Below, in pieces: positions 1 to 64,000 of a stretch of 64,000 nucleotides of DNA. The stretch is taken from assembly GCA_966211705.1 (NCBI GenBank), contig CBIHOC010000016.1, positions 44,081-108,080 on the forward strand. Reading direction: 5' to 3'. The stretch is from an uncultured Chryseobacterium sp. Lineage in GTDB: Bacteria; Bacteroidota; Bacteroidia; Palsa-965. How positions within the stretch are numbered: the stretch's first letter is position 1; each line of letters opens with the position of its first letter. The position numbers and the translations under genes are program-made. The notes below the pieces were generated by a model. It saw nothing but the letters and a program-made list of their open reading frames with translations, was not told the DNA's origin and ran no database searches.

Positions 1-130
1 GTGCCAACTCGCATTCTGTTCGCTACGGCGGATGGAAAGAGATAAGTCAGAAGCCTGATCCTTAACCGAAGATCCCGATCCCTTCTGACTATACAGGAGG
101 GATTTTCATTTTGAGGCATTCGGTAAACGG

Positions 131-898
131 ATGAAAACGACAGAACGGTTCAGCGATCGCGTTGCGAATTATGTGAAGTACCGCCCGGGCTACCCGGCAG
201 CGGTGGCGGAGCGTTTGCGCGAAGCGGGCGTGCTTGCGGAAACTTCCGTGATCGCGGATATCGGTTCGGGAACCGGGCTTTCGGCGGAGCTTTTCCTGGA
301 GCGCGGGCATGTCGTGTACGGTATCGAGCCGAATAAGGAAATGCGCGAAGCGGGCGAGGAGCAGCTGAAAAATTTCGAACGTTTTCACAGCGTGGACGGA
401 ACAGCCGAGCACACGACATTGCCGGATCAATCCGTGGATATTGTGCTGGCGGGGCAAGCCTTTCACTGGTTCGACCGGGAAAAAGCGCGGGAAGAATTCC
501 GGCGGATACTGAAACCGGGAGGATACGTCGTGCTGATGTGGAACGACCGGCGAACAGCGACAACGGGATTTCTCGAAGCGTATGAAGACCTGCTGAAAAT
601 GTTCGGGACGGATTATGAAAAAGTGAACCACCGTCAAATGGATGAAAAAGTGTTCGATGCGTTCTGGGGGAAAGGTCCCGAAGCCCCGGAATGGAAAACA
701 TTCAGCGTGGACAATCACCAGGACTTCACGTTCGAAGGATTGAAAGGACGCTTGTTCTCTTCATCCTACGTTCCCGCCGAGGATCATCCCGACAGCGCAT
801 TCATGGTAAGCGTGCTGAAAAAGATCTTCCTGCGATACCAGGAGAACGGAACAGTGCGGTTTGAATACGATACGAAAGTTTATTACGGACAATTATAA
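131..898 (+). CDS. Class I SAM-dependent methyltransferase
   Basis: 255-aa ORF with SAM motif I (IADIGSGTG), GIEPN acidic motif II and the VLAGQAFHWFD...ILKPGG signature. Confidence 0.88.
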   Translation: MKTTERFSDRVANYVKYRPGYPAAVAERLREAGVLAETSVIADIGSGTGLSAELFLERGHVVYGIEPNKEMREAGEEQLKNFERFHSVDGTAEHTTLPDQSVDIVLAGQAFHWFDREKAREEFRRILKPGGYVVLMWNDRRTATTGFLEAYEDLLKMFGTDYEKVNHRQMDEKVFDAFWGKGPEAPEWKTFSVDNHQDFTFEGLKGRLFSSSYVPAEDHPDSAFMVSVLKKIFLRYQENGTVRFEYDTKVYYGQL

Positions 899-922
899 CC
901 ACGGAGGCACGGAGACACGGAG
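898..922. repeat. CACGGAG(A/G) octamer repeat, single arm (family 1)
   Basis: ACCACGGAGGCACGGAGACACGGAG begins at the last base of the upstream stop codon. The same units occur at 44829, 51891 and 55560. Confidence 0.8.
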
Positions 923-958
923 TCCCTGCCTTTGATAAATAGAGCAACGAAAAACTGT

Positions 959-3900
959 ATGCCTGACATCAGAAATGAGCTGGAGAAGCGCGTCCTCGTC
1001 ATCGACGGCGCAATGGGAACAATGATCCAGCGGTACCAGCTCGGTGAAGCCGAATACCGCGGCGAACGTTTTGCCGCATGGCCGCACGACCTGAAGGGCA
1101 ACAACGACCTGCTCGTGCTCACGCAGCCGCAGATCATCCTCGACATTCACAAAGAATACCTCGCCGCGGGCGCCGACATCATCGAGACGAACACGTTCAA
1201 CGCGCAGAAAATTTCGCTCGCCGATTACCACATGCAGTCGCTGGCCTACGAGATGAATTTCGCCGCCGCGAAGATCGCCCGCATTGCCGCCGACGAGTTC
1301 ACGGAAAAAAATCCCGCGAAGCCGCGTTTCGTCGCCGGCGCGATGGGCCCCACGAACCGCACCGCCTCGCTTTCACCCGACGTGAACGATCCCGGCTACC
1401 GCGCAGTGACGTTCGACGAGCTTGTCGACGCGTACCTCGAGCAGGCGCGCGGACTCTTCGACGGAGGCGTGGACCTTTTTCTCATTGAAACGATTTTCGA
1501 CACGCTCAATTCCAAAGCCGCGCTCTTCGCCGTGCAGACGTTGCAGGAAGAAACCGGCGTCCGCCTTCCCGTGATGGTTTCCGGCACGATCACCGACGCC
1601 AGCGGCCGCACGCTTTCCGGGCAGACCACCGAAGCGTTCCTCAATTCCGTTTCCCACGTCGACCTGCTCAGCGTCGGCCTCAACTGCGCGCTTGGCGCGG
1701 AGCAGATGCGCCCGTACCTCGAAGAGCTTGCCGTGAAAGCGCCGTTCTACGTCAGCTGCTACCCCAACGCCGGTCTCCCGAACCAGTTCGGCGAGTACGA
1801 CCAGACGCCGGAAAGCATGGGCGAGCAGGTGAGCGATTTTATCAAACACAAATTCGTCAACATCATCGGCGGCTGCTGCGGGACCACGCCTGCGCACATC
1901 CGAAGGATCGCCGAGCTGGTGAACGGTACACGCCCGCGCAACATCCCGTTCCGCGAGCCGTATCTCCGCCTGAGCGGGCTGGAACCGGTAACGCTGCGCC
2001 CCGAAAGTAATTTCATGAACGTCGGCGAACGCACGAACGTCACCGGCTCGAAAAAATTTGCGCGCCTCATTATCGACGGCAAATTCGATGAAGCGCTCGC
2101 CATCGCACGCGACCAGGTGGAAGGCGGCGCGCAGGTGATCGACATCAACATGGACGAAGGCATGCTCGACTCGGAAAGCAGCATGGTCCGCTTTCTCAAC
2201 CTTGTTGCCGCAGAACCCGACATCGCCCGCGTGCCCATCATGCTCGACTCGTCGAAATGGCATGTGATCGAAGCCGGGCTGAAATGCGTACAGGGAAAAG
2301 CGGTGGTGAATTCCATCTCCATGAAAGAAGGCGAAGCCGAATTCCGCCGCCAGGCGCAGCTCGTGAAAAAATACGGCGCCGCAGTGATCGTGATGGCATT
2401 CGACGAAGCCGGGCAGGCCGACACGCTGCAGCGGCGCATCGACATCTGCAAACGCGCGTACGACATTCTCGTGAACGAAGTGCATTTCCCGCCGCAGGAC
2501 ATCATCTTCGACCCGAACATTTTCCCCGTGGCCACCGGCATGGAAGAGCATCGCCGCAACGCGATGGATTTTTTCCTTGCGACGAAATGGATCAAAGAAA
2601 ATCTCCCGCATGCGAAAGTGAGCGGGGGCGTGAGCAACGTGTCGTTCTCCTTCCGCGGCAACGACCATGTGCGCGAGGCGATCCATTCTTCTTTCCTGTA
2701 TCACGGCATTCGCCACGGCATGGACATGGGCATCGTGAATCCCGGCCAGCTCCAGGTGTACGATGAAGTGCCGAAGGAATTGCTCGAACTTGTGGAAGAC
2801 GTGCTGCTCGACCGTCGTGAAGACGCGACCGAACGCCTGATCAACTACGCCGAACGTGTGAAAGGAGAAGGCCCCGGGAAAAAAGCCGAAAAAGATACCG
2901 AATGGCGGAACGGCTCCGTGCAGGACCGCCTGACGCATGCGCTCGTGAAAGGCATCGTCGATCACATCGATGAAGATGTGGAAGAAGCGCGTCAGCAGTT
3001 TGCAAAGTCGCTGCAGGTGATCGAAGGCCCGCTGATGAACGGCATGAACGTCGTCGGCGACCTGTTCGGCGCGGGAAAAATGTTCCTTCCCCAGGTGGTG
3101 AAAAGCGCGCGCGTCATGAAAAAAGCCGTTGCCTACCTCACGCCGTATCTCGAAGCTGAAAAAGTGGCGGGTGAAGGAAAGTCTGCCGGAAAAGTATTGA
3201 TGGCAACGGTGAAAGGCGACGTGCACGACATCGGGAAGAACATCGTCGGCGTGGTGCTGGCCTGCAACAACTACGAGATCGTCGACCTCGGGGTGATGGT
3301 GCCGGCGGAAAAGATACTGGAAGCCGCGCGGAGGGAAAAAGTGGACGTCATCGGCCTCAGCGGGCTGATCACGCCTTCACTCGACGAGATGGTGCACATG
3401 GCCAAAGAGATGGAACGGCAGGGCTTCGACATCCCGCTGCTCATCGGCGGCGCCACGACGTCGAAAGTGCATACCGCGGTGAAGATCGCGCCCAACTATT
3501 CGCACCCTGTGATCCACGTCAATGATGCTTCCCGCAGCGTTCCCGTGGTGAGCTCGCTCATTTCGAAAGAGCTGCGCGCCCAGCTGTTCGCCGACGTGGC
3601 GAAAGAATACGAACGCCTGCGCGAGCAGAACCACCGCGCGCACGGGCAGAATAAATTCATCTCCCTCGCCGAAGCCCGCAACAACAAAGCGGACATCGAC
3701 TGGGACGCCGCGCACATCACGAAACCGTCTTTCCTCGGCAACAAAGCCTTCACCGGTTACCCGCTGGAAACGCTCGTGCCGTACATCGACTGGACGCCGT
3801 TCTTCCACAGCTGGGAAATGAAAGGCAGCTACCCGAAAATTCTCAGCGACCCTGCGCGCGGGGAAGAAGCGAAGAAGCTGTTCGATGATGCGCAGCACAT

Positions 3901-4627
3901 GCTGAAAAAGATCATCGCTGAAAAATGGCTGCGCGCCAACGGCGTGGTCGGTTTCTGGCCGGCGAACTCGGTGAACGACGACGATATCGAAGTGTACACC
4001 GACGATTCCCGCACGAAAGTGAAAACCGTGCTGCACACGCTTCGCCAGCAAACGAAGAAGCCCGAAGGCCAGCCCAACCTCGCGCTCGCCGATTTCATTT
4101 CCCCGAAAGGCATCGCCGACTACATCGGCGGCTTCGCCGTTTCCACCGGCTTCGGCATCGACGAGAAAGTGGCAGCCTTCGAACGCGACCACGACGACTA
4201 CAGCGCGATCATGCTGAAAGCGCTGGCCGACCGTCTCGCCGAAGCGTTTGCCGAGCACATGCACGAGCGCGTGCGGAAGGAATTGTGGGGTTACCAGCCC
4301 GGCGAGAAACTTACCGCCGACCAGCTCGTCCGGGAAGAGTATGTCGGCATTCGTCCCGCGCAGGGCTACCCGGCTTGTCCCGAGCACACGGAGAAAAGTT
4401 TGCAATGGGAACTTTTCGAGACGGAAAAGAACACCGGCATCGTGCTCACGGAAAGCTACGCAATGGTACCGACGGCGGCGGTGAGCGGGTTGTACTTCTC
4501 GCACCCGCAGTCGCAGTATTTCGGACTGGGTAAGATCACGAAGGAACAAGTTTCAGATTATGCGAAGCGCAAGGGCATGAGCGTGGAGGAGGCTGAGCGC
4601 TGGCTGGGGCCGAGTTTGGGGTATTGA
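959..4627 (+). CDS. metH: Cobalamin-dependent methionine synthase
   Basis: DGAMGT, GGCCGT (Zn), pterin-binding domain ([11 protein letters not shown]-like), [10 protein letters not shown] cobalamin motif and a reactivation domain. Start moved from 932 to ATG 959 (MPDIRNEL). Confidence 0.97.
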
Positions 4628-4645
4628 GGTGATGAACCAGATATG

Positions 4646-4682
4646 AAGAGAGGCTGACCATTTGTGCAGCCTCTCTTTTTTT
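4646..4682 (+). terminator. Intrinsic terminator after metH
   Basis: AAGAGAGGCTG-10 nt-CAGCCTCTCTT followed by a T-run. Confidence 0.85.
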
Positions 4683-4723
4683 GTCAGAATCCAGGCGTAC
4701 TTTGCCGATATAAATTCATCTAT

Positions 4724-6301
4724 ATGAAACATGCTTTACTTGTCGCCTGTTTCATCCCCGCAGTCGCTTTTTCACAGATCACGTTCCAGTCCGTCCTGGG
4801 TACGCCCCGCCCTGAATACGCCAACATAGTGGAGCAAGCTTCCGATGGTGGTTATATCGTTGCCGGAAATACGCAATATTATACGCCGGGCGGGCAAGCC
4901 TATTTTCTCGTTAAGCTCGACGCAAGCGGCGATACCTTGTGGATGCGTGCGTATACTACCGGCGGTTTTGATCAACTGGAAGATGCGCAACAAACTTCCG
5001 ACGGCGGTTATATTCTCGTTGGTCACACCACGACACAAAATGACCAGAATATCTGGATCGTGAAGACGACATCAAATGGCACGGTCAGCTGGCTGCAACG
5101 TTACGGCGGCCCCGCGAACACATGGGCAAAAGCGGTTCAACAAACTTCTGACGGCGGCTACGTGATTGCTGGTTCGTATGCCAATGGCACGGGAATATGC
5201 GGCGGCATTTTACTGAAGCTTACAGCTTCCGGCGGTCTCAGCTGGGAGAAGCATTACACGCTATCGAACCCTGACATCGTTGTTATGCGCGCGTTGATGG
5301 AAACCAGCACGGGTGATCTTGTCTTTGCCGTTTCCCTGGAATGGTTCATCACAGCAAATCCCGCGACCGAACTCTGCGTGGTGAAAACTGATGCTACGGG
5401 AAATATTGTGTGGGCCAAAACGTATGGGGGTAGTTCGCGCGTGGTTCCATTCAGCATTCTCGAAGCGGCGAGTGGAGATTATGTTGTGCTGGGATGGCGC
5501 CTGGACGTGACAACGGGAGGGACGGATGATATATGGCTGCTGCGCATGAATACGGGGGGTATCCTGGCGTGGTCCGAGGCGTACGAGACTTCTCTTTCCG
5601 GCGCTATTTATGGATATGACATACAAGAAGATGCGAGCGGAAACTTTTTTGTTTGCGGATTGCACGCAACCTCCTCCGGCAATTATAGCAGTTTTCTTTT
5701 CAAGGCAAACAGCACAGGCGGACTGCAATGGACCATGTTGTATGGTCTTGAAAGCGGGCTGACCGGGTTGGATCTTACTGCCGACGGTGGATGCATTATG
5801 AGTGGTTCAATGTGGAATGCGCACGCCCCTGGCGACAGTGCCTCGATCTATATCGTGAAGACGGATGCGAACGGCATAACCGGCTGCAATGAGCAAATGA
5901 CCACGCTCGCACAATACGGCGTACCGACAGCAGTCTCCGCGGTCACAACGACCCTCGTGCCGGGTATGAGCACGCTGGGGTCGACGCTTCTATTATATTC
6001 TGGAGGAATGACCATAATTCCCGTTTGCCCCGTTTCTGTCAATGAGCTGCCTGCTGTAACAGTTGTTACGATTTTCCCAAATCCTTTTTCCGATCGCGTC
6101 ACGCTGGAACTTGGACCGGAAATGCTACATAACAATGTGCAGCTTTCGTTAATCGATCTTTCCGGGCGAGAAATTTATGCAGTTCCTGTCGTTTCAACGA
6201 AAGTGATTATTGAGCGTAACGGCGTTGCGTCCGGCATCTACATCTACAGGCTTACCGGGAGTAACGGACTCATCGCTTCCGGCAAGCTCATCGCCGAGTA
6301 G
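4724..6301 (+). CDS. T9SS type A cargo protein with QTSDGGY beta-propeller-like repeats
   Basis: Signal peptide MKHALLVAC..AFSQ, repeated QxSDGGYxxAG blades and a CTD (IFPNPFS...GIYIYRL...GKLIAE). Start at ATG 4724. Confidence 0.8.
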   Translation: MKHALLVACFIPAVAFSQITFQSVLGTPRPEYANIVEQASDGGYIVAGNTQYYTPGGQAYFLVKLDASGDTLWMRAYTTGGFDQLEDAQQTSDGGYILVGHTTTQNDQNIWIVKTTSNGTVSWLQRYGGPANTWAKAVQQTSDGGYVIAGSYANGTGICGGILLKLTASGGLSWEKHYTLSNPDIVVMRALMETSTGDLVFAVSLEWFITANPATELCVVKTDATGNIVWAKTYGGSSRVVPFSILEAASGDYVVLGWRLDVTTGGTDDIWLLRMNTGGILAWSEAYETSLSGAIYGYDIQEDASGNFFVCGLHATSSGNYSSFLFKANSTGGLQWTMLYGLESGLTGLDLTADGGCIMSGSMWNAHAPGDSASIYIVKTDANGITGCNEQMTTLAQYGVPTAVSAVTTTLVPGMSTLGSTLLLYSGGMTIIPVCPVSVNELPAVTVVTIFPNPFSDRVTLELGPEMLHNNVQLSLIDLSGREIYAVPVVSTKVIIERNGVASGIYIYRLTGSNGLIASGKLIAE

Positions 6302-6419
6302 CGCCGTCTTCTGAGCAAAATTTTCCACAGCGTACAGGCGCCGGTCAAGCTCAACAGCAAGACCGGCGTGGCTTTTTCCCGCGGCACAGCTCTTGCGGCC
6401 ATCCGGGAAAATAAACGCC

Positions 6420-6845
6420 ATGAAAAAATTACTCCTGCTTGTTTTACCCGTTGCGCTCGTCTTCCCTGCGTGCGATAAATACGAAGACGGCCCGGCGCTG
6501 AGCCTGCTCACCAAAAAAGAACGCCTCTGCAATACGTGGATCATCCACTCCGCGTACAAGAACGACGTCGACCAGACGTCCGACTTCAACGCTGCGTTTG
6601 CCGGCTACACGCTCAACATCAAGAAAGACGAGACGTACACGCTCAGCTATCGCCCGTTCAACATTTCCGATTACAGCGAAAGCGGGACATGGAACTTCAA
6701 CGATAAAAAAACCACCGTCACGTTCAACAAGTCCGGTTCTTCGGATGCGACAACCTGGACCATTCTCCGCTTAAAACAAAAAGAGCTTTGGGCGGAATAC
6801 ACGGACAACGGCGACGTTTACGAAGTTCACCTTGTAGAAAAATAA
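6420..6845 (+). CDS. Lipoprotein, lipocalin-like beta-barrel
   Basis: Lipobox FPAC, then DKYEDGP...NTW and GTWNF motifs. Start at MKKLLL. Confidence 0.75.
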   Translation: MKKLLLLVLPVALVFPACDKYEDGPALSLLTKKERLCNTWIIHSAYKNDVDQTSDFNAAFAGYTLNIKKDETYTLSYRPFNISDYSESGTWNFNDKKTTVTFNKSGSSDATTWTILRLKQKELWAEYTDNGDVYEVHLVEK

Positions 6846-6854
6846 ATGATTGGT

Positions 6855-6928
6855 TGAAATGCTGATTTGCTGAAATGCTGATGGGGTATCCGGAAACCGC
6901 ATCATCATTTCAGCAAATCAGCATTTCA
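6855..6928. repeat. GCTGAAAT/GCTGATTT palindromic element (family 2)
   Basis: 29-bp inverted arms with 1 mismatch, 6855-6883 and 6900-6928. Second copy at 38155. Confidence 0.9.
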
Positions 6929-7045
6929 GCACATCATCTCCCGCTTATCCGGAAAATCCTTCCACCTGCAAAAGAAAACCTCCACTTCTTCCGTTTTACT
7001 TATGGAATCGACGCTGCGGTCGAATCTTTGGTGAAACGCTGAAGC

Positions 7046-7675
7046 ATGATGATCGTCCCCGCCCTCCGACCCGCCCGCCCGAAGCTGCTGCCGCTCGGGT
7101 TCATTCTCGCCGGTTTTATGCCGGTTTCGTCGATTGCGCTGCATTGCATCGGCGTTCTTCCGCTGCAGCTTTGCCTGTTTTTCCTCGTCGTGCCGATGTT
7201 CGCGGGCATGTTCCTGCTGGGCATGCTCGAGCCGGGCATGACGCGCGTGGCAGCACGCGGGTGGGTGGCCGGTGTGATCGCTGTCGCGCTGTACGATTGC
7301 TCGCGCCTGCCGTTCATGCTCTACGGCTGGGGCGATTTCATCCCGAAGATCGGCGCGTGGCTGCTCGACACGGAACATCCCGGTGCGTGGGTCGGTTATG
7401 CGTGGCGCTACATCGGTAACGGCGGCGGGCTCGGCGTGGCATTTTTCATGCTGCTCAAAGTGACCGGCTTCAACCGCAATTTCATCCGTGCGGGGATTGA
7501 ATTCGGCCTGTTCGTGTTCCTTTGCCTGGTGATCCTGCTCTGCGTGTTCAAAGAAGCGCAGGACATGATGTTCCGCATCACTTCGCTCACGTTTGCAGGC
7601 AGCCTGACCGGCCACGTCATTTACGGCGTTACGCTCGGCTTCATGGCGCGCCGGTTTTTCGCCCCGCGGAAATAA
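7046..7675 (+). CDS. Hypothetical integral membrane protein
   Basis: 209 aa with about 5-6 hydrophobic helices and host-like codon usage. Confidence 0.7.
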   Translation: MMIVPALRPARPKLLPLGFILAGFMPVSSIALHCIGVLPLQLCLFFLVVPMFAGMFLLGMLEPGMTRVAARGWVAGVIAVALYDCSRLPFMLYGWGDFIPKIGAWLLDTEHPGAWVGYAWRYIGNGGGLGVAFFMLLKVTGFNRNFIRAGIEFGLFVFLCLVILLCVFKEAQDMMFRITSLTFAGSLTGHVIYGVTLGFMARRFFAPRK

Positions 7676-7788
7676 AAGAAACGGAATTTCCTCCGCACAT
7701 AAGGCGCACGCACGACAACATTGCCGTACACGCACACCGGCGCATTTCCGAAAAGAATGAATTTGTTGTAAGTGTTGTAACGTTTCAT
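7621..7788 (-). CDS. Putative 55-aa basic microprotein (MKRYNTYNKFILFGNAP...)
   Basis: ATG preceded by AGGAGG at a 6-nt spacer. Overlaps the 3' end of the convergent gene by 55 nt. Confidence 0.4.
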   Translation of the reverse strand: MKRYNTYNKFILFGNAPVCVYGNVVVRAPYVRRKFRFFYFRGAKNRRAMKPSVTP

Positions 7789-7817
7789 GGTGAACCTCCT
7801 TTGTGTATTACGTGGCG

Positions 7818-7967
7818 TCAGATGCTTGCATCTGACGCTGTAAGTACGGCCGGGCGATCACAGTCTCCTGTGTCGCCCGGCCCGTCTTCCGGCGGGGTTT
7901 CCACCACGTTGCCGATCGTTGCGCGGCAGGCGGCGATAACCCTTGCTTTTGCCCTGTAAGCTTTCAT
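7818..7967 (-). CDS. Putative 49-aa microprotein (MKAYRAKARVIAAC...)
   Basis: AAAGGAG 6 nt upstream, and an ATGA overlap with the stop of the 47-aa ORF. Confidence 0.5.
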   Translation of the reverse strand: MKAYRAKARVIAACRATIGNVVETPPEDGPGDTGDCDRPAVLTASDASI

Positions 7968-8107
7968 GGCTTGCTCCTTTCTTTTTTATAGGTTAATGCT
8001 TCGTCCGCCTGGCGTTTTGCAGCCTTGCATGCTTTGATGCCCCACATAACAAGGTGGATGTTGAAGAGCAAAATTTTCAATACAACAAGGACAGCTGCGA
8101 GCATCAT
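7964..8107 (-). CDS. Putative 47-aa single-TM microprotein (MMLAAVLVVLKILLF...KKERSKP)
   Basis: Hydrophobic N-half, basic tail, A-rich initiation region, coupled to the next ORF. Confidence 0.55.
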   Translation of the reverse strand: MMLAAVLVVLKILLFNIHLVMWGIKACKAAKRQADEALTYKKERSKP

Positions 8108-8133
8108 GGTGAATCGTTTTTATGCGATGGTTG

Positions 8134-8214
8134 TTACCGCTCTTTCTTTTCCGAAATAAGCGCGATGATCTTTATGACCAGCACCAGCAGGTGAATGATG
8201 ATGTGCGTTTCCAT
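8134..8214 (-). CDS. Putative 26-aa hydrophobic peptide (METHIIIHLLVLVIKIIALISEKKER)
   Basis: One TM-length helix plus a charged tail. AAAACGAT upstream is shared with the 47-aa ORF. Confidence 0.5.
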   Translation of the reverse strand: METHIIIHLLVLVIKIIALISEKKER

Positions 8215-8253
8215 AGCGGATCGTTTTAAAAATTTGCGATCCGCGGACGGATC

Positions 8254-8322
8254 TTATTTGTTTTTCATGGGCCGGAGTAGTGCTACCAGCAATACCGCCA
8301 GCAGGAGGAGATTGATGTTCAT
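8254..8322 (-). CDS. Putative 22-aa hydrophobic peptide (MNINLLLLAVLLVALLRPMKNK)
   Basis: First ORF after the terminator, with CCAAAACAAAAAC A-rich initiation context. Confidence 0.5.
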   Translation of the reverse strand: MNINLLLLAVLLVALLRPMKNK

Positions 8323-8342
8323 GTTTTTGTTTTGGCAGCGGC

Positions 8343-8378
8343 AATAAAAAACCCGGTGCTGAAAAGACAGGACCGGGT
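8343..8378 (-). terminator. Intrinsic terminator/attenuator 2
   Basis: ACCCGGT-14 nt-ACCGGGT followed by TTTTTATT on the minus strand. Confidence 0.8.
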
Positions 8379-8399
8379 CAGTGTGACGTGTGTGCTACG

Positions 8400-8528
8400 T
8401 CATTCATGATACGGTCGCGGTCTTGTAAAGACTGTCGTGGTGATCACATTCCGAATGGACATGTGTTTCCCGTGACAGCTTTCGTTACTGAGTTTGTTTT
8501 GCAGCAGCATGTTGTTGCAGTTGTTCAT
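8400..8528 (-). CDS. Putative leader peptide 2 (42 aa, MNNCNNMLLQ...FTRPRPYHE)
   Basis: ATG directly after the U-tract of terminator 1; the stop is about 20 nt before terminator 2. Confidence 0.5.
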   Translation of the reverse strand: MNNCNNMLLQNKLSNESCHGKHMSIRNVITTTVFTRPRPYHE

Positions 8529-8530
8529 GT

Positions 8531-8563
8531 AAACAAAACACCCGGCGTTTTCGGCGCCGGGTG
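8531..8563 (-). terminator. Intrinsic terminator/attenuator 1
   Basis: CACCCGGCG-7 nt-CGCCGGGTG perfect 9-bp stem followed by TTTTGTTT. Confidence 0.85.
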
Positions 8564-8590
8564 CGTGTAATGCTTTTATGGTAAAGCGCG

Positions 8591-8680
8591 TTACAACATA
8601 CACCAGCGGCTGCCGGGAGCGTCGACGAGGAAGCGGGCTTCCAGGCCTTTGCTTGTTTGATATGTGGTAATGTTGCGCAT
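8591..8680 (-). CDS. Putative leader peptide 1 (29 aa, MRNITTYQ...GSRWCML)
   Basis: First ORF after the promoter, with CAAAAAAACCAA before the ATG; ends 27 nt before terminator 1. Confidence 0.5.
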   Translation of the reverse strand: MRNITTYQTSKGLEARFLVDAPGSRWCML

Positions 8681-8701
8681 TTGGTTTTTTTGTTTGGGTG
8701 G

Positions 8702-8733
8702 CAAATATAGGTTTATGGAAAGATGTTTGTCAA
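8702..8733 (-). promoter_or_regulatory. Bacteroidota primary-sigma promoter
   Basis: TTG-21 nt-TATATTTG on the minus strand, matching the -33/-7 consensus. Confidence 0.7.
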
Positions 8734-8765
8734 GTGTTTCTGAAAATAAATTTCAGACGCACTTA

Positions 8766-8928
8766 GAGGCTGTTTAAGAATCATTTTTTGAAATTCTTAT
8801 GCGTCTTTTTGCGCCACACTTCGTTGCTTTTTTGACCAGATTCTCTCCGATATGGCCTGCAAAAAGCGCCTCGTCTGGCACAAAAATCCGCTTATAATAA
8901 TTTCAAAATCTAATTCTTAAACAGCCTC
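8766..8928. mobile_element. 163-bp MITE-like element
   Basis: Perfect 16-bp terminal inverted repeat GAGGCTGTTTAAGAAT, a further TTTTGAAATT match inside, TTA on both flanks, no ORF. Confidence 0.75.
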
Positions 8929-8985
8929 TTAAAACTGCATGCGAAGTGGCTGCATGCTGTACCGGGTAAAAAGCAAGAAGGAAAT

Positions 8986-9576
8986 TTATTTCACCACGAT
9001 CTGCTTCGCGTAGAGCTCTTGCTCCGAACAGCCGACGATCGTATAAATGCCGCGGCTGAGCAGCGGGTCCGGGTTGTTGCACTGGATCGGGTCGCCGGCG
9101 GCGTCCACTTCCACTTTGGAATAGAATTCATCGCCTCCCGCGCTGCGTACGATGATGAGCACCGATTTATCGCGGAAGCCGTTGGTATTCGCCTGGGAAG
9201 GAACGGGCGAGATGGGGTTTCCGCCGCCGTCGTATTTCACCGGCACAACGTTCGAATAGCTGATGTTGCCGTTCGCATCGGTAAGCTTCAGGCGATACCA
9301 GGAAAGGCCTTCGTAAGGCATGAAGTCGGTTTCGATAAATTCCATGTTCGCATCAGCGCCCTGCACTTTCCCGAACGCAGTGAACTCGGAACCGTTCTTC
9401 GATTTCTCCAGCTCGTACAGTTGAACGCCGGGCTGTTCCGGGTTCCAGGAAAGTAAAACCTGCTTGTCGCGCGCAACCGCATTGAACGAAGTCAGCGTGA
9501 TGGAGGAGGCCGGCTCTTGCGCGGTGAGCGGCAGTGCGAGGGAACAGGCGAGCGCGAAAGAGAGAAGAATACGCAT
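8986..9576 (-). CDS. Secreted protein with an Fn3/Ig-like domain
   Basis: Signal peptide, then ITLTSFNA...VLLSWN...YELEKS...YRLK...YSNVV. Promoter box TAGCTTTG at 9603-9610. Confidence 0.72.
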   Translation of the reverse strand: MRILLSFALACSLALPLTAQEPASSITLTSFNAVARDKQVLLSWNPEQPGVQLYELEKSKNGSEFTAFGKVQGADANMEFIETDFMPYEGLSWYRLKLTDANGNISYSNVVPVKYDGGGNPISPVPSQANTNGFRDKSVLIIVRSAGGDEFYSKVEVDAAGDPIQCNNPDPLLSRGIYTIVGCSEQELYAKQIVVK

Positions 9577-9700
9577 GGGAGATTGATTATCAGGATGCTT
9601 AACAAAGCTAGTGAAAGCCGGATGCCACGCAAGTTTCGGTCAGCCCATTTTTTAACAGGAACGGCCGGCAACCAGGTGAAAAGCAAGACCAAAAGACATT

Positions 9701-9732
9701 TTTATCGACGAGCAATCGATTTTTGTCGACCA
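9701..9732 (+). promoter_or_regulatory. Direct repeat with 21-bp period (LytTR-like operator)
   Basis: TTTATCGAC at 9701 and TTTGTCGAC at 9722. A 15/16 match to 9701-9716 occurs at 27748. Confidence 0.4.
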
Positions 9733-9775
9733 ATGCATTTATTCGTATGTCCGTAACTGTTGAAAATCAATCGGA

Positions 9776-9851
9776 GGTAGTAGGACTTAGGTTTTAGGAC
9801 TTAGGAATTAGGAAGGGAGCCCGCACGACCTAAGTCCTAAGACCTAACACC
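9776..9851. repeat. TTAGG(AC/TC/TT) heptamer palindromic element (family 3)
   Basis: TAGGACTTAGGTTTTAGGACTTAGG...CCTAAGTCCTAAGACCTAACACC. Second copy at 21302. Confidence 0.85.
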
Positions 9852-9969
9852 TTCTTCCCGTTGAGAAATAATTCCTCCTTGTCCGCGTTATAATAAAGCC
9901 TCCGGGCACGGTTTATGCTTATCAATCTTTAACATGGACTTCTGCCCTTAAGGACGTAAATTTATAATC

Positions 9970-10845
9970 ATGACCCGCCGCCGCTACGTTTTCCTTATCG
10001 CCTTATTGATCATCGCCATTGTGCTTCCCGGCTGCCTGCACGACTTCCTGCTTTCCGACAGCAAGGTGGAGACGCATTACAGCAAAAAGCCCCGCAAGCC
10101 GAAGTTCCGCTTGTTCGAAGGAAAAAATGGCCGTCACGTTCACTACGCCGAAACCGGCTCCGACACGCTTCCCCTGGTCTTTTTTATCCATGGTGCGCCC
10201 GGTGCATGGCATTATTACATCAATTACCTTGACGACAGCACGCTGCTCACCCGCACGCACATGATTTCCGTCGATCGCCCGGGCTATGGCAAATCCGATT
10301 ACGGGAAACCCCTGACCAGCATCCGCGAGCAGGCGAGAATGTTCCACAACATCATCATGGAACGCAGCAACAACCAGCCGGTCATCCTCGTCGGAAGATC
10401 CTACGGCGGACCGATCGCAGCACGCATCGCCATGGATTATCCCCGCGACGTGGATGCGCTGGTCATGCTCGCACCCGCCCTCGATCCCGAGAAGGAAAAA
10501 TTCTGGTGGTTCAGCAAGCCCGCGAAGAGCACGATCGTGTCGTGGATGCTGCCGGATGCCGTCAACGTCGCCTCCGAAGAAAAATTTTCACACGTCAGAG
10601 AGCTGGAGGAAATGCTTCCGCTCTGGGACAGCATCTGTGTTCCTTCCACCGTAGTGCAGGGCAGCGCAGACCAGATCGTCGACACAGCGAATTTTTCTTT
10701 CGCAAAACGCAAGCTCCGCAACGCACGCAGCAAAAAATTCATCATGATCGAAGGGGCGGATCACTACATCTCCGATAAGCAGCCCGCCCTGGTCAGGGAG
10801 ATCATCATGGGCTACGCCGACTCACTGTACAGGCAGCCGCGTTAA
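9970..10845 (+). CDS. Alpha/beta hydrolase
   Basis: FIHGAPG oxyanion motif, GRSYGG nucleophile elbow, GSAD and ADHYI catalytic Asp/His. Confidence 0.88.
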   Translation: MTRRRYVFLIALLIIAIVLPGCLHDFLLSDSKVETHYSKKPRKPKFRLFEGKNGRHVHYAETGSDTLPLVFFIHGAPGAWHYYINYLDDSTLLTRTHMISVDRPGYGKSDYGKPLTSIREQARMFHNIIMERSNNQPVILVGRSYGGPIAARIAMDYPRDVDALVMLAPALDPEKEKFWWFSKPAKSTIVSWMLPDAVNVASEEKFSHVRELEEMLPLWDSICVPSTVVQGSADQIVDTANFSFAKRKLRNARSKKFIMIEGADHYISDKQPALVREIIMGYADSLYRQPR

Positions 10846-10905
10846 TTCCACGTGAAAATCACGCCCGGCTTCACGGCTGAAGCGTTTCCATCCTACCTTT
10901 GCCGC

Positions 10906-11901
10906 ATGCACAACAGGCTGATCTTTTCGCTGCTCTTTTTCTTTTCGTTTTCCGTTGCATACGCCGGCAAAGGCCAGCCCCCGGCCCGCATCGCGTTCTG
11001 GAACGTCGAAAACCTGTTCGACACGATCAACGATCCGAACATCAACGACGAAGAATTTCTGCCGGGCGGAAAAAAGAAATGGACGTCGGAACGCTACACG
11101 AAAAAGCTGGACGATCTTTCGAAAGTCATTCTCGCGCTTGGCGCCGGCGGGAAAGGACCCGACGTTCTCGGCATGGCGGAAGTGGAGAACAAGAACGTGC
11201 TCTCCGATCTCACACAGAAAACCGATCTGAAGAAGCAAGGCTACGGCATTGTCCATTACGATTCGCCGGACAAGCGCGGGATCGACGTGGCGATGATCTA
11301 TAAAATGAAAACGTTCAAAGTGCTCGGTTCGCAGACGATCAACGTTTCCGTTCCGCAGGATACGTTTTACACGCGCGACATCCTGCTGGTGAAAGGCGTG
11401 CTGGGGAAGAAGGACACGCTGTTCATTTTCGTCAACCACTGGCCTTCGCGCCGCGGCGGGCAGGAAGCGAGCGAAAACAAACGCATGCTGGCCGCCCGCA
11501 GCCTCATGCGCGCGTGCGACAGCATCTACGCCATCAACCCCAACGCGCAAGTGCTGGTCATGGGCGACTTCAACGACGAGCCTGTGAACAAGAGTATGCG
11601 CTACCTGTGTGAAAGTACCGGCTTCTTCAACCTGATGGACACATTGAAAGCGGCAGGCGAAGGTTCGTACCAATACAAAAAAGAACGCAACCTGCTCGAC
11701 CAGGTGCTGGTCACGCAAAGCCTGAGATCGAAAACGGGTTATTACGTCACACAGGCCGTCATCTTTAAACCGGAATGGATCACCGGCGTAAACTACAAAA
11801 ACGATCCGCCCGGGCCGTTGCATACGTATGCAGGCTCGCATTACATCGGCGGCTACAGCGATCATTACCCGGTGTACGCGGAGCTGGGGTTTGCAAAGTA
11901 A
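10906..11901 (+). CDS. Exported endonuclease/exonuclease/phosphatase family protein
   Basis: Signal peptide, WNVENLFD, NHWPSR, GDFND, DQVL and SDHYPV motifs. Start set at ATG 10906. Confidence 0.87.
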   Translation: MHNRLIFSLLFFFSFSVAYAGKGQPPARIAFWNVENLFDTINDPNINDEEFLPGGKKKWTSERYTKKLDDLSKVILALGAGGKGPDVLGMAEVENKNVLSDLTQKTDLKKQGYGIVHYDSPDKRGIDVAMIYKMKTFKVLGSQTINVSVPQDTFYTRDILLVKGVLGKKDTLFIFVNHWPSRRGGQEASENKRMLAARSLMRACDSIYAINPNAQVLVMGDFNDEPVNKSMRYLCESTGFFNLMDTLKAAGEGSYQYKKERNLLDQVLVTQSLRSKTGYYVTQAVIFKPEWITGVNYKNDPPGPLHTYAGSHYIGGYSDHYPVYAELGFAK

Positions 11902-11907
11902 GAGCGG

Positions 11908-13848
11908 ATGAGCAATTCCAGAGCTGAGCTTCGCCGTCTTGTCGATCTTCTCGCCATCGAGAAGGATGAAGACTACCGTCAATACGTTGCGCAATTCGAA
12001 CGTTGCAGCGTTACCGAACGCCGCAGGAACGGCGTGACGTGGTATCCCGTAAAGATCACGTCGGAAGAATTGGGCCCCGGCGACAACCTTATTATCGAGC
12101 TCGAACGCACGCAGGGATTGAGCGAGCTGCACCAGTTCGGCGGCGGAAAAAACATCGAGCTGTTCAGCAACTCCGGCGAAAAAGGCAGCGAGGGATGGAA
12201 ATTCCAGGGCACGATCAAGAACGTTTGGGGCAACCGCATGCGCATTTCTTTCAGCACCGACGAGCTTCCGGGCTGGGTGGAACGCGGGAAGATCGGTCTG
12301 AATTTGTTGTTCGACGAGAACAGCTATCGTGAAATGCTGATCGCGCTGCAAAAGGTGATCGACGCCGAACGCGGCCGCCTCGCGGAATTGCGGGAAGTGA
12401 TGTACGGCGAACGGAAAGCCGCATTCGGGAAGATCGATGAAAGCATTTCCATGCCGGGCCTGAACAAATTCCAGAACGACGCCGTGAAACGCATTGCCGC
12501 TGCGGAGGATGTTGCGCTGGTGCATGGACCGCCGGGCACAGGCAAAACAACGACGTTCATCCAGGCCATCCGCCACACGCTGCTGCACGAGAAACAGGTG
12601 CTCGTGTGCAGCCCGAGCAACATCGCCGTCGACCTGCTTACGGAGCGGCTGGTGCGGCAGGGTGTGTCGGTGCTGCGCCTCGGCAATCCAGCGCGCGTGT
12701 CCGAAGAGGTGATCAACAATACGCTCGACGTGCGAATGATGAATCATTCTTCGTACAAAGAATTGAAAGAGTACCGCAAGCGCGCCGAAGAATTTTTTGC
12801 GCTGGCGAAAAAATACAAACGCAGCTTCGGGTATGCCGAACGTGAACAGCGCAACCTGCTTTTCCAGGAAGCCCGGCAATTGCTGCGCGATGCGTCGACG
12901 CTCGAAGATTATATTCTGTGGGAGCAGTTCGATACCGCGCAGGTGATCGCCTGCACGCCGGTCGTTTCCTCCGGGAAGCTGATGCGCGACAAGCGTTTCC
13001 GCACCGTGTTCATCGACGAAGCCGCGCAAGCCCTCGAGCCGATGAGCTGGATCCCCATTTCGCGGGCCGAGCGGGTGATCCTCGCCGGCGACCATTGCCA
13101 GCTTCCGCCGACGGTGAAATCGAAAAAGGCGGAAGATGGCGGGTTGAAGTTCACGCTGTTCGAGCGCGTCGTAAAAACGCAGCCGCACGCAGCCGTGATG
13201 CTGCGCACGCAATACCGCATGCACGAGCAGATCATGCAATTCTCCAACCGCATGTTCTACGAAGGCAAGCTCGAAGCCGACGCCACGGTGGTCGACAGCC
13301 GCCTCAGCTACGACGAGCTCGACGATCTTTTGGTGAAGCCGGTAGAATTCATCGACACGGCCGGTTGCGGTTTTACCGAAGAGCAGAATCCCGAAACGCT
13401 CAGCATGAGCAATAAAGAAGAGGCCGAGCTGCTGCTGAAGCATTTGAGAAAAGTGATCGCGCAATACGACCGCCGTCCCGACGAGCCGCTGCGCATCGGC
13501 ATCATCGCGCCGTACAAACAGCAGACAGAATATTTAACGCAGCGTCTCCTGGAGCAGGAGTATTTCAAAGATTCCCCGCATCATTTTTCCGTCCGCACCG
13601 TCGACGGTTTCCAGGGGCAGGAGCGCGACATCATCTGCATCAGCCTGGTGCGCAGCAACGACAGCGGGGAGATCGGTTTCCTTGCCGACACGCGGCGGAT
13701 GAACGTAGCGCTGACGCGCGCGAAGCGAAAGCTGCTCGTGTTCGGCGACAGCGCGACGCTGGCGAACCATTCGTTCTACAAAACGTTCCTGGAATACATC
13801 GACGAGATCGGTGCGTACCGCAGCGCGTGGGAGTTTATGGCGGAGTGA
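11908..13848 (+). CDS. SF1 helicase, DNA2/NAM7 (IGHMBP2-like)
   Basis: HGPPGTGKT, IDEAAQ, GDHCQLPP, QYRM, TVDGFQGQE and RRMNVALTRAK motifs. Confidence 0.9.
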   Translation: MSNSRAELRRLVDLLAIEKDEDYRQYVAQFERCSVTERRRNGVTWYPVKITSEELGPGDNLIIELERTQGLSELHQFGGGKNIELFSNSGEKGSEGWKFQGTIKNVWGNRMRISFSTDELPGWVERGKIGLNLLFDENSYREMLIALQKVIDAERGRLAELREVMYGERKAAFGKIDESISMPGLNKFQNDAVKRIAAAEDVALVHGPPGTGKTTTFIQAIRHTLLHEKQVLVCSPSNIAVDLLTERLVRQGVSVLRLGNPARVSEEVINNTLDVRMMNHSSYKELKEYRKRAEEFFALAKKYKRSFGYAEREQRNLLFQEARQLLRDASTLEDYILWEQFDTAQVIACTPVVSSGKLMRDKRFRTVFIDEAAQALEPMSWIPISRAERVILAGDHCQLPPTVKSKKAEDGGLKFTLFERVVKTQPHAAVMLRTQYRMHEQIMQFSNRMFYEGKLEADATVVDSRLSYDELDDLLVKPVEFIDTAGCGFTEEQNPETLSMSNKEEAELLLKHLRKVIAQYDRRPDEPLRIGIIAPYKQQTEYLTQRLLEQEYFKDSPHHFSVRTVDGFQGQERDIICISLVRSNDSGEIGFLADTRRMNVALTRAKRKLLVFGDSATLANHSFYKTFLEYIDEIGAYRSAWEFMAE

Positions 13849-14235
13849 TCACTCCAATCCGAAATCTTTCTTCGCTTTATCCGTTTCCAGCTGGTACAGC
13901 AGCCAGCCGGAGATCAGCAATGACAATACAGCCATGCCGACTGCGCGCGGGGTGTTCATATCGCCGTAAGTGGTGCCGAGGTTGGGTATGATAAAAATCC
14001 CGAGCACTGCAACCACGAGGATGATCCACAGGATAACACGCGCGGAATGGTAGCCCCATTTTTTCCGGAACAGGAGACCGACGGAAATGACCAGCATGAT
14101 GACCGGGATGACAATTTCCACATAAGAGTGCCTGGGCGCTTCGCTGAACTTCAGCAGCTTGTAAATGGCAGGAAGGCCGAGGAAAAGCGCAGTGGAAACT
14201 CCTTTGTGCATGACGGAAGTTACAAAAACGGTCAA
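13849..14235 (-). CDS. Hypothetical membrane protein
   Basis: About four hydrophobic segments. Overlaps the upstream stop; the start could be 14211. Confidence 0.6.
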   Translation of the reverse strand: MTVFVTSVMHKGVSTALFLGLPAIYKLLKFSEAPRHSYVEIVIPVIMLVISVGLLFRKKWGYHSARVILWIILVVAVLGIFIIPNLGTTYGDMNTPRAVGMAVLSLLISGWLLYQLETDKAKKDFGLE

Positions 14236-15209
14236 TGCTCCCGCACCATCAGCGCATCCACGAATCCACGGATCATCGTTTTCCCGCTTTCATCGCCTTG
14301 CACGCTTTCGAGCGCCCGGACGCCTTCTTTGTAATGGCGATCCATTTCCGCTTCTGCCTGTTTCCGTACGTCCAGCGCATCGTACAACGCTTTCACGCCG
14401 CTCACTTTTTCCGCAGCGTCCTTTTCGCGCACAAGCATCCAGTTCTGCAGCTCTTCTTTCTGGTAACCGTTCGCATTCTCCAGCGCTTTCAGCAGGAGAT
14501 ACGTTTTTTTATTCGACACGATATCGCCGCCCACCTGCTTCCCGAACTTTTCCGAATCGCCGTACACGTCGAGGATGTCGTCCTGCAGCTGGAACGCGAT
14601 GCCGATGTGGCGACCGAATTCGTATAATTTTTTTCCTTCCGTTTTATCCGCTCCCGCGCACAGCGCGCCGATCTCCAGGGAAGCAGCCAGCAGCACCGCC
14701 GTCTTCAGGCTGATCATGTCGAGGTATTCTGAGATGGAAACCTTCGGCCGCGTTTCGAAATCCATGTCGAGCTGCTGGCCCTCGCACACGTTCAGCGCCG
14801 TGGCCGTGAAAATTTCCAGCACGTTCGCCAGCGCTTCTTTCGGGCTCATCGCCACCTGCCGGAACGCTTCGGTGTACATCGCGTCGCCGCTGAGGATCGC
14901 GACGCTGCTGTTCCACTTCGCGTGCACCGTCGGTTTCCCGCGGCGCAACGGGGCGTTGTCCATGATGTCGTCGTGCAGCAACGTAAAGTTGTGGAACAGC
15001 TCGATGCCGGTTGCGGCAGGAACTGCGCAGCTGACATCATTGCGAAAAAGTCCTGCGCCCATCAGCGTCAGCAGCGGGCGCATGCGTTTGCCGCCGTGTG
15101 CAAGCGTGTAGCGGATCGGTTCGTAAAGGCTGGCGGGCGACGCAGGCAAAGCGGCCGTGAACCGCGAAAACGATTCTTCGATCAGCTGCTGGTACTGCCT
15201 GGTGTCCAC
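14232..15209 (-). CDS. Polyprenyl diphosphate synthase
   Basis: GGKRMRP, first DDxxD (HDDIMD) followed by RRG, LKTA, and second DDxxD (QDDILD). Confidence 0.93.
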   Translation of the reverse strand: MDTRQYQQLIEESFSRFTAALPASPASLYEPIRYTLAHGGKRMRPLLTLMGAGLFRNDVSCAVPAATGIELFHNFTLLHDDIMDNAPLRRGKPTVHAKWNSSVAILSGDAMYTEAFRQVAMSPKEALANVLEIFTATALNVCEGQQLDMDFETRPKVSISEYLDMISLKTAVLLAASLEIGALCAGADKTEGKKLYEFGRHIGIAFQLQDDILDVYGDSEKFGKQVGGDIVSNKKTYLLLKALENANGYQKEELQNWMLVREKDAAEKVSGVKALYDALDVRKQAEAEMDRHYKEGVRALESVQGDESGKTMIRGFVDALMVREH

Positions 15210-15211
15210 GG

Positions 15212-16171
15212 TCAGAGGATATAAGATGTGTCGGCGAGAATGCGGCGGATGCCTTCTTCGAGGGGAACAAGCTCGCGATGAAGAAGCTGCTTCATCTTCG
15301 TGACGTCGGGTTTCCTGCGCGACATGTCGCCTTCTTTCAACGCAGGACCGTGGATGATGTCGGAAGATGAGCCGGTGAGGCGGAGGATCGTTTGCGCCAG
15401 CTCGATGATCGTCGTTTCAATTTCACTGCCGATGTTGATCACCTCGTCGACGGACTTTTCGCTGCTGAACGCCTGCACGCACGCATCGACGTTGTCGTCG
15501 ACGTAGCAGAAGGTCCGCGTCTGGCTCCCATCCCCGTTGATCACGATCGGCTCGTTCTTCAGCGCGGCGCGGATGAAGCGGGAGATGACAAAGTCGGGAC
15601 TTTGTTTGGGGCCGTATGTATTGAAGAAGCGAAAGATCGTGTAGCTGAGGCCGTATTCTTTACGATACGCTTTGAGATACGCTTCACCTGCGTTTTTTAC
15701 GATGGCGTAAGGAAGGCGTGAATTGAGCGGCGTCGTTTCTTCGTTCTGCGGGTATTCCACGGGCTCGCCGTACACTTCGGAGGAAGAGGAAAAAAATATA
15801 CGCTTCACGCCGGACGTCGTCGACAGGTTCAGGATGTGGCGGATGCCGTTCATGTCCTGCATGACCATCAGCGGGTGATCGAGCGTGCGCTGAACGCCGA
15901 CGACAGCAGCGTAATGGAAAACGTAAGCGAAACGGTGCGCCAGGAAAACGTCGGTGATCTCGCTGAAGTTGTTGACATCGGCTTTGATGAACTCGATGTT
16001 GCCGTGCGGAGATTTCGGCACCTTGCTGAGATTTCCCGTGAGCAGGTTGTCGACAACAACGACAAAGTTTTGCGGGTCGGCAGCGAGCTTCTCCGCCATG
16101 CAGCTGGCGATAAACCCGGCCCCGCCCGTGATCAGAATTTTTCGTTTGTTCCCGGCAGCTTTCATGTTCAC
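15212..16171 (-). CDS. NAD-dependent epimerase/dehydratase (UDP-glucuronate decarboxylase-like)
   Basis: [16 protein letters not shown], YxxxK (YAIVK), RFFNTYGP and GDGSQTRTF motifs. Confidence 0.88.
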
Positions 16172-17028
16172 TTTACAAGGTTAAGCAGGTATTGGCCGTA
16201 GCCGCTCTTCAGCAACGGCGCTGCAAGCGCGCGCAGCCCGCCTGCGTCGATAAAGCCCATGCGGTACGCCACTTCCTCGATGCAGCCGATCTTCCATCCC
16301 TGGCGTTCCTCGATGACCTGCACGAATTGCCCGGCCTGCTGCAGCGATGCGAATGTGCCCGTGTCGAGCCATGCCGTTCCGCGTGCGAGAATGCCGACTT
16401 TCAGCTTTCCCGCCTCGAGGTATTTTTTGTTGACGTCCGTGATCTCGTATTCGCCCCGCGCGCTCGGCTCCAGGTTTTTGGCAATCTCCACCACGCTGTT
16501 GTCGTAGAAATAAAGTCCCGGCACCGCGTAGTGCGATTTCGGCTTCGCCGGTTTTTCTTCGATGGACAAAACTTTTCCGGTAGCGTCAAATTCCACCACG
16601 CCGTAACGTTCCGGGTCGCTCACGTGGTACGCAAACACCACGCCGCCTTCGGGATCGTTGTTCTCCTGGAGCAAGCCGCCGAGGCCCGCGCCGTAAAAAA
16701 TATTGTCGCCGAGGATCAGCGCCACTTTGTCCTTCCCGATAAATTTTTCCCCGATCACGAATGCCTGCGCGAGCCCGTTGGGAACGACCTGCTCTTCATA
16801 GGTAAACGAGCAGCCGAGCTGTTTGCCGTCGCCGAGCAACCGGCGGAAGTTCGGAAGATCGAGCGGCGTGGAAATGATCAGGATCTCGCGTATGCCCGCC
16901 ATCATCAGCACCGACAGCGGGTAGTAGATCATCGGTTTGTCGTAAACCGGCATCAATTGCTTGCTTACGGCAAGCGTCAGCGGGTGAAGACGTGTGCCGG
17001 AGCCGCCGGCGAGAATGATTCCTTTCAT
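16168..17028 (-). CDS. rfbA: Glucose-1-phosphate thymidylyltransferase
   Basis: [33 protein letters not shown] and WLDTGT motifs. Confidence 0.96.
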
Positions 17029-17037
17029 GACAGTGTT

Positions 17038-17251
17038 CGGTTGTCAGTTGTCCGGGGTTGCCGGTTATCTGTTGTCAGTTGTCAGTTGCCGGTTGTCCGG
17101 GGTTGCCGGTTGTCCGGGGTTGTCGGTTGTCCGGGGTTGTCGGTAATCGGTTGTCAGTTGTCGGTCTGAGCGACAGTCAAAGACTGACAACCGATTACCG
17201 ACAACCGAAGCGGCGCAGCCGCGACCGACAACCCCGGACAACCGGCAACCG
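17038..17251. repeat. GGTTGTC/GACAACC heptamer-based palindromic array (family 5)
   Basis: Left arm of GTTGTCA/GTTGTCCGGG/GTTGCCG units (17038-17165), inverted right arm (17183-17251) with an internal GCGGC-GCA-GCCGC hairpin. Confidence 0.9.
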
Positions 17252-17254
17252 TTT

Positions 17255-19798
17255 TTAATCTTCCTTCGGTTGATCGGTGCGGATCGTGAGTTTCTCATAA
17301 TCGATATCTTCTTCTTCGTCGAAGATATTGATGAGCGGTTCTTTCACAAGGGCTTTTGTCGCGGCGCGTTTTTCCAGCGAGAGCAGGATGCACGGGAGCA
17401 GGATCAGGTTCGTTGCGAGCGAGACGATGAGCGTGATCGAAAGCAGGATGCCGAGCGCCACGGTTCCGCCGAAGCCGGATAAAATGAAGATGGCGAAGCC
17501 GAAGAAGAGGATCGTATTCGTGTAGATCATGCTCACGCCGGTTTCATGAATGGCGCGGGACACGGCTTTGGACGCGTTGGCCGGGGAAAGACGGCGCAGC
17601 TGCTGGCGGTATTCGGTGAGAATGTAGATCGTGCCGTCGGAAGCGATGCCGAACGCGATCGAGAAAATCAGGATCGTCGACGATTTGAATGGGATGCCGA
17701 GGAAGCCCATGATGCCGGCGGTGATGACGAGCGGGATCAAACACGGAAGTTTCGACAGCACGATGATCCACACCGAACGGAACAGCACCATGCCGAGCAG
17801 GAGAATGAGAACGATCGCGATGAGAAGGCTCACGAAGAGGTGATGCAGCATGTAATCGAAGCTGCGCAGGAACATCAGCGAGAAACCGGTCAGCTGCACG
17901 TTGTATTGTGAAGCGGGGAACAGCGAATCGATCTGCGGCTGAAGTTTCGCGACGATGCGTTCGGCGCTGTCGGAGCCGACGTCGGCCATCTGGAAGCTGA
18001 CGCGCGTGTTTCGGAATGACGTGTCGAGGAACGACGACAGCTTTTCCTGCTGAAAGCTCGAGAGTTTACCGGAATCGTTCTTCGGCTTGAAATATTCGCC
18101 GAGCTTGCTCATGTCGCTGAGGTTGTTCGGCAGGCGGTACATTTTCGGGTGGCCGCGCTTCAATGCCTGGTTGGCGAATTTCACCGCTTCCACCACCGAA
18201 ACCGGGCGTGAAAATTCCGGCCGGGCCTGCACGATGCGCTGGAGCGAATCGATCTGGAAAAGGATGGAGCCTTCGAGGTCGAAAATGTTTTTCGGCGCCA
18301 GCGTATCGAACGTGTAATGTTTGCGGATCACAGCCTCCATCGTGTCGCTGTTGATCTTTTTCGCAGCTGCGATGATGCCATCGAGCTCCTTCGGCGTAAC
18401 GATTTCTTTGACCTCGATCGCCACTTCGAAGGGAACGATGCCGTGAAAATGGCTTTCGAAAAATTTCAGGTCGGTGTAGATCGGGTCGTTCTTCGGCAGG
18501 TCATCCACGACATAACCGTTGACCCGGATTTTGGTAAAGCCGAAGATCGACACGACGGTCACGATCCCAACGCCGAGATAGATGACGCGCCGGTGCTGGT
18601 GCGCAAGACGGTCGATCACATCCATCAGCTTCATGATGCGTTTGCCGCTCAGGTGCTTCATCTGCTTCGGCTTCGGTGTCGGCAGGTAGCTGAAGATGAT
18701 CGGCGTAAGCACCAGCGCGATCGCATACGTGGTCATTACGTTGATCGCAGCCACGACGCCGAATTCCACGAGCATGCTGCTGTTGGTGAAATAGAACACG
18801 CCGAAACCGATGGCCGTCGTGATGTTGGCAAGGAAATTCGACAAACCCACTTTCTGTACCATGCGCGCCAGCGCTTTGGTTTTGTTGCCGTGGGCCAGCA
18901 GCTCTTCCTGGTATTTGTTGATGAGAAAAATGCAATTCGGTATGCCGATGATGACGATCAGCGAGGGAATGAGACCGGTGAGGACGGTGATCTTGTACCC
19001 GAGCAGCCCGATCGTTCCCACCGACCAGACCAGGCCGACGATCACGACGATGAGCGAGAAGAACACGGCGTTAAAATAGCGGAAGAAAATGAAGAGGATG
19101 AGCCCGGTGATCAGCACGGAGAGCACGAGGAACAAGGTCGATTCGCCGGAAATTTTGCGCATGTACTCCGACCGGATCCAGGGCATGCCGGAGTAATGCA
19201 TCTCTTCGTTGTGCTTTTGCGCAAATGCTTCCGTTTGTTCGTGAATCTCTTTCACGATGCTCATCCGGTCTTCCGAATTCAGCGACGACTGTTTGAACGT
19301 GATGAGCATGGTCGTCACCATCGAATCCTTGTTGAGGATCAGTCCGTCATAGAACGGCCGCTTGTAGATATGGTCGCGGATGCTGTCCACTTCCTGCTGT
19401 GTCTGCGGGCGGCGGGAAACGATCTGCTTCACGTCGAATTTTTCGAGGCTGTCATTTTCGGAAAGGTCGTACAGTCGCGCGGTGGACATCACTTCCTGCA
19501 CGCCGTCGATCTTGCGGATGGCTTCGGTGAGGTCGTACCAGCCCTGGTATTTCGCGAGCCGGAACATGGACGAGTCCCTGAACCCGATCACCATCACGTT
19601 GCCGTCTTCCCCGTAGCGCGCTTTGAATTCCTCGTACGCCTGGTATCTCGGGTCGTCCATCGGCAGCACGCGGGCGTATTTATAGGAAAGCTCGAGCTTG
19701 CTTGCCGCCTGCCATCCCATAAAAACCGTGACAAGCAACATCACGATGAGGATCGAAACGCGGTTTCGCAGGATAAGGTGCGATAAATTAGCCCACAT
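17255..19798 (-). CDS. MMPL/RND family transporter
   Basis: 847 aa in two repeats of TM + periplasmic loop + TM bundle; GIASDGTIY and TTAIGF motifs. Confidence 0.88.
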   Translation of the reverse strand: MWANLSHLILRNRVSILIVMLLVTVFMGWQAASKLELSYKYARVLPMDDPRYQAYEEFKARYGEDGNVMVIGFRDSSMFRLAKYQGWYDLTEAIRKIDGVQEVMSTARLYDLSENDSLEKFDVKQIVSRRPQTQQEVDSIRDHIYKRPFYDGLILNKDSMVTTMLITFKQSSLNSEDRMSIVKEIHEQTEAFAQKHNEEMHYSGMPWIRSEYMRKISGESTLFLVLSVLITGLILFIFFRYFNAVFFSLIVVIVGLVWSVGTIGLLGYKITVLTGLIPSLIVIIGIPNCIFLINKYQEELLAHGNKTKALARMVQKVGLSNFLANITTAIGFGVFYFTNSSMLVEFGVVAAINVMTTYAIALVLTPIIFSYLPTPKPKQMKHLSGKRIMKLMDVIDRLAHQHRRVIYLGVGIVTVVSIFGFTKIRVNGYVVDDLPKNDPIYTDLKFFESHFHGIVPFEVAIEVKEIVTPKELDGIIAAAKKINSDTMEAVIRKHYTFDTLAPKNIFDLEGSILFQIDSLQRIVQARPEFSRPVSVVEAVKFANQALKRGHPKMYRLPNNLSDMSKLGEYFKPKNDSGKLSSFQQEKLSSFLDTSFRNTRVSFQMADVGSDSAERIVAKLQPQIDSLFPASQYNVQLTGFSLMFLRSFDYMLHHLFVSLLIAIVLILLLGMVLFRSVWIIVLSKLPCLIPLVITAGIMGFLGIPFKSSTILIFSIAFGIASDGTIYILTEYRQQLRRLSPANASKAVSRAIHETGVSMIYTNTILFFGFAIFILSGFGGTVALGILLSITLIVSLATNLILLPCILLSLEKRAATKALVKEPLINIFDEEEDIDYEKLTIRTDQPKED

Positions 19799-19956
19799 AA
19801 ATTGCTACAGTCTTTGCGTTGATTATTCCGCGTCCGGCAACTCGTTCAACCTTACCGCAGGTGTGCAATTGACGTGTAAAAGTAAGGATTTCCGGGTGAT
19901 GGGGAAGCCCCGGATCGCGCGCTGTCCGTTTTCCTGATAATGCTCATCTTTACGGC

Positions 19957-21141
19957 ATGCAGCAGATTTCGCTGTTCCGGCTTTTTCTCGTTTTCCTGAA
20001 GATCGGCGCCACCGCTTTCGGGGGAAATATCGCGCTGGTTGCCGCCATGCGGAAGGATCTCTGTGAACGGCGCAAATTGATCACCGACGAACAGGTGCTC
20101 GATTTCACGACGCTGGGCAATTTGCTTCCCGGTCCGCTGGCCACGAACGTGATCACCGCATGCGGGTATGCCATTCACGGAATGGCAGGCGCAATTGCCG
20201 GGCTGATCGGCGTGCTGCTTCCGTCGTTCGTCCTCATGTGCGTGCTCGCGGACCTGTATTTCCGTTACGGCGAGCTGCCGCTGCTCACCGACATCTTCGG
20301 AGGTCTCATCGCCGCGGTTGCGGCAGTGATCACGGCAACGGTATGGTCGCTCGCCAAAAAGAACGTCACAGGATTACCGCACGGCATCATCCTGCTCGGT
20401 GCGGCCGCGGCCATATTTTTCCTGAAAGGTTTTCTCGTCACGCTTGCTGTGATCGTCGTTGCCGGCGTCAGCGGGTATCTTCTTTTTTCAAAAAGAACAA
20501 CGGTGGAAGACTTGCCGCGCGTTCCCCCGGGAAATCCGCGCATGCCCGTTCTTGTGATCGGTTCGATCGTTATCGCGGGATTGCTCGTTTATCTTTTCCG
20601 CCCGGGTTCGCTTTTCCTGCAGGAGCTGCGCATGCTGGCCCTCACGTTCGGCACGATGAGCGTGACGCTGTTCGGCGGTGGTTACGTTTTTATTCCCGCC
20701 ATTGAAAAAGTTGTTGTGGGCGCGCATGGCTGGGTGACGTCGCGGGAGTTTGCAGACGGCATTGCGATGGGGCAGGTGACGCCGGGCCCCGTGGCGATCA
20801 GCGCTGCGTTCGTGGGATGGAAAGTGGCGGGTTTCTGGGGCGCGCTCGTTTCCACGATCGGCATCTTCGTTCCGCCTGCGCTGCTCATGCTTCCCGCGCA
20901 CCAGCTGATCGACCGCATCAAAAGCCGCCCCGGAGTAGAAGCGGTGTTCAAAGGCGTGCGCCCCGCAGTGATCGGGATGATCCTCGCATCGGTATGGGTG
21001 ATCGGGAAAAGCGCGCCGCAGGATTGGCAGTCGCTGGTGATCTTCGCCGTGGTGCTTGCGCTTTCGCTCTGGAAAGATTTCGACACGGCAATCCTTTTCC
21101 CCCTTGCCGGCTTGCTCGGCTGGCTGCTGCATTTGATGTGA
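19957..21141 (+). CDS. chrA: Chromate efflux transporter (long-chain CHR)
   Basis: FLKIGATAFGG, LLPGP, FGGG and GQVTPGP in two homologous halves. Confidence 0.9.
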   Translation: MQQISLFRLFLVFLKIGATAFGGNIALVAAMRKDLCERRKLITDEQVLDFTTLGNLLPGPLATNVITACGYAIHGMAGAIAGLIGVLLPSFVLMCVLADLYFRYGELPLLTDIFGGLIAAVAAVITATVWSLAKKNVTGLPHGIILLGAAAAIFFLKGFLVTLAVIVVAGVSGYLLFSKRTTVEDLPRVPPGNPRMPVLVIGSIVIAGLLVYLFRPGSLFLQELRMLALTFGTMSVTLFGGGYVFIPAIEKVVVGAHGWVTSREFADGIAMGQVTPGPVAISAAFVGWKVAGFWGALVSTIGIFVPPALLMLPAHQLIDRIKSRPGVEAVFKGVRPAVIGMILASVWVIGKSAPQDWQSLVIFAVVLALSLWKDFDTAILFPLAGLLGWLLHLM

Positions 21142-21406
21142 TGTGCAAATGTGTGGATGTGCAGGTGTGCAAATGTGCAGGTGTGCAAATGTGCAGGTGT
21201 GCAAATGTGCAGGTGTGCAAATGTGCAGGTGTGCAAATGCGTGGATGTGCAAATGAAAATGTGTCGTTCGCCGCGGCCGATGCGCACAGGCTCCCGCAAA
21301 GCTTAGATATTAGGTCTTAGGTGTTAGGAGAAATGTGTACCTAAAACCTAAGTCCTAAAACCTATGACCTCCATTTGCACACCTGCATATCAGCACATTT
21401 GCACAT
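21142..21406. repeat. TGTGCAGG-TGTGCAAA array (family 4) enclosing a family 3 element
   Basis: Five perfect 16-mers at 21158-21237, an inverted remnant at 21372-21406, and a TTAGG/CCTAA palindrome at 21302-21370 between them. Confidence 0.92.
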
Positions 21407-21432
21407 TATTTTTTCCGTAGCTTTAAAGTATC

Positions 21433-22458
21433 ATGTTTTCAAAATGGAAATTCGCATTTCGTGTTGCCCGGCGCGTGACGCCGCGGCGGGCGTGGAATGC
21501 GCTGCTGGTGTGGACGGGGTTCTGGTATTCGCGCCTCACGAAAAAGCCCGCGCAGTGGGGATTGCCCATCAGCGTTTCCATCGAGCCGACCACGTCGTGC
21601 AACCTGCGCTGCCCTGAATGCCCGAGCGGGCTCCGCCAATTTTCCCGGCCCACGGGCATGCTGGACCGTGAGTTCTTCAACCGCACGATCGACCAGCTCA
21701 GTCCGCACCTGCTTTACCTCACGTTTTATTTCCAGGGCGAGCCCTATCTCAACCCCGCGTTTCTCGACATGGTGAAATACGCCGCGTCGAAGCACGTATT
21801 CACCTCCACCTCCACGAACGCACATTACCTCGACGACGCAACTGCAAAACGGACCGTAGAATCGGGCCTCGACCGCCTCATCATTTCAATCGACGGTACC
21901 ACGCAGGAAACGTACGCCGCATACCGGATCGGCGGAAAGCTCGACAAGGTGATCGAAGGCACAAAAAACATCGTGAAGTGGAAAAAGCAATTGCGCTCAT
22001 CCACGCCCCATGTTGTTTTCCAGTTCCTTGTTGTGAAGCCGAATGAGCACCAGGTAAAAGAGGTAAGGCGGCTCGCGGAAAAGCTGGATGTGGATGAGGT
22101 ACTGCTGAAAACCGCGCAGGTGTACGAATACGAGAACGGCCACGAATTGATTCCCGGCAACGAAGAATATTCCCGCTACCGCCAGAAAACCGACGGCACC
22201 TGGGAAGTGAAGAACGAGCTGGAAGATCATTGCTGGAAAATGTGGCATTCCTGCGTGATCACGTGGGACGGCGCCGTGGTGCCGTGCTGTTTCGACAAAG
22301 ACGCCACCCACAAGCTGGGCATGCTGCGCAATTTCCCGATGAAACAGATCTGGTTCAGCGAACCCTACCGGAATTTCCGCGCCGCGGTTTTAAAAGGACG
22401 CAGGGAAATCGACATCTGCAGGAATTGTTCGGAAGGGACGAATGTGTGGGCGGATTGA
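21433..22458 (+). CDS. Radical SAM/SPASM domain protein
   Basis: CNLRCPEC cluster motif and a C-terminal C...PCCFD...CRNC SPASM pattern. Confidence 0.88.
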   Translation: MFSKWKFAFRVARRVTPRRAWNALLVWTGFWYSRLTKKPAQWGLPISVSIEPTTSCNLRCPECPSGLRQFSRPTGMLDREFFNRTIDQLSPHLLYLTFYFQGEPYLNPAFLDMVKYAASKHVFTSTSTNAHYLDDATAKRTVESGLDRLIISIDGTTQETYAAYRIGGKLDKVIEGTKNIVKWKKQLRSSTPHVVFQFLVVKPNEHQVKEVRRLAEKLDVDEVLLKTAQVYEYENGHELIPGNEEYSRYRQKTDGTWEVKNELEDHCWKMWHSCVITWDGAVVPCCFDKDATHKLGMLRNFPMKQIWFSEPYRNFRAAVLKGRREIDICRNCSEGTNVWAD

Positions 22459-22572
22459 AAATGGGCGGGTGATCAAATGGGTGATTGGTGGTTTTGCGGA
22501 ATTGTTTTTTTGGATCACATGGGTTTGTTTTTTTACGATTGTTTGGTTTTTTAAATCGGTGATCGGTGGTTT

Positions 22573-22621
22573 CACGGTTATAGGGGCACGATGCATCGTG
22601 CCCCTATAACCGTGCCCCTAC
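22573..22621. repeat. REP palindrome adjacent to the RAYT
   Basis: Perfect 42-bp palindrome at 22573-22614 centred on GGGGCACGATGCATCGTGCCCC, plus an overlapping CGTGCCCCTAC half-site. Confidence 0.9.
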
Positions 22622-22664
22622 AACAACAATTTTATATATTTGCCACCCATTTTATTTATATCAT

Positions 22665-23249
22665 ATGAACGACGTTATACGACCGTCCAGGAAAATGATT
22701 CGGTTGCAGGGATATGATTACGCCACGAACGGCGCATATTTTATTACGATCTGCAGTCACAAACGACAGCAAACGTTTTCGAAAATCATCAACAACACGG
22801 TAGAATTATCACCACTGGGAATTTTTATTCGGGATGAATGGGAAAAAACCACCGCGATCCGCGGATATGTAACCGTTACCGAATCCATCATCATGCCCAA
22901 CCATTTCCACGGCATCCTGTTTATCCACGAACACGCCGGCGAACCCGGACATCTTCCGCAAACCGGCAACCATCTTTATTTCCCCGAAGGCTATCGCAAC
23001 AAATTCGGACCGCAGAAACGGAATCTTTCCTCCATTGTGCGCGGGTTCAAATCGGCAGTTACGCAGCGTGCCAGATTTTCGGGAATTCCCGGGAAGATCT
23101 GGCAACGGAATTTCTATGAGCATATCATACGCAACGAGCAGGAATTATCCCGCATCGCGTGTTACATCAACAACAACCCGTTTGCCTGGAATGAAGATGA
23201 AGAAGCGCCGGGCGACCGCCTGCGCCAGGAGATGAAAAGTGCAGCATAA
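22665..23249 (+). mobile_element. REP-associated tyrosine transposase (Y1 HUH family)
   Basis: RLQGYDY...YFITIC, HUH motif MPNHFHGI, WQRNFYEHIIRN and catalytic Tyr in YINNNP. Promoter box TATATTTG at 22635. Confidence 0.9.
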
Positions 23250-23284
23250 AAAAAGCCGCCCCGGTACCCGGGACGGCTTTTTTT
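23247..23284. terminator. Bidirectional terminator between the RAYT and frr
   Basis: A-run, AGCCGCCCCGG-TAC-CCGGGACGGCT, T-run. Confidence 0.85.
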
Positions 23285-23305
23285 GAATTCGTGAGACCGT
23301 ATTCT

Positions 23306-23869
23306 TCAGACGGTCATGATCTCTTTCTCTTTCGTTTCGAGATGCTTTTCCACTTTCGCGGTGTAGGCGTCGGTCATCTGCTGGATCTTTGCTTCGGCTT
23401 CCTTTCCTTCGTCTTCGGGAAGACCGGCTTTGATCATCTTCTTCACTTCTTCGTTTGCATCGCGGCGTGCGTTGCGGACGCTGACTTTTGCGTGTTCGCC
23501 TTCTTCCTTTGCTTTTTTGACGAGCGCTTTACGGCGTTCTTCCGTCATCGGCGGTATGGAGCAGATGAGCATGATGCCGTTGTTGGTCGGGTTAAAGCCG
23601 AGGTTTGCAGCCTGGATGGCGCGCAGGATGGGGTCGAGCATGCCTTTTTCCCAGGGCTGAACGGAAATGGTGCGTGCGTCGGGCGTGTTGACGTTGGCCA
23701 CCTGGTTGAGCGGCGTGTTCGTGCCGTAATAGTCAACCATGATGCCGTCGAGCATGCTCGCGTTCGCACGGCCGCCGCGGATCTTGACGAGCTCGGCTTC
23801 CAGGTGTTGCACCGAAGACATCATGGATTCTTCAGTGGTATCGATGATCAGCTTTACTTCTTCGTTCAT
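23306..23869 (-). CDS. frr: Ribosome recycling factor
   Basis: KIRGGRAN, PLNQVANV, PPMTEERRK and VRNARR motifs. Confidence 0.96.
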   Translation of the reverse strand: MNEEVKLIIDTTEESMMSSVQHLEAELVKIRGGRANASMLDGIMVDYYGTNTPLNQVANVNTPDARTISVQPWEKGMLDPILRAIQAANLGFNPTNNGIMLICSIPPMTEERRKALVKKAKEEGEHAKVSVRNARRDANEEVKKMIKAGLPEDEGKEAEAKIQQMTDAYTAKVEKHLETKEKEIMTV

Positions 23870-23885
23870 GGCGCTAAAATAATGA

Positions 23886-24030
23886 AAAAGGGACGAGGGG
23901 ACGAAAAAGGGACTAGGGACGGAAAAGGGGACGGGGAACGGAAAAGGGGACGAGGGATGAGGGGCGGTTGGCGGGGGCGGTTGGCAGTCGCGGTTGATGG
24001 GAGGGACGAAAAGGGACGAAGGACGAAGGA
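23886..24030. repeat. AGGGACG purine-rich heptamer tract (family 6)
   Basis: At least 12 runs of 3 or more G on the + strand, between pyrH and frr. Confidence 0.8.
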
Positions 24031-24068
24031 GATACTCCGTCGTTCACGGGTCCACTTCTTTTCTCGTT

Positions 24069-24776
24069 CTAAAATCCTACGAGCGTTCCTACCTGTTCGC
24101 CGATGACGACCTTTTTCAGGTTGCCGGGCTTGTTCATGTCGAACACGATGATGGGGAGCTTGTTCTCGTTGCAGAGCGTGAATGCCGTCATGTCCATTAC
24201 GTTGAGGTTCTTCTCGTAAACTTCGTTGAACGTAATGGTTTCGAATTTCGTGGCGGTTTTGTCCTTTTCAGGATCGGCGGTGTAGATGCCGTCGACGCGC
24301 GTTCCTTTCAGCACCACGTTGGCTTCGATCTCGATGGCGCGCAGTGATGCTGCGGTGTCGGTGGTGAAATAGGGGTTGCCGGTGCCGGCGCCGAAGATGA
24401 CGACGCGGCCTTTCTCGAGGTGACGTACTGCGCGGCGGCGGATGAACGGCTCGCTGATCTGCTTCATTTCAATGGCGGACTGCAGGCGCGTGGCCACGTC
24501 GATCTTTTCGAGGGCAGCCTGCAGCGCCATGCTGTTGATCATCGTGGCGAGCATGCCCATGTAATCGCCCTGCACGCGGTCCATCCCGCCGTCGACGGCC
24601 TGGATGCCGCGGAAAATATTCCCGCCGCCGATCACGATCGCAACTTCCACACCGGCGTCGACCACGGTTTTGATCTCCTGCGCATACCGGCCGAGGATTT
24701 CATGGTCGATGCCGAACTGTTTGTCGCCCATCAGGGCTTCGCCGCTCAGCTTGAGAAGAATGCGTTTGTATTTCAT
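24069..24776 (-). CDS. pyrH: UMP kinase
   Basis: [28 protein letters not shown] and [11 protein letters not shown] motifs. Confidence 0.97.
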
Positions 24777-24798
24777 GGCGCGTGGGTTTTAACAGGGC

Positions 24799-24826
24799 AA
24801 AAAAATCCCCCGGTTGAGCCGGGGGA
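24799..24826 (-). terminator. Intrinsic terminator after tsf
   Basis: TCCCCCGG/CCGGGGGA stem followed by 7 T on the minus strand. Confidence 0.75.
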
Positions 24827-24836
24827 AGGAAATGAA

Positions 24837-25658
24837 TTATCCGAGGATGATCCGCTTGAAGCCGGTGACCGTCAATTCTTTGTCCGTTTCCTGGAGGTAT
24901 TGGCGGATCGATTTCTTGGCATCCTTGATGAACTCCTGGTTGAGGAGCGTGGATTCTTTGTAGAACTTGTTGACTTTGCCCTGGGCGATCTTCTCGACCA
25001 TGTCTTCGGGCTTGCCTTCAGCGCGTACCTGCTCACGTGCGATGTCAAGCTCGCGCTCGAGCATCGTTGCATCGACATCGTCTTTGTCGACGGCTACAGG
25101 GGCCATTGCGGCAACCTGCATGGCAACGTTCTTCGCCACTTCGTCGCTGGTTTCTTTGTTGAAGCCGACGATGCAGGCGAGGCGGTTGCCCGGGTGGTTG
25201 TAAGCGACAACTTTGGAGGCAGAGATCTGCTCGTACTTCGAGAGTTCGATCTTCTCACCGATCTTGCCGACCATGTCGATGACTTTTTCACCGAGCGTCG
25301 TGCCTTCGAAAGGAAGCGCGAGCAGCGCGGTGAGGTCAGCGGGCTTGTTCTCGAGAGCGAGCGTAGCCATGGCGTCGGCGGTTTTCGCGAAGTCTTCGTT
25401 TTTTGCAACGAAGTCGGTTTCACAGTTGAGGGAAATGACAATGCCGAAGGTCCCGGTGGTCTTTGCGATTACCTGTCCTTCTTTTGCATCGCGGTCGCTG
25501 CGGTTGGCGGCGACTTTCTGTCCTTTTTTGCGGAGCAGGTCAATAGCAGCTTCGAAATCGCCATCGGTCTCGGTCAGCGCTTTTTTACAATCCATCATGC
25601 CCGCGCCCGTCATGGTGCGGAGCTTGTTCACGTCAGATGCAGTGATCGTAACGGCCAT
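24837..25658 (-). CDS. tsf: Elongation factor Ts
   Basis: TGAGMMDCKKAL, NCETDFVA and LLNQEFIKD motifs. Confidence 0.97.
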   Translation of the reverse strand: MAVTITASDVNKLRTMTGAGMMDCKKALTETDGDFEAAIDLLRKKGQKVAANRSDRDAKEGQVIAKTTGTFGIVISLNCETDFVAKNEDFAKTADAMATLALENKPADLTALLALPFEGTTLGEKVIDMVGKIGEKIELSKYEQISASKVVAYNHPGNRLACIVGFNKETSDEVAKNVAMQVAAMAPVAVDKDDVDATMLERELDIAREQVRAEGKPEDMVEKIAQGKVNKFYKESTLLNQEFIKDAKKSIRQYLQETDKELTVTGFKRIILG

Positions 25659-25699
25659 ATCAGTAAAAATAAAATCGGTTAATACTAAGCGAAGGTTGC

Positions 25700-26620
25700 T
25701 TACGCGCGGGTCGGGCGACGGGGGCCGCCGCCTGTTCCGCCACGCGGGCCGCCACGGCCTTGTGTGCCGGGTTTGCCCGGGACGCCCGGTTTGCCGGGTC
25801 CGCGGCGTGCGGGTGCGCCGGGTTTGCGCGGTGCATCGGAGCCTTCTTCTTCTTCGCCTTCCGCGTAAGCGCGTGCTGAACGCTGCTCGTCGGTGAGGTC
25901 TTTATCTTCTTCGTCGGCTTTGTCCTTATCGAGCTTGCGTTCATCGAGACCTTCTGCGATGGATTTGCAGACGATTTCCATGATGAGCTTGATGGAGGTG
26001 GAAGCGTCGTCGTTGGCCGGGATCGCGTGATCCACTTTGCCGGGATCGGCGTTGGTATCGACGATGGCGAAGGTCGGGATGCCGAGGCGTTTTGCTTCAG
26101 CGACCGCGATGTGTTCTTTCACGATATCGACGATGAAGATGGCCGCGGGAAGGCGGGTCAGGTCGGCGATAGAACCAAGGTTGTGCTCGAGCTTGGCGCG
26201 TTCGCGGGAAAGCATGAGCTTTTCTTTCTTGGACAGGTTTTCGAAGGTACCGTCGGTAGCCATCTTGTCGATGCTTGCCATCTTGCGGACCGCCTTGCGG
26301 ATGGTCGCGAAGTTGGTGAGCATTCCGCCGGGCCAGCGCTCGGTGACGTAGGGCATGCCTACGCCTTTCACACGTTCTGCAACGATGTCTTTCGCCTGCT
26401 TTTTGGTGGCGACGAAAAGGATCTTCTTGCCGGAGCGGGTGATCGATTTGAGCGCGTTGCACGCTTCGTCGATCTTGACAACGGTTTTATTGAGGTCGAT
26501 AATGTGGATACCGTTCTTCTCGGTGAAGATGTACGGAGCCATTGCGGGATTCCACTTGCGTTTGAGGTGGCCGAAATGGGCGCCTGATTCGAGCAGCTCG
26601 TTGAAGGATGTTCTTGACAT
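25700..26620 (-). CDS. rpsB: 30S ribosomal protein S2 with a long C-terminal tail
   Basis: GAHFGH...WNPAM, RWPGGMLTNF and IPANDDA motifs. Confidence 0.97.
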   Translation of the reverse strand: MSRTSFNELLESGAHFGHLKRKWNPAMAPYIFTEKNGIHIIDLNKTVVKIDEACNALKSITRSGKKILFVATKKQAKDIVAERVKGVGMPYVTERWPGGMLTNFATIRKAVRKMASIDKMATDGTFENLSKKEKLMLSRERAKLEHNLGSIADLTRLPAAIFIVDIVKEHIAVAEAKRLGIPTFAIVDTNADPGKVDHAIPANDDASTSIKLIMEIVCKSIAEGLDERKLDKDKADEEDKDLTDEQRSARAYAEGEEEEGSDAPRKPGAPARRGPGKPGVPGKPGTQGRGGPRGGTGGGPRRPTRA

Positions 26621-26655
26621 GTACTTCGACTATGATAAGTTGATAAGGTTCTGGA

Positions 26656-27042
26656 TTAACGTTTGCTGAACTGGAAGCGACGGCGAGCTTTGCGGCGGCC
26701 GAACTTCTTGCGTTCAACCATGCGCGGGTCGCGGGTCATCAGGCCATCAGCGCGCAGCTTCGGCTTGAGCTCGACGTCGATTTCCACGAGTGCGCGGGAG
26801 ATCGCGAGGCGGATCGCTTCGGCCTGGCCGGTAACGCCACCGCCTTCAACGTTCACTTTAATGTCGTACTGGCCCATGTTGTTGGTCAGCGCGAGGCCCT
26901 GGGTGACTTTGTTCTGGAGCACTTCCGTGGGGAAGTAATCCTTCAGGTCACGGTTGTTGATGGTGATTTCGCCTTTTCCGCGCTCCATATAAATACGGGC
27001 GATTGCGGTTTTGCGGCGGCCAAGTTTGTTGATGACTTCCAT
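26656..27042 (-). CDS. rpsI: 30S ribosomal protein S9
   Basis: GRRKTAIAR, GGGVTGQA and ERKKFG...QFSKR motifs. Confidence 0.97.
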   Translation of the reverse strand: MEVINKLGRRKTAIARIYMERGKGEITINNRDLKDYFPTEVLQNKVTQGLALTNNMGQYDIKVNVEGGGVTGQAEAIRLAISRALVEIDVELKPKLRADGLMTRDPRMVERKKFGRRKARRRFQFSKR

Positions 27043-27506
27043 TACTTGCGCTCTTTAACGGTATTGAGGTCGATTTTCTTCGGGTTTTGTGCTTCGTGCT
27101 TGTGGCCTTCACCGGCGTAGACGAATACGTTGCGCTTGAGGCGCTCGCCCAGCCTGGTCTTCGGCAACATGCGGCCGATCGCCAGCTCGAGGATGCGCTC
27201 CGGGTGCGAAGCCATCAGCTCCTTGGGCGTAACAAAACGCTGTCCGCCCGGGTAACCCGTGTAGCGGGTGTACACCTTGTCGTCCATCTTGTTGCCGGAG
27301 AAACGCACTTTATCGGCGTTGATGATCACGACGTTGTCGCCGCAGTCCACGTGAGGGGTGTAGGAGGTCTTGTGCTTGCCACGGACCAGGTACGCCACTT
27401 TGGATGCAAGGCGGCCGACCGTCTCGTTCTCGGCATCTACCAGCAACCAGTCTTTTTTTACCGCCGCCTTGTTGGTCGAAACGGTTTTGTAAGATAAGGT
27501 ATCCAC
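27042..27506 (-). CDS. rplM: 50S ribosomal protein L13
   Basis: GTG start; GRLAS, GKHK..YTPHVDCGD and TGYPGG motifs. Confidence 0.97.
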   Translation of the reverse strand: MDTLSYKTVSTNKAAVKKDWLLVDAENETVGRLASKVAYLVRGKHKTSYTPHVDCGDNVVIINADKVRFSGNKMDDKVYTRYTGYPGGQRFVTPKELMASHPERILELAIGRMLPKTRLGERLKRNVFVYAGEGHKHEAQNPKKIDLNTVKERK

Positions 27507-27562
27507 TTGATTATCAGTTGAATAATATTGCGTTCTGCTGAATTGTCCCTTTTATGGGGCTG

Positions 27563-27593
27563 CGAAGATAAACACAATATTTGTCCTGACAAA
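27563..27593 (-). promoter_or_regulatory. Promoter of the rplM operon
   Basis: TTTG-19 nt-TATCTTCG on the minus strand. Confidence 0.65.
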
Positions 27594-27797
27594 CTTATGC
27601 ACAAATAAAATGTTGAAAAGAGAAGGCGAAAATACCCTCTTTTACCCGGAAATACGCCGTTCCGGTGACAAAACAGGCAGCTAATCGCGTCGTTTTGGAG
27701 GATAAAGGCGTTTTTAAAACCGGGCCTCATTCGATGAAGCAATGGCTTTTGTCGACGAGCAATTGCTCCTATGGGTTTTTTCCGTAAAATCGTTGTT

Positions 27798-30287
27798 ATG
27801 AAAGCACGGTTACTATTCATTTTATCGATTTTCCCGTTGGCGCTCAGCGCCCGCCAGGATGCGATCGTTGCCAACCCGTACGCAACTTATTTCGACCGGG
27901 CCTACCAGGAATACCCGGAAGTTCCCCGCGGCGTGCTGGAAGCGGTGGCGTTCACGAATACACATTTCAACCACATCACGCACAATCCCGGCGGGCACGG
28001 CAGCTGCATCGGGATGCCGGAAGCGTTCGGCGTAATGGGGCTTGTTGCGGACGGGAAAAGTTATTTCCGGAACAACCTTTCCCTGGTTTCGGAAATTTCA
28101 GGCTATTCCGTGGACGACATTATTAATGACCCGGAAAAAAACATCCTCGCTTACGCAGCAGCCTATTCGCAGATCAGCACCGAATTCCATTTCTCACCGG
28201 ACCGGAGACTGGACGATATTCATGTCATCGCCGCAACACTGGAAGCGCTGAGCGAACTGCCCCGTGAAACGGAAGGACAACAGTTTGCATTGCAAACGCA
28301 GCTCTACGGCATTTTTTCATTCATGACGAATGCAACGTATCAACAGCTTTACAATTTCCCCGATCCGCAGTTCGACCTCCAAACGTATTTCGGCGACAAC
28401 TACGCAGTTCTCTCCGCTCCGCGTGTCACCGTTACTGACGTAAATGTGCGGGATGAAAATGGAAATGTGTTCCGCGCAGGAGGGAACGATCCTGAAATTC
28501 AATCCGCCGATTACGGTCCGGCCTTGTGGGTGGCGGCCTGCAACTGGAGCTCGCGCAACAGCGTGGCCATTTCCGCGGTAACGATCCACGACGTGGAAGG
28601 AAGCTATTCGGGCTGCATCTCCTGGTTCCAGAATTGCAATTCGGGCGTGTCCGCGCATTACGTGGTGCGCTCCAGCGACGGGCAGATCACGCAGATGGTG
28701 CTCGAAGCGAACAAGGCGTGGCACGTGGGCTCTGAAAATCCGTACACGGTGGGCATCGAGCATGAAGGTTATGCGAGCCAGACGGGCTGGTACACCGTGG
28801 CGATGTACACGTCCAGCGCTGCGCTCGTGGCGGACATCTGCGCCGACAATTCGATCGATCCGCTCCGCACCGCTTGGTGGCCGTGGTCGAACACGACTTA
28901 TTATAATACGTCATCGATGCCCGGCGGATGCACGCGCGTGAAAGGCCACCAGCATTACCCGAACCAGACGCATACCGACCCGGGGCCGAACTGGGACTGG
29001 GATTATTTCTACAAGCTGGTGAATCCTGCGCCGGCAGCTACGATCTATACGGCTGCTTCGGGAAACATTTATGATTCGGGCGGAGCGGGTGGAAATTACC
29101 TGGACGATGAACGTTACGTGTGGACGATCGCACCGACGGGCGCTACGAGCGTGACGCTGACGTTCAACAGCTTCAGCACGGAAAGCAGCTGGGATTATTT
29201 GTTCATCTACGACGGGGCGGATGTGAATGCGCCGCTGATCGGGCAATTTACGGGCACAACTTCGCCGGGCGTGATCGTGTCCACGGGCGGAGAGCTGACG
29301 GTAGAATTCCGCAGCGACTGCGCGACGGATGCGCCGGGATGGGACGCAAGCTGGACCAGCAACACAACGGTCATCGTTCCCGCCAATCTTTCCGTGACGG
29401 CGCTGGGCTGCCCGAACCTGGGCGTGACGCTGAACTGGGCGAACTCCGGCGCGGGCTGGTACGTCGACATTTCCGACGATCCGAATTTCACGACGTATTA
29501 TAATAAGGACGTCTCGAACCTGACCAGCGTCGGTTGCCCGGGAAGCTTCTGCGATTACCCGGCCTGCACCTCGTATTTAAAGTTCCGCCCGAACACGACC
29601 TATTACTGGCGCATCTGGGACGGCACGGCGCACACGATGGGCTCGAGCTTCACCACGCCGGATTGCCAGTACGCGGATTACAACTGCACGGGCACATTCG
29701 ACGACACGGGCGGACCGGCGAGCGCGCATACGGGCAACGAAGACTATACCTATATGATCATGCCCGTGAACGCGTCGACTGTGACGATCAGCTTCACGAG
29801 CTTCGATCTCGAAACGGATTACGACTCGCTGTACATCTTCGACGGCCCGTCCATCGCCTCGCCGCTGATCGGCGGGTACACCGGCACGAATTCACCGGGA
29901 AACATCACGTCCACGGGCGGGGCGCTGACGCTGCGTTTCATTTCGGATCCCTTCGTGAACAACGCGGGCTTTACATCCACGTGGAGCTGCACGCAGGTAA
30001 CGACGGACGTTGCGGAAAGCGATGCGGCATTTTCACTCCACGTTTTTCCGAACCCGTTCAGTGATCAGCTCAGCGTGAGCTATGCATTGAATGCAAACGC
30101 CGGCGTTACGCTTTCGCTGACGGATGTGCTGGGAAGGGAAATTGTGTTGTCGAAAAAAAGGGAGCAGGCTGCGGGAAGTTATACGCAAGAGGTAAACGTT
30201 GCGCAGCTGGATCTTGCGAAAGGTGTTTACTTTTTGCGGTTGACGGTGAATGGGGAAAGTTCGGTGGTGAAGATTGTGCGGGAGTAA
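27798..30287 (+). CDS. T9SS-secreted N-acetylmuramoyl-L-alanine amidase with CUB domains
   Basis: Amidase_2 motifs (VTIHDVEG, SAHYVV, AWHVG, GIEHEG, HTDPG), two CUB-like domains (YLDDERYVWTI...FSTESSWDYL; FDLETDYDSL) and a CTD (VFPNPF). Start at MKARLL. Confidence 0.85.
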   Translation: MKARLLFILSIFPLALSARQDAIVANPYATYFDRAYQEYPEVPRGVLEAVAFTNTHFNHITHNPGGHGSCIGMPEAFGVMGLVADGKSYFRNNLSLVSEISGYSVDDIINDPEKNILAYAAAYSQISTEFHFSPDRRLDDIHVIAATLEALSELPRETEGQQFALQTQLYGIFSFMTNATYQQLYNFPDPQFDLQTYFGDNYAVLSAPRVTVTDVNVRDENGNVFRAGGNDPEIQSADYGPALWVAACNWSSRNSVAISAVTIHDVEGSYSGCISWFQNCNSGVSAHYVVRSSDGQITQMVLEANKAWHVGSENPYTVGIEHEGYASQTGWYTVAMYTSSAALVADICADNSIDPLRTAWWPWSNTTYYNTSSMPGGCTRVKGHQHYPNQTHTDPGPNWDWDYFYKLVNPAPAATIYTAASGNIYDSGGAGGNYLDDERYVWTIAPTGATSVTLTFNSFSTESSWDYLFIYDGADVNAPLIGQFTGTTSPGVIVSTGGELTVEFRSDCATDAPGWDASWTSNTTVIVPANLSVTALGCPNLGVTLNWANSGAGWYVDISDDPNFTTYYNKDVSNLTSVGCPGSFCDYPACTSYLKFRPNTTYYWRIWDGTAHTMGSSFTTPDCQYADYNCTGTFDDTGGPASAHTGNEDYTYMIMPVNASTVTISFTSFDLETDYDSLYIFDGPSIASPLIGGYTGTNSPGNITSTGGALTLRFISDPFVNNAGFTSTWSCTQVTTDVAESDAAFSLHVFPNPFSDQLSVSYALNANAGVTLSLTDVLGREIVLSKKREQAAGSYTQEVNVAQLDLAKGVYFLRLTVNGESSVVKIVRE

Positions 30288-30345
30288 TTTCCGGTTCCAA
30301 TTGTCAGGGAGATTTTCTGATTTTATAAAGCTATTAGAGCTCATC

Positions 30346-30445
30346 TCAAAAATCCCAAAACTGAAAATTCAAATCCCAAAGGCTTGTCGATGCACCTTTC
30401 AAACCATTGATTTTATTGAAGTTTGGGATTTGGATTTTTGCTTTG
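30346..30445. repeat. AAATCCCA/TGGGATTT palindromic element (family 8)
   Basis: CAAATCCCAAA at 30370 and TTTGGGATTTG at 30422. Related elements at 48010-48075 and 54447-54490. Confidence 0.7.
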
Positions 30446-30506
30446 GTTTTTCTTTTGAGGGGATGCTTCGTTTTTGAGATAACTTCTAAGACATTCGCCC
30501 CCGCAC

Positions 30507-31916
30507 ATGAGATTTTCCGGGTTTCTCCTTTTGTTCTTGTTTCCTTTCGTTATGAGCGGGCAGCGCCTTGTTCCGTTCCGTGAAGGCGAACTTTGGGGAT
30601 TCCAGGAGCGCGCCACCGGGAAAATAATTGTAAAGCCCATCTATAGCGACGTCGGCAATTTCAGAGACAACGACCTTGCCGAGGTCAGGCTCGACGGGAA
30701 GCTGGGCTTTATCGACAGCACGGGCAGGCTTGTCATCCCGATGATCTATGAAGATGTGCGCGGCTGGGGCAGTTATTACATCGTAAAGCGAAGCGGGAAA
30801 TGGGGATTCGTCGACCGTAACGCGAAAGAAATTATTCCCTGTCAATACGACGATATTGATTTTGATGTGAGAGGGTATGTCGTTGCAAAGGGAAACGGGA
30901 AATATGGAATGATCGACATGAAAGGCGACACCGTTCTTCCGTTCATTTATGAATACCTTACCAATGGTTGCGGGCAGCCGATGCTTTTCACCGTGGGGAA
31001 GAAGCATGGCGCAATCGATATGTCAGGGAAAGAAGTGATACCGCCTGTTTACGAACAGCTTGGCTGTTTCTGGCACAACATCGCGCCAGCATGCATCGGC
31101 GGAGCATACAACGAGAGAAAGTATGAGTGGGAAGGCGGAAAATGGGGATATGTCGATCGTGCCGGGAAAGTCGTCATTCCATTCATTTACGATGATCTCG
31201 GCGAAATTTACGAGGGTACGATACAAGCGAAAAAAGACGGCAAGATCGGGTTCCTGGATACGGCCGGAAACGTGATCGCCGATTTCAAATACGATGCGGC
31301 ATTTGATTTTTCCGATGGCCTTGCGAATGTTTGCATCGGTTGCGAGGAAAACAACATGAGCTGGGGCAACGGAAAGTTCGGCTACATCGACAAAACCGGG
31401 AAGGAAGTGATCCCGGTGGAATACAATGACCTCGGCTATTATCGAAACGACTGGATCTTTGCCTGCAAGGGTTGCGAGCGGGCTTATTACAGTATCGGGC
31501 CTTACGGCGGAAAACAAGGCATGCTCGACTCATCAGGAAAAGAGGTAATCCCGCTGGAATACGATTTCGTGGCGCAGGATTTTAAAAATGGTTTGCTGAT
31601 CGTCGGGAAGAATGAGAAATACGGACTGGTCGATTCGGCGAATCATATCGTGCTGCCGCTCATTTACGACCACATCAGCGAATTTGAAAACGGGATGGCA
31701 TGGGTCTGTACCGGGTGCGAACAGGAATGTGACGATCCTTCATTCTGCTGGTACACGGGCGGGTTATACGGCTATGCAGACGACAAAGGCAAGATCGTAA
31801 TTCCGCTGATCTATTCTTCGGCAGGCAATTTTACAACGTGGGGAGAAGCAGAAGTCAGCAAAGACGGAAAAGAGTTCGTCATCGATAAAAAGGGGAACGC
31901 CGTGAAAAAGAAATGA
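30507..31916 (+). CDS. WG-repeat (KWG) exported protein
   Basis: Signal peptide and many KWGYID..G..VIP..YD units. Confidence 0.88.
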   Translation: MRFSGFLLLFLFPFVMSGQRLVPFREGELWGFQERATGKIIVKPIYSDVGNFRDNDLAEVRLDGKLGFIDSTGRLVIPMIYEDVRGWGSYYIVKRSGKWGFVDRNAKEIIPCQYDDIDFDVRGYVVAKGNGKYGMIDMKGDTVLPFIYEYLTNGCGQPMLFTVGKKHGAIDMSGKEVIPPVYEQLGCFWHNIAPACIGGAYNERKYEWEGGKWGYVDRAGKVVIPFIYDDLGEIYEGTIQAKKDGKIGFLDTAGNVIADFKYDAAFDFSDGLANVCIGCEENNMSWGNGKFGYIDKTGKEVIPVEYNDLGYYRNDWIFACKGCERAYYSIGPYGGKQGMLDSSGKEVIPLEYDFVAQDFKNGLLIVGKNEKYGLVDSANHIVLPLIYDHISEFENGMAWVCTGCEQECDDPSFCWYTGGLYGYADDKGKIVIPLIYSSAGNFTTWGEAEVSKDGKEFVIDKKGNAVKKK

Positions 31917-31923
31917 GCTCTTG

Positions 31924-33903
31924 TCAGAGCTTCACCCCGATCACCATCACATCATCGACCTGTTCCAAATTTCCTTTCCATTCCTTGAAAGTTTTCTCGA
32001 GAACTTCCGCTTGCTCTTCGGGAGGTAACGTGCTGATGCGAAGCAATACAGTGCGGAGCTGGCTGTACTTGAATTTTTTGCCGTGCGGGCCGCCGAACTG
32101 GTCGGCGAAACCGTCGGAGAAGAGGTAGACGAGCGTTCCTGCTTCGTACGGGATGCTGTGCTGCGAGAACGGCGTGGCGTCGTCCACTTCCTTGATGCCG
32201 CCGATGGAATAGATATCGCCTTTGATGACCTGCAGCTCGTTGCTGCGCACGAGGTAGAGCGGGCGGACGGCGCCGGAAAATTCGATAACGCTTTTGTCTT
32301 TGCGGATGCGGACCAGCGCGACGTCCATTCCATCCTTGATGTCGTGCGTGGCCAGGTCTTTGTTCAGCGCGAGCAATACTTTTTTGTGCAGCTCGTTGAG
32401 AATGTCCGGAGGCCTGCGTACCTGCATCTCGTTCACGATCTGGCCGAGGAAATTGTAGCCGATCATGCTCATCAGCGCGCCGGGAACGCCGTGGCCGGTG
32501 CAGTCGACGGCGGCGAGGTACCAGCTGTCGGCCGTTTCGTTGAACCAGAAAAAATCGCCGCTGACGATGTCCTTCGGCTTGTACAGCACGAAGGAGCCGG
32601 GAATGGCGTCCTTGATCTGCTTCAGGGAAGGAAGGATGGCCTGCTGGATGCGTTGCGCGTAAACGATGCTGGCGGTGATGTCGCTGTTCTTCGCTTCGAT
32701 GATCTTTTTCTGCTCTGCGAGGTCGGCGGCCATCCGCTTTTTCCGGCGGTAACCGGCAAACACGATCACGGCCAGGGCCGCGGTGATGCCGAGGATGAGC
32801 GTCAGCCCCCACAACGTCTTTTGCTTTTCGGAAAGGTCTTTCTCTTTCAGCTCCTTGTCCTTGTTCAGCAGCTCGATCTCCTGGATCTTACTTTCCACGT
32901 CGTATACTTCCCTCGTCCGTTCCTCGTTGGTGGCGATCTCCACCTTCAGCAGCGAATCCTTCAGGTGCGTATGCTTTTTGAAATATGAATACGCGCGGTT
33001 GGCATCGCCTTTGGCATCCAGCACGCGCGCAAGTCCGCCATACGCGTCGCGCAGCAGGTGCACATCGTTCAACTCCTGCCCGCCCGCTTCCGCGCGCGCG
33101 TAAAAGAACAGCGCCGAATCGAGGTCGCCCTGCTTCTCTTTTATTTCGGCGATCCACGCGTTCGCAGCGGCGGTCCCATACGCGTTGCTGACACGAGCTT
33201 CTTCGGCCTGCATGCGGCGGGAGATCGCAAGCGCTTCTTCGAGGCGGCCGTACGCGAGGTATTCGGAGCGAATGGAGTTCAGCGAAGCAAATACGCCTTC
33301 ATGGTAATTGATCGCTTCACGCAACGCAAGCGCGCGGTACTGGTAAACGAGCGCCAGCGAATCCTGCTTCATTGCGCTGTACGTCCAGCCGAGGAATGCA
33401 TACACACGCGCGATCCGGTCGGTGTCGCCCGACGCTTCCGCCGACGGTTTGACCCGCAGGAAACAGTCCAGGGCCGTCGAATGTTCGCCTTTGCTGAGGT
33501 AGATGAGGCCGAGGCCCGTCCACTGCGAAACGATCCTCACCGTGTCCTTCATGCGCAGGGCTATCGCAAGCGCCCTGGAACGGTTCTGCATCGCGTAATC
33601 CTGGTTGTTCGACCGGAGGCAGTAGGAGGCCATGTTGGCGTACGACGAATATTCGCCTTTGTCGTAACCGAGCTTTTGCGAAAGCTTTGCCGCGTATTTC
33701 AGTTTGTTGTAGGATTCCGGGCTGTTGAACTGCCAGAGGAATTCACGACTGATGGAATTGATGTAATTCACCTTCGCGGTATCGTCGGGCATCGCGTCGA
33801 TGGCGGTGAAGACCGAGTCGATGCGCGCGGCTTCTTCTTTCGACTGTGCGAACATTGCCGAGACCGTGAACATCCCGGACAGGAAAGCTATGCAGCATTT
33901 CAT
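31924..33903 (-). CDS. Membrane TPR-SpoIIE (PP2C) phosphatase 1
   Basis: Signal peptide, TPR repeats, one TM, then KDIVSGDF, VDCTGHGVPGA, DGMD, SDGFADQFGG and DDV. Start chosen at MKCC; 33936 is the alternative. Confidence 0.88.
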   Translation of the reverse strand: MKCCIAFLSGMFTVSAMFAQSKEEAARIDSVFTAIDAMPDDTAKVNYINSISREFLWQFNSPESYNKLKYAAKLSQKLGYDKGEYSSYANMASYCLRSNNQDYAMQNRSRALAIALRMKDTVRIVSQWTGLGLIYLSKGEHSTALDCFLRVKPSAEASGDTDRIARVYAFLGWTYSAMKQDSLALVYQYRALALREAINYHEGVFASLNSIRSEYLAYGRLEEALAISRRMQAEEARVSNAYGTAAANAWIAEIKEKQGDLDSALFFYARAEAGGQELNDVHLLRDAYGGLARVLDAKGDANRAYSYFKKHTHLKDSLLKVEIATNEERTREVYDVESKIQEIELLNKDKELKEKDLSEKQKTLWGLTLILGITAALAVIVFAGYRRKKRMAADLAEQKKIIEAKNSDITASIVYAQRIQQAILPSLKQIKDAIPGSFVLYKPKDIVSGDFFWFNETADSWYLAAVDCTGHGVPGALMSMIGYNFLGQIVNEMQVRRPPDILNELHKKVLLALNKDLATHDIKDGMDVALVRIRKDKSVIEFSGAVRPLYLVRSNELQVIKGDIYSIGGIKEVDDATPFSQHSIPYEAGTLVYLFSDGFADQFGGPHGKKFKYSQLRTVLLRISTLPPEEQAEVLEKTFKEWKGNLEQVDDVMVIGVKL

Positions 33904-33948
33904 TGCATAATTCCCGGCCGTGTTCCGCTTGCGCATCGCTTTTCGTTG

Positions 33949-35907
33949 TTAAACCCGTATCCCGATCACGAGCACGTCGTCCACCTGCTCGTTTGCGCCT
34001 TTCCAGCTGTCGAATTTTTCCGTCACCATCTGCAGCTGCTCGTCGCAGGGAAGCGCGGAAACGGAAACGAAAAGCTCTTTCATCTGGCGGTATTTGAATT
34101 TTTTCCCGTCGGGCCCGCCGAACTGGTCGGCGTAACCGTCGCTGAAAAGATAGATCATGTCCCCGGGCTGCAGCGGCTCGTGGCGGAGCGTGAACGGCAT
34201 GAGCTCGTTGTGGTAAATGCCGACGGGAAATTTATCCGCGGGGATCTCTTTCAGCTCTTTGTTCCGTACGATCCACGCAGGATTGTTGGCGCAGGCGATG
34301 TCGAGGCTGCCGGGAGAAAAGCAGCACATGGTAATGTCCATCCCGTCTTTCACTTCCGACATGTTGTCGCTTTTCTCCGCGTTCTGCTTCAGCGCGCCGA
34401 TCACTTTTGCGCGGAGCAGGTTTAAAATTTCGGCCGGCTGCGTGACGCCTTTTTCGTTGATGAGCTCGGAGAGGAACGCGGCGCTCATCACGCTCATGAA
34501 CCCGCCGGGAACCCCGTGGCCGGTGCAGTCGGCAGCGGCGAGCAGGAACCGGCCGTCTTTTTCGGTGCACCACCAGAAGTCGCCGCTCACGATGTCGCGG
34601 GGGCGGTAAAAGACGAACGCGTCGGCAAACTGGTTTTTGAGCAACGCGGCGGAAGGCAGGAGCGCTTCCTGGATGCGGCGCGCGTAGTTGATGCTGTCGG
34701 TGATGTCCTTGTTCTTTTCCTCGATGATCGCGTTCTGGCTCGCGAGCTGCACGTTCGTCCGCTTGCGCAGTTGGCTGCGGTTGTAGAGCACGAAAAGGAA
34801 AAGCAGCAGCAACAGGCAACCCACGACCAGCGCGGTGAGGTACGTATCCTGCAGCGCCGATTCTTTCGTCATCAGCGCGATCCGTGCCTGGTTCTTTTCA
34901 TTCTGGTAAACGGCCTCGAGGTCTTGCTGGTGGCGGATGGTGCTTTCGTTCTGCAGGCTGTCCTTGATCTGCATGTGCTTTTGCAGCGCATCGTAGGCCT
35001 GCGCATGCTGTCCCGATTTCTCGTACATCTCCGACAGGTTGATCCAGATCGTCTTCTCCATATCGGACATGCCGATCTTCCTCGCGATGTCCATCGCCGC
35101 AAAGTGAAGCTGCTCCGCTTTTTTGTAATTCGCCTGTTCGGTGCAGATCTGTGCGTAAGCGCTGTAAGTATTGCACAGCTCGTAATCATCCTGCAGGGAA
35201 TCGAAAACGGCGAGCGCCTGTTTGATCAGCGTATTGGCGCGTACGCTGTCGCCGATATCGCTATAGCATTGCGCCAGGCCCGAAATGCAGTGCGCTTCCC
35301 ACGACGGCCTGTTCAGCTCTTTTGCGATCGCCCTGCCTTTGATAAAGCAATGAATGGCCGAATCGTTCTGGTCCGTCGTGTAATACGAAGCCCCGAGATT
35401 GATGTAGGTCACGGCCATGCCGCGTTTCAGGTTCGTTTCGTCGTAAAGCTGCAGCGCTTTCAGCAGATACGGTCGCGACTTTTTTTCGTCGCCCTGGTGG
35501 GAATACACGAGCGACATATTTATGTAGCAGGATGCAAGTCCGCCCCTGTCGTTGGTCTTTTCCGTGATCTTCAGTGCCCGCACGTGTGCTTCCATTGCCT
35601 TGCTGAACTCACCCATGTCGGTGTACGTGGCGCCGATGCTGTTGGACAGGAGAGCGATGCCCGCGTCATAGTTCAGTTGTTCGGCCAGCGCAAGGCCCTG
35701 CTGGAGATACCCGAGACCGACGGCAAGGTTGTCGTAGCTCGTATCCCAGCCGATGTCGTTCAGCACTTTCACCTTCAACGTGTCGTCGGGAATTGTCGGC
35801 AGCTTCGCCATATTCCGGCGCAGGCGGTCTTTGTCCTGCCCGTGAAGAGCGGAAAAGCACAACAGTGTAAAAAGAAGAAGGGCGATTTTCCCTGCGCGGG
35901 GTTTCAT
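33949..35907 (-). CDS. Membrane TPR-SpoIIE (PP2C) phosphatase 2
   Basis: Same architecture and motifs. ATG 35907 lies 6 nt after a TACTTTTG box. Confidence 0.88.
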   Translation of the reverse strand: MKPRAGKIALLLFTLLCFSALHGQDKDRLRRNMAKLPTIPDDTLKVKVLNDIGWDTSYDNLAVGLGYLQQGLALAEQLNYDAGIALLSNSIGATYTDMGEFSKAMEAHVRALKITEKTNDRGGLASCYINMSLVYSHQGDEKKSRPYLLKALQLYDETNLKRGMAVTYINLGASYYTTDQNDSAIHCFIKGRAIAKELNRPSWEAHCISGLAQCYSDIGDSVRANTLIKQALAVFDSLQDDYELCNTYSAYAQICTEQANYKKAEQLHFAAMDIARKIGMSDMEKTIWINLSEMYEKSGQHAQAYDALQKHMQIKDSLQNESTIRHQQDLEAVYQNEKNQARIALMTKESALQDTYLTALVVGCLLLLLFLFVLYNRSQLRKRTNVQLASQNAIIEEKNKDITDSINYARRIQEALLPSAALLKNQFADAFVFYRPRDIVSGDFWWCTEKDGRFLLAAADCTGHGVPGGFMSVMSAAFLSELINEKGVTQPAEILNLLRAKVIGALKQNAEKSDNMSEVKDGMDITMCCFSPGSLDIACANNPAWIVRNKELKEIPADKFPVGIYHNELMPFTLRHEPLQPGDMIYLFSDGYADQFGGPDGKKFKYRQMKELFVSVSALPCDEQLQMVTEKFDSWKGANEQVDDVLVIGIRV

Positions 35908-35978
35908 TCCCGGCAAAAGTAGTGCGTTCCGTCCAGCAACCGCTACTATCCCGTCAAAAAATCTATCTTTAAAAACTC

Positions 35979-38150
35979 ATGTCACGCGTACAGGAAATCC
36001 TTGCAGAAGCTGAGCAGATCGCCGATCCCCAGGAAAAAATTTCCTCGCTCATCCGTACGGCATGGGATATGCGGCGTTCGTGGCCGAAAGACGCGCTGGA
36101 GATTTCCCTGAAAGCCCGCGAGCTGTCGGAGCATGGAAATTATGCGCCGGGAGTCGCTTATTCGTACCGGAATACGGGAACCGCTTATTACCTGTTGTCG
36201 CATTACAACCAGGCGCTGGTCGATCTCGAACGCGCGCTGCAGTTGTTCGAAGAGCTGGACGACCGTCATGCCACCGGCACAACGTTGCGCAACATCGGCA
36301 ACGTGTACCATTCCATGGAGCTGTTCGAGCCGTCGATCGCCTGCTACAACAAAGCGCTGGCCATCACGCAGCGCGAAGGCGACCGGCAGGGAACGGCATA
36401 CAACATCGGCAACATCGGCCACGTGTACCAGAAGATGCGGAATTACGCGCAGGCGAAAAGTTACCTCGTGGAAGGGAAAGCGCTGCTTGAGTCGCTCGGC
36501 GACAAACTGGGACTTTCAGACCTGCTCAATAATTTCGGCGACGTGTGCATCGCGGACGGGGAGGCGGAAGACGGGCTTCGCCACCTCAACCGCGCGCTGG
36601 AAGTGGCGACAGAGATCGGGCATCTGCGGGGAATGGCGTCGGCAGGGAAGAGCCTCGGGAATTATTTTCTCATGCACGATGATTTTCCCGGGGCGATACG
36701 TTATTTCCGGGATGCGCTCGCCAAAGCCGAAGAAATGGGCGAACTTTCGCTCATCACCGATATTTTACGTTTGCTGAGCGCGGCATATGAACGTTCCGGC
36801 GATTACAAAGAAGCGCTTGCGCGCTACAAACAATTCGAAACGCGGAAAAGCGAGCTGCAGAGATACGACCAGCAGGTGCTGCTCGAAACATTGCGCCTGA
36901 AAACAGAGGTGGAAAAATCCAATCTCGAGAAAGAGCATTACAGGAAAGAGAACGCCGAACTGGAGAACGTGCGCCGCGAGGTTGAACAGAAGAACAAGGC
37001 GCTTGAAAATCTTTCCATCGTCGCCCGGGAAACGGAAAATTCCATCCTTATCCTTTCCGCCGACGGCACGCTGGAATGGGTGAATGCCAGCTTCGAGCGA
37101 CTGAACGGCTTGTCGCTTGCGGAGTTCAAAGCAAAATACGGGGAAACGATCTACGAAGTCAGCAACAACCCGGAGATCCGTTCCGTCATCGAAAATTGCG
37201 TCGCGACAAAAACCACCGTTCGCTACGAAGCGCCGAATTACCTCGAAGACGGGCGCGTGGTGTGGGAATCGTCGACGCTGACGCCGATCTTCAACGAGAA
37301 CGGCGAGCTGTTCAAGCTCATCATCATCGACACCGACGTGACGGAGCGAAAGATGGCGGAAGAGATCGTGCGGCAGAAGAACAAGGACATTCTCGATTCC
37401 ATCCATTATGCGCGTTACCTCCAGGAAGCGATCCTTCCCCCGCTCGAAGGCCTGCGCACGATCTTTTCCGACTCGTTCATTTTCTACCGCCCGAAAGACA
37501 TCGTAAGCGGCGATTTCTCCTGGTTCTCTTCCGCCAACGGCGTACGGCTCGCAGCTGTTGCCGATTGCACGGGCCACGGCGTTCCCGGCGCGATGATGTC
37601 GGTGCTCGGAAACGAAATGCTCAACGTCACCGTGCGCGATCCGTCGGTGCACAGTCCCGCGGTTACGCTCGATATTCTCCACGACAAGGTCAAAGAAGTG
37701 TTCGCCAACAAAAGCCGCGACATGCAGGACGGAATGGACATCGGCCTGCTGGTGTGGCATTACGAAGAAGGCTACGTGCAATACGCCGGCGCAAAACGCC
37801 CGCTCGTGCTCATCCGCCCGGTGAACAAAGGCAGCGAGGTGCAGGAGATCCACGGCGATCGTTTTTCCATCGGCGGACGCGCGACAGGTGACGGGAAAAA
37901 ATTTACCGAGCGCGTGGTGAACGTGCAGCCCGGCGACATGCTGTATCTATTCACAGACGGGTATGCCGATCAATTCGGCGGCGACAGCGGGAAAAAATTC
38001 ATGTACCGGAATTTCATCCGGCTGCTGACGAAAATTTCCGGGCTGCCGGTGGAGGAACAGCGCGCGGAGCTGGAAAATACGTTTGACTCGTGGAAGGGGG
38101 AACTGGAGCAGGTTGACGATGTGCTGGTGGTGGGAGTAAGGGTGCAATAA
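35979..38150 (+). CDS. Cytoplasmic TPR-PAS-SpoIIE (PP2C) phosphatase 3
   Basis: No signal peptide or TM; TPR repeats, PAS (EWVNASFERLNG...IIDTDVTERK) and PP2C motifs. Confidence 0.88.
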   Translation: MSRVQEILAEAEQIADPQEKISSLIRTAWDMRRSWPKDALEISLKARELSEHGNYAPGVAYSYRNTGTAYYLLSHYNQALVDLERALQLFEELDDRHATGTTLRNIGNVYHSMELFEPSIACYNKALAITQREGDRQGTAYNIGNIGHVYQKMRNYAQAKSYLVEGKALLESLGDKLGLSDLLNNFGDVCIADGEAEDGLRHLNRALEVATEIGHLRGMASAGKSLGNYFLMHDDFPGAIRYFRDALAKAEEMGELSLITDILRLLSAAYERSGDYKEALARYKQFETRKSELQRYDQQVLLETLRLKTEVEKSNLEKEHYRKENAELENVRREVEQKNKALENLSIVARETENSILILSADGTLEWVNASFERLNGLSLAEFKAKYGETIYEVSNNPEIRSVIENCVATKTTVRYEAPNYLEDGRVVWESSTLTPIFNENGELFKLIIIDTDVTERKMAEEIVRQKNKDILDSIHYARYLQEAILPPLEGLRTIFSDSFIFYRPKDIVSGDFSWFSSANGVRLAAVADCTGHGVPGAMMSVLGNEMLNVTVRDPSVHSPAVTLDILHDKVKEVFANKSRDMQDGMDIGLLVWHYEEGYVQYAGAKRPLVLIRPVNKGSEVQEIHGDRFSIGGRATGDGKKFTERVVNVQPGDMLYLFTDGYADQFGGDSGKKFMYRNFIRLLTKISGLPVEEQRAELENTFDSWKGELEQVDDVLVVGVRVQ

Positions 38151-38154
38151 TGTG

Positions 38155-38273
38155 CTGAAATGCTGATTTGCTGAAATGCTGATGGAGCGCCTTCGGCGCG
38201 TATCAGGTAGCAAGTATCAGGTATCAGGACTGTCTTGAGAGGGCATCAGCATTTCAGCAAATCAGCATTTCAG
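38155..38273. repeat. Family 2 palindromic element with an internal UUCG hairpin and TATCAGG units
   Basis: Perfect 30-bp arms at 38155-38184 and 38244-38273. Confidence 0.92.
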
Positions 38274-38318
38274 TAAATCCTTTTTCTATATTTACATATA
38301 CCCTTACACAAAACCCCT

Positions 38319-39143
38319 ATGCGACATTTCACTTCCGCGCTCCTGGCGCTTTTGCTCCCGTTCGCCGTTACGGCAGGTACGGCCGAGCTCACGGACAAAT
38401 CCAAAACAAAGATCGCCACGCTCAGCGACAACGTCATGAAGGATGCGGACGGCAAAGTGCTGTACACGATCGCCGGCAACAACATTTACGAAGGCGCCGA
38501 CACGGCCGGGCATTTGCTCTACACCGTAGGCGAAGGCGACGTGCTGGCGAAAACGGATATTTCCGTCACGGATAAGGACGGAAAAGTTTTTATGACGACG
38601 TGGTACGGGCAGTTCGCGTTCGGTGTTCCGCCGGGGCACCAGGACTTCACGTACCTGATGGGCTATTTCACCGAAGCGAAAGAAGGGAAGTTCAAGGTGA
38701 AAGAAAAGCTGATCGGCCAGGCGCTGGGAGAAGTGACGGCGGGAACGCTTTCGGGCGTGGAATGCGTAACCGTGTTCCTCGTGTACATGGAGAAATACGA
38801 GCTCGACGATCACGCGGAGAAGCGCATTAAAGAAAAGAAAGAGGCGGATGCGCGCGCGGCGGCGGCAGCAGCAGAAAGCTCTTCAGGAAGCAGCTCCGGG
38901 AGCGGAACTTCTTCCGGGAGGACGACCGTTTACCTGACGATCGCGAACAAATGCAATCATGACGTGGAATGGAGCGTCATAGACGTGACGACCTCGTACA
39001 ACAAGATGGGCGCTTACGGCAGCACGAGCCTTGCCGCGTGGGACGGCGCGAAGATCTGCATCAAGACCGGCGGCGGGTACACGACCGTGTGCGTGGTGAG
39101 CGCGGGGATGAACGGGCAGACGGTGGTGTTGTGCAACCCGTAG
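38319..39143 (+). CDS. Hypothetical secreted two-domain protein
   Basis: Signal peptide, beta-hairpin repeats, Ala/Ser/Gly linker and a Cys-containing C-terminal domain. Confidence 0.72.
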   Translation: MRHFTSALLALLLPFAVTAGTAELTDKSKTKIATLSDNVMKDADGKVLYTIAGNNIYEGADTAGHLLYTVGEGDVLAKTDISVTDKDGKVFMTTWYGQFAFGVPPGHQDFTYLMGYFTEAKEGKFKVKEKLIGQALGEVTAGTLSGVECVTVFLVYMEKYELDDHAEKRIKEKKEADARAAAAAAESSSGSSSGSGTSSGRTTVYLTIANKCNHDVEWSVIDVTTSYNKMGAYGSTSLAAWDGAKICIKTGGGYTTVCVVSAGMNGQTVVLCNP

Positions 39144-39169
39144 GCGTTAACGGGAAGTGCATTCACTTC

Positions 39170-39186
39170 GTTCTCCACTTCGACGG
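39170..39186 (+). repeat. 17-bp direct repeat, left copy
   Basis: GTTCTCCACTTCGACGG, identical to 40060-40076. Confidence 0.85.
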
Positions 39187-39216
39187 ATCTTCCCGTAATT
39201 TTCCGTCACGACCGTT

Positions 39217-39942
39217 TCAGTAAAGCCAGAACGTCAATCGCACCTTGCCGGGCTCACCGTAAGATATCAGCCTGCCGACGAGGTTGTCATAAAATTCTTT
39301 CCCGATAAAGTCCATAATGCTCTTTTTCCACCTGTGCGCAACCAGGTGCGGGTAAGCAGTTCGGATATTTTCATAATAGATTTCTTCATCCTCTTCAGAA
39401 TAAAAAATCGGATGGCTGGAAAAAGTACTTTCGACCATCGATTCGTTGAAAAGGGCAGGATCTTTTTCAAGCAGCGCTGCGTTTTCTTTGGTGATAAACC
39501 CTATCATTTCGACCCTCTCGTTTTCCCAAAGATCTTTGGCTGCTATAAGTTCAGAAAGTAAAATCCAGCTGAAGTGATGATAGTTGCCTCCGTCTTTAGC
39601 TGACTGGACAAACGCAATTTCATTTCTAATTACTTCGTTTGCGTCTTCCGGGATCCCTCTTTCTTCAGCAAGGGCCTTTTTCGCCATTTCCTCCGTGCGA
39701 TAATACGATGAGCCTGAATTGGCCAGGGCGTTGCAGAAGTAGACGTTGTGGCCTATTTCAGAACCGGCGTCCCTGGGTGATGCAAAGTTTTCAGTAACGA
39801 GCCTTTTCTTCCCTTCGTCTTCAACGGTGAGATGGGGCCGGTCGAGGATGTCGATCATGTCGATTTCCAATTCGTGCGGAGGGTCGCCCAGCTGCCAGGA
39901 ATTGTCAGCGTAAACCTCGATAGCGATGTGTAGATAAACCAT
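39217..39942 (-). CDS. Hypothetical acidic protein of foreign composition
   Basis: 241-aa ORF, more AT-rich than its flanks, lying between the direct repeats. Confidence 0.75.
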   Translation of the reverse strand: MVYLHIAIEVYADNSWQLGDPPHELEIDMIDILDRPHLTVEDEGKKRLVTENFASPRDAGSEIGHNVYFCNALANSGSSYYRTEEMAKKALAEERGIPEDANEVIRNEIAFVQSAKDGGNYHHFSWILLSELIAAKDLWENERVEMIGFITKENAALLEKDPALFNESMVESTFSSHPIFYSEEDEEIYYENIRTAYPHLVAHRWKKSIMDFIGKEFYDNLVGRLISYGEPGKVRLTFWLY

Positions 39943-40052
39943 TTTTACTTCAGGCGGGTAAGTAAATCAACGACGAAGTGGATTGTTCCAAAAGATTCGT
40001 ATCGTGTAAACTTATCATTTTGCAACGTAATAATTCGCGTGGTCGATGCAGC

Positions 40053-40208
40053 TCATTTTGTTCTCCACTTCGACGGTTTTAACGAGGTGGTTGAGGAAAA
40101 GCGGTTGACGTGGCCGGCCACGATGCGGCTGTCCGGTGCGAGGGTTTGTGCGGGGGCAGGTAATGCGAGAAAGAAGAGCAGGGTTGTGAGGAGGCGCCGC
40201 GGGAGCAT
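40053..40208 (-). pseudogene. Truncated secreted-protein remnant (51 aa)
   Basis: TACCTTTA-N4-ATG, signal peptide MLPRRLLTTLLFFLALPAPA; stops just after the right direct repeat. Confidence 0.4.
40060..40076 (+). repeat. 17-bp direct repeat, right copy
   Basis: Identical to 39170-39186. Confidence 0.85.
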
Positions 40209-40315
40209 GGGGTAAAGGTACGGCGGTTCTAAATCTATTTATGCAGACTACGCTTTTTCATTAATGAAGAAAAAAATGCGGTTTTTAATTTTAATCAGTG
40301 GAAGCCCTCTAAAAA

Positions 40316-43222
40316 TTATTCCTTGCGAATATTTATTGCTCCAAATTTTATTGGTGTAATTTTCCCAAAGCCAAAGATAACAGGATCGCCTTCCTTAATA
40401 TCCGCAAATTTTAGAGCCTTAATACTAGCTTCTCTAAAGTATACTCTGCCTTTAAGTTCATCCGATATAATATTTATATATCCATGTTTTGTAGGCTCTG
40501 TATAAACCTTTAGGACCACGCCAGAATATCCATCTTCCTTCGGTTCGAGATTAATGATGTCAATATTGTTCAATGCCAATTTGAGTTTCTCACCGACCAC
40601 AGTTACCCTATCTTTTGGGCTACTTGGTCTGAAATTACTTCTGTAACCTAGAATTCTGTCGAGTTTTTTCTTGAATCTGTGAGTATATCTTTCGGGAAAT
40701 TTGTTAATTGCAAAGTTGGAAATCTCTATAGCTAATTGTTTATTGTTTAGTCTATAACACATGTCCACATAATTCTCTAAGGCTAAGGAAATATCAAAAA
40801 GCTCTTCGGAATTAAACTCCCTTTCAATATCGGCCATTTTTAAATGTGCATACAATGGTTGTCCATAAGCTCTATAGACTCGGCTAAACTCGTCTCTTAT
40901 TTGTTGCCTTTTAGGATATTCTCTTTCAAACTTATCATTCCAATAAAGACCTTCCCTCATTACTATAAGGCCAAAAAGATGAGCTTTTTGACTTCTTGGG
41001 AGTATAATATTCTTAGACATGTGTCTGGAGTTAAAATCTTCTAATATTCGAATGGCCTTTTCCTTATTAACAGACCATGCATAACTAGCATATCGCTTAA
41101 GCACTACAAACTCGTAGAAATTATCAAAATATTCATCAATTAATTTTACTGCCGCTAATTTATCTCCGCGATGATTGAAAAGGAAATCAGCTAAATCTAA
41201 TAATGCCTCAAGTTTGATTTCATATGAAAACCCTTTTCCTTGCCTAATAATTTCCTTGTATTGCTGAATCGTAGTTTGAGGATTGGCTTGGTGTCGAAGG
41301 CTTTTGACATGATTTAACAAAGCACGATCTGTATCAGTGATAATGTTAGCTTTAATTTTTTCATATATCCCGTTTGTAGTCCGTTTAAAAACATTATCCC
41401 TCTTGTCATATTCTTTTTTCATTATTTCCAAGATGTCCTTAGAATCAACCTTATAAGTGCCATCTTCGTCAATTTCAAGAAGTCTAAGTTTTACTAGCTT
41501 GTCAATTGCCAAATTGAATGTTATCTCATCATCATCTTTTTTGTTTAGGATTAACTTAATGTGTGAAATCAAACTTGTGAGGCTATCTTGGGGCGTTAAT
41601 AAACCAATCACAACAAAGATATCTTGCGCAAGGCTATCGCTTTGAAGTTGTTGGTAATTCCTGCCATACAAAAATTCCATTCGTTCCGATCGTGTATTTA
41701 GCCGCTTCATTTCATGCAAAAAGTCGTCGGTAATCTTACCCTTTTGGACAAAGCAATTTACGAAACGAATTATCTCGATTGGTTTTCCAAGAGTTATCTT
41801 ATGAATTTCTTCCTTAACGCCCCCTTTTTTTATCTCATTCTCTACATCTTTAAGTTGCAACGAGGTGTACTTATGCTCATTAACCAATACTTCCAGGAGA
41901 AACTTAACAGTACTGGTTGCATCTAATTCGTTCGTTTGAATATCATCTCCTATTTTTAAAAAACTGTTTCGCGTAGTTAGAATTACTTTATGGTAATTAG
42001 TATTTAGTTGTTTAATGAAGCTTGTTATCCTGCCCTTATCAACATCTTCAAATGTTTCGTAATCATCAATAACTAAAAGCATAGTTGATTTTTCGTTAAT
42101 GATTTTCGAGGTATCTGCCGACTGTTCAGAATAGATTAGAACATTAAGTTTTTCAATGAGATTCTCAAAAGATGTCACCCTATTCTCATTGCTTATTGAT
42201 ACAATTTTTCCAGTATACTTGTTAAGTTCTCGATCTTTTGCTGAAAGAAAAATGATAAATTCAAATGGTTTCTTTTCGTTCATAGACAGTTCCTCGCAAA
42301 TCTTTTGGGCTGTTGCTGTTTTCCCATTGCCACCATGGCCCCAAAGCGTTATAAAAACAGAAGAATATTTTTCTTTACCGATCAGGAACTCATAAACCTT
42401 ATTTTTAATGCTACCGACATCAATATATCTTTGATAATTAGGTGTGAATACGTTGATTATACTTCCATTGGGCTGTCTTTTAAGAATCCCGTTGTTCGCA
42501 ATAAACTCAAACTCTTCCCAGCATTTTGTGTAACTTTTATCTGATTTATCTATGCGATTATATCTAATTTTGCCAAGCAAGGGATGTTGAACATTTCTAA
42601 AGACATACAAGCCGTCATCGGTTGTATCTATATGAATAAATGGGGATAATCTGATATAGACATTAGGCTCGTATGATGCGTACACATTCCCTAACTCGAA
42701 ATCAAATACCTCTTTGGGGCATTTCCAATTACTCCGAATATCGCCGTCATAGTCATAGATTGTTCCAGTATAATTGTTAGTATTCCCATCGAAGGCCTGG
42801 CATACGATAATATTGGTGTTTCGATTTAAAATCGGAATTCTTAGGTTCAATAAATTCTTATACCAATCGTCGAACTTTGATGTATACTCTTCAAGATTAT
42901 CTTCGAAGCTATATCCATGTCCTATTAAATCGTTGCGTAGCTCAGCATAATCTGTGAGTTCGCTAGTAGAAATTTCCTCATGTATATCTAGTTTTTGGAT
43001 TAATCTAGCAATCGTTCCTATCGAAGGCTTTTGGATCTCACCAATAACATTCCCTTGAAGGATGAAATCATTAATACCTATTTCTTCAAAATTCTTGCTC
43101 CAAAAATAGGATAGCAGAAGAAAGAATGAATACTCTACTTTAACCTGATAATATACTTTAGTTTCAGCTGTTCCTTCAAACCGTTTAATTCTCTTTTCTA
43201 TTGTTCTAATGATGAAATCCAT
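40316..43222 (-). CDS. HEPN-like/NB-ARC STAND NTPase/helical repeat/cold-shock OB-fold protein
   Basis: R96-N-D-L-I-G-H102, Walker A GHGGNGKT (295-302), FIIFLSAK, Walker B LLVIDD, sensor ILTTR, GKP motif and a CspA-like C-terminus. About 32% GC in a sampled 60-mer. Confidence 0.8.
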   Translation of the reverse strand: MDFIIRTIEKRIKRFEGTAETKVYYQVKVEYSFFLLLSYFWSKNFEEIGINDFILQGNVIGEIQKPSIGTIARLIQKLDIHEEISTSELTDYAELRNDLIGHGYSFEDNLEEYTSKFDDWYKNLLNLRIPILNRNTNIIVCQAFDGNTNNYTGTIYDYDGDIRSNWKCPKEVFDFELGNVYASYEPNVYIRLSPFIHIDTTDDGLYVFRNVQHPLLGKIRYNRIDKSDKSYTKCWEEFEFIANNGILKRQPNGSIINVFTPNYQRYIDVGSIKNKVYEFLIGKEKYSSVFITLWGHGGNGKTATAQKICEELSMNEKKPFEFIIFLSAKDRELNKYTGKIVSISNENRVTSFENLIEKLNVLIYSEQSADTSKIINEKSTMLLVIDDYETFEDVDKGRITSFIKQLNTNYHKVILTTRNSFLKIGDDIQTNELDATSTVKFLLEVLVNEHKYTSLQLKDVENEIKKGGVKEEIHKITLGKPIEIIRFVNCFVQKGKITDDFLHEMKRLNTRSERMEFLYGRNYQQLQSDSLAQDIFVVIGLLTPQDSLTSLISHIKLILNKKDDDEITFNLAIDKLVKLRLLEIDEDGTYKVDSKDILEIMKKEYDKRDNVFKRTTNGIYEKIKANIITDTDRALLNHVKSLRHQANPQTTIQQYKEIIRQGKGFSYEIKLEALLDLADFLFNHRGDKLAAVKLIDEYFDNFYEFVVLKRYASYAWSVNKEKAIRILEDFNSRHMSKNIILPRSQKAHLFGLIVMREGLYWNDKFEREYPKRQQIRDEFSRVYRAYGQPLYAHLKMADIEREFNSEELFDISLALENYVDMCYRLNNKQLAIEISNFAINKFPERYTHRFKKKLDRILGYRSNFRPSSPKDRVTVVGEKLKLALNNIDIINLEPKEDGYSGVVLKVYTEPTKHGYINIISDELKGRVYFREASIKALKFADIKEGDPVIFGFGKITPIKFGAINIRKE

Positions 43223-43369
43223 TACGGGTAAGTGTTAAGTATGTTAGAATAGAATAAAAATGTCCTTTAAAGTACATTTTTTTTGTTTGAAGACTTTGTA
43301 AGTTATTAAAAAGTCAATGTTTTTATTGAAGGGCCTGGAGTTAATTACAATCCCTCTTATATTTCTCCC

Positions 43370-43409
43370 TTGCATACATAATATCCTTATGTATCTTTAC
43401 GTTATGTAT
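43370..43409 (+). promoter_or_regulatory. PadR promoter with overlapping inverted-repeat operator
   Basis: TTG-19 nt-TATCTTTA; ATACATAA-N5-TTATGTAT; a further TTATGTAT over the ATG. Confidence 0.6.
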
Positions 43410-43748
43410 TCAAGCGAACTCATCCGGGGCACACTCAAAACCATTGTTCTCCGGCTGCTGAAAGAAGAAGGAAAAATGTACGGGTACGAGATGACGCAAA
43501 AGGTGAAAGAGTTGACCGCCGGGAAAATTCTGATCACGGAAGGCGCACTCTATCCCACGTTGCACGCTTTGGAGGCGGAAGGCATTGTAACCACCGAAAC
43601 CATGCACATCGGCCGTCGCATGCGGAAGTATTACAAGCTGACCACACCGGGCAAAGCGACGGCGCGTAAAAAGCTCAGCGAAATGGCCGATTTCCTGGAG
43701 ACGATGCGCATCCTTTTCGACAGCGAAGCCGGCACGACGCGTGCGTAG
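43404..43748 (+). CDS. PadR family transcriptional regulator
   Basis: RGTLKTIVL, MYGYEM, TEGALYPTLH and RKYYKLT motifs. Start at MYSSEL. Confidence 0.92.
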   Translation: MYSSELIRGTLKTIVLRLLKEEGKMYGYEMTQKVKELTAGKILITEGALYPTLHALEAEGIVTTETMHIGRRMRKYYKLTTPGKATARKKLSEMADFLETMRILFDSEAGTTRA

Positions 43749-44823
43749 CCTGGCCGACGAACAAGTCGACTTCATCCGCGAAGACATCCGCCGGCGCGGG
43801 GTCTTTACGGAAAGCTTGCAGGAAGATCTCCTCGACCACCTGTGCTGCTACATTGAAGAGCAGGAACAGGATGGAAGGCCGTTTGAGGAGGTTTACCGGC
43901 AGGCGGTGGAAGCTTTTGGGCAAAACGGTTTGCAGCAGGTGCAGGATGAAACGCTGTTCCTCATCAACAACAAACACCTAACGACCATGAAAAAGCTCAT
44001 GTATATTTCCGGCGCATTCGCCAGCATCACGCTCATCGCGGGCGCGTTCTTCAAATTTCACCACTGGCCGGGAGCCGGAATGCTGCTGTTTTCCGGCATC
44101 GTGATCATGGCGCTGCTGTTTGCGCCTTCGCTCTTTTACCTGCGCTATAAAGAAGCGAGCGGGAAAAAAGACCGCGCCATCAGCCTCATCGCCATGACCT
44201 GCGCGGTCGTGCTGCTGGCGGGCGCGCTGTTCAGGATCTTCCACTGGCCGGGCGCGGTTGTGGTCCTGTTCACCGGCTTTTTCCTGTTCTTCCTCGTTTT
44301 CCTGCCGCTGTACATGATCAACGGCTTCCGCAACCCGGTGACACGTTTCTCATCGCTCGGGAATGGAATGCTGCTGGCCTGCACGGGCGGAATATTGCTC
44401 CTGCTCACATTCCAGCGCCCGAGCCACGCCATTGAAACGTCGCTGCATACGATCGAGGAAAATGAAACGCGTTTGCTGCACCAGCTGGAAACGTCGTGGG
44501 AAAACGCGGATGCGGATTCACATGTTAAAACGGCGATGAACGCGTTCCGGCTCAGCTGCCTGCAGGCGCACGAGCGCATCGCGCAGGCGTCGGGCAACAA
44601 CCGCGATCACGTCGGCAGCGGCCCGGTGATCAGCGCGGAGATGCTCGGCGCGATCGAAAACGACCTGGGCGCGGCGGTCAGCGCGCTGAACCTCGCCCTG
44701 TCGAAAGAGCCGGGCTGGACCCCTGTTCCGCCGCCCGATCTTCACCAGACGATCTCGGGAGACCTGCATTTTCAGATCGTGCAATTGCGAAGCCTTGTCT
44801 ATTCACAGGCGCTGGGGATGTAA
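43741..44823 (+). CDS. PadR-linked membrane protein with GldL-like N-terminal repeats
   Basis: Cytoplasmic LLDHLCC N-terminus, two GAxFxxxHWPGA TM repeats; overlaps padR. Confidence 0.75.
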   Translation: MRSLADEQVDFIREDIRRRGVFTESLQEDLLDHLCCYIEEQEQDGRPFEEVYRQAVEAFGQNGLQQVQDETLFLINNKHLTTMKKLMYISGAFASITLIAGAFFKFHHWPGAGMLLFSGIVIMALLFAPSLFYLRYKEASGKKDRAISLIAMTCAVVLLAGALFRIFHWPGAVVVLFTGFFLFFLVFLPLYMINGFRNPVTRFSSLGNGMLLACTGGILLLLTFQRPSHAIETSLHTIEENETRLLHQLETSWENADADSHVKTAMNAFRLSCLQAHERIAQASGNNRDHVGSGPVISAEMLGAIENDLGAAVSALNLALSKEPGWTPVPPPDLHQTISGDLHFQIVQLRSLVYSQALGM

Positions 44824-44828
44824 AAAAT

Positions 44829-44893
44829 AACCACGAGACACGGTAGCGACGCGATGCCTCGCGTCGCCACGCAAATACCGTGTCTCCGTGGTT
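44829..44893. repeat. Family 1 palindrome containing a GTAG-type REP
   Basis: Arms AACCACGAGACACGGTA / TACCGTGTCTCCGTGGTT around GTAG-CGACGCGA-TGCC-TCGCGTCG-CCAC (44843-44870). Confidence 0.85.
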
Positions 44894-45119
44894 TTATATT
44901 TTTCGATGAGCGTGCCGGGTTCTGCACCTGCCGGAAGTGCTGAAAACCCCTGCCCGGCGGCAAATCCAAAGGATTTTCACCCCGTAAAACGGCCATCCTG
45001 AGCCGTTTACAAAAAAGCCGGATTTCTTACATCCGAAAGTTCGCGTTTGTATCTGGCTTCCCGGGGCCTGGTAGTCGGTTTATGTTTGCTGCGTAATCAA
45101 ACAAACACACCGCATACCC

Positions 45120-46436
45120 ATGAAAACTTTACTCGCTCTCGTTTCCGCCCTCTTCCTCGCCTCCGCCGGCGCAGCCCAGACGACCGAAACCATCAAGATC
45201 ACGGTTACGGACAACCCGAACCTGGCTACCCAGGATCCCGTGACCACCATTATCGCCTTTTCGGCAAACGGCGCCGACGGTCTTGATAACGGCGACATGG
45301 GCAGCATCATCAGCCATAACAGCCCCGGCGACTACGCGCTCCCGTTCACGATGAGCTCCACGAACGACGCGATCACGTATTACGATTCCCGTCCGGACCT
45401 CGACCGTTACAAAACGATCGACCTCGGCTTCACCACGAAAGACAGCGCGACCATCAAGGTGCACTTTACCAATTCCAGCAGCAACCCTGCCGACTCCACC
45501 TACCGGCCGGCTTATCTCTACCTCGAACGCATTTCGACCGGCGAGATCTACGAAGTGCTCGAAGACACCGTGAAGCTGCACATCGAAGCCAACGAAAATT
45601 TCCAGGTCGATTTCCGCCTCCACGTCGGCCCTGCCGTCCAGACCATCACCAATGACGAGTCCTGCTACGGCACGCTCGACGGCAGCATCAAAGTCATCAA
45701 CCCGAACACGACCAACTGGCAGCTGTACATCTACGACGACATGCTCAACCTGTGGATGACCGCGCCTGTCGCCAACCCCGATACGCTTATCCCGGATATG
45801 GGCGCAGGACTCTACACGGTCGTTACGCGTGTCGGCAGCATCATGATCGATTCGGTGGAAGCCAAGATCGAAAGCCCCGCGCAGGTAGTGCCTTCTTTCG
45901 AGATCAGCGAATATTACCCCACCACCAACGACGTCGTCTACTTTGCAAACGTTTCAACCGGCTCGCTCTCTTATTACTGGACCTTCGGCGACGGCAACAC
46001 GGATACGCTCGAGAACGTTTCGCACCAGTACACCGCGCCCGGCGCTTATGAGATTGTGATGGTCGCCACCAACGAGTTTGGCTGCACCGAAAGCGTATAC
46101 GATTCCGTGTGGGTATCGGTTCCCCCGATGCAGGCCCCGCAGAACGGCAACGGCAACCCGCTCTTCCGCAGCGAAGAGACCACTGAAACTTCCACCAGCG
46201 CAGTCGCACGCCAGGGCGAGATCACGGTCGCAGGCGGCTCCCGGAAAGTAACGGTCCGCAATTCCGGCGAAGGGCAGGTGACCATCAACGTGCTGAGTGT
46301 AAACGGCCAGCTCATTTCCACCGTACAGTCGAACGATCAGCTCACCGAGCTCGCAGTCCCCCGCGGCGCTTACCTGGTGCAGGTTGTTTCAGCAAACGGT
46401 GAAGCGCAGACGAAGACGATCTTCGTGAACGAATAA
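45120..46436 (+). CDS. T9SS cargo with a PKD domain
   Basis: Signal peptide, PKD (YYWTFGDG...HQYTAPGAY) and a CTD ending GAYLVQV...KTIFVNE. Confidence 0.82.
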   Translation: MKTLLALVSALFLASAGAAQTTETIKITVTDNPNLATQDPVTTIIAFSANGADGLDNGDMGSIISHNSPGDYALPFTMSSTNDAITYYDSRPDLDRYKTIDLGFTTKDSATIKVHFTNSSSNPADSTYRPAYLYLERISTGEIYEVLEDTVKLHIEANENFQVDFRLHVGPAVQTITNDESCYGTLDGSIKVINPNTTNWQLYIYDDMLNLWMTAPVANPDTLIPDMGAGLYTVVTRVGSIMIDSVEAKIESPAQVVPSFEISEYYPTTNDVVYFANVSTGSLSYYWTFGDGNTDTLENVSHQYTAPGAYEIVMVATNEFGCTESVYDSVWVSVPPMQAPQNGNGNPLFRSEETTETSTSAVARQGEITVAGGSRKVTVRNSGEGQVTINVLSVNGQLISTVQSNDQLTELAVPRGAYLVQVVSANGEAQTKTIFVNE

Positions 46437-46454
46437 GACAAATCCCAACTGCGC

Positions 46455-46500
46455 AAAAAATAAAGTCCCCCGGAATTCCCGGGGGACTTTGCTTTTTATT
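46455..46500. terminator. Bidirectional terminator
   Basis: AAAGTCCCCCGG-AATTC-CCGGGGGACTTT with A/T runs on both sides. Confidence 0.88.
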
Positions 46501-46512
46501 TCAACGGCCATT

Positions 46513-47898
46513 TCAACTTTTTTGCCGGCCTGCGTTGAGCGAATAAGCAATGCCGATGCGGCCTGAAATGTTTTTGTCGAGATACGGGTTGCCCATCAGC
46601 CAGCCTGCTGTTTTTGCGGTGATGCCGGCTTCGGCCCTGAAATTGCCCGCGAGTTTCACCGACGCATTCACATCCACCGCGCCGCCTTTTGTTCCATTCA
46701 GCGTGAAGAAATCCTGGTTTTCGGGCTGCACCCATCCGTGAACAACGGTGGAAAGCAGGACATGTTTGCCGGCCGGCTTATCGATCACGCCGAATTCGAT
46801 GCCGAAGAACGGTTCCGTGCGGTTGTTGTAATTGTGAACCGCAAAAAGCAGGTTGTTCTTTTTTGTCCAGACCGGCACCGTGAGGGAAATTGCATTCCCG
46901 AAATGTGTCGGCGCGTACTGGAAGAAAAGGTTGAAAGCGAGCCCGTCGCCCATGGGGATGCGGTTGATGCAGAAAATGGCGGGGTTGACGAAATTCAGGA
47001 ACGACAATTTTTTCTGGGTCTGCAGGTAATCTTTTGCTTCCTGCGAAAGGTCGCTGTACCCGATCCGGCGGTTTTCGCCTTCGCCGTTCGGGAAATTGTC
47101 GCGGTCGGCGTATGCTTTCGAAGGATTGAACATGTCGTACGCCCACGCCGTCAGGTCGGCCCCGGCAAAATCGCGGTCTTCGGGGGTTACGCCCTCATGC
47201 TGTGGCGCGATCGCTTTTACGGAATCGCTTGCCGCGCTGGTTGAAAAGCGAAAATAATTCCAGACATACCAGGCGTTGTAGAGGTAAAGCGGGTTCTTGT
47301 AAACCGACCGTTTCGTGTAGACGTCATGGATCACGTTGCTGCGTGTCGACATGTTTTCAAATTGTACGCCGGAAACGTAGGAATACAACAGGCCCGGAAG
47401 ATTGTCCCGTTTCAGCGTGGAAAGACTTTCATCGGAAACGCCGTACACTGTGCCGTCCCACCGGTTGAGCAGCCAGTTCCCGTTCTTGCTTTTGATCCCG
47501 TTCACGCCCAGCACGGAGCGATGATATTCCTCGTGCGCCCAAACGCCCAGCGGGATCGGGAGCTCGCTGCCGTAACGCGCAAACGCAAAGCCAACCGCAT
47601 AATCGAAAGCGCCGGACAGGAATTTATTTCTCGCCGGTGGATTTTCGGAAGCTGTCCTGAAAATGGATTTTCCCGCAGCATGGATTCCCCAGAATCCCGC
47701 GTCGTAAAACGTGTTGCTCCAGCCGAGCGCCTGCTGCATCGACGGATAAGTTTTCGTGTTCTGCGGAAAATCGGCAAGCGGCGCATGGAGATCGAGCTGC
47801 TGTACCGGTTGCGCTTCTTGCGCTGAAAGGTTGCCCGTTACGGCAAACAGGAGGATGGCGCCTGCGACAGCCGCAGGCGAGGTGTAAAGAAATTTCAT
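46513..47898 (-). CDS. Hypothetical exported protein with an HExxH motif
   Basis: Signal peptide, WAHEEYH and a beta-strand-rich C-terminal third. Confidence 0.72.
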   Translation of the reverse strand: MKFLYTSPAAVAGAILLFAVTGNLSAQEAQPVQQLDLHAPLADFPQNTKTYPSMQQALGWSNTFYDAGFWGIHAAGKSIFRTASENPPARNKFLSGAFDYAVGFAFARYGSELPIPLGVWAHEEYHRSVLGVNGIKSKNGNWLLNRWDGTVYGVSDESLSTLKRDNLPGLLYSYVSGVQFENMSTRSNVIHDVYTKRSVYKNPLYLYNAWYVWNYFRFSTSAASDSVKAIAPQHEGVTPEDRDFAGADLTAWAYDMFNPSKAYADRDNFPNGEGENRRIGYSDLSQEAKDYLQTQKKLSFLNFVNPAIFCINRIPMGDGLAFNLFFQYAPTHFGNAISLTVPVWTKKNNLLFAVHNYNNRTEPFFGIEFGVIDKPAGKHVLLSTVVHGWVQPENQDFFTLNGTKGGAVDVNASVKLAGNFRAEAGITAKTAGWLMGNPYLDKNISGRIGIAYSLNAGRQKS

Positions 47899-48079
47899 GT
47901 TGTGTTTAAGAAAACGAATGTGTTCTCCGTCTTCAATGCATAAGACGGATAGCTGCGGAAGATGTTACAGCAACATCGTTAAAGAAGTGTTAATGGAAAA
48001 AACCAAAGACTCAAATTCCAAACTTATTCGCCAATACAATCGTTTGGGATTTGAGATTTTCCGGTTTGGAATTTTTATC

Positions 48080-50089
<2,010 letters not shown>

Positions 50090-50184
50090 AGCTGTAGCTT
50101 TCGGGGAAACCGCCCGGGCGGAAACTCCAAAGGTAAAAATTCGCCTGCCCTGAAAAGGCGCTGACTATGGAGTTTTCAACCTGT

Positions 50185-51708
50185 TTACACGATAACCTTC
50201 TTGCCGTTCTCCATGTACTGGATCGTGTAAAGTTCCGGCCGGCGGTCTTTCCACGTCTGCACGCTTCCGAACTCCCGGTTGCGCGCGAGCAGGTTCAGGT
50301 CGAGGTCCTGGTAGATCAGCGTTTCCGTGTTTGCCGGCGCTTCCGTGGCGATCGCTTCGCGGTGGAACTCCACGTCCGACGGCGTCAGGATCGCTGCCTG
50401 CGAGTAGTGAATGTCCATGTTCTCCACCTGGGGAAGATTGCCGATCGCGCCGGTGATGACGACGTAGACCTGGTTTTCGATCGCGCGCGCCTGCGAGCAG
50501 TAGCGGACGCGCAGGTAGCTCCGGCGCTCGTCGGTGTTGAACGGAACGAAAAGTATCTGCGCGCCTTTCTTCGTCGCGATGCGCGCCAGCTCCGGGAATT
50601 CCACGTCGTAGCAGATCAGGATCGCCACTTTGCCGCGGTCGGTGTCGAACACTTCAACGCTGTTGCCGGGTTTCACGCCCCACCATTTTTTCTCGTGCGG
50701 CGTGATGTGCAGCTTGTACTGCTTGCCCAGCGTGCCGTTGCGTTTGAAGATGTAGGAGACGTTATAAAGCGTGTCGTCCTCCACCACGAAATGCGATCCG
50801 CCGATGATATTGATGTTGTATTTGATCGCCAGGTTCGTGAACAGCTCCTCGTAACGTTTCGTGAACTGGTCGAGCTGGCGGATGGCCTTGCCCGGCGTTT
50901 TGTCCGGGAGAAACGTGAGCAGCTGCATGGTGAACATTTCCGGGAAGAGCACGAAATCGCAGCGGTACTCCGAAGCGGCGTCCACGAAATATTCGCAGTG
51001 ACGCGCGAATTCATCGAAGTCTTTGATCATGCGCATCTCGAACTGCACCGCGCAGACCCGCGCATATTGCTCGTCTTTCCTGCCTTTTTTCGGCTGGTAC
51101 GTAAAGTTCGGCCACTCCAGCGAGGTCGCGTAACCGCACGATTCCTTGTCGTTCGGCAGGTAATCCGGCAGGAGGCGCTGCAGCACGAAGCCGTTCGCCA
51201 GCTGCGCCGTAAGCACGGGATCGTAGATCTTTTTGTCGATCACGCGCTCCACGTATTGCGCCGCCGAAAGCTTGTCCGCGTACTTGTGGTAATTCGGAAT
51301 TCTCCCCCCGATGCGGATCGAGCGCAGGTTTTTGTCGCGGGCCAGTTTCTGCCGTGCCGCGTACAGGCGCCGCGAGAGCTTCATGCCCTGGTAGGAAGGG
51401 TGCACCATGATCTCGATGCCGTACAGCGTATCGCCTTCCGGGTCGTGGTTGGTGATCATGCCGCCGTTGGTCAGCTCGTGCCAGGAGTGCTTGTCGGCAT
51501 ACTCTTCCGATTGGATAATATGGCTGCTCGAGCTGGCTACCAGCTTGCCGTCGTATTCGATTCCCATCTGCCCTTCCGGGAAAATGGACACGAGGTTCTT
51601 GAATTGTTCTTCGCTCCAGGGTTTCATCCCGGGGAAGCAGCTCAGCTGCATTTCAGTGATGGCCTGGTAATCGTTCAAACGTAGTTTTCTCAGCCTGATC
51701 TTTTTCAT
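50185..51708 (-). CDS. GNAT acetyltransferase/carbon-nitrogen hydrolase fusion
   Basis: N-terminal GNAT (YGIEIMVHPSYQGMKL) and nitrilase triad FPEMF, QYKLH, ICYDVEFP. Confidence 0.9.
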   Translation of the reverse strand: MKKIRLRKLRLNDYQAITEMQLSCFPGMKPWSEEQFKNLVSIFPEGQMGIEYDGKLVASSSSHIIQSEEYADKHSWHELTNGGMITNHDPEGDTLYGIEIMVHPSYQGMKLSRRLYAARQKLARDKNLRSIRIGGRIPNYHKYADKLSAAQYVERVIDKKIYDPVLTAQLANGFVLQRLLPDYLPNDKESCGYATSLEWPNFTYQPKKGRKDEQYARVCAVQFEMRMIKDFDEFARHCEYFVDAASEYRCDFVLFPEMFTMQLLTFLPDKTPGKAIRQLDQFTKRYEELFTNLAIKYNINIIGGSHFVVEDDTLYNVSYIFKRNGTLGKQYKLHITPHEKKWWGVKPGNSVEVFDTDRGKVAILICYDVEFPELARIATKKGAQILFVPFNTDERRSYLRVRYCSQARAIENQVYVVITGAIGNLPQVENMDIHYSQAAILTPSDVEFHREAIATEAPANTETLIYQDLDLNLLARNREFGSVQTWKDRRPELYTIQYMENGKKVIV

Positions 51709-51922
51709 AGTGTAGGATCAAAAATGTTGCTCCGGGAAATTATTCTGCCTGGGGAAGCGACCTGGAGCAGGTGTGGCAACGCGGGTAATTAAGACGTTGC
51801 GTGAAAATTGAAATACAAAAGTACGGACTTTGGGAAGATATGCGGGGTTAAAGTCTGTGAACGCCCGAGGCCGGGTTGAGCAGCCGGGAACTCCGTGCCT
51901 CGTGGTCCCTCTTTTTGTACTC

Positions 51923-52102
51923 TTACCCTTTCTTCTCCTTATCAAACCTCCCCGTCTTCTTATTAAATCCATACGGGCAATGTTTGCAACCATTCTGGCA
52001 GCAATAGCCGCGCTTCAGCAAATATTTTTCCGTGAACACGATGTAGCCTTCTTCGCTGTAATAAAAATCTTCCGGGTCGAGGCGTTTGGGTCCTTCGTTC
52101 AT
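51923..52102 (-). CDS. Small Cys-rich protein (DUF5522-like)
   Basis: DFYYSEEGYIVFTEKYLLKRGYCCQNGCKHCPY. Start at ATG 52102. Confidence 0.8.
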   Translation of the reverse strand: MNEGPKRLDPEDFYYSEEGYIVFTEKYLLKRGYCCQNGCKHCPYGFNKKTGRFDKEKKG

Positions 52103-52132
52103 CGCCGGTAAAGTTACTTTTTCGTCGCGTTC

Positions 52133-52191
52133 TTTTAATCCTCGAAGGTTTGCGCGCGGACCTCGCGCCTGCAAACCTTCGAGGGTTAAAA
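52133..52191. repeat. Long REP-like hairpin in a divergent intergenic region
   Basis: 21-bp arms TTTTAATCCTCGAAGGTTTGC / GCAAACCTTCGAGGGTTAAAA (1 mismatch) plus an inner GCGCG stem. Confidence 0.8.
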
Positions 52192-52208
52192 TCCTTAATA
52201 TTGTAAGG

Positions 52209-53333
52209 ATGAAAACACGGATCGCGGTCTTTCTCGGAATTGCCTTTTGCGTGTTCGCTGCCTGCCGCAAAGAAGACACCGTCCCCGGCGGTCCGCCACA
52301 GCGCGTGCCGGTGCTGCCCGAAGATCCGTACGATTATGTTTCCGCATCGCAATTTCCGGCGTGGTTTCTCGTCCCGCCGCTGAGCTTCATCAACTCGGAG
52401 CCGGCATCCAATCCCACCACCGACTGGGGCGCAACGCTCGGGCGCGTGCTGTTTTACGATACGCAGTTGTCCGCCAACAACACGGTTTCCTGCGGCTCCT
52501 GCCACAAGCAGGAACATGGTTTCGCCGATGTGAGCGCGGGCAGCAGGGGTTTTATGGGCGGGCACACCGACCGCAATTCCATGGCGCTGGTGAATGCGCG
52601 TTTTTCGTTCCGCTACTTCTGGGACCTGCGCGCGAACGGGCTCGAACAGCAGGTGATGATGCCCATTGTGAATGCGGTGGAGATGGGAACCGATACAAGT
52701 TTGTTGCCGGCCAGGCTCGCGCAGCTTCCGTATTATCCTTCGTTGTTCCTGCGAGCGTTCGGCACCACGCAGATCACGAACAAGCTCATCAGCCGCGCGC
52801 TGGCACAATTCGTGCGGAGCATCAATTCGTGGAATACGCGTTACGACGAAGGCATGCACGATAATTTCGCTTCCTTCACGCTGCTGGAAAAAGACGGGAA
52901 GAATTTTTACATGAGCGGGCAGTTCGCCTGCAACCATTGCCACACGACAACCAATTTTTACACCACCGCCCCGCTGAACAACGGGCTCGAATCGGTTTTC
53001 GCCGACAGCGGTTTCGCGCTCGTTACCGGTGATCCCGCCGACATCGGGAAATTCAAAGTGCCTTCCCTGCGCAATGTTGCGCTCACCGCGCCCTACATGC
53101 ACGACGGACGTTTCGCGACGTTGTACGACGTGGTGGAGCATTACAATTCCGGCATCCAGCCCAGTCCCGCGCTCGACGATCGCCTCACGGTGGAAGGCAT
53201 TACCGGTGGAACGCCGCGGCAATTCAACATGACGGAATACCAGAAGCTCGCGCTCGTTGCTTTTCTCGGCACGCTCACCGATGAGCCGCTCATCAGCGAT
53301 CCGAAATATTCCGACCCGTTCCGCGTGCGATGA
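52209..53333 (+). CDS. Di-heme cytochrome c peroxidase/MauG-like lipoprotein
   Basis: Lipobox FAAC, CGSCH, CNHCH and FKVPSLRNVALTAPYMHDG motifs. Confidence 0.9.
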   Translation: MKTRIAVFLGIAFCVFAACRKEDTVPGGPPQRVPVLPEDPYDYVSASQFPAWFLVPPLSFINSEPASNPTTDWGATLGRVLFYDTQLSANNTVSCGSCHKQEHGFADVSAGSRGFMGGHTDRNSMALVNARFSFRYFWDLRANGLEQQVMMPIVNAVEMGTDTSLLPARLAQLPYYPSLFLRAFGTTQITNKLISRALAQFVRSINSWNTRYDEGMHDNFASFTLLEKDGKNFYMSGQFACNHCHTTTNFYTTAPLNNGLESVFADSGFALVTGDPADIGKFKVPSLRNVALTAPYMHDGRFATLYDVVEHYNSGIQPSPALDDRLTVEGITGGTPRQFNMTEYQKLALVAFLGTLTDEPLISDPKYSDPFRVR

Positions 53334-54211
53334 TCAGTCCTGTTTTTTTCGCTGAGAAACGCATCGACATTTTACGCCTGGATCTTCCCGATCCGGTGAC
53401 CGGCGGAAACAAAGCGTTCAAGCTGAAATATAACGTGGAGGAAATGCGGCGGCAGGGCCTGGACCGGCTGCTTACGTTCGGCGGTGCGTTCTCCAATCAC
53501 ATCGCGGCGGTGGCTGTGGCGGGAAAACGAAACGGTTTCGAAACCGCCGGCATCATTCGCGGAGACGAGCTGAACGAAAACGCAAACGCGGTGTTGAAAT
53601 TTGCGGCGTCTTGCGGAATGAAGCTCGTGTTTGTTTCGCGTGAAAATTACCGGCGGCGAAACGATGTCGATTTCTGCCAACACCTGCTTTCGGAATACGG
53701 ACCGGCGTACCTGCTCCCCGAAGGCGGATCAAACACGTTTGCGGTGAAAGGCTGCATGGAAATTTTACCGCCCGGAACGGAACAATATGACGTGATCGTT
53801 TGCCCCGTCGGCACCGGCGCCACGCTTGCGGGAATTGCGGCTTCCGCGAAAGCGCACCAGCACGTAACCGGGATCGCTGTGCTGAAAGGAAAAAATTATC
53901 TCGAAGCGGAAGTGAAACGATTATTGCAGGAATTTCCTGCCGGGGCGACATGGCATATTGATCACGAACACACGTTTGGCGGTTACGCGCATACGTCGCC
54001 GGAGCTGGAAGCATTCATTACAGAAATGAAAACGCAGCATGCACTTCCGCTCGATGCGGTCTATTCGGGAAAAGCGTTGTTCGCATTGCGGGAAATGGTT
54101 GCGAAAGAAAATTTTCCCGGGAAACGCGTGCTGTTCGTTCACACCGGCGGATATGCGTTCACAGGAACCGATATGGCGATGAATTCTTATTTTTCGAAAA
54201 AAATCCCATGA
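53330..54211 (+). CDS. PLP-dependent D-cysteine desulfhydrase/ACC deaminase family
   Basis: GGNKAFKL, TFGGAFSNH, LPEGG, VGTGATLAG, LDAVYSGK and HTGG motifs. Confidence 0.9.
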   Translation: MISPVFFAEKRIDILRLDLPDPVTGGNKAFKLKYNVEEMRRQGLDRLLTFGGAFSNHIAAVAVAGKRNGFETAGIIRGDELNENANAVLKFAASCGMKLVFVSRENYRRRNDVDFCQHLLSEYGPAYLLPEGGSNTFAVKGCMEILPPGTEQYDVIVCPVGTGATLAGIAASAKAHQHVTGIAVLKGKNYLEAEVKRLLQEFPAGATWHIDHEHTFGGYAHTSPELEAFITEMKTQHALPLDAVYSGKALFALREMVAKENFPGKRVLFVHTGGYAFTGTDMAMNSYFSKKIP

Positions 54212-54447
54212 AAACACTTGCCACAATTTTCACCATGATGGGTTACCTCCTGGTGTTTTATTCCATCGCCGGCGGCATTGCCGGCATGTACGATTACGAG
54301 ATCAAGATCAAAGGAGCCGGCATGGGCGTGATGGACTGGGGAACTGCAGCCTTCCTCATGGTACTCGGCGCCCTGTTCCTCGGCGGCGGACTCTTCTGGT
54401 CGAAACGGATTGAAAAGAAGGAGAAGGCTGCGCAGGAAACGGTATAA
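54208..54447 (+). CDS. Small two-TM membrane protein
   Basis: ATGA-coupled to the upstream gene; two hydrophobic segments and a basic tail. Confidence 0.68.
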   Translation: MKTLATIFTMMGYLLVFYSIAGGIAGMYDYEIKIKGAGMGVMDWGTAAFLMVLGALFLGGGLFWSKRIEKKEKAAQETV

Positions 54448-54624
54448 TTCCAATTGCAACCGGCAATTGGAAACGGCAATTGGAAATTCTGTTGTTGCGA
54501 AGTAAAGCGCTGTATAACGGAGATTTCCGTGTGCAATTAACATTTAGCTGTTGACAGAATAGGGCCCGGAGCCTTGAGTACAGCGGGCGACGGGAATAAA
54601 TTTGTATGCATCCGGTAGTTTGTC

Positions 54625-55554
54625 ATGGCACATTTTGTAAAAAACATCCTGCTTTTCCTGCTGCTCTGCGGCCCGGCGATGCTCGTGGCCCAGCCTTCCG
54701 AACGCAAGTCCACGCCTTCCGATTACGTCACGAGGTACAAGGACGACGCCATCCGCGAGATGCAGATGCACAAAGTCCCCGCCAGCATCACGCTCGCGCA
54801 GGGCATGCTCGAATCCGACAACGGCAACAGCGCGCTGGCGGTTTACGCCAATAACCATTTCGGCATCAAATGCCACGTCGGCTGGACCGGCGACACGTAC
54901 GTCCAGGACGACGACGACACGAACGAATGTTTCCGGAAATATCCTTCGGTGTACGACTCGTACGTCGATCATTCTCTTTTCCTGAAAAACCGCAGCCGTT
55001 ACGCCGCACTTTTCGAGCTGAAAGCAACCGATTACAAGGGCTGGGCGAAAGGGCTGAAAGCGGCAGGATACGCCACCGACCCGAAATACGCCGACCGCCT
55101 GATCGACATCATCGAACGGTACCGGCTGTACGAATACGATAACCAGGCGAACCTGCCCATCACGGCAAGCACGCCGAGGGACGGCGGACAACAGACCGTT
55201 TCAGCCAGCGTCACGCGCCGGGAAATTTTCTTCAACAACAACATCAAGTACGTCATCGTAAAACCCGGCGACACGTTCATGAAACTCGCGCAGGAGCTGG
55301 AGATGGGGCCGTGGCAGCTGTACAAGTACAATGAGCTGAAGAAAGGCGCTTCGCTTACACCGGGGCAAATGCTGTACATCCAGCCCAAGCGGAAAAAATC
55401 GGTGAAGGAAAAAACGCACACGGTAAAGCCCGGCGAAACGATGTACGAGATCTCGCAGCATTACGGCGTGAAGGTGAAGTGGCTGTACAAGCACAATTAC
55501 ATGCCTCCCGGATCGCAGCCGAAAGCAGGCGAGACGATCAAGCTGAGAAAATAG
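54625..55554 (+). CDS. Glucosaminidase (GH73) with two LysM domains
   Basis: PASITLAQGMLES, NNHFGIKC, GYATDPKY; LysM repeats VKPGDT and VKPGET. Confidence 0.92.
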   Translation: MAHFVKNILLFLLLCGPAMLVAQPSERKSTPSDYVTRYKDDAIREMQMHKVPASITLAQGMLESDNGNSALAVYANNHFGIKCHVGWTGDTYVQDDDDTNECFRKYPSVYDSYVDHSLFLKNRSRYAALFELKATDYKGWAKGLKAAGYATDPKYADRLIDIIERYRLYEYDNQANLPITASTPRDGGQQTVSASVTRREIFFNNNIKYVIVKPGDTFMKLAQELEMGPWQLYKYNELKKGASLTPGQMLYIQPKRKKSVKEKTHTVKPGETMYEISQHYGVKVKWLYKHNYMPPGSQPKAGETIKLRK

Positions 55555-55559
55555 AATTT

Positions 55560-55619
55560 AACCACGGAGACACGGAGGCACGGAGAATCAGAACTCCGTG
55601 TCCCCGTGTCTCCGTGGTT
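55560..55619. repeat. Family 1 palindromic element (complete)
   Basis: 26-bp arms AACCACGGAGACACGGAGGCACGGAG / CTCCGTGTCCCCGTGTCTCCGTGGTT between convergent genes. Confidence 0.9.
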
Positions 55620-55622
55620 TTT

Positions 55623-56177
55623 TCAGCACTGCGAAAGGAAATTCCCGATCAGTTTTTTCCCATTCTCTCCCGACACTTCCGGGTGGAACTGCACGCCCCA
55701 GAACGGAAGCACGGGATGTCGCATGCCTTCGATGGTGTAGCTGGATGACGTGGCGAGGTGAATGAAATCCGGCGGGAGCGAAATGCCTTCCGTATGGTCT
55801 TCCTCCATTTGCGTTAAAGGCGAAAGACCTTTGAAGAGCGCATCTTCTTTCACCACGCTGACGGGGATCGTCGTGCGGATTTCCGGGCCACGGAAAATGG
55901 TCGCATCGTGCAGCAGGCCCATGAGTTGATGGCCGAAACAAATGCCGAGCGTGGGAATTTTCCCGTTGCGCACAAAACTAAAACGCTCCGTGTACGGGCG
56001 ATGATCGACTTCTGTGAAGAACGTCGGCGAGCCGCTGAAGATGATGCCGCGGCTGTTTGCGAAATCGGGCGCATGCACTTCGTTCCATGTAACGATAGTC
56101 GCTTCGTTGCCGAGGCTGCGTATGACGTCGGCGATGGACGGTGTTTTGCTGCTTCCGAAATTGACGATGGTGATCAT
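55623..56177 (-). CDS. Class I glutamine amidotransferase (GMP synthase-like)
   Basis: IIFSGSP, LGICFGHQ and GVQFHPE motifs. Confidence 0.9.
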   Translation of the reverse strand: MITIVNFGSSKTPSIADVIRSLGNEATIVTWNEVHAPDFANSRGIIFSGSPTFFTEVDHRPYTERFSFVRNGKIPTLGICFGHQLMGLLHDATIFRGPEIRTTIPVSVVKEDALFKGLSPLTQMEEDHTEGISLPPDFIHLATSSSYTIEGMRHPVLPFWGVQFHPEVSGENGKKLIGNFLSQC

Positions 56178-56236
56178 GCAATAAAGTTACGGCGTTCGCC
56201 CCTCCCGCTAAACCTTTACCTGGCCCGGATAAAAAA

Positions 56237-56293
56237 AGACGTGAGACAGTTTTTAATTCCTGTCTCACGTCTCATGTCTAACGTCTCACGTCT
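56237..56293. repeat. (C/A)ACGTCT heptamer palindromic element (family 7)
   Basis: 13-bp inverted repeat at 56237-56249 / 56260-56272 plus three more units; the last overlaps the OmpA gene stop. Confidence 0.8.
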
Positions 56294-58814
56294 ACTTCTT
56301 AAAGTCGATGATCAGCATCTCCACGCGGCGGTTTTTCTGGCGTCCTTCAGGCGTATTGTTCGGCGCGATCGGGCGGGTCTGGCCGAACCATTCCGTCCTG
56401 AGGCGGTCGGCGGAAACACCTTTCTTTACGAGGTATTTCTTCACCGCTTCCGCGCGTTTCTTCGACAGGGTCATGTTTGCGGCGGGCTTGCCGACGTTGT
56501 CCGTGTGGCCGGTGATCTTCAGCGCCCATTCCGGGTGCTTGACCAGGAGCGCGGCGAGCTCGTCGAGCGCGGCATACGAAGTGGCGCGGATGATGTCTTT
56601 GCCGGATTCGAACTCGAGGTTGTCGAATGCTTTCTTCACCACTTCCTGCTCTTCTTTCGTGAGCACCACCACAACGTCTGTCACGTCAACCGGCTTGAGA
56701 CCGTTGCCTGTCGGTTTCGGAATGTCGAAGCGGAAGAGGCCGTCAGACTGGCTGCGGATCGCGCGCTTGGGCAACCCGTTCACGATGACTTTCACTTCGT
56801 TCACGCCGATCGTTTTGTCGGGATCGCCGTCGAGGCGGAAGACGCAGACAGAATCGGAAGGCAGGCTTTCGAAGGTGAAGCTGCCGTCTTTGGCCTGGCG
56901 CACCGACTTCATGCTCTGTCCTGCGATGTCGACCAGGTGCAGGCGCACTTCGGGGCAGCCTTCGTTGTCAACCGGTCCCGGCTTCTCGGGGCAGATGTCG
57001 ACTTTATCCATTACACCGTCGCCGTCTTTATCCGGGCAGCCTTTGAATTCGGGCAGGCCGGCTTCATCCGGGCAGTCGTCTTCTTTGTCAATGATCTTGT
57101 CTCCGTCTTTGTCGGGGCAGCCGTTGAACTCAGGCAATCCTTTATCATCCGGGCAGGCGTCCTGCTTGTCGGTGACGCCGTCGCTGTCGCGGTCGGGGCA
57201 GCCGTTGAACTGCTTGAGGCCGGGCTCGTCGGGGCAGGCATCTTCGGAATCCTGGATGTGGTCGCCGTCGCGGTCGGGGCAGCCGAGGAATTCCCATACG
57301 CCCGGGACGTCCTTACACTTGTCTTTCGGATCGGAGACCTTGTCCTTGTCTTTGTCGCGCGGCTCGCGGTACATGATCGGGATCTTGAGCGCTACATGCA
57401 CATCGGCGCCGTAAACGGTTTTGCTTTTGCTGAACCAGGGCGCAAGGCTGTTGGTGCCGATAACGACCGGCCCGAGGCGCACGCCTGCGCCCACCTGGAA
57501 ATGCCTGAACTGGTTGTACGACATGGGCATCCACACGCCGAACCATTTGTGGTCCCAGCGCGGCGTCAGGCTGAACGTGGTGAGCTCATGCACCTTGTTC
57601 GGGTTTTTCTTCCACTGCACGGCAATGAACGGGGTGAAGTTGACGTAGAAATCTTTCCAGATGTTGTAGTCGACCTGGAAGCTCAGCGCCGTGGGAAGGT
57701 TCATGCGGTAAGAATCTTTCGTATCATCCGCGCCGAAACGGTTGCGGAGGGTATCGTCGAGCGCTCGTATCGGGATGGAGTCGAGCACGATGTTGCGGAA
57801 GGTCCAGTTGTTGACGTCGGCCGTAAAATTGTTGCTGTATTCGCCTTTATCGAATTTAATCGAGCCGATGTCCGTCAGTGAGAAGCCGGCGCGCAGCTTG
57901 TACTTGTTCTTCGAACGCATCCAGAGGTTCGTCTGGCCGTCCATGTCGTACTTGTAATCCTGCCAGTCGGGGCGCCATTCGTAGACGAGGCCGAGATCGA
58001 GGCCGAAGCCTGGGCGGGAATCGATCCGGTACGTAATACCTTCGCCTTGCTCGAATTCGAACTGGGCGGAGTGGCTGTATTGCACTTTCGAACGGAAGAA
58101 CGTCAGCGTGCTGTCCGTCGTGGTCATATATTCGAGATTTTCAACGAACACATACGCAGAGCCCATACCGAGCAGGATCTTCGGCCGGATACCGATCTTG
58201 ATGAAATGCTCGCCGTCGGTTGCCCCCATGAGCACGCGGCTGTACGTCGGCCCGATCTCGGTCCAGCTCATGAATTGCACGCTCAGGCTTTTGTTCGTAA
58301 GCGGATCGAGGTAAAGTGTGCTGTCGTCGAAGTCGCGGTAAAGCTGGCGCGCGAGCGGCTCTTCTACACCGTCGACGTTCATATACGTGCGGATCGAGGA
58401 CGTAATGGCGAACGCGCTTACGTCATTCATAGTGACCATGAACGAAGGCAGCATGATGCGGTTGCTGAAAAATACCGATTTCGCCTGGTCGTTGCTGTTC
58501 AGCACGAGGTATTTATCCTGGAACAGCGAATCGTTGAAGGCCGGGTAGGTGGTGGTGCTGTTGGGCGGAAAGATCGGGCCGGTGCGGCCTTCCATGGCTG
58601 TTTTTTTCAGGCCGATGTAGTTGTTCTGCGCGGCAAACGAGAATCCCCCGAGCAGGAAATCGCATTTATAACGACTGTCGGCAATGGACGCAGGGTTCAG
58701 GTCGATCCCGTTAACGCCGGCGTAGTTGCTGTTGGAATAGCCGAGAAAATCCTGCGCATGCGATGCAAAGGGAAGCGCGCAGGCGACCAGGAGGGTGAGG
58801 AAAAATTTCTTCAT
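56292..58814 (-). CDS. Outer-membrane barrel (DUF5723-like) + TSP3-like repeats + OmpA domain
   Basis: Signal peptide, barrel strands, repeated CPDxDGDGxxD and GHTDNVG...LSKKRA...NRRVE. Confidence 0.88.
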   Translation of the reverse strand: MKKFFLTLLVACALPFASHAQDFLGYSNSNYAGVNGIDLNPASIADSRYKCDFLLGGFSFAAQNNYIGLKKTAMEGRTGPIFPPNSTTTYPAFNDSLFQDKYLVLNSNDQAKSVFFSNRIMLPSFMVTMNDVSAFAITSSIRTYMNVDGVEEPLARQLYRDFDDSTLYLDPLTNKSLSVQFMSWTEIGPTYSRVLMGATDGEHFIKIGIRPKILLGMGSAYVFVENLEYMTTTDSTLTFFRSKVQYSHSAQFEFEQGEGITYRIDSRPGFGLDLGLVYEWRPDWQDYKYDMDGQTNLWMRSKNKYKLRAGFSLTDIGSIKFDKGEYSNNFTADVNNWTFRNIVLDSIPIRALDDTLRNRFGADDTKDSYRMNLPTALSFQVDYNIWKDFYVNFTPFIAVQWKKNPNKVHELTTFSLTPRWDHKWFGVWMPMSYNQFRHFQVGAGVRLGPVVIGTNSLAPWFSKSKTVYGADVHVALKIPIMYREPRDKDKDKVSDPKDKCKDVPGVWEFLGCPDRDGDHIQDSEDACPDEPGLKQFNGCPDRDSDGVTDKQDACPDDKGLPEFNGCPDKDGDKIIDKEDDCPDEAGLPEFKGCPDKDGDGVMDKVDICPEKPGPVDNEGCPEVRLHLVDIAGQSMKSVRQAKDGSFTFESLPSDSVCVFRLDGDPDKTIGVNEVKVIVNGLPKRAIRSQSDGLFRFDIPKPTGNGLKPVDVTDVVVVLTKEEQEVVKKAFDNLEFESGKDIIRATSYAALDELAALLVKHPEWALKITGHTDNVGKPAANMTLSKKRAEAVKKYLVKKGVSADRLRTEWFGQTRPIAPNNTPEGRQKNRRVEMLIIDFKK

Positions 58815-58977
58815 GAAGGAGAAAACGTTGGTAAGGTAAGGTCACGAAAGATAGCAAAAAACATAAAAGCGGCTTCATGTGATCCGGGTCATTGAACAGG
58901 AAAGTGAAACCGCTATGGGGATTTCACTATTTTAGCGCGAGATACTAAATCCCCAACTAAAATTTAATCCAAGCATC

Positions 58978-59379
58978 ATGAACAGAACGATGAAAAACGC
59001 CTTATGCCTTGTCCCGCTCCTGCTGGTGGGCATGACCGGCGTAACACAGGAAACCCGCCCGGCGACGGCAGCGGTGCAGCAACAGGTGGCTGTCGAAGCA
59101 GAATGGCACCTGGTGGGAACGCAGAACGGCGTCAGCTGCTTCCAGCGGATCGTGCCGATGGGCACGGGTAACGGCGTCCAGGTGCGATTTGTCAACGAAT
59201 CGGCCGGAACGGTTACGATCAACTGGACCGTAAAAGACGGCGGCGCTGTTGCAAACGGTAAGATCGTGCTTGCGGCAGGTGAGTCGGCTGGCCCGGGAAG
59301 CCCGTCTGCAGATGGCACCCAGCTCGCGGTGCGTATTGCTACCGACGCCCCTGTCGTTTCATTCACCGTTTCAAAATGA
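58978..59379 (+). CDS. Hypothetical secreted protein
   Basis: Signal-like N-terminus, beta-rich 133 aa, immediately upstream of the T9SS adhesin. Confidence 0.65.
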   Translation: MNRTMKNALCLVPLLLVGMTGVTQETRPATAAVQQQVAVEAEWHLVGTQNGVSCFQRIVPMGTGNGVQVRFVNESAGTVTINWTVKDGGAVANGKIVLAAGESAGPGSPSADGTQLAVRIATDAPVVSFTVSK

Positions 59380-59387
59380 TCCCTGCC

Positions 59388-61952
59388 ATGAAAACACTCT
59401 ACTCGAAACTTAAAACAAAAGTCGCCCTGGCAGGAACAGCATTGCTGCTCACCACCAGCGCCATCGCCCAGACCGACGTGCTCGTGTGCGGGGCCGCAAG
59501 CCCGCAGAGCTGGCTCGACGACGTGCAGACCAAGCTGATCGCCACAGGCGCTTTCAACTCGGTCGCTACGTATAACCTGTACCTCACCGGAACGCCCACG
59601 CTCGCTTACCTGCAAGGTTTCGACGCGGTGCTGGTGTATACCGATTACGGCCCGATGGATCCCGTAACGTTCGGCAACAACCTCGCCCAGTATATCGACG
59701 GCGGCGGCGGCGTGGTGAACTGTACGTTCTCCAATGCCAGCGTTCTTATTACCGGGAATTTCAACACGACCACCTACCAGGTCATCGTGCCGAACAACGG
59801 GCAGAACAGCTCGCCGCAGCTTACACTCGGCGCCATCCTCGATCCCTGCAGCCCGATCATGACCGGCATCACCAGCTTCGACGGCGGATCGAGCTCTTAC
59901 CGTTCTTCCTCCAGCACGCTCGCTCCCGGCGCATCGTTTGTCGCCAACTGGAGCAACGGTGAATGGCTCGTCGCCAAGAAGGAAAACGTCGGCCCTGCCA
60001 ACGCACGCCGCGCGGACCTCAACTTCTACCCGCCGTCCAGCACGGTGCGTTCCGACTTCTGGGACGCGGCTACGCAAGGCGGACAGCTCATGGCCAACGC
60101 GCTGCTGTGGGTGGCAGGCGTCACCAGCGCATCTGCTCCCCCGGCTACGCCCGGCGCCGTCACCGGCCTCGGAACGATCTGCGAAGGCACTTCCACGACC
60201 TACTCGATCTCTTCGGTAAGCGGCGCAACGGGTTACACCTGGACCGTTCCGGCGGGATCCACGATCTCCGGCGGGCAGGGCACGACCACCATCACGGTTG
60301 TTGCAGGCAACACTTCCGGCAACGTGACGGTGACCGCCGACAACACATGCGGCAGCAGCGCACCCTCCACATTCGCGCTCACCATTAACCCGATGCCGAC
60401 CGTAAGTTCTACCGCATCGCCGGGAACAACAGTTTGCGACGGCACATCTGTCACGCTGAGCGGAACCGGTGCGACTTCGTACACCTGGACCGGCGGAATC
60501 TCCGACGGCGTAGCGTTCACGGCGACAGCAACGACAACGTACACGGTAACCGGAACGGATGGCAACGGCTGCATGAACACGGCAACCACCACCGTCACCG
60601 TCAACCCGCTTCCCACCATCGGTTCCACCGCATCGCCTGCGACGACCGTATGTGAGAACACGAGCGTTACGCTCAGCGGCACCGGCGCATCCTCGTACAC
60701 CTGGACCGGCGGCATCACCGACGGCGTAGCGTTCACGGCAACAACAACGACGACCTATACGGTAACCGGCACTGACGCGAACGGCTGCATCAACACGGCG
60801 ACGGAGACGATCACCGTGAACCCGCTTCCGACGGTTTCTTCCACCGCATCGTCCACATCGATCTGTGCAGGCGACAGCGTAATACTGTCGGGTTCCGGCG
60901 CTTCTACGTATTCCTGGACCAGCAGCGTTGTCGACGGCGTAGCGTTTGCCCCGTCTGTAACCGATACGTACACCGTCACCGGCACGGATGCCAACGGCTG
61001 CGAAAACTCATCTTCGATCACGGTAACCGTTAACGCACTTCCCGTCGTCAGCCTCGGCGCTGATGTCACGCAGTGCGGCGGAACGGTGATGCTCGACGCG
61101 CAGAACGCAGGCAGCACCTACCTCTGGAGCGATTCTGCCGTCACGCAGGTCATCACGGTCGGCATGAGCGGAACGTATTATGTAGACGTCACCGACACGA
61201 ACGGCTGCTCATCCGCCGACACCGTGATGGTTACGATCCTCGACGTGCCGGTAGTGACGTTCGGTGGCGACATCGAACAATGCGGCGGCACCGTCCTGCT
61301 CGATGCGCAGAACGCAGGCAGCACGTACCTCTGGAGCGACAGCACCACCGCGCAGACGCTGACGGTAACGACTTCCGGAACCTATTACGTTACCGTAACA
61401 AACTCCAGCAACTGCACGAGCTCCGACACGATCGACGTTACGATCAACACGCCTCCGACAGTTGCAGGAACTGCATCTGCTTCTTCAGCTTGCGCGGATG
61501 ACGCCAACGTCACGCTGACCGGCACGCCGGCCGGCGGAACCTGGAGCGGCCCGGGCGTGAGCGGCTCGTCTTTCGATCCCTCCGTTGCAGGCACCGGAAC
61601 GCATACCGTTTCCTACATCTTCACCGATCCGAACGGCTGCTCCGACACCGCAACGGTGACGATCTCGGTAAGTCCCTGCGTAGGTGTTGCGGAGCAAACG
61701 CTTGACGGCAACGTAAACGTTTTCCCGAACCCGAACAACGGAACCTTCACCCTCGCGATCGGCGCAGCTGCCGGCGACATGACGGTTGAAGTGGTCGACC
61801 TTTCCGGTCGCCAGGTGTACGTTTCTGTTGAGCAGAACGTGCAGGCCGGCTTCACGAAACAGCTTTCCCTCGACAACGCCGCGGCGGGCATCTACCTGCT
61901 GCGTGTGACGTCGGGAGGTCAGCAGTACGTGCAGAAGATCTCGGTGCAGTAG
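59388..61952 (+). CDS. T9SS cargo adhesin-like protein with Ig/PKD-like repeats
   Basis: Three YxWTxxxxDGVAF...YTVTGTDxNGC repeats, two LDAQNAGSTYLWS repeats and a CTD (VFPNPNNG...KISVQ). Confidence 0.85.
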   Translation: MKTLYSKLKTKVALAGTALLLTTSAIAQTDVLVCGAASPQSWLDDVQTKLIATGAFNSVATYNLYLTGTPTLAYLQGFDAVLVYTDYGPMDPVTFGNNLAQYIDGGGGVVNCTFSNASVLITGNFNTTTYQVIVPNNGQNSSPQLTLGAILDPCSPIMTGITSFDGGSSSYRSSSSTLAPGASFVANWSNGEWLVAKKENVGPANARRADLNFYPPSSTVRSDFWDAATQGGQLMANALLWVAGVTSASAPPATPGAVTGLGTICEGTSTTYSISSVSGATGYTWTVPAGSTISGGQGTTTITVVAGNTSGNVTVTADNTCGSSAPSTFALTINPMPTVSSTASPGTTVCDGTSVTLSGTGATSYTWTGGISDGVAFTATATTTYTVTGTDGNGCMNTATTTVTVNPLPTIGSTASPATTVCENTSVTLSGTGASSYTWTGGITDGVAFTATTTTTYTVTGTDANGCINTATETITVNPLPTVSSTASSTSICAGDSVILSGSGASTYSWTSSVVDGVAFAPSVTDTYTVTGTDANGCENSSSITVTVNALPVVSLGADVTQCGGTVMLDAQNAGSTYLWSDSAVTQVITVGMSGTYYVDVTDTNGCSSADTVMVTILDVPVVTFGGDIEQCGGTVLLDAQNAGSTYLWSDSTTAQTLTVTTSGTYYVTVTNSSNCTSSDTIDVTINTPPTVAGTASASSACADDANVTLTGTPAGGTWSGPGVSGSSFDPSVAGTGTHTVSYIFTDPNGCSDTATVTISVSPCVGVAEQTLDGNVNVFPNPNNGTFTLAIGAAAGDMTVEVVDLSGRQVYVSVEQNVQAGFTKQLSLDNAAAGIYLLRVTSGGQQYVQKISVQ

Positions 61953-61973
61953 GAATTGATCTTGTAAAATGAG

Positions 61974-62005
61974 AAACGGGGAGGCGAGAGCTTCCCCGTT
62001 TTTTT
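61974..62005 (+). terminator. Intrinsic terminator
   Basis: AAACGGGGA...TCCCCGTTT followed by a T-run. Confidence 0.82.
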
Positions 62006-62040
62006 ATTGTCGGGCGCAATTAAGACGAAGCAAATTGGAA

Positions 62041-64000
62041 TCACCGCAACGGCCACGCACACAAATACCTCCCATTATTCCCGCACAGCAGCGTCAATTC
62101 CCCGCTTCCGTTCAAACGGCCGATGCTGAACGGCGTGGTTCCCTGCAACGGGAATCCTTCTGTTTCCATTCCCCCGTTGTTGATGAGGTGAACTTCCGAG
62201 GCCGAACGGCAGAGCGCGCCGATGCGGACGTCTTTGCTGTCGAAGAGGAAGATCATCGGCTTCGGCTCGGCGGGGGAATCGAACGTGTAGCTCATCACCG
62301 GGGCTTTGTCCTGGTTGAAGATCATGAGGCGGTGCGCGTCGAGGAAGATGAACTCGCGGCTGCCGTCGCTGTTGATGTCGCGGTACTCGAAGCCGGGCGA
62401 TTCACCGAAGTCCATGAAGTGCATGCGCTCGAGCTCGTCGTTCAGGCTGAGGCGGCTGACGTTGCCCAATGAGTCGGCGCTGACAATGCGCGTGCGTGAG
62501 AGATCTTTCCCGGGCTCGACGAACACCTGCGTGACGGGCGCGGTCAAACGCTCTTTCAGGTTCAGGCGCATGTTGCCCTGGCGGTCGGTGATGTACGTTT
62601 TTCCACCGCGATCGGCGACGATCACGTAATCTTTTCCTCCCACCGCCGTATGCTGAACGGGAACGACCACGACGTCTTCCGTCACCGGAATTTTCCATCC
62701 CCCGACCTTCGCGCCTTTGATCGTGTAGTTGTACACTTTTTTATCCGCGCAGGCGATGAGCAGGCGGTAGTCGCGCGAGTTTTCGTAATCCATCACGCGC
62801 AGCGTGTTCGTTGCCGGCGCGGGCAGGCGGAGCGGGAAGGGCGCGAGGTCGTTGCCGTTGCGGTCGACGATGTAAATGGAAGAAGCGGTGTTGAAGATGA
62901 GCTGCAGCTTCCCGTTCTTCAGCGCATCCACCTGCTGCACGTCGCCCATGATCTTTTCGGGCAATTGTTTTTTCCAGAGGATCGCGCCCGTGCTGCTGAT
63001 GAGATAGATCTTATTCGCGTCGTCCTGCACGAAAATGTCCATGCCTTTTGTCTTGTGATCGTTCACCAGCCAGGGTTTGCCGCTGAAGGTCGTGTCGAGC
63101 TGCGTTTCCCAGAGCGTGGAAATGTCGCGCTTCGTTTGCGGGTTGTGACGAAGGAAAATGTTGGTGTAATAAAGATCGTTGTCGCCCGCGCTGTATTGCA
63201 GTACAGCCCCGTCGAAGCGGCGCAGCAATCCCGCATGCGCCTGCAGGTCGCCCGCAAAGCTCCCGCCGGCATGCGCTTTCAGCAGGTTGAGCGAATGCCC
63301 CGGCGAAGCGTAAATGGTAATGCTCGCCTCTTCGGAAATGTTCGTCGAGAAATCGGCGTATGCGCGGTTGTTGGCAAGCGTCGTGCGGTTCTCATTCGCA
63401 GCGATGAACGCGCGCAGTGTATTTTCATCCGGCGCAAACACGAGGTAATGCTGCACGACCGTATACCACGCTTCCCGCAGGTCGCCGAACAGTTCTCCGA
63501 ACGTGGCCGGCAACATCCCCGGCACAGGCGATTTCCGGATCACGTAGCCTGTCGAGTCGGTGACCGGTTCCGTGCGCGTGGTGTCGGAACGGTCTTCCAT
63601 GCCGATGAGACTTTCTTTCGCTTCCGCCGTGCGCGCCGTGCTGAGCAGCGCGACCGTTACCGTTCCACCTTCGGGCGCAGGCAATGTCGCCACCGCGATC
63701 TCGTTCCCGAGCCAGCTGCCGATCTGTTTGTCGGGATCGTAGCCGTAGTTCCGTTTCAGCTGCGCGAGCAGGTCGCGGCGTTCGTCGGCGAGCCCTTCCT
63801 GCTCGAGGTGCGTGTCGTAGCGCTGGTTGAAAAGCTGGAAATTGCTGATGCCGTAACACGTGTAGGTGATCGTGGAACCGGGAAGCACCGACGCCACTTC
63901 GACGCGCTGGGGTTGCTGCCCGCTGAAAATGCCGAGGTACTGTTTTGCGGAATCGGGTACCGCGGTGTAACCGTTCATCAGCACGGCGTTCGGGCGAAGC
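62041..64000 (-). CDS. DUF3352-like protein, 5' end outside the window
   Basis: Frame is open to the window edge (LRPNAVLMNG); WLGNEIAV motif and a propeller-like C-terminus. Confidence 0.7.
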   Translation of the reverse strand, partial: LRPNAVLMNGYTAVPDSAKQYLGIFSGQQPQRVEVASVLPGSTITYTCYGISNFQLFNQRYDTHLEQEGLADERRDLLAQLKRNYGYDPDKQIGSWLGNEIAVATLPAPEGGTVTVALLSTARTAEAKESLIGMEDRSDTTRTEPVTDSTGYVIRKSPVPGMLPATFGELFGDLREAWYTVVQHYLVFAPDENTLRAFIAANENRTTLANNRAYADFSTNISEEASITIYASPGHSLNLLKAHAGGSFAGDLQAHAGLLRRFDGAVLQYSAGDNDLYYTNIFLRHNPQTKRDISTLWETQLDTTFSGKPWLVNDHKTKGMDIFVQDDANKIYLISSTGAILWKKQLPEKIMGDVQQVDALKNGKLQLIFNTASSIYIVDRNGNDLAPFPLRLPAPATNTLRVMDYENSRDYRLLIACADKKVYNYTIKGAKVGGWKIPVTEDVVVVPVQHTAVGGKDYVIVADRGGKTYITDRQGNMRLNLKERLTAPVTQVFVEPGKDLSRTRIVSADSLGNVSRLSLNDELERMHFMDFGESPGFEYRDINSDGSREFIFLDAHRLMIFNQDKAPVMSYTFDSPAEPKPMIFLFDSKDVRIGALCRSASEVHLINNGGMETEGFPLQGTTPFSIGRLNGSGELTLLCGNNGRYLCAWPLR

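What the first reader, a model, noticed from the sequence alone, without database searches (positions are those of the whole stretch)
7621..8322. Cryptic operon of five microproteins below the ORF-track cut-off
Seen: ORFs of 22, 26, 47, 49 and 55 aa tile the minus strand downstream of the attenuators, with gaps of 39, 26, -4 (ATGA overlap) and 29 nt. The first three are single hydrophobic helices with basic tails. The 26- and 47-aa peptides share an LV(L/V)xKI core, a KKER tail and an upstream AAAACGAT, which suggests duplication. Established: type I toxins and many small membrane regulators have this shape. Inference: a conditionally expressed cassette of membrane-active peptides (toxin, transporter modulator or stress effector). 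The last ORF overlaps the 3' end of the convergent membrane gene.
Basis: partly seen in the sequence, partly recalled or inferred. Interest (0 to 1): 0.68.

Follow-up and report, generated by a model that had tools for sequence, protein, structure and literature searches.

The report
Conserved microprotein gene array in Bacteroidia
A 0.7-kb stretch that looks non-coding carries three or four real, conserved genes for tiny proteins: two membrane helices, and two soluble mini-proteins with ribosome-binding sites that this bacterial phylum normally ignores. The suspected hidden operon is therefore largely real, but its function is unknown.

Summary
The five minus-strand ORFs exist exactly as described. 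Tiling alone is weak evidence: 3% of shuffles tile as well. Comparative data decide the question.

A distant relative (flanking protein 55% identical) has the same layout: secreted protein, one Bacteroidetes-type promoter, a leader with two terminators, then homologues of p22, p26, p49 and p55 in the same order.

- **p55:** clearly coding. Across several lineages, codons 1-33 show five synonymous changes and one replacement. All indels are 3 nt. dN/dS is 0 to 0.13.
- **p49:** coding for its first 35-40 residues. Its 3' part is an RNA hairpin region with compensatory changes.
- **p22:** well supported.
- **p26:** marginal.
- **p47:** lineage-specific and unproven.

p22 and p26 are paralogous single-helix peptides. 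The proposed p26/p47 duplication is not supported. The "KKER tail" of p47 is simply the translated Shine-Dalgarno sequence of p49.

p49 and p55 are not membrane peptides. Both carry conserved extended Shine-Dalgarno sequences of 9-11 bp, which in Bacteroidia are otherwise typical of rpsU. In the relative they flank four tRNA genes.

There is no evidence for a type I toxin, no known family matches, and no expression data are available. Function is unknown.

The parts
8702..8733 (-). Bacteroidetes-type promoter: TTGACA (8733-8728) and the -7 box TATATTTG (8709-8702). It is the only TAnnTTTG box on either strand of 7600-9000.
   Evidence: The same ACTTGAC...TATATTTGC arrangement occurs at the homologous place in L088.
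8528..8697 (-). Leader unit 1: a structured RNA ending in the strong intrinsic terminator T1 (stem 8564-8538 followed by a U-run). It contains a 29-aa ORF (8591-8680) that is not conserved as a peptide.
   Evidence: terminator almost identical in L088. (closing stem conserved, interior variable). (orfA 10/3000). No Rfam family.
8343..8527 (-). Leader unit 2, ending in terminator T2 (stem 8378-8351 followed by a U-run). Its 42-aa ORF (8400-8528) is not conserved as a peptide.
   Evidence: z = -4.0; the L088 counterpart has z = -3.8.. (orfB 516/3000).
8254..8322 (-). p22: a 22-aa single-helix microprotein with a basic tail (MNINLLLLAVLLVALLRPMKNK) and an A-rich start context.
   Evidence: Homologue in L088 at 4039-4110. 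Order shuffle 0/3000. Frame-blind test P = 0.003. Within the clade only two changes, both synonymous. Identical in L096 and L097.
8238..8253 (-). Short palindromic hairpin followed by a T-run, between p22 and p26.
   Evidence: The changes in X13/X14 (8252 T>C; 8246 in the loop) keep the stem on the minus-strand RNA.
8134..8214 (-). p26: a 26-aa single-helix microprotein, paralogue of p22. Its core H-L-L-V-L-V-I-K-I-I-A-L-I is conserved. Its start position and tail are not.
   Evidence: L088 4154-4234. Shuffle 0/3000, and p22 vs p26 0/3000. Frame-blind P = 0.04. X13/X14 show 3 synonymous changes plus I5L, V11L and L12M.
7964..8107 (-). p47: a 47-aa ORF with a hydrophobic N-terminus and a basic tail. 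It is specific to this clade, and its coding status is open.
   Evidence: No homologue among 5.8e9 proteins. Absent from L088, where only 60 nt separate the p26 and p49 homologues. Not alignable at 80% or above in X13/X14. Different end in X16. X4 carries V9A, L38S and one synonymous change.
7974..7982 (-). Extended Shine-Dalgarno sequence of p49 (AGAAAGGAG), 6 nt before the ATG.
   Evidence: -12.6 kcal/mol; L088 homologue GAAAGGAGGU, -16.8. Conserved in X16.
7818..7967 (-). p49: the first 35-40 codons (about 7848-7967) encode a conserved small protein (MKAYRAKARVIAACRATIGNVVETPPEDGP...). The C-terminal part is variable and overlaps RNA hairpins.
   Evidence: L088 4295-4471. tblastn E = 1.4e-6. 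Shuffle 0/3000. Frame-blind P = 1e-4. The C-terminus is frameshifted in X4 and L096, yet the ORF stays open.
7848..7882 (-). Hairpin B: a 15-bp stem inside the 3' part of p49.
   Evidence: z = -7.2. Compensatory pair 7855/7875 in X11, X13 and X14. L088 has a different 12-bp hairpin at the same place (z = -4.8).
7815..7838 (-). Hairpin A: a perfect 11-bp palindrome at the p49 stop codon, about 26 nt upstream of the p55 ATG.
   Evidence: I7. z = -5.9. Three compensatory double changes in X4 (7818/7835, 7823/7830, 7824/7829). The single changes in X13 give G-U pairs on the minus-strand RNA.
7794..7802 (-). Extended Shine-Dalgarno sequence of p55 (AAAGGAGGT), 5 nt before the ATG.
   Evidence: -13.3 kcal/mol; L082 AGAAAGGAGGT -17.5; L088 AGAAAGGAGG -16.3. 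The oligo AGAAAGGAGGU is the SD used for F. johnsoniae in PMC7797042.
7621..7788 (-). p55: a 55-aa, very basic (net +13) small protein with the core F-x-L-x-x-N/S-APVCVYGN-x2-VRAPY. Its last 18 codons overlap the 3' end of the membrane gene on the opposite strand.
   Evidence: Homologue P0066 found by a full HMMER search, E = 5e-6. Syntenic loci. Five synonymous and one replacement event in codons 1-33 across lineages, with all indels 3 nt. dN/dS 0 (window vs L082) and 0.13 (L088 vs L100). Frame-blind P < 5e-5.
7046..7675 (+). Convergent 209-aa membrane protein gene. It is a neighbour, not part of the array, and is absent from this position in L088.
   Evidence: 32 of 37 differences to strain X4 are at third codon positions. 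Family of uncharacterised membrane proteins, some matching PF20587. Synteny is lost in 60%-identical relatives.

Best explanation
This is a conserved, lineage-restricted array of genuine small-protein genes in an uncultured soil and groundwater Bacteroidia lineage.

**Shown by comparison**
- p55, the first 35-40 residues of p49, and p22 (p26 less certainly) are under protein-level purifying selection. They keep their order and strand next to a secreted 196-aa protein gene in a relative whose copy of that gene is only 55% identical.
- p22 and p26 are paralogous single-helix peptides with basic tails.
- p49 (basic N-terminus, acidic tail) and p55 (net +13) are soluble mini-proteins. Each is preceded by a conserved extended Shine-Dalgarno sequence.
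- p47 is a clade-specific addition of unproven coding status.

**Inferred**
- The array is transcribed from the single Bacteroidetes-type promoter at 8733-8702, through a roughly 350-nt leader with two intrinsic terminators. The genes would then be expressed only on terminator read-through.
- p22 and p26 insert in the membrane N-out/C-in, as small membrane-protein modulators or membrane-active peptides.
- p49 and p55 would be translated preferentially by ribosomes whose anti-SD is exposed. Bacteroidia ribosomes normally ignore SD sequences, and ribosomes lacking bS21 expose the anti-SD, as shown for rpsU in Flavobacterium johnsoniae.
- The hairpins in and after p49 act at the RNA level (processing or stability). 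In the relative, that slot holds four tRNA genes followed by a TadA-like deaminase gene. This points to a link with the translation apparatus.
For: **Synteny and homologues**
- L088-L091 and L096-L100 carry, in order: p196 homologue, terminator, promoter, T1, T2, p22h, p26h, p49h, four tRNAs, p55h, then a TadA-like gene.
- Peptide-order shuffles give 0/3000 for p22, p26, p49 and p55. The leader ORFs in the same locus fail the same test (orfA 10/3000, orfB 516/3000), which serves as an internal control.

**Coding signal**
- Frame-blind placement of the observed substitutions gives P < 5e-5 (p55), 1e-4 (p49), 0.003 (p22) and 0.04 (p26). Summed mismatches by codon position are 36/27/55.
- p55 codons 1-33 show synonymous events at 7717 (twice), 7720, 7738 and 7771, and one replacement (V31A). 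The indels at 7681-7686 are always 3 nt.
- dN/dS for p55 is 0 (window vs L082) and 0.13 (L088 vs L100).
- p22 shows only two changes, both synonymous.
- The replacements in p49 (I11A, A12T, T24I) reproduce the residues found in L088.

**Shine-Dalgarno sequences**
- None of 35 long ORFs has GGAGG or AGGAG upstream. The strongest predicted ASD pairing among 55 long ORFs is -5.9 kcal/mol, against -12.6 to -17.5 for p49, p55 and their homologues.
- Literature: Bacteroidia ribosomes are SD-blind, and extended SDs of 9-13 bp are characteristic of rpsU (PMC9976891, PMC7797042, PMC13000453).

**Transcription and RNA structure**
- Each locus has only one TAnnTTTG box.
- Compensatory changes occur in hairpins A and B.
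Against: **No direct evidence of expression**
- No RNA run holds the region, and there is no proteomic evidence.

**Thin comparative base**
- The family is tiny. Only two 50%-identity clusters of p55 exist among 1.8e9 representatives, so conservation rests on two clades plus close strains.

**Weak points for individual ORFs**
- p26's start codon and tail are not conserved, and its test is marginal.
- p47 is absent from or unalignable in relatives.
- The C-terminus of p49 is frameshifted in two lineages.
- L088 vs L096 shows 4 replacements to 1 synonymous change in p55h.
- The AlphaFold model of p55 is unreliable (pLDDT 48).

**Unverified assumptions**
- This organism's 16S 3' tail was not seen. 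The ASD was assumed from F. johnsoniae.
- The SDs in the window itself (-12.6 and -13.3 kcal/mol) lie just outside the rpsU range (-14 to -21).
- Promoters that do not fit the consensus could exist downstream of the terminators.
- No function is demonstrated.
Confidence: 0.6

Rival explanations
1. The region is a long non-coding leader or 3' region: structured RNA, terminators and remnants of a tRNA operon. The ORFs would be incidental, and conservation would act on RNA or DNA rather than on peptides.
For: - Real RNA-level constraint exists. Hairpins A and B show compensatory changes, and the terminators and the leader's closing stem are conserved.
- Synonymous divergence in p55 (0.14) is lower than in the neighbouring gene (0.45).
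- ORF tiling alone is reached by 3% of shuffles.
- No expression data exist.
Against: - Amino-acid conservation far exceeds what frame-blind substitutions would give (P < 5e-5 and 1e-4 for p55 and p49).
- Changes in p55 and p22 are almost all synonymous, and indels are multiples of 3.
- The hydrophobic character of p22 is kept through about 42% nucleotide change.
- Leader ORFs in the same locus fail the same tests.
- SD sequences sit at the correct distance from conserved ATGs in both clades.
Confidence: 0.1
2. p22, p26 and p47 are type I toxins: membrane-depolarising peptides kept silent by an antisense or overlapping small RNA.
For: - Their size, single hydrophobic helix and basic tail are typical of such toxins.
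- They are tandem paralogues (p22/p26), as in Ibs or Ldr loci (from my own knowledge).
- They are shielded by upstream terminators.
Against: - No Bacteroidetes -7 box occurs on the opposite strand anywhere in 7600-9000.
- There is no match to any toxin family in Pfam, NCBIfam or PADLOC.
- The peptides sit in a conserved chromosomal array with non-toxin-like partners and, in the relative, with tRNA genes.
- No RNA data exist.
Confidence: 0.12
3. p49 and p55 act in cis, as translated upstream or leader ORFs. Their translation would control RNA processing, stability or expression of what follows (tRNAs and tadA in the relative). The peptides themselves would have no function.
For: - In L088, p55h ends 26 nt before the TadA-like gene, and p49h runs into the first tRNA.
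- The hairpins overlap the 3' part of p49.
- The C-terminus of p49 is free to vary.
Against: - In the window nothing follows p55 on its strand. The next gene is convergent, and there are no tRNAs. Even so, p55 is the most strongly conserved ORF.
- Specific residues are invariant across clades: APVCVYGN..VRAPY in p55, and AYRAK.R..ACR...G.V.E.PP in p49. That is not expected if only the act of translation mattered.
Confidence: 0.13

Closest known systems
Extended Shine-Dalgarno control of rpsU (bS21) by bS21-deficient ribosomes in Flavobacterium johnsoniae and other Bacteroidota (PMC9976891, PMC7797042, PMC13000453)
   Same: - Both have 9-11 consecutive bases complementary to the 16S 3' tail (AGAAAGGAGGU-type) at SD distance from the ATG.
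- This occurs in a phylum where other genes lack SDs. No long ORF in this window pairs better than -5.9 kcal/mol.
- The SDs are conserved across clades.
   Different: - The genes are not rpsU or any ribosomal protein gene. There is no similarity to bS21, no Pfam, NCBIfam or PDB hit, and no match to the ribosome structures in the PDB.
- Two such ORFs lie side by side.
- The window's own SDs are slightly weaker than the rpsU range.
- Dependence on bS21 is untested, and the ASD of this organism is unverified.
Type I toxins and other single-helix membrane microproteins (Ibs, Ldr, TisB, Fst; KdpF, AcrZ, MgtS); comparison from my own knowledge
   Same: p22, p26 and p47 are 22-47 aa with one hydrophobic helix and a basic C-terminal tail. 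p22 and p26 are tandem paralogues.
   Different: - No sequence family membership. The KdpF model scores 17.9 bits against a cut-off of 26.85.
- No kdp, efflux or transporter genes are adjacent.
- No antisense promoter motif is present.
- The peptides are embedded in an array with SD-led soluble mini-proteins.
Small basic protein genes inside tRNA operons, such as E. coli tpr (a protamine-like peptide distal to tyrT) and tufB in the thrU operon; from my own knowledge, not tested
   Same: In the relative, the very basic p55 homologue lies 50 nt downstream of tRNA-Phe, and the p49 homologue lies immediately upstream of the tRNA cluster.
   Different: There is no sequence similarity. In the window lineage the tRNAs are absent and hairpins occupy their place. 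Co-transcription has not been shown.
Terminator-based leaders (riboswitches, attenuators, terminated small RNAs)
   Same: One promoter is followed by two conserved intrinsic terminators ahead of the coding part.
   Different: - No Rfam family matches.
- The leader ORFs are not conserved as peptides, so classical leader-peptide attenuation is unlikely.
- Alternative antiterminator folds were not established.

Membership tests
Type I toxin-antitoxin system | Small hydrophobic membrane peptide of fewer than about 60 aa | tested here: met
   p22, p26 and p47 have KD maxima of 2.7-3.0 over 15 residues and basic tails.
Type I toxin-antitoxin system | Antisense or overlapping antitoxin RNA gene | tested here: inconclusive
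   No TAnnTTTG -7 box occurs on the + strand of 7600-9000. No RNA-seq run holds the region. Non-consensus promoters cannot be excluded.
Type I toxin-antitoxin system | Sequence membership in a known toxin family | tested here: not met
   No hit above cut-off in Pfam, NCBIfam or PADLOC.
Type I toxin-antitoxin system | Toxicity or membrane depolarisation on expression | not testable with these tools
   Requires an experiment.
KdpF (K+-ATPase subunit F) | Match to TIGR02115 above cut-off, and kdpABC downstream | tested here: not met
   p22 scores 17.9 bits against a cut-off of 26.85. The neighbours are p26 and the leader, with no kdp genes.
rpsU-type extended-SD genes translated by bS21-deficient ribosomes | Extended SD (9-13 bp, about -14 to -21 kcal/mol) at SD distance from the start codon, in an otherwise SD-poor genome | tested here: met
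   Predicted pairing is -12.6 and -13.3 kcal/mol (window) and -16.3 to -17.5 (L088, L082), against -5.9 or weaker for 55 long ORFs. The ASD sequence was assumed from F. johnsoniae. The window values are borderline.
rpsU-type extended-SD genes translated by bS21-deficient ribosomes | The gene encodes bS21 (autoregulatory loop) | tested here: not met
   p49 and p55 have no Pfam or NCBIfam ribosomal-protein hit and no PDB sequence hit.
rpsU-type extended-SD genes translated by bS21-deficient ribosomes | Translation rises when bS21 is depleted and depends on the ASD | not testable with these tools
   Needs reporter assays in F. johnsoniae strains such as those of PMC9976891 and PMC13000453.
Leader-peptide transcription attenuator | Conserved short leader ORF overlapping alternative terminator and antiterminator structures | tested here: not met
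   The middle of orfA is replaced in X13 (TSKGLEARFLVDAP to FSTSPEVLFPAGVH). orfB shows no peptide similarity to L088. The small ORFs of the finding lie downstream of the terminators, not over them.
Known RNA families (riboswitch or small RNA) for the leader | Rfam covariance-model match | tested here: not met
   There are no gathering-score hits in the window. Only chance-level hits occur at E up to 10 in 7500-9100 and in the L088 leader.
Protein-coding gene (generic test applied to each ORF) | Frame kept in relatives, excess of synonymous or third-position change, and indels in multiples of three | tested here: met
   Met for p55, p49 (codons 1 to about 40) and p22. Marginal for p26. Not met or undetermined for p47.

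The most novel reading that the evidence does not exclude
p49 and p55 may be the first non-ribosomal targets of 'specialised' Bacteroidia ribosomes. They would be conserved microproteins whose extended Shine-Dalgarno sequences make them translatable mainly when the anti-SD is unmasked, in bS21-poor or immature ribosomes. They are encoded beside tRNA genes, behind a double-terminator leader, together with two membrane microproteins. That would make the locus a small-protein module that reports on or adjusts the state of the translation apparatus.
Probability: 0.2. Interest if true: 0.8.

Novelty: new variant of a known kind. Interest (0 to 1): 0.55.

Why it matters
**Annotation gap.** Small proteins are systematically missed in genome annotation, and very few are known from Bacteroidota. 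Here a stretch that looks intergenic holds at least three conserved microprotein genes that belong to no described family.

**Shine-Dalgarno question.** In Flavobacteriales, SD-dependent translational control is currently thought to be essentially limited to rpsU. Two adjacent, conserved non-ribosomal ORFs with rpsU-like extended SDs would give a second natural substrate. They could be used to test what ribosomes with an exposed anti-SD do in the cell.

**Method.** The case shows how metagenomic strain variation can separate coding small ORFs from incidental ones.

Tried and rejected
**Searches that found nothing**
- Scans of GTDB genomes and JGI metagenomes with the flanking membrane protein found nothing.
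- The MetH-anchored scan returned 80 loci, but none retains the neighbourhood.
- The p196-anchored metagenome scan gave only a truncated or distant hit.
- Word-indexed protein searches with p47 and p55 returned only the queries themselves. Only the full HMMER scan found the p55 homologue.
- Rfam gave nothing for the region or for the relative's leader.
- Pfam, NCBIfam, PHROGs, PADLOC and PDB sequence searches gave nothing for any small ORF.
- No RNA-seq run holds the region, and loci from relatives could not be submitted.

**Ideas I dropped**
- After seeing a 1-bp deletion and a lost stop codon in strain X4, I first concluded that p49 is non-coding. That was wrong for its N-terminal part, as L088 and the residue-level pattern show.
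- A third-position-like periodicity in leader unit 1 suggested a + strand ORF (8578-8670). That ORF acquires a stop in X13, so I rejected it.
- The SD-like AAGGAG before an ATG at 54322 lies inside a 79-aa two-helix protein. It is not a separate microprotein.
- The p26/p47 duplication was rejected.

**Uninformative results**
- AlphaFold on p55 with 3 sequences gave pLDDT 48, so I ran no fold search.
- RNAalifold on leader unit 1 with 3 sequences gave no convincing covariation.
Full report
**1. The observation**

The gaps are 39, 26, -4 and 29 nt. p55 overlaps the last 55 nt of a convergent 209-aa membrane protein gene (7046-7675).

The region is a 1.3-kb gap between long ORFs. It lies between that membrane gene and a 196-aa secreted protein gene (p196, 8986-9576, minus strand). 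The genome is Bacteroidota: a neighbour carries a T9SS sorting domain, and MetH is 80% identical to MetH of uncultured Bacteroidia MAGs.

The tiling alone is weak evidence. The same 87% ORF coverage appears in 97 of 3000 dinucleotide shuffles.

**2. Related sequences**

The strain occurs in several metagenomes. Another assembly (L001) differs by two bases in 6.8 kb. Public runs also hold relatives at roughly 94-97% identity (X4-X6) and 88-90% identity (X13, X14 and others). One contig (L082) has a membrane gene that is 87% identical.

A full HMMER scan of 1.8e9 representative proteins found one distant homologue of p55: P0066, 50 aa, 55% identical, E = 5e-6. Its contigs (L088-L091, later L096-L100) are syntenic with the window's minus strand. 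In order, they carry:
- an SF1 helicase gene nearby;
- a p196 homologue (55% identical) with its terminator;
- the same promoter (ACTTGAC...TATATTTGC);
- leader unit 1, with an almost identical terminator T1;
- leader unit 2, with terminator T2;
- a 23-aa homologue of p22;
- a 26-aa homologue of p26;
- a 58-aa homologue of p49;
- four tRNA genes (Glu-UUC, Lys-UUU, Ile-UAU, Phe-GAA);
- the p55 homologue;
- a TadA-like deaminase gene.

p47 has no counterpart there. Only 60 nt separate the p26 and p49 homologues.

**3. Are the ORFs coding?**

I used three kinds of test.

*Peptide-order shuffles, window vs L088.* None of 3000 shuffles reached the observed score for p22, p26, p49 or p55. The two ORFs inside the leader failed the same test (orfA 10/3000, orfB 516/3000). 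They are at the same locus and the same divergence, so they serve as an internal control.

*Frame-blind placement of the observed nucleotide differences.* If the same number of differences is placed without regard to frame, the observed amino-acid conservation has P < 5e-5 (p55), 1e-4 (p49 codons 1-26), 0.003 (p22) and 0.04 (p26 core). Summed mismatches by codon position are 36/27/55.

*Strain variation.*
- The flanking membrane gene behaves as a normal gene. 32 of its 37 differences to X4 are at third positions.
- In p55 codons 1-33, the only events seen across at least six lineages are synonymous third-position changes at 7717 (two different changes), 7720, 7738 and 7771, plus one replacement (V31A). 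The indel at 7681-7686 is 3 nt in every lineage.
- dN/dS for p55 is 0 for window vs L082, where the membrane gene has dS = 0.45. It is 0.13 for L088 vs L100.
- p22 has only two changes in X13/X14, both synonymous, and none in X4, X6, L096 or L097.
- p26 has three synonymous changes plus I5L, V11L and L12M. However, its start codon is shifted by five codons and its tail is frameshifted relative to L088.
- p49 keeps M-x-AYRAK-x-R-x3-ACR-x3-G-x-V-x-E-x-PP-x(1,2)-GP across clades. Its within-clade replacements (I11A, A12T, T24I) reproduce the L088 residues. After about codon 40 it is frameshifted in X4 and L096.
- p47 is an orphan. It is unalignable in X13/X14 and ends differently in X16.

**4. 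RNA-level features**

The 3' part of p49 consists of two strong hairpins: B at 7848-7882 (z = -7.2) and A at 7815-7838 (z = -5.9).
- Hairpin A shows three compensatory double changes in X4.
- Hairpin B shows one compensatory pair (7855/7875) in X11, X13 and X14.
- Most single changes give G-U pairs on the minus-strand RNA.
- L088 has a different 12-bp hairpin at the same place, directly before its first tRNA.

The C-terminus of p49 is therefore shaped by RNA structure, not by protein function. In the window, the hairpins occupy the slot where the relative has tRNA genes. The window has no tRNA gene in 64 kb.

**5. Transcription**

On either strand of 7600-9000 there is a single Bacteroidetes -7 box (TAnnTTTG). 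It lies at 8709-8702 on the minus strand, with TTGACA upstream. L088 has a single box at the homologous place.

Two intrinsic terminators follow, before p22, and both are conserved. The leader matches no Rfam family. Its ORFs are not conserved as peptides. The conserved ends of orfA coincide with a conserved closing stem.

I infer that the small genes depend on read-through of T1 and T2. This was not shown.

**6. Translation signals**

Bacteroidia ribosomes ignore Shine-Dalgarno sequences because bS21, bS18 and bS6 sequester the anti-SD. Start selection relies on upstream adenines. [quoted passage not shown] In Flavobacteriales, typically only that one gene per genome has such an SD (PMC7797042, PMC9976891, PMC13000453, PMC13000457).

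In this window:
- None of 35 long ORFs has GGAGG or AGGAG upstream.
- The best predicted pairing to the tail ACACCUCCUUUCU among 55 long ORFs is -5.9 kcal/mol.
- p49 and p55 have AGAAAGGAG (-12.6) and AAAGGAGGU (-13.3), 5-6 nt before their ATGs.
- Their homologues have GAAAGGAGGU (-16.8), AGAAAGGAGG (-16.3) and, in L082, AGAAAGGAGGU (-17.5). The last is exactly the SD oligonucleotide used for F. johnsoniae.
- p22 has the A-rich context typical of the phylum.

The 16S tail of this organism was not available, so the anti-SD sequence is an assumption.

**7.

- p26 vs p47 similarity is at chance level (678/3000), whereas p22 vs p26 gives 0/3000. A 21-nt DNA repeat links p22 and p26 (8184-8204 and 8298-8318).
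- The KKER of p47 is encoded by AAA GAA AGG AGC, which is p49's SD. In X16 a stop codon precedes it.
- The shared AAAACGAT-N5-ATG is real. A related AACGATT also precedes the SD of the L088 p49 homologue.
- p49 (net charge -1, acidic tail) and p55 (net +13) are not hydrophobic.

**8. Comparison with known systems**

No small ORF matches Pfam, NCBIfam, PHROGs, PADLOC or PDB sequences. The KdpF model scores below its cut-off, and there are no kdp genes nearby. For a type I toxin there is shape only: no antisense promoter motif, no family membership, and a stable chromosomal context.

The closest mechanistic parallel for p49 and p55 is the extended-SD control of rpsU, but neither is bS21. From my own knowledge, a loose parallel for a basic mini-protein beside tRNA genes is E. 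coli tpr in the tyrT operon.

**9. Verdict**

| Claim | Status |
|---|---|
| A conserved array of small genes exists | Established |
| p55 coding | Strong |
| p49, N-terminal part, coding | Strong |
| p22 coding | Good |
| p26 coding | Marginal |
| p47 coding | Unproven |
| RNA hairpins under structural selection | Established |
| Conserved promoter and double-terminator leader | Established |
| Conditional expression by read-through | Inferred |
| Membrane insertion of p22 and p26 | Inferred |
| SD-dependent translation of p49 and p55 by ribosomes with an exposed anti-SD | Inferred |

Function remains unknown.

Noticed in passing
window 8764-8931: A 168-nt MITE-like insertion with 36-nt imperfect terminal inverted repeats (8765-8800 / 8894-8929). 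It lies between the p196 gene and the array's promoter. Related strains lack it at this site (joint 8763 to 8932). In three metagenomes its depth is 5-9 times that of the flanks, so the genome carries many copies. This window holds only this one copy.
   Followed up: partly
window 8343-8697 (minus strand): A roughly 350-nt leader made of two units, each ending in an intrinsic terminator (T1 stem 8564-8538, T2 stem 8378-8351). The promoter and both terminators are conserved in a relative with only 55% identity in the flanking protein. There is no Rfam family. Unit 1 has a conserved closing stem around a variable interior, so it could be a new cis-regulatory RNA or a pair of small RNAs.
   Followed up: partly
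L088 4421-4951 (also L089-L091, L096-L100): Four tRNA genes (Glu-UUC, Lys-UUU, Ile-UAU, Phe-GAA) lie between the p49 and p55 homologues. A tRNA-Ile with a UAU anticodon is unusual in bacteria (from my own knowledge). Among strains that are 96% identical, the 'tRNA-Glu' varies a lot (5-6 changes and an indel) while tRNA-Lys and tRNA-Phe are invariant. GCAACTTGCAAC-type repeats fill the spacers.
   Followed up: partly
window 7621-7675: p55 and the convergent membrane gene overlap by 55 nt on opposite strands, with their third codon positions in register. All three strain differences in the overlap (7651, 7663, 7669) fall on the shared wobble position.
   Followed up: partly
window 7680 and 7686: These are the only two differences between this window and a second assembly of the same strain over 6.8 kb. 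Both lie in the tail of p55, just after the stop of the membrane gene, and both change Phe to Val (F35V, F37V).
   Followed up: no
window 4664-11901: The segment between MetH (932-4627) and the SF1 helicase gene (11908-13848) varies among relatives. One MAG has the helicase directly after MetH, and others keep only the lipocalin-like gene. The small-gene array therefore sits in a rearrangement-prone neighbourhood, yet stays linked to p196.
   Followed up: no
window 6900-6937 and 38147-38184: A 38-nt stretch upstream of the membrane gene recurs, inverted, 31 kb away at 95% identity. I did not examine its meaning.
   Followed up: no
window 54208-54447 (+): A 79-aa two-helix membrane protein has an internal AAGGAG 6 nt before Met39. 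I rejected it as a separate SD-led microprotein because it lies inside the longer ORF.
   Followed up: yes

Follow-up and report, generated by a model that had tools for sequence, protein, structure and literature searches.

The leader of a small operon on the minus strand of our window (the whole stretch of 64,000 nucleotides analysed here, from an uncultured soil bacterium of the Bacteroidia) probably consists of two ribosome-dependent transcription attenuators placed in series, a reading to which we give a probability of about 55%. Sequence inspection and fold prediction put the following parts, in this order, on the minus strand between positions 8733 and 8343: a promoter; a first leader ORF (ORF1); a terminator (T1); a second leader ORF (ORF2); and a second terminator (T2), after which the small genes follow, namely three hydrophobic micro-ORFs (SpH1 to SpH3) and two conserved small proteins (SpA and SpB). 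Related uncultured Bacteroidia show this arrangement at 13 further distinct loci (14 with this window), across which the neighbouring, flanking protein is only 36-67% identical. Two modules are present in 12 of the 14 loci and a single one in L013 and L008. In the relatives the first module is made up of one canonical Bacteroidota promoter, an ORF of 27-32 aa (its equivalent occurs in 14/14 loci) and T1, while the second, in most of them, combines T2 with an ORF of 37-55 aa that, at each of the 12 two-module loci, fills the space between T1 and T2; the genes beyond it lack a promoter motif of their own. A preliminary description of this stretch had listed these same elements, and all of them were found in place on the minus strand; their recurrence beside so divergent a neighbour, together with the ORF lengths in shuffled sequences given below, indicates that the stacked layout exceeds chance. 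Since it has been kept in about a dozen distant relatives, we consider a two-step translation-sensing switch the most likely explanation. On the evidence of these comparisons the leader family is conserved yet unannotated in Bacteroidota: Rfam covariance models gave no match at gathering score in the 64-kb window, chance-level matches only on 7600-9100 at E values up to 10, and no match to the modules of nine relatives. In addition, a tRNA/tmRNA scan of the 64-kb window found none, and pattern scans for T1 and T2 in viral contigs returned 24 loci, every one an unrelated terminator-like hairpin.

The promoter (8733-8702) is of the Bacteroidota primary-sigma type, with TTGACA at 8733 and, 21 nt after the TTG, TATATTTG at 8709-8702, and thus agrees with the TTG-N21 promoter that had been proposed earlier. 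It follows the TTG-N-TAnnTTTG consensus given for Bacteroidota (PMC7366714), and a TTG-N19-23-TAnnTTTG motif lies 25-29 nt before the ORF1 ATG in 12 loci and 43 nt before it in two. A scan of the stretch that runs from the promoter through the last small gene detected no second TAnnTTTG in nearly all loci; promoters of other kinds, e.g. ECF sigma types, may lie downstream of T1 or T2. ORF1 (8680-8591, 29 aa, MRNITTYQTSKGLEARFLVDAPGSRWCML) is an open frame with an A-rich tract before it (A at 12 of 15 positions), and carries within it the P1 hairpin GGAAG-cccg-CUUCC (8642-8629). The P1 helix (alignment columns 41-49/60-68) shows compensatory changes in five of its eight pairs, with 87.5% of the cells paired; the sequence of its loop and bulge is not conserved across lineages. 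Between the ORF1 stop and T1 the alignment reveals a small hairpin, P2 (GCUUU-accaua-AAAGC, 8587-8572), which in the relatives reads AUGCG/CGCAU or AUGCU/AGCAU, one G-C pair having become U-A, and of which the stem in this window is wholly different in sequence. T1 (8564-8529) has a stem of 10 bp, 8 of them G-C, at 8564-8538 (-19.5 kcal/mol) and a U-rich tail, UUUUGUUUAC, that extends to 8529 as an interrupted U tract (UUUUGUUU). The 29-aa ORF and the GC hairpin with U-tract of the preliminary description are therefore both there. Across the relatives 97% of the T1 cells are paired and three pairs bear compensatory changes. Taken jointly, P1, P2 and T1 have 91.4% of their cells paired and nine pairs with compensatory changes, a covariation score reached by 0 of 500 shuffles; sliding the partners by 1-3 columns lowered pairing to about 40%.

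Some smaller features of the first module should be mentioned. The T1 loop GAGCAAUU is conserved within one subgroup. The motif AAUGCGCAA, found at the start of ORF1, is repeated just past the ORF1 stop, and in L013 both copies bear an identical change, AAUGCUCAA. A long-range UGCGCA:UGCGCA helix joining the start codon to the post-stop segment was considered and rejected, the two strands being non-complementary in L010, L013, L047 and L051. A frame running from a UAAUG after ORF1 through T1 was set aside as well: it is absent in this window and inconsistent in frame among the loci, so it is not used. That frame is open in several loci, overlapping ORF2 through AUGA in L005 and L010 and lying in frame with ORF2 in L049.

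The second module begins with ORF2 (8528-8400, 42 aa), whose ATG stands 10 nt past the T1 stem and whose A-rich initiation context is missing in this window (1 of 15 upstream bases is A). A hairpin, UGACGU...ACGUCA (8402-8384), starts on its stop codon, over which the preliminary description had already placed a TGACGT/ACGTCA hairpin; the relatives have a hairpin of other sequence at the same position. T2 (8379-8343) follows, with a stem at 8379-8351 that includes one bulged C and a tail, UUUUUUAUU, reaching 8343 (-15.8 kcal/mol). It is visible by RNAfold and in 11 relatives, and was missed by a simple terminator scan because of the mismatch within its stem. Across 12 loci the lower 8 bp of its stem hardly vary, and two compensatory pairs are found in the upper part. 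Here too the earlier account, of a 42-aa ORF directly after the T1 U-tract and a second hairpin with U-tract, proved accurate.

Of central interest to the attenuation model are the strands near the end of each ORF that may pair with the terminator. The predicted 5' strand of antiterminator 1, CGGCAGCCGCUGGUGUAUGU (8615-8596), spans the last codons of ORF1 and ends 2 nt before its stop, and that of antiterminator 2, AAGACCGCGACCG (8424-8412), is predicted to pair with UGACCCGGUC of T2. The complementarities on which the preliminary description had based its model, GCCGCUGGUGU (8610-8600) with GCACCCGGC and GACCG (twice in 8424-8412) with CGGUC, both exist, and both helices belong to the minimum-energy fold of the nascent RNA, in which antiterminator 1 pairs with the 5' arm of T1 through 15 bp. 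When the 3' arm of the terminator is left out of the fold, the 3' end of the ORF pairs with the 5' arm of the terminator in 13/14 loci for module 1 and 12/12 for module 2. The distance from the end of the strand to the stop codon is, in most loci, 0-4 nt in module 1 and 4-11 nt in module 2, which places the strand end inside the footprint of a terminating ribosome. On the alignment 83% of the antiterminator-1 cells pair, against 20-52% when slid, and this strand is the most conserved stretch inside ORF1 (column identity 0.77 versus 0.44-0.52 for the ORF interior). The terminator state is the more stable one by 7-17 kcal/mol in module 1 and by 2-11 kcal/mol in module 2, which is the usual relation in kinetically controlled attenuators; for this window and for L005, folding of the full-length RNA to minimum energy partly keeps the antiterminator 2 helix in place of T2. 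Covariation in relatives, which had been named as a check, was found for P1, P2 and T1 and for neither antiterminator core: the alignment of the loci contains no compensatory (double) substitutions there, because the 5' arms of the terminators are almost invariant. In L020 and L052, whose T1 arm has changed, the antiterminator strand shows no matching change in its UGU, and in L008 the minimum-energy fold does not contain the antiterminator. Duplex energies of the terminator arm with upstream sequence, compared with shuffles, gave p values of 0.014-0.19 in most loci (0.83 in L008) for module 1 and of 0.05-0.45 for module 2; being weakly significant per locus, they are not what our case is built on. 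The antiterminators, as far as the alignment tells, rest on conserved complementarity and not on compensatory covariation, and from the fold predictions we infer that they form.

The leader ORFs appear to be maintained as open frames without selection on the peptides that they would encode. Compared with dinucleotide shuffles their lengths have per-locus p values of about 0.05-0.13 (ORF1) and 0.009-0.04 (ORF2), and maintenance of the open frame is seen in at least 3-4 independent lineages. The mean A fraction before the ATG is 0.66 for ORF1 and 0.54 for ORF2 against a background of 0.33, in keeping with the A-rich initiation context described for Bacteroidetes (PMC7366714). Translation of both ORFs is predicted. 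Their peptides show no coding-type pattern: the ratio of third-position to first- and second-position differences is 1.05-1.44 and the synonymous fraction 0.11-0.24 (by leader, 1.1-1.4 and 0.15-0.24 for ORF1, and a ratio of 1.05-1.3 for ORF2). SpA and SpB of the same loci, by comparison, have ratios of about 2-2.9 and synonymous fractions of 0.36-0.49, indicative of purifying selection. In L022 a frameshift alters the C-terminus of ORF1 and the nucleotides GCCGGTGTAGGATGTAA are retained, so that the constraint in this segment lies on the RNA rather than on the peptide. The conserved nucleotides are, overall, those of P1, P2, the terminator arms, and the last-codon stretch of each ORF. The preliminary description had suggested Trp/Cys/Met, then Asn/Thr or stalling at Arg-Pro, as the inputs; the residues behind these suggestions turned out to be specific to this window. 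The counterparts of ...SRWCML in relatives are ...CRCRM, ...HRCVM and ...CCVS, those of MNNCNN are MKNRNN, MYQNFL and MKTKTN, and those of RPRPYHE are SELRQR, ALHR and PLLPYR, and no conserved codon run for any amino acid occurs in the leader ORFs of the 14 loci. On the leader-peptide comparison, sensing of these amino acids is consequently rejected. Moreover, the Cys codons lie within the antiterminator strand, and a ribosome stalled on them would favour termination, not read-through. A RiPP-precursor or micro-protein role for ORF1 and ORF2 was likewise discarded, with no peptide-level selection and no modifying enzyme conserved nearby.

In the mechanism that we propose, transcription would begin at the single promoter (8733-8702), and each module would provide a short translated ORF in which the last codons could pair with the terminator's 5' arm, some 20-30 nt further on. 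A lead ribosome that keeps pace with the polymerase up to the end of the ORF would cover this strand, the terminator (T1, then T2) would form, and the transcript would end; with a delayed, stalled or missing ribosome, the antiterminator would form first and the polymerase would read through. In a leader that is not translated, the choice between termination and read-through may hinge on a weak, unsubstantiated anti-antiterminator helix. P1 is possibly an RNA polymerase pause hairpin, and, covarying as it does within ORF1, might synchronise ribosome and polymerase by pausing the latter. The downstream genes (here the three hydrophobic micro-ORFs, SpA and SpB) would be made only after both gates have been passed. 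Slow translation would thus be the condition that leads to read-through, and the input would be the general speed of translation, or stress, rather than one amino acid. Of the two serial translation-coupled attenuators forming an AND gate that had been envisaged earlier, the general idea is upheld, serial terminators amounting to a logical AND, and the named inputs are not.

Several other explanations must be weighed against two serial attenuators. The terminators might simply be leaky and constitutively so, with ORF1 and ORF2 as ordinary micro-protein genes and a fixed gradient (ORF1 > ORF2 > the rest) in place of a switch. The conserved length and position of the ORFs, the interrupted UUUUGUUU tract of T1, typical of partial terminators, and the antiterminator cores without covariation would all suit such a gradient, which we nonetheless deem unlikely: the leader peptides, unlike SpA and SpB of the same loci, show no purifying selection; L022 tolerates a frameshift; within the ORFs conservation is highest in the strand that complements the terminator arm; and the arms and part of the loops are conserved far beyond the needs of simple hairpin formation. 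Frames that stay open in every lineage although their interior sequence is scrambled, A-rich tracts before both ATGs, and stop codons whose spacing to the antiterminator strand and to the terminator is fixed are, for their part, difficult to reconcile with trans-acting sRNAs, by which we mean an RNA of about 165 nt from the promoter to T1, perhaps a second one ending at T2, ORFs that are incidental or secondary, and downstream genes reached by read-through. The second RNA and the downstream genes have no promoter motif, and Rfam offers no match; we therefore hold sRNAs to be improbable, even if the first RNA is equipped with a promoter of its own and an intrinsic terminator, a hallmark of Bacteroides intergenic sRNAs (PMC7366714), P1 covaries, and the T1 loop GAGCAAUU is conserved in one subgroup.

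We give little credence to attenuation by a factor or ligand, of the riboswitch or TRAP/PyrR type, in which binding at P1 or at the repeated AAUGCGCAA would select the fold and translation of the ORFs would be irrelevant. P1 does covary with no obvious coding role, and the two AAUGCGCAA copies, at the ORF1 start and after its stop, have changed alike in L013 (AAUGCUCAA); yet P1 lacks a conserved loop or bulge suited to a ligand pocket, the covarying P2 explains the second copy, which forms its 5' arm, and the openness of both ORFs is left unaccounted for. Lastly, the two RNAs could be Y-RNA-like partners of Ro60, a thought that comes from L015, where the same leader precedes a different cargo, the modules lying directly upstream of a TROVE + vWA_Ro60 gene (Ro60), and from the motif GGUC(C/U)GA, containing a bulged C, in T2. 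This is very hard to believe: the modules match neither Y_RNA nor YrlA at E values up to 10 (this window) or 1 (relatives); the YrlA-like RNA of L015 (39.4 bits, E 2e-6) lies elsewhere, at 10137-10247, downstream of the Ro60 gene; no Ro60 gene lies beside the leader at any of the other 13 loci; and T2 is a hairpin of local pairing rather than a stem in which the 5' and 3' ends of an RNA come together.

Leader-peptide attenuators are well known from amino-acid operons (trp, his, pheA, thr, leu, and ilv) and are represented in Bacteroidetes by the Rfam 'Bacteroid-trp' leader. The two-attenuator leader proposed here resembles the trp/his type in having leader ORFs, here predicted to be translated, intrinsic terminators between these ORFs and the genes (T1 and T2 are conserved and T1 covaries), predicted antiterminators that overlap the ORF ends, so that ribosome position would decide the fold, and an internal hairpin that could act as a pause site. 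It differs in having no amino-acid codon run, no biosynthesis or aminoacyl-tRNA cargo, and two complete modules in series, and in that an anti-antiterminator (a helix of the 1:2 type) could not be shown; from Bacteroid-trp and other Rfam leaders it is set apart by the lack of a covariance-model match. The Salmonella mgtCBR leader holds two ORFs, mgtM and mgtP, each believed to govern alternative stem-loops and whether transcription enters the coding region; mgtP has conserved Pro codons and mgtM conserved adenines, and the leader responds to proline limitation and ATP (PMC3641672). The 12 two-module loci likewise have two short ORFs per leader with predicted alternative folds, and the mgtCBR operon, too, encodes a small hydrophobic regulatory peptide, MgtR. 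Our leaders, however, have no conserved Pro run or sensing codons, are unrelated in sequence, cargo (mgtC/mgtB) and phylum, and end each module in a canonical hairpin and U-tract terminator. Leaders of the ermC type form another class, that of uORF sensors of translation stress or ribosome-targeting antibiotics. To it also belong the toiL-topAI leader of E. coli (PMC12121999) and the vmlR leader of B. subtilis (PMC9226507). In these, as would be the case here, a leader ORF without codon runs is thought to remodel the RNA upon ribosome stalling and to switch on a non-biosynthetic cargo. The toiL leader acts by occlusion of the ribosome-binding site and Rho-dependent termination, whereas our terminators are intrinsic; the cargo of vmlR and ermC consists of resistance factors, whereas here it is micro-proteins, or Ro60 in L015, behind two gates. 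Searches of Pfam, NCBIfam, PADLOC and PHROGs with SpA, SpB and the hydrophobic micro-ORFs revealed no resistance or stress cargo of the ABC-F, rRNA methylase or toxin-antitoxin kind, L015 (Ro60) being the only one with a stress-related gene.

Bacteroidota have their own promoter type and initiate translation without a Shine-Dalgarno sequence. To our knowledge, transcription-translation coupling is largely unexplored in this phylum, and nearly all worked examples of ribosome-dependent attenuation that we know of come from Proteobacteria, Firmicutes and Actinobacteria and concern amino-acid or resistance genes. What distinguishes the present leaders are the two complete serial gates, the absence of recognisable sensing codons, and a micro-protein cargo that standard annotation misses. 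If serial attenuation is correct, transcription and translation would be coupled tightly enough in Bacteroidota for attenuation to work, and the leader would be a natural double-gated, hence steeper or noise-filtered, translation-stress switch, giving a handle on the function of SpH, SpA and SpB and on the induction of a bacterial Ro60/Y-RNA operon. More tentatively, and with the odds against it, the family might be a portable, clade-specific two-stage sensor of translation speed or ribosome stalling, without amino-acid codon bias, that has come to precede differing stress cargoes, in most loci an operon of membrane micro-proteins and in one a Ro60/YrlA-like RNA quality-control operon. The Ro60 cargo of L015 fits such a portable regulatory cassette; if real, the cassette would be the first described case of a uORF-based attenuator in a bacterial Ro60 operon and among the first mechanistically interpretable ribosome-dependent attenuators in Bacteroidota.

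As the preliminary description correctly remarked, no biosynthetic operon follows the leader; three hydrophobic micro-ORFs and two small conserved proteins do, a micro-protein cargo confined to this clade. Hydrophobic ORFs of 20-34 aa lie between T2 and SpA in most loci, and SpH1 (8322-8254, minus strand, MNINLLLLAVLLVALLRPMKNK) is a member of this family; a weak hairpin follows it at 8253-8238. SpH2 (8214-8134, minus strand, METHIIIHLLVLVIKIIALISEKKER) resembles the MHIALLLIHIIVILIR-type ORFs of L006, L010, L020, L047, L049 and L051. SpH3 (8107-7964, minus strand, 47 aa) is a hydrophobic small ORF that is called as a gene in metagenome assemblies and for which no family match was found. SpA (7967-7818, minus strand) is a conserved small protein of 49 aa with the signature MKAYRAK...C..(I/V)G.V.E(T/I)PP; its third-position ratio of 2.2-2.9 marks it as coding, and in one subgroup it extends to about 90 aa with a C-terminal membrane helix. 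SpB (7788-7621, minus strand, 55 aa, MK....YN(R/K)FILFGN.P.C.YGN) also carries a coding signature, with a third-position ratio of about 2 over residues 1-27. Searches of Pfam, NCBIfam, PADLOC and PHROGs with SpA, SpB, the hydrophobic ORFs and both flanking genes gave no credible match, and a single-sequence homologue search with SpB returned only SpB itself. SpB forms only 14 clusters among 5.8 billion proteins, and a family this narrow (about 14 protein clusters in 5.8 billion) would be of limited general importance unless related leaders are found elsewhere. A metagenome scan with the SpB alignment confirmed only one short locus, L017, a fragment like L005.

The leader and its small downstream genes occupy a minus-strand stretch of ca. 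1.3 kb in the window in which long ORFs are absent, bounded by a gene for a secreted FN3-like protein of 196 aa (9576-8986) and, at its other side, by a convergent plus-strand gene for a membrane protein of 209 aa (7046-7675); the host is an uncultured Bacteroidota bacterium, with a type IX secretion tail on a gene nearby. Along the minus strand follow a promoter (8733 to 8702, with TTGACA at 8733, 21 nt following the TTG, and TATATTTG at 8709-8702); the first leader frame, ORF1, of 29 aa (8680-8591); the intrinsic terminator T1 (8564-8538; 10 bp, -19.5 kcal/mol, tail UUUUGUUUAC); the second frame, ORF2, of 42 aa (8528-8400), starting 10 nt past the T1 stem; a hairpin UGACGU/ACGUCA that begins at the ORF2 stop codon (8402-8384); and the second terminator, T2 (8379-8351; -15.8 kcal/mol, tail UUUUUUAUU to 8343). 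The preliminary description had listed the promoter, both ORFs, both terminators and the stop hairpin, and all were located at exact coordinates on this strand. Because of a mismatch inside its stem, T2 was missed by a simple terminator scan of the window that found T1; it is clear in RNAfold and in the relatives. Downstream of T2 are three hydrophobic micro-ORFs (8322-8254, 8214-8134, and 8107-7964) and the genes of two small proteins, SpA (49 aa, 7967-7818) and SpB (55 aa, 7788-7621), all on the minus strand.

Relatives were gathered through homologues of the FN3-like gene and SpB, and then through their genomic contexts. The same arrangement is present in 13 additional distinct loci, all from metagenome-assembled genomes named Bacteroidia or Bacteroidota bacterium. 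With the window, these form subgroup A (window, L005, L018 (identical to L019), L020, L022, and L052), subgroup B (L006 (identical to L050), L010, L013, L047, L049, and L051), and the outliers L015 and L008; L001 and L002 belong to the window's own strain (99.9% identity). Flanking proteins are just 36-67% identical among the loci, which are therefore evolutionarily far apart. Twelve loci carry both modules (an ORF with its own terminator), while L013 has module 1 alone, with SpB directly after it, and L008 has one module; the modules can therefore occur singly or stacked. They match no Rfam family in the window or in the nine relatives searched, and a metagenome scan for further members gave almost no new loci. 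By sequence comparison, the leader is a real, conserved and unannotated element that is restricted to a narrow clade.

In every locus the ORF1 ATG is preceded, by 25-29 nt (43 nt in two loci), by TTG-N19-23-TAnnTTTG, the consensus of the Bacteroidetes primary sigma factor (PMC7366714). A search for further TAnnTTTG motifs as far as the 3' end of the final small gene found none except in L018 (unpaired, upstream of the real promoter) and L008 (near the SpA end). Judged by this primary-sigma-type motif, expression of the downstream genes thus seems to require read-through of both T1 and T2, although promoters for alternative sigma factors may exist. Conserved nucleotides cluster in discrete blocks: the start-codon region (column identity 0.89), a strand in the last codons of ORF1 (0.77), a motif directly past its stop (0.85), and the T1 arms (0.84-0.90). 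RNAalifold recovers T1 and P1, a hairpin within ORF1. When these two are taken together with P2, a small hairpin between the ORF1 stop and T1, 91.4% of cells are paired in a 12-sequence alignment, against ca. 40% in a control with partners slid by 1-3 columns; both sides have changed in 9 pairs, and the covariation score was equalled by none of 500 shuffles. The compensatory changes fall mostly in P1 (5/8 pairs), for example CUGCAG/CUGUAG to CUGCAA/UUGUAG, or, in L051, GGA/UCC to GGG/CCC, where the encoded residues pass from SFP to ESL. T2 hardly changes in its lower 8 bp, and two pairs of its upper stem are compensatory. The power of covariation is low because the 14 loci represent roughly four lineages, with several loci of the same subgroup closely related.

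All 14 loci have an ORF1, 27-32 aa long, and each of the 12 two-module loci has an ORF2 of 37-55 aa. When the same intervals are shuffled with their dinucleotides preserved, the per-locus p for an ATG-initiated frame as long as the one observed is 0.05-0.13 (ORF1) or 0.009-0.04 (ORF2). Because the ORF interiors are at the same time close to random between lineages (column identity 0.44-0.52), the frames have been kept open on several independent occasions. The 15 bases 5' of the starts have a mean A fraction of 0.66 (ORF1) and 0.54 (ORF2) versus a background of 0.33, with window ORF2 as an exception (A at 1/15 bases); an A-rich initiation context has been reported for the Bacteroidota, a phylum without Shine-Dalgarno sequences (PMC7366714). 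Both ORFs show almost no codon periodicity (third- versus first/second-position substitution ratio 1.05-1.44) and a synonymous fraction of 0.11-0.24; the corresponding values in the same loci are about 2-2.9 and 0.36-0.49 for SpA (residues 1-30) and SpB (residues 1-27). In L022 a frameshift has altered the ORF1 C-terminus and moved the stop by 8 nt, and the nucleotides GCCGGTGTAGGATGTAA are still identical to those of L005. Frames that are kept while their peptides drift are the pattern to be expected if the ORFs are regulatory leaders, where translation itself would matter and not its product. A motif at the ORF1 start codon, AAUGCGCAA, recurs across the stop (UAAUG) in most loci, such as L006 (8664 and 8745) and L013 (6780 and 6861; both copies changed alike to AAUGCUCAA), the second copy being the 5' arm of P2; the window has the start copy only (8681-8673). 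In several loci the second copy opens a frame crossing T1. This frame overlaps the ORF2 start through AUGA in L005 and L010, whereas in L049 it is the same frame as that of ORF2; in the window a GTG-initiated frame (8603-8400) also crosses T1 and continues into ORF2 in phase. Chance, reinitiation or a binding site may lie behind this repeat and frame.

Each leader was also folded minus the 3' arm of its terminator, representing the moment before the terminator can form. In the predicted folds the last codons of ORF1 pair with the 5' arm of T1 (antiterminator 1) in 13 of 14 loci, with the core GCCGGUGU + ACACCCGGC in most of subgroup A, UUCUGCUGUGU + ACACCCGGCAGAG in subgroup B, and CGGCAGCCGCUGGUGU + GCACCCGGCGCCG in the window. 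The 3' end of ORF2 pairs likewise with the 5' arm of T2 (antiterminator 2) in 12/12 loci, with cores CAGAUCGG, CAGAACGG or CGGACCG with CCGGUCUG or CCGGUCCG (AAGACCGCGACCG in the window). A terminating ribosome covers roughly 15 nt upstream of its A site, and in most loci the antiterminator 5' strand ends within this footprint: it stops 0-4 nt short of the ORF stop codon in module 1 and 4-11 nt short of it in module 2. Thermodynamically the terminator state is the more stable one, by 7-17 kcal/mol (module 1) and 2-11 kcal/mol (module 2), as is usual for kinetically controlled attenuators. For antiterminator 1, 83% of alignment cells pair versus 20-52% in slid controls, and, since the terminator arm is almost constant, the alignment has no compensatory double change in any pair. 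Covariation-like support for the antiterminators comes solely from helix extensions that reach into the terminator loop and differ between lineages: CGGC + GCCG in the window, UUCU + AGAG in subgroup B, and CUAA + UUAG in L020 and L052. Since double changes are missing and duplex energies are only weakly better than shuffles per locus, we regard the antiterminators as well-placed, conserved complementarities that are unproven as helices. The pairing of each leader with its own terminator, as first proposed, holds among relatives as complementarity; P1, P2 and T1 covary, and neither antiterminator core has compensatory changes. The strong conservation of the terminator arms calls for explanation because a plain hairpin could drift via compensatory change; a need for each arm to pair with two partners would account for it.

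On this comparative and thermodynamic evidence, we propose two ribosome-dependent attenuators in series. A ribosome that paces RNA polymerase to the end of a leader ORF would mask the antiterminator strand, so that the terminator forms; were it delayed, stalled or absent, the exposed strand would grab the terminator 5' arm once transcribed, and the polymerase would read through. P1 could act as a pause hairpin that synchronises ribosome and polymerase, by analogy with the trp leader, and cargo expression would need both gates to be read through. From this scheme we infer the direction of the response (slow translation giving read-through). The working principle would be that of a classical leader-peptide attenuator, and the translation-coupled layout recognised in the preliminary description is retained; its amino-acid inputs are not, since no codon run is conserved in the leader ORFs among the relatives compared, and the leader lacks both the sensing codons and the biosynthetic cargo that define the amino-acid class. 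Given this lack of a codon run and the free drift of the peptides, overall translation speed relative to transcription, i.e. translation stress, would be the most economical input, similar to that of the toiL uORF sensor (PMC12121999) and the vmlR leader (PMC9226507). Stacking has its closest precedent in the Salmonella mgtCBR leader (ORFs mgtM and mgtP; PMC3641672), which shares the two-ORF design. The present leader is not homologous to it, has canonical intrinsic terminators, and lacks sensing features based on Pro or adenine.

SpA and SpB are, by their substitution patterns, genuine conserved small proteins, with no match in Pfam, NCBIfam, PADLOC or PHROGs; the SpB family comprises 14 clusters, all of this clade, in a database of 5.8 billion proteins. 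SpA of subgroup B (L006, L010, L047, L049, and L051) has about 90 aa and a C-terminal hydrophobic (membrane) helix, while that of subgroup A is reduced to 32-49 aa, the conserved N-terminal ~30 residues only; either the C-terminal domain was lost or these forms are decaying. Most loci have one to three hydrophobic micro-ORFs of 20-47 aa between T2 and SpA, of the type MH(I/V)ALLL.H..V.(I/L)(L/I)(K/R), with one predicted membrane helix, often two His, and then a basic tail (window, L006, L008, L010, L020, L022, L047, L049, L051, and L052). Their likeness to type I toxins or to small regulatory peptides of the membrane is one of form alone. Several have Shine-Dalgarno-like GGAGG motifs, unusual for Bacteroidota. 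Past the first micro-ORF of the window, a weak hairpin, GAUCCG-uccg-CGGAUC (8238-8253, minus strand; -7.1 kcal/mol, UUUUU 5 nt on), is a candidate third terminator, a weak one, and is not conserved among relatives.

In the distant relative L015, both modules stand 47 nt upstream of a gene for a 506-aa Ro60 homologue (TROVE, 1.9e-29; vWA_Ro60, 2.4e-07), the leader still lying just downstream of the orthologous FN3-like gene. Because the same two modules precede this cargo, the leader behaves as a portable cassette. The L015 region from leader to tRNA array (7330-12435) contains, after the Ro60 gene, two weak tRNA-like matches (8908-8979 and 10028-10100), a YrlA-like RNA (10137-10247; 39.4 bits, E 2e-6, short of the gathering score of 69 set by Rfam), and then 11 tRNA genes in an array (10381-12435). 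The modules were considered as the Y RNA of L015 and rejected, the YrlA-like RNA being elsewhere, downstream of Ro60. Ro60/Y-RNA systems function in RNA quality control (PMC4201824), and such a cargo would fit a translation-stress input, which is only suggestive. L015 also has, in an intergenic region between convergent genes (1800-1915), a copy (84% identity over 117 bp) of a near-perfect long hairpin that occurs once in the window as an inverted repeat of ca. 165 nt (8765-8929, both strands; -78.8 kcal/mol, z = -11.8), located after the FN3-like stop codon and before the leader promoter. This hairpin is missing at the equivalent position in L005, L018 and the other loci, and looks like a MITE-like palindromic mobile repeat.
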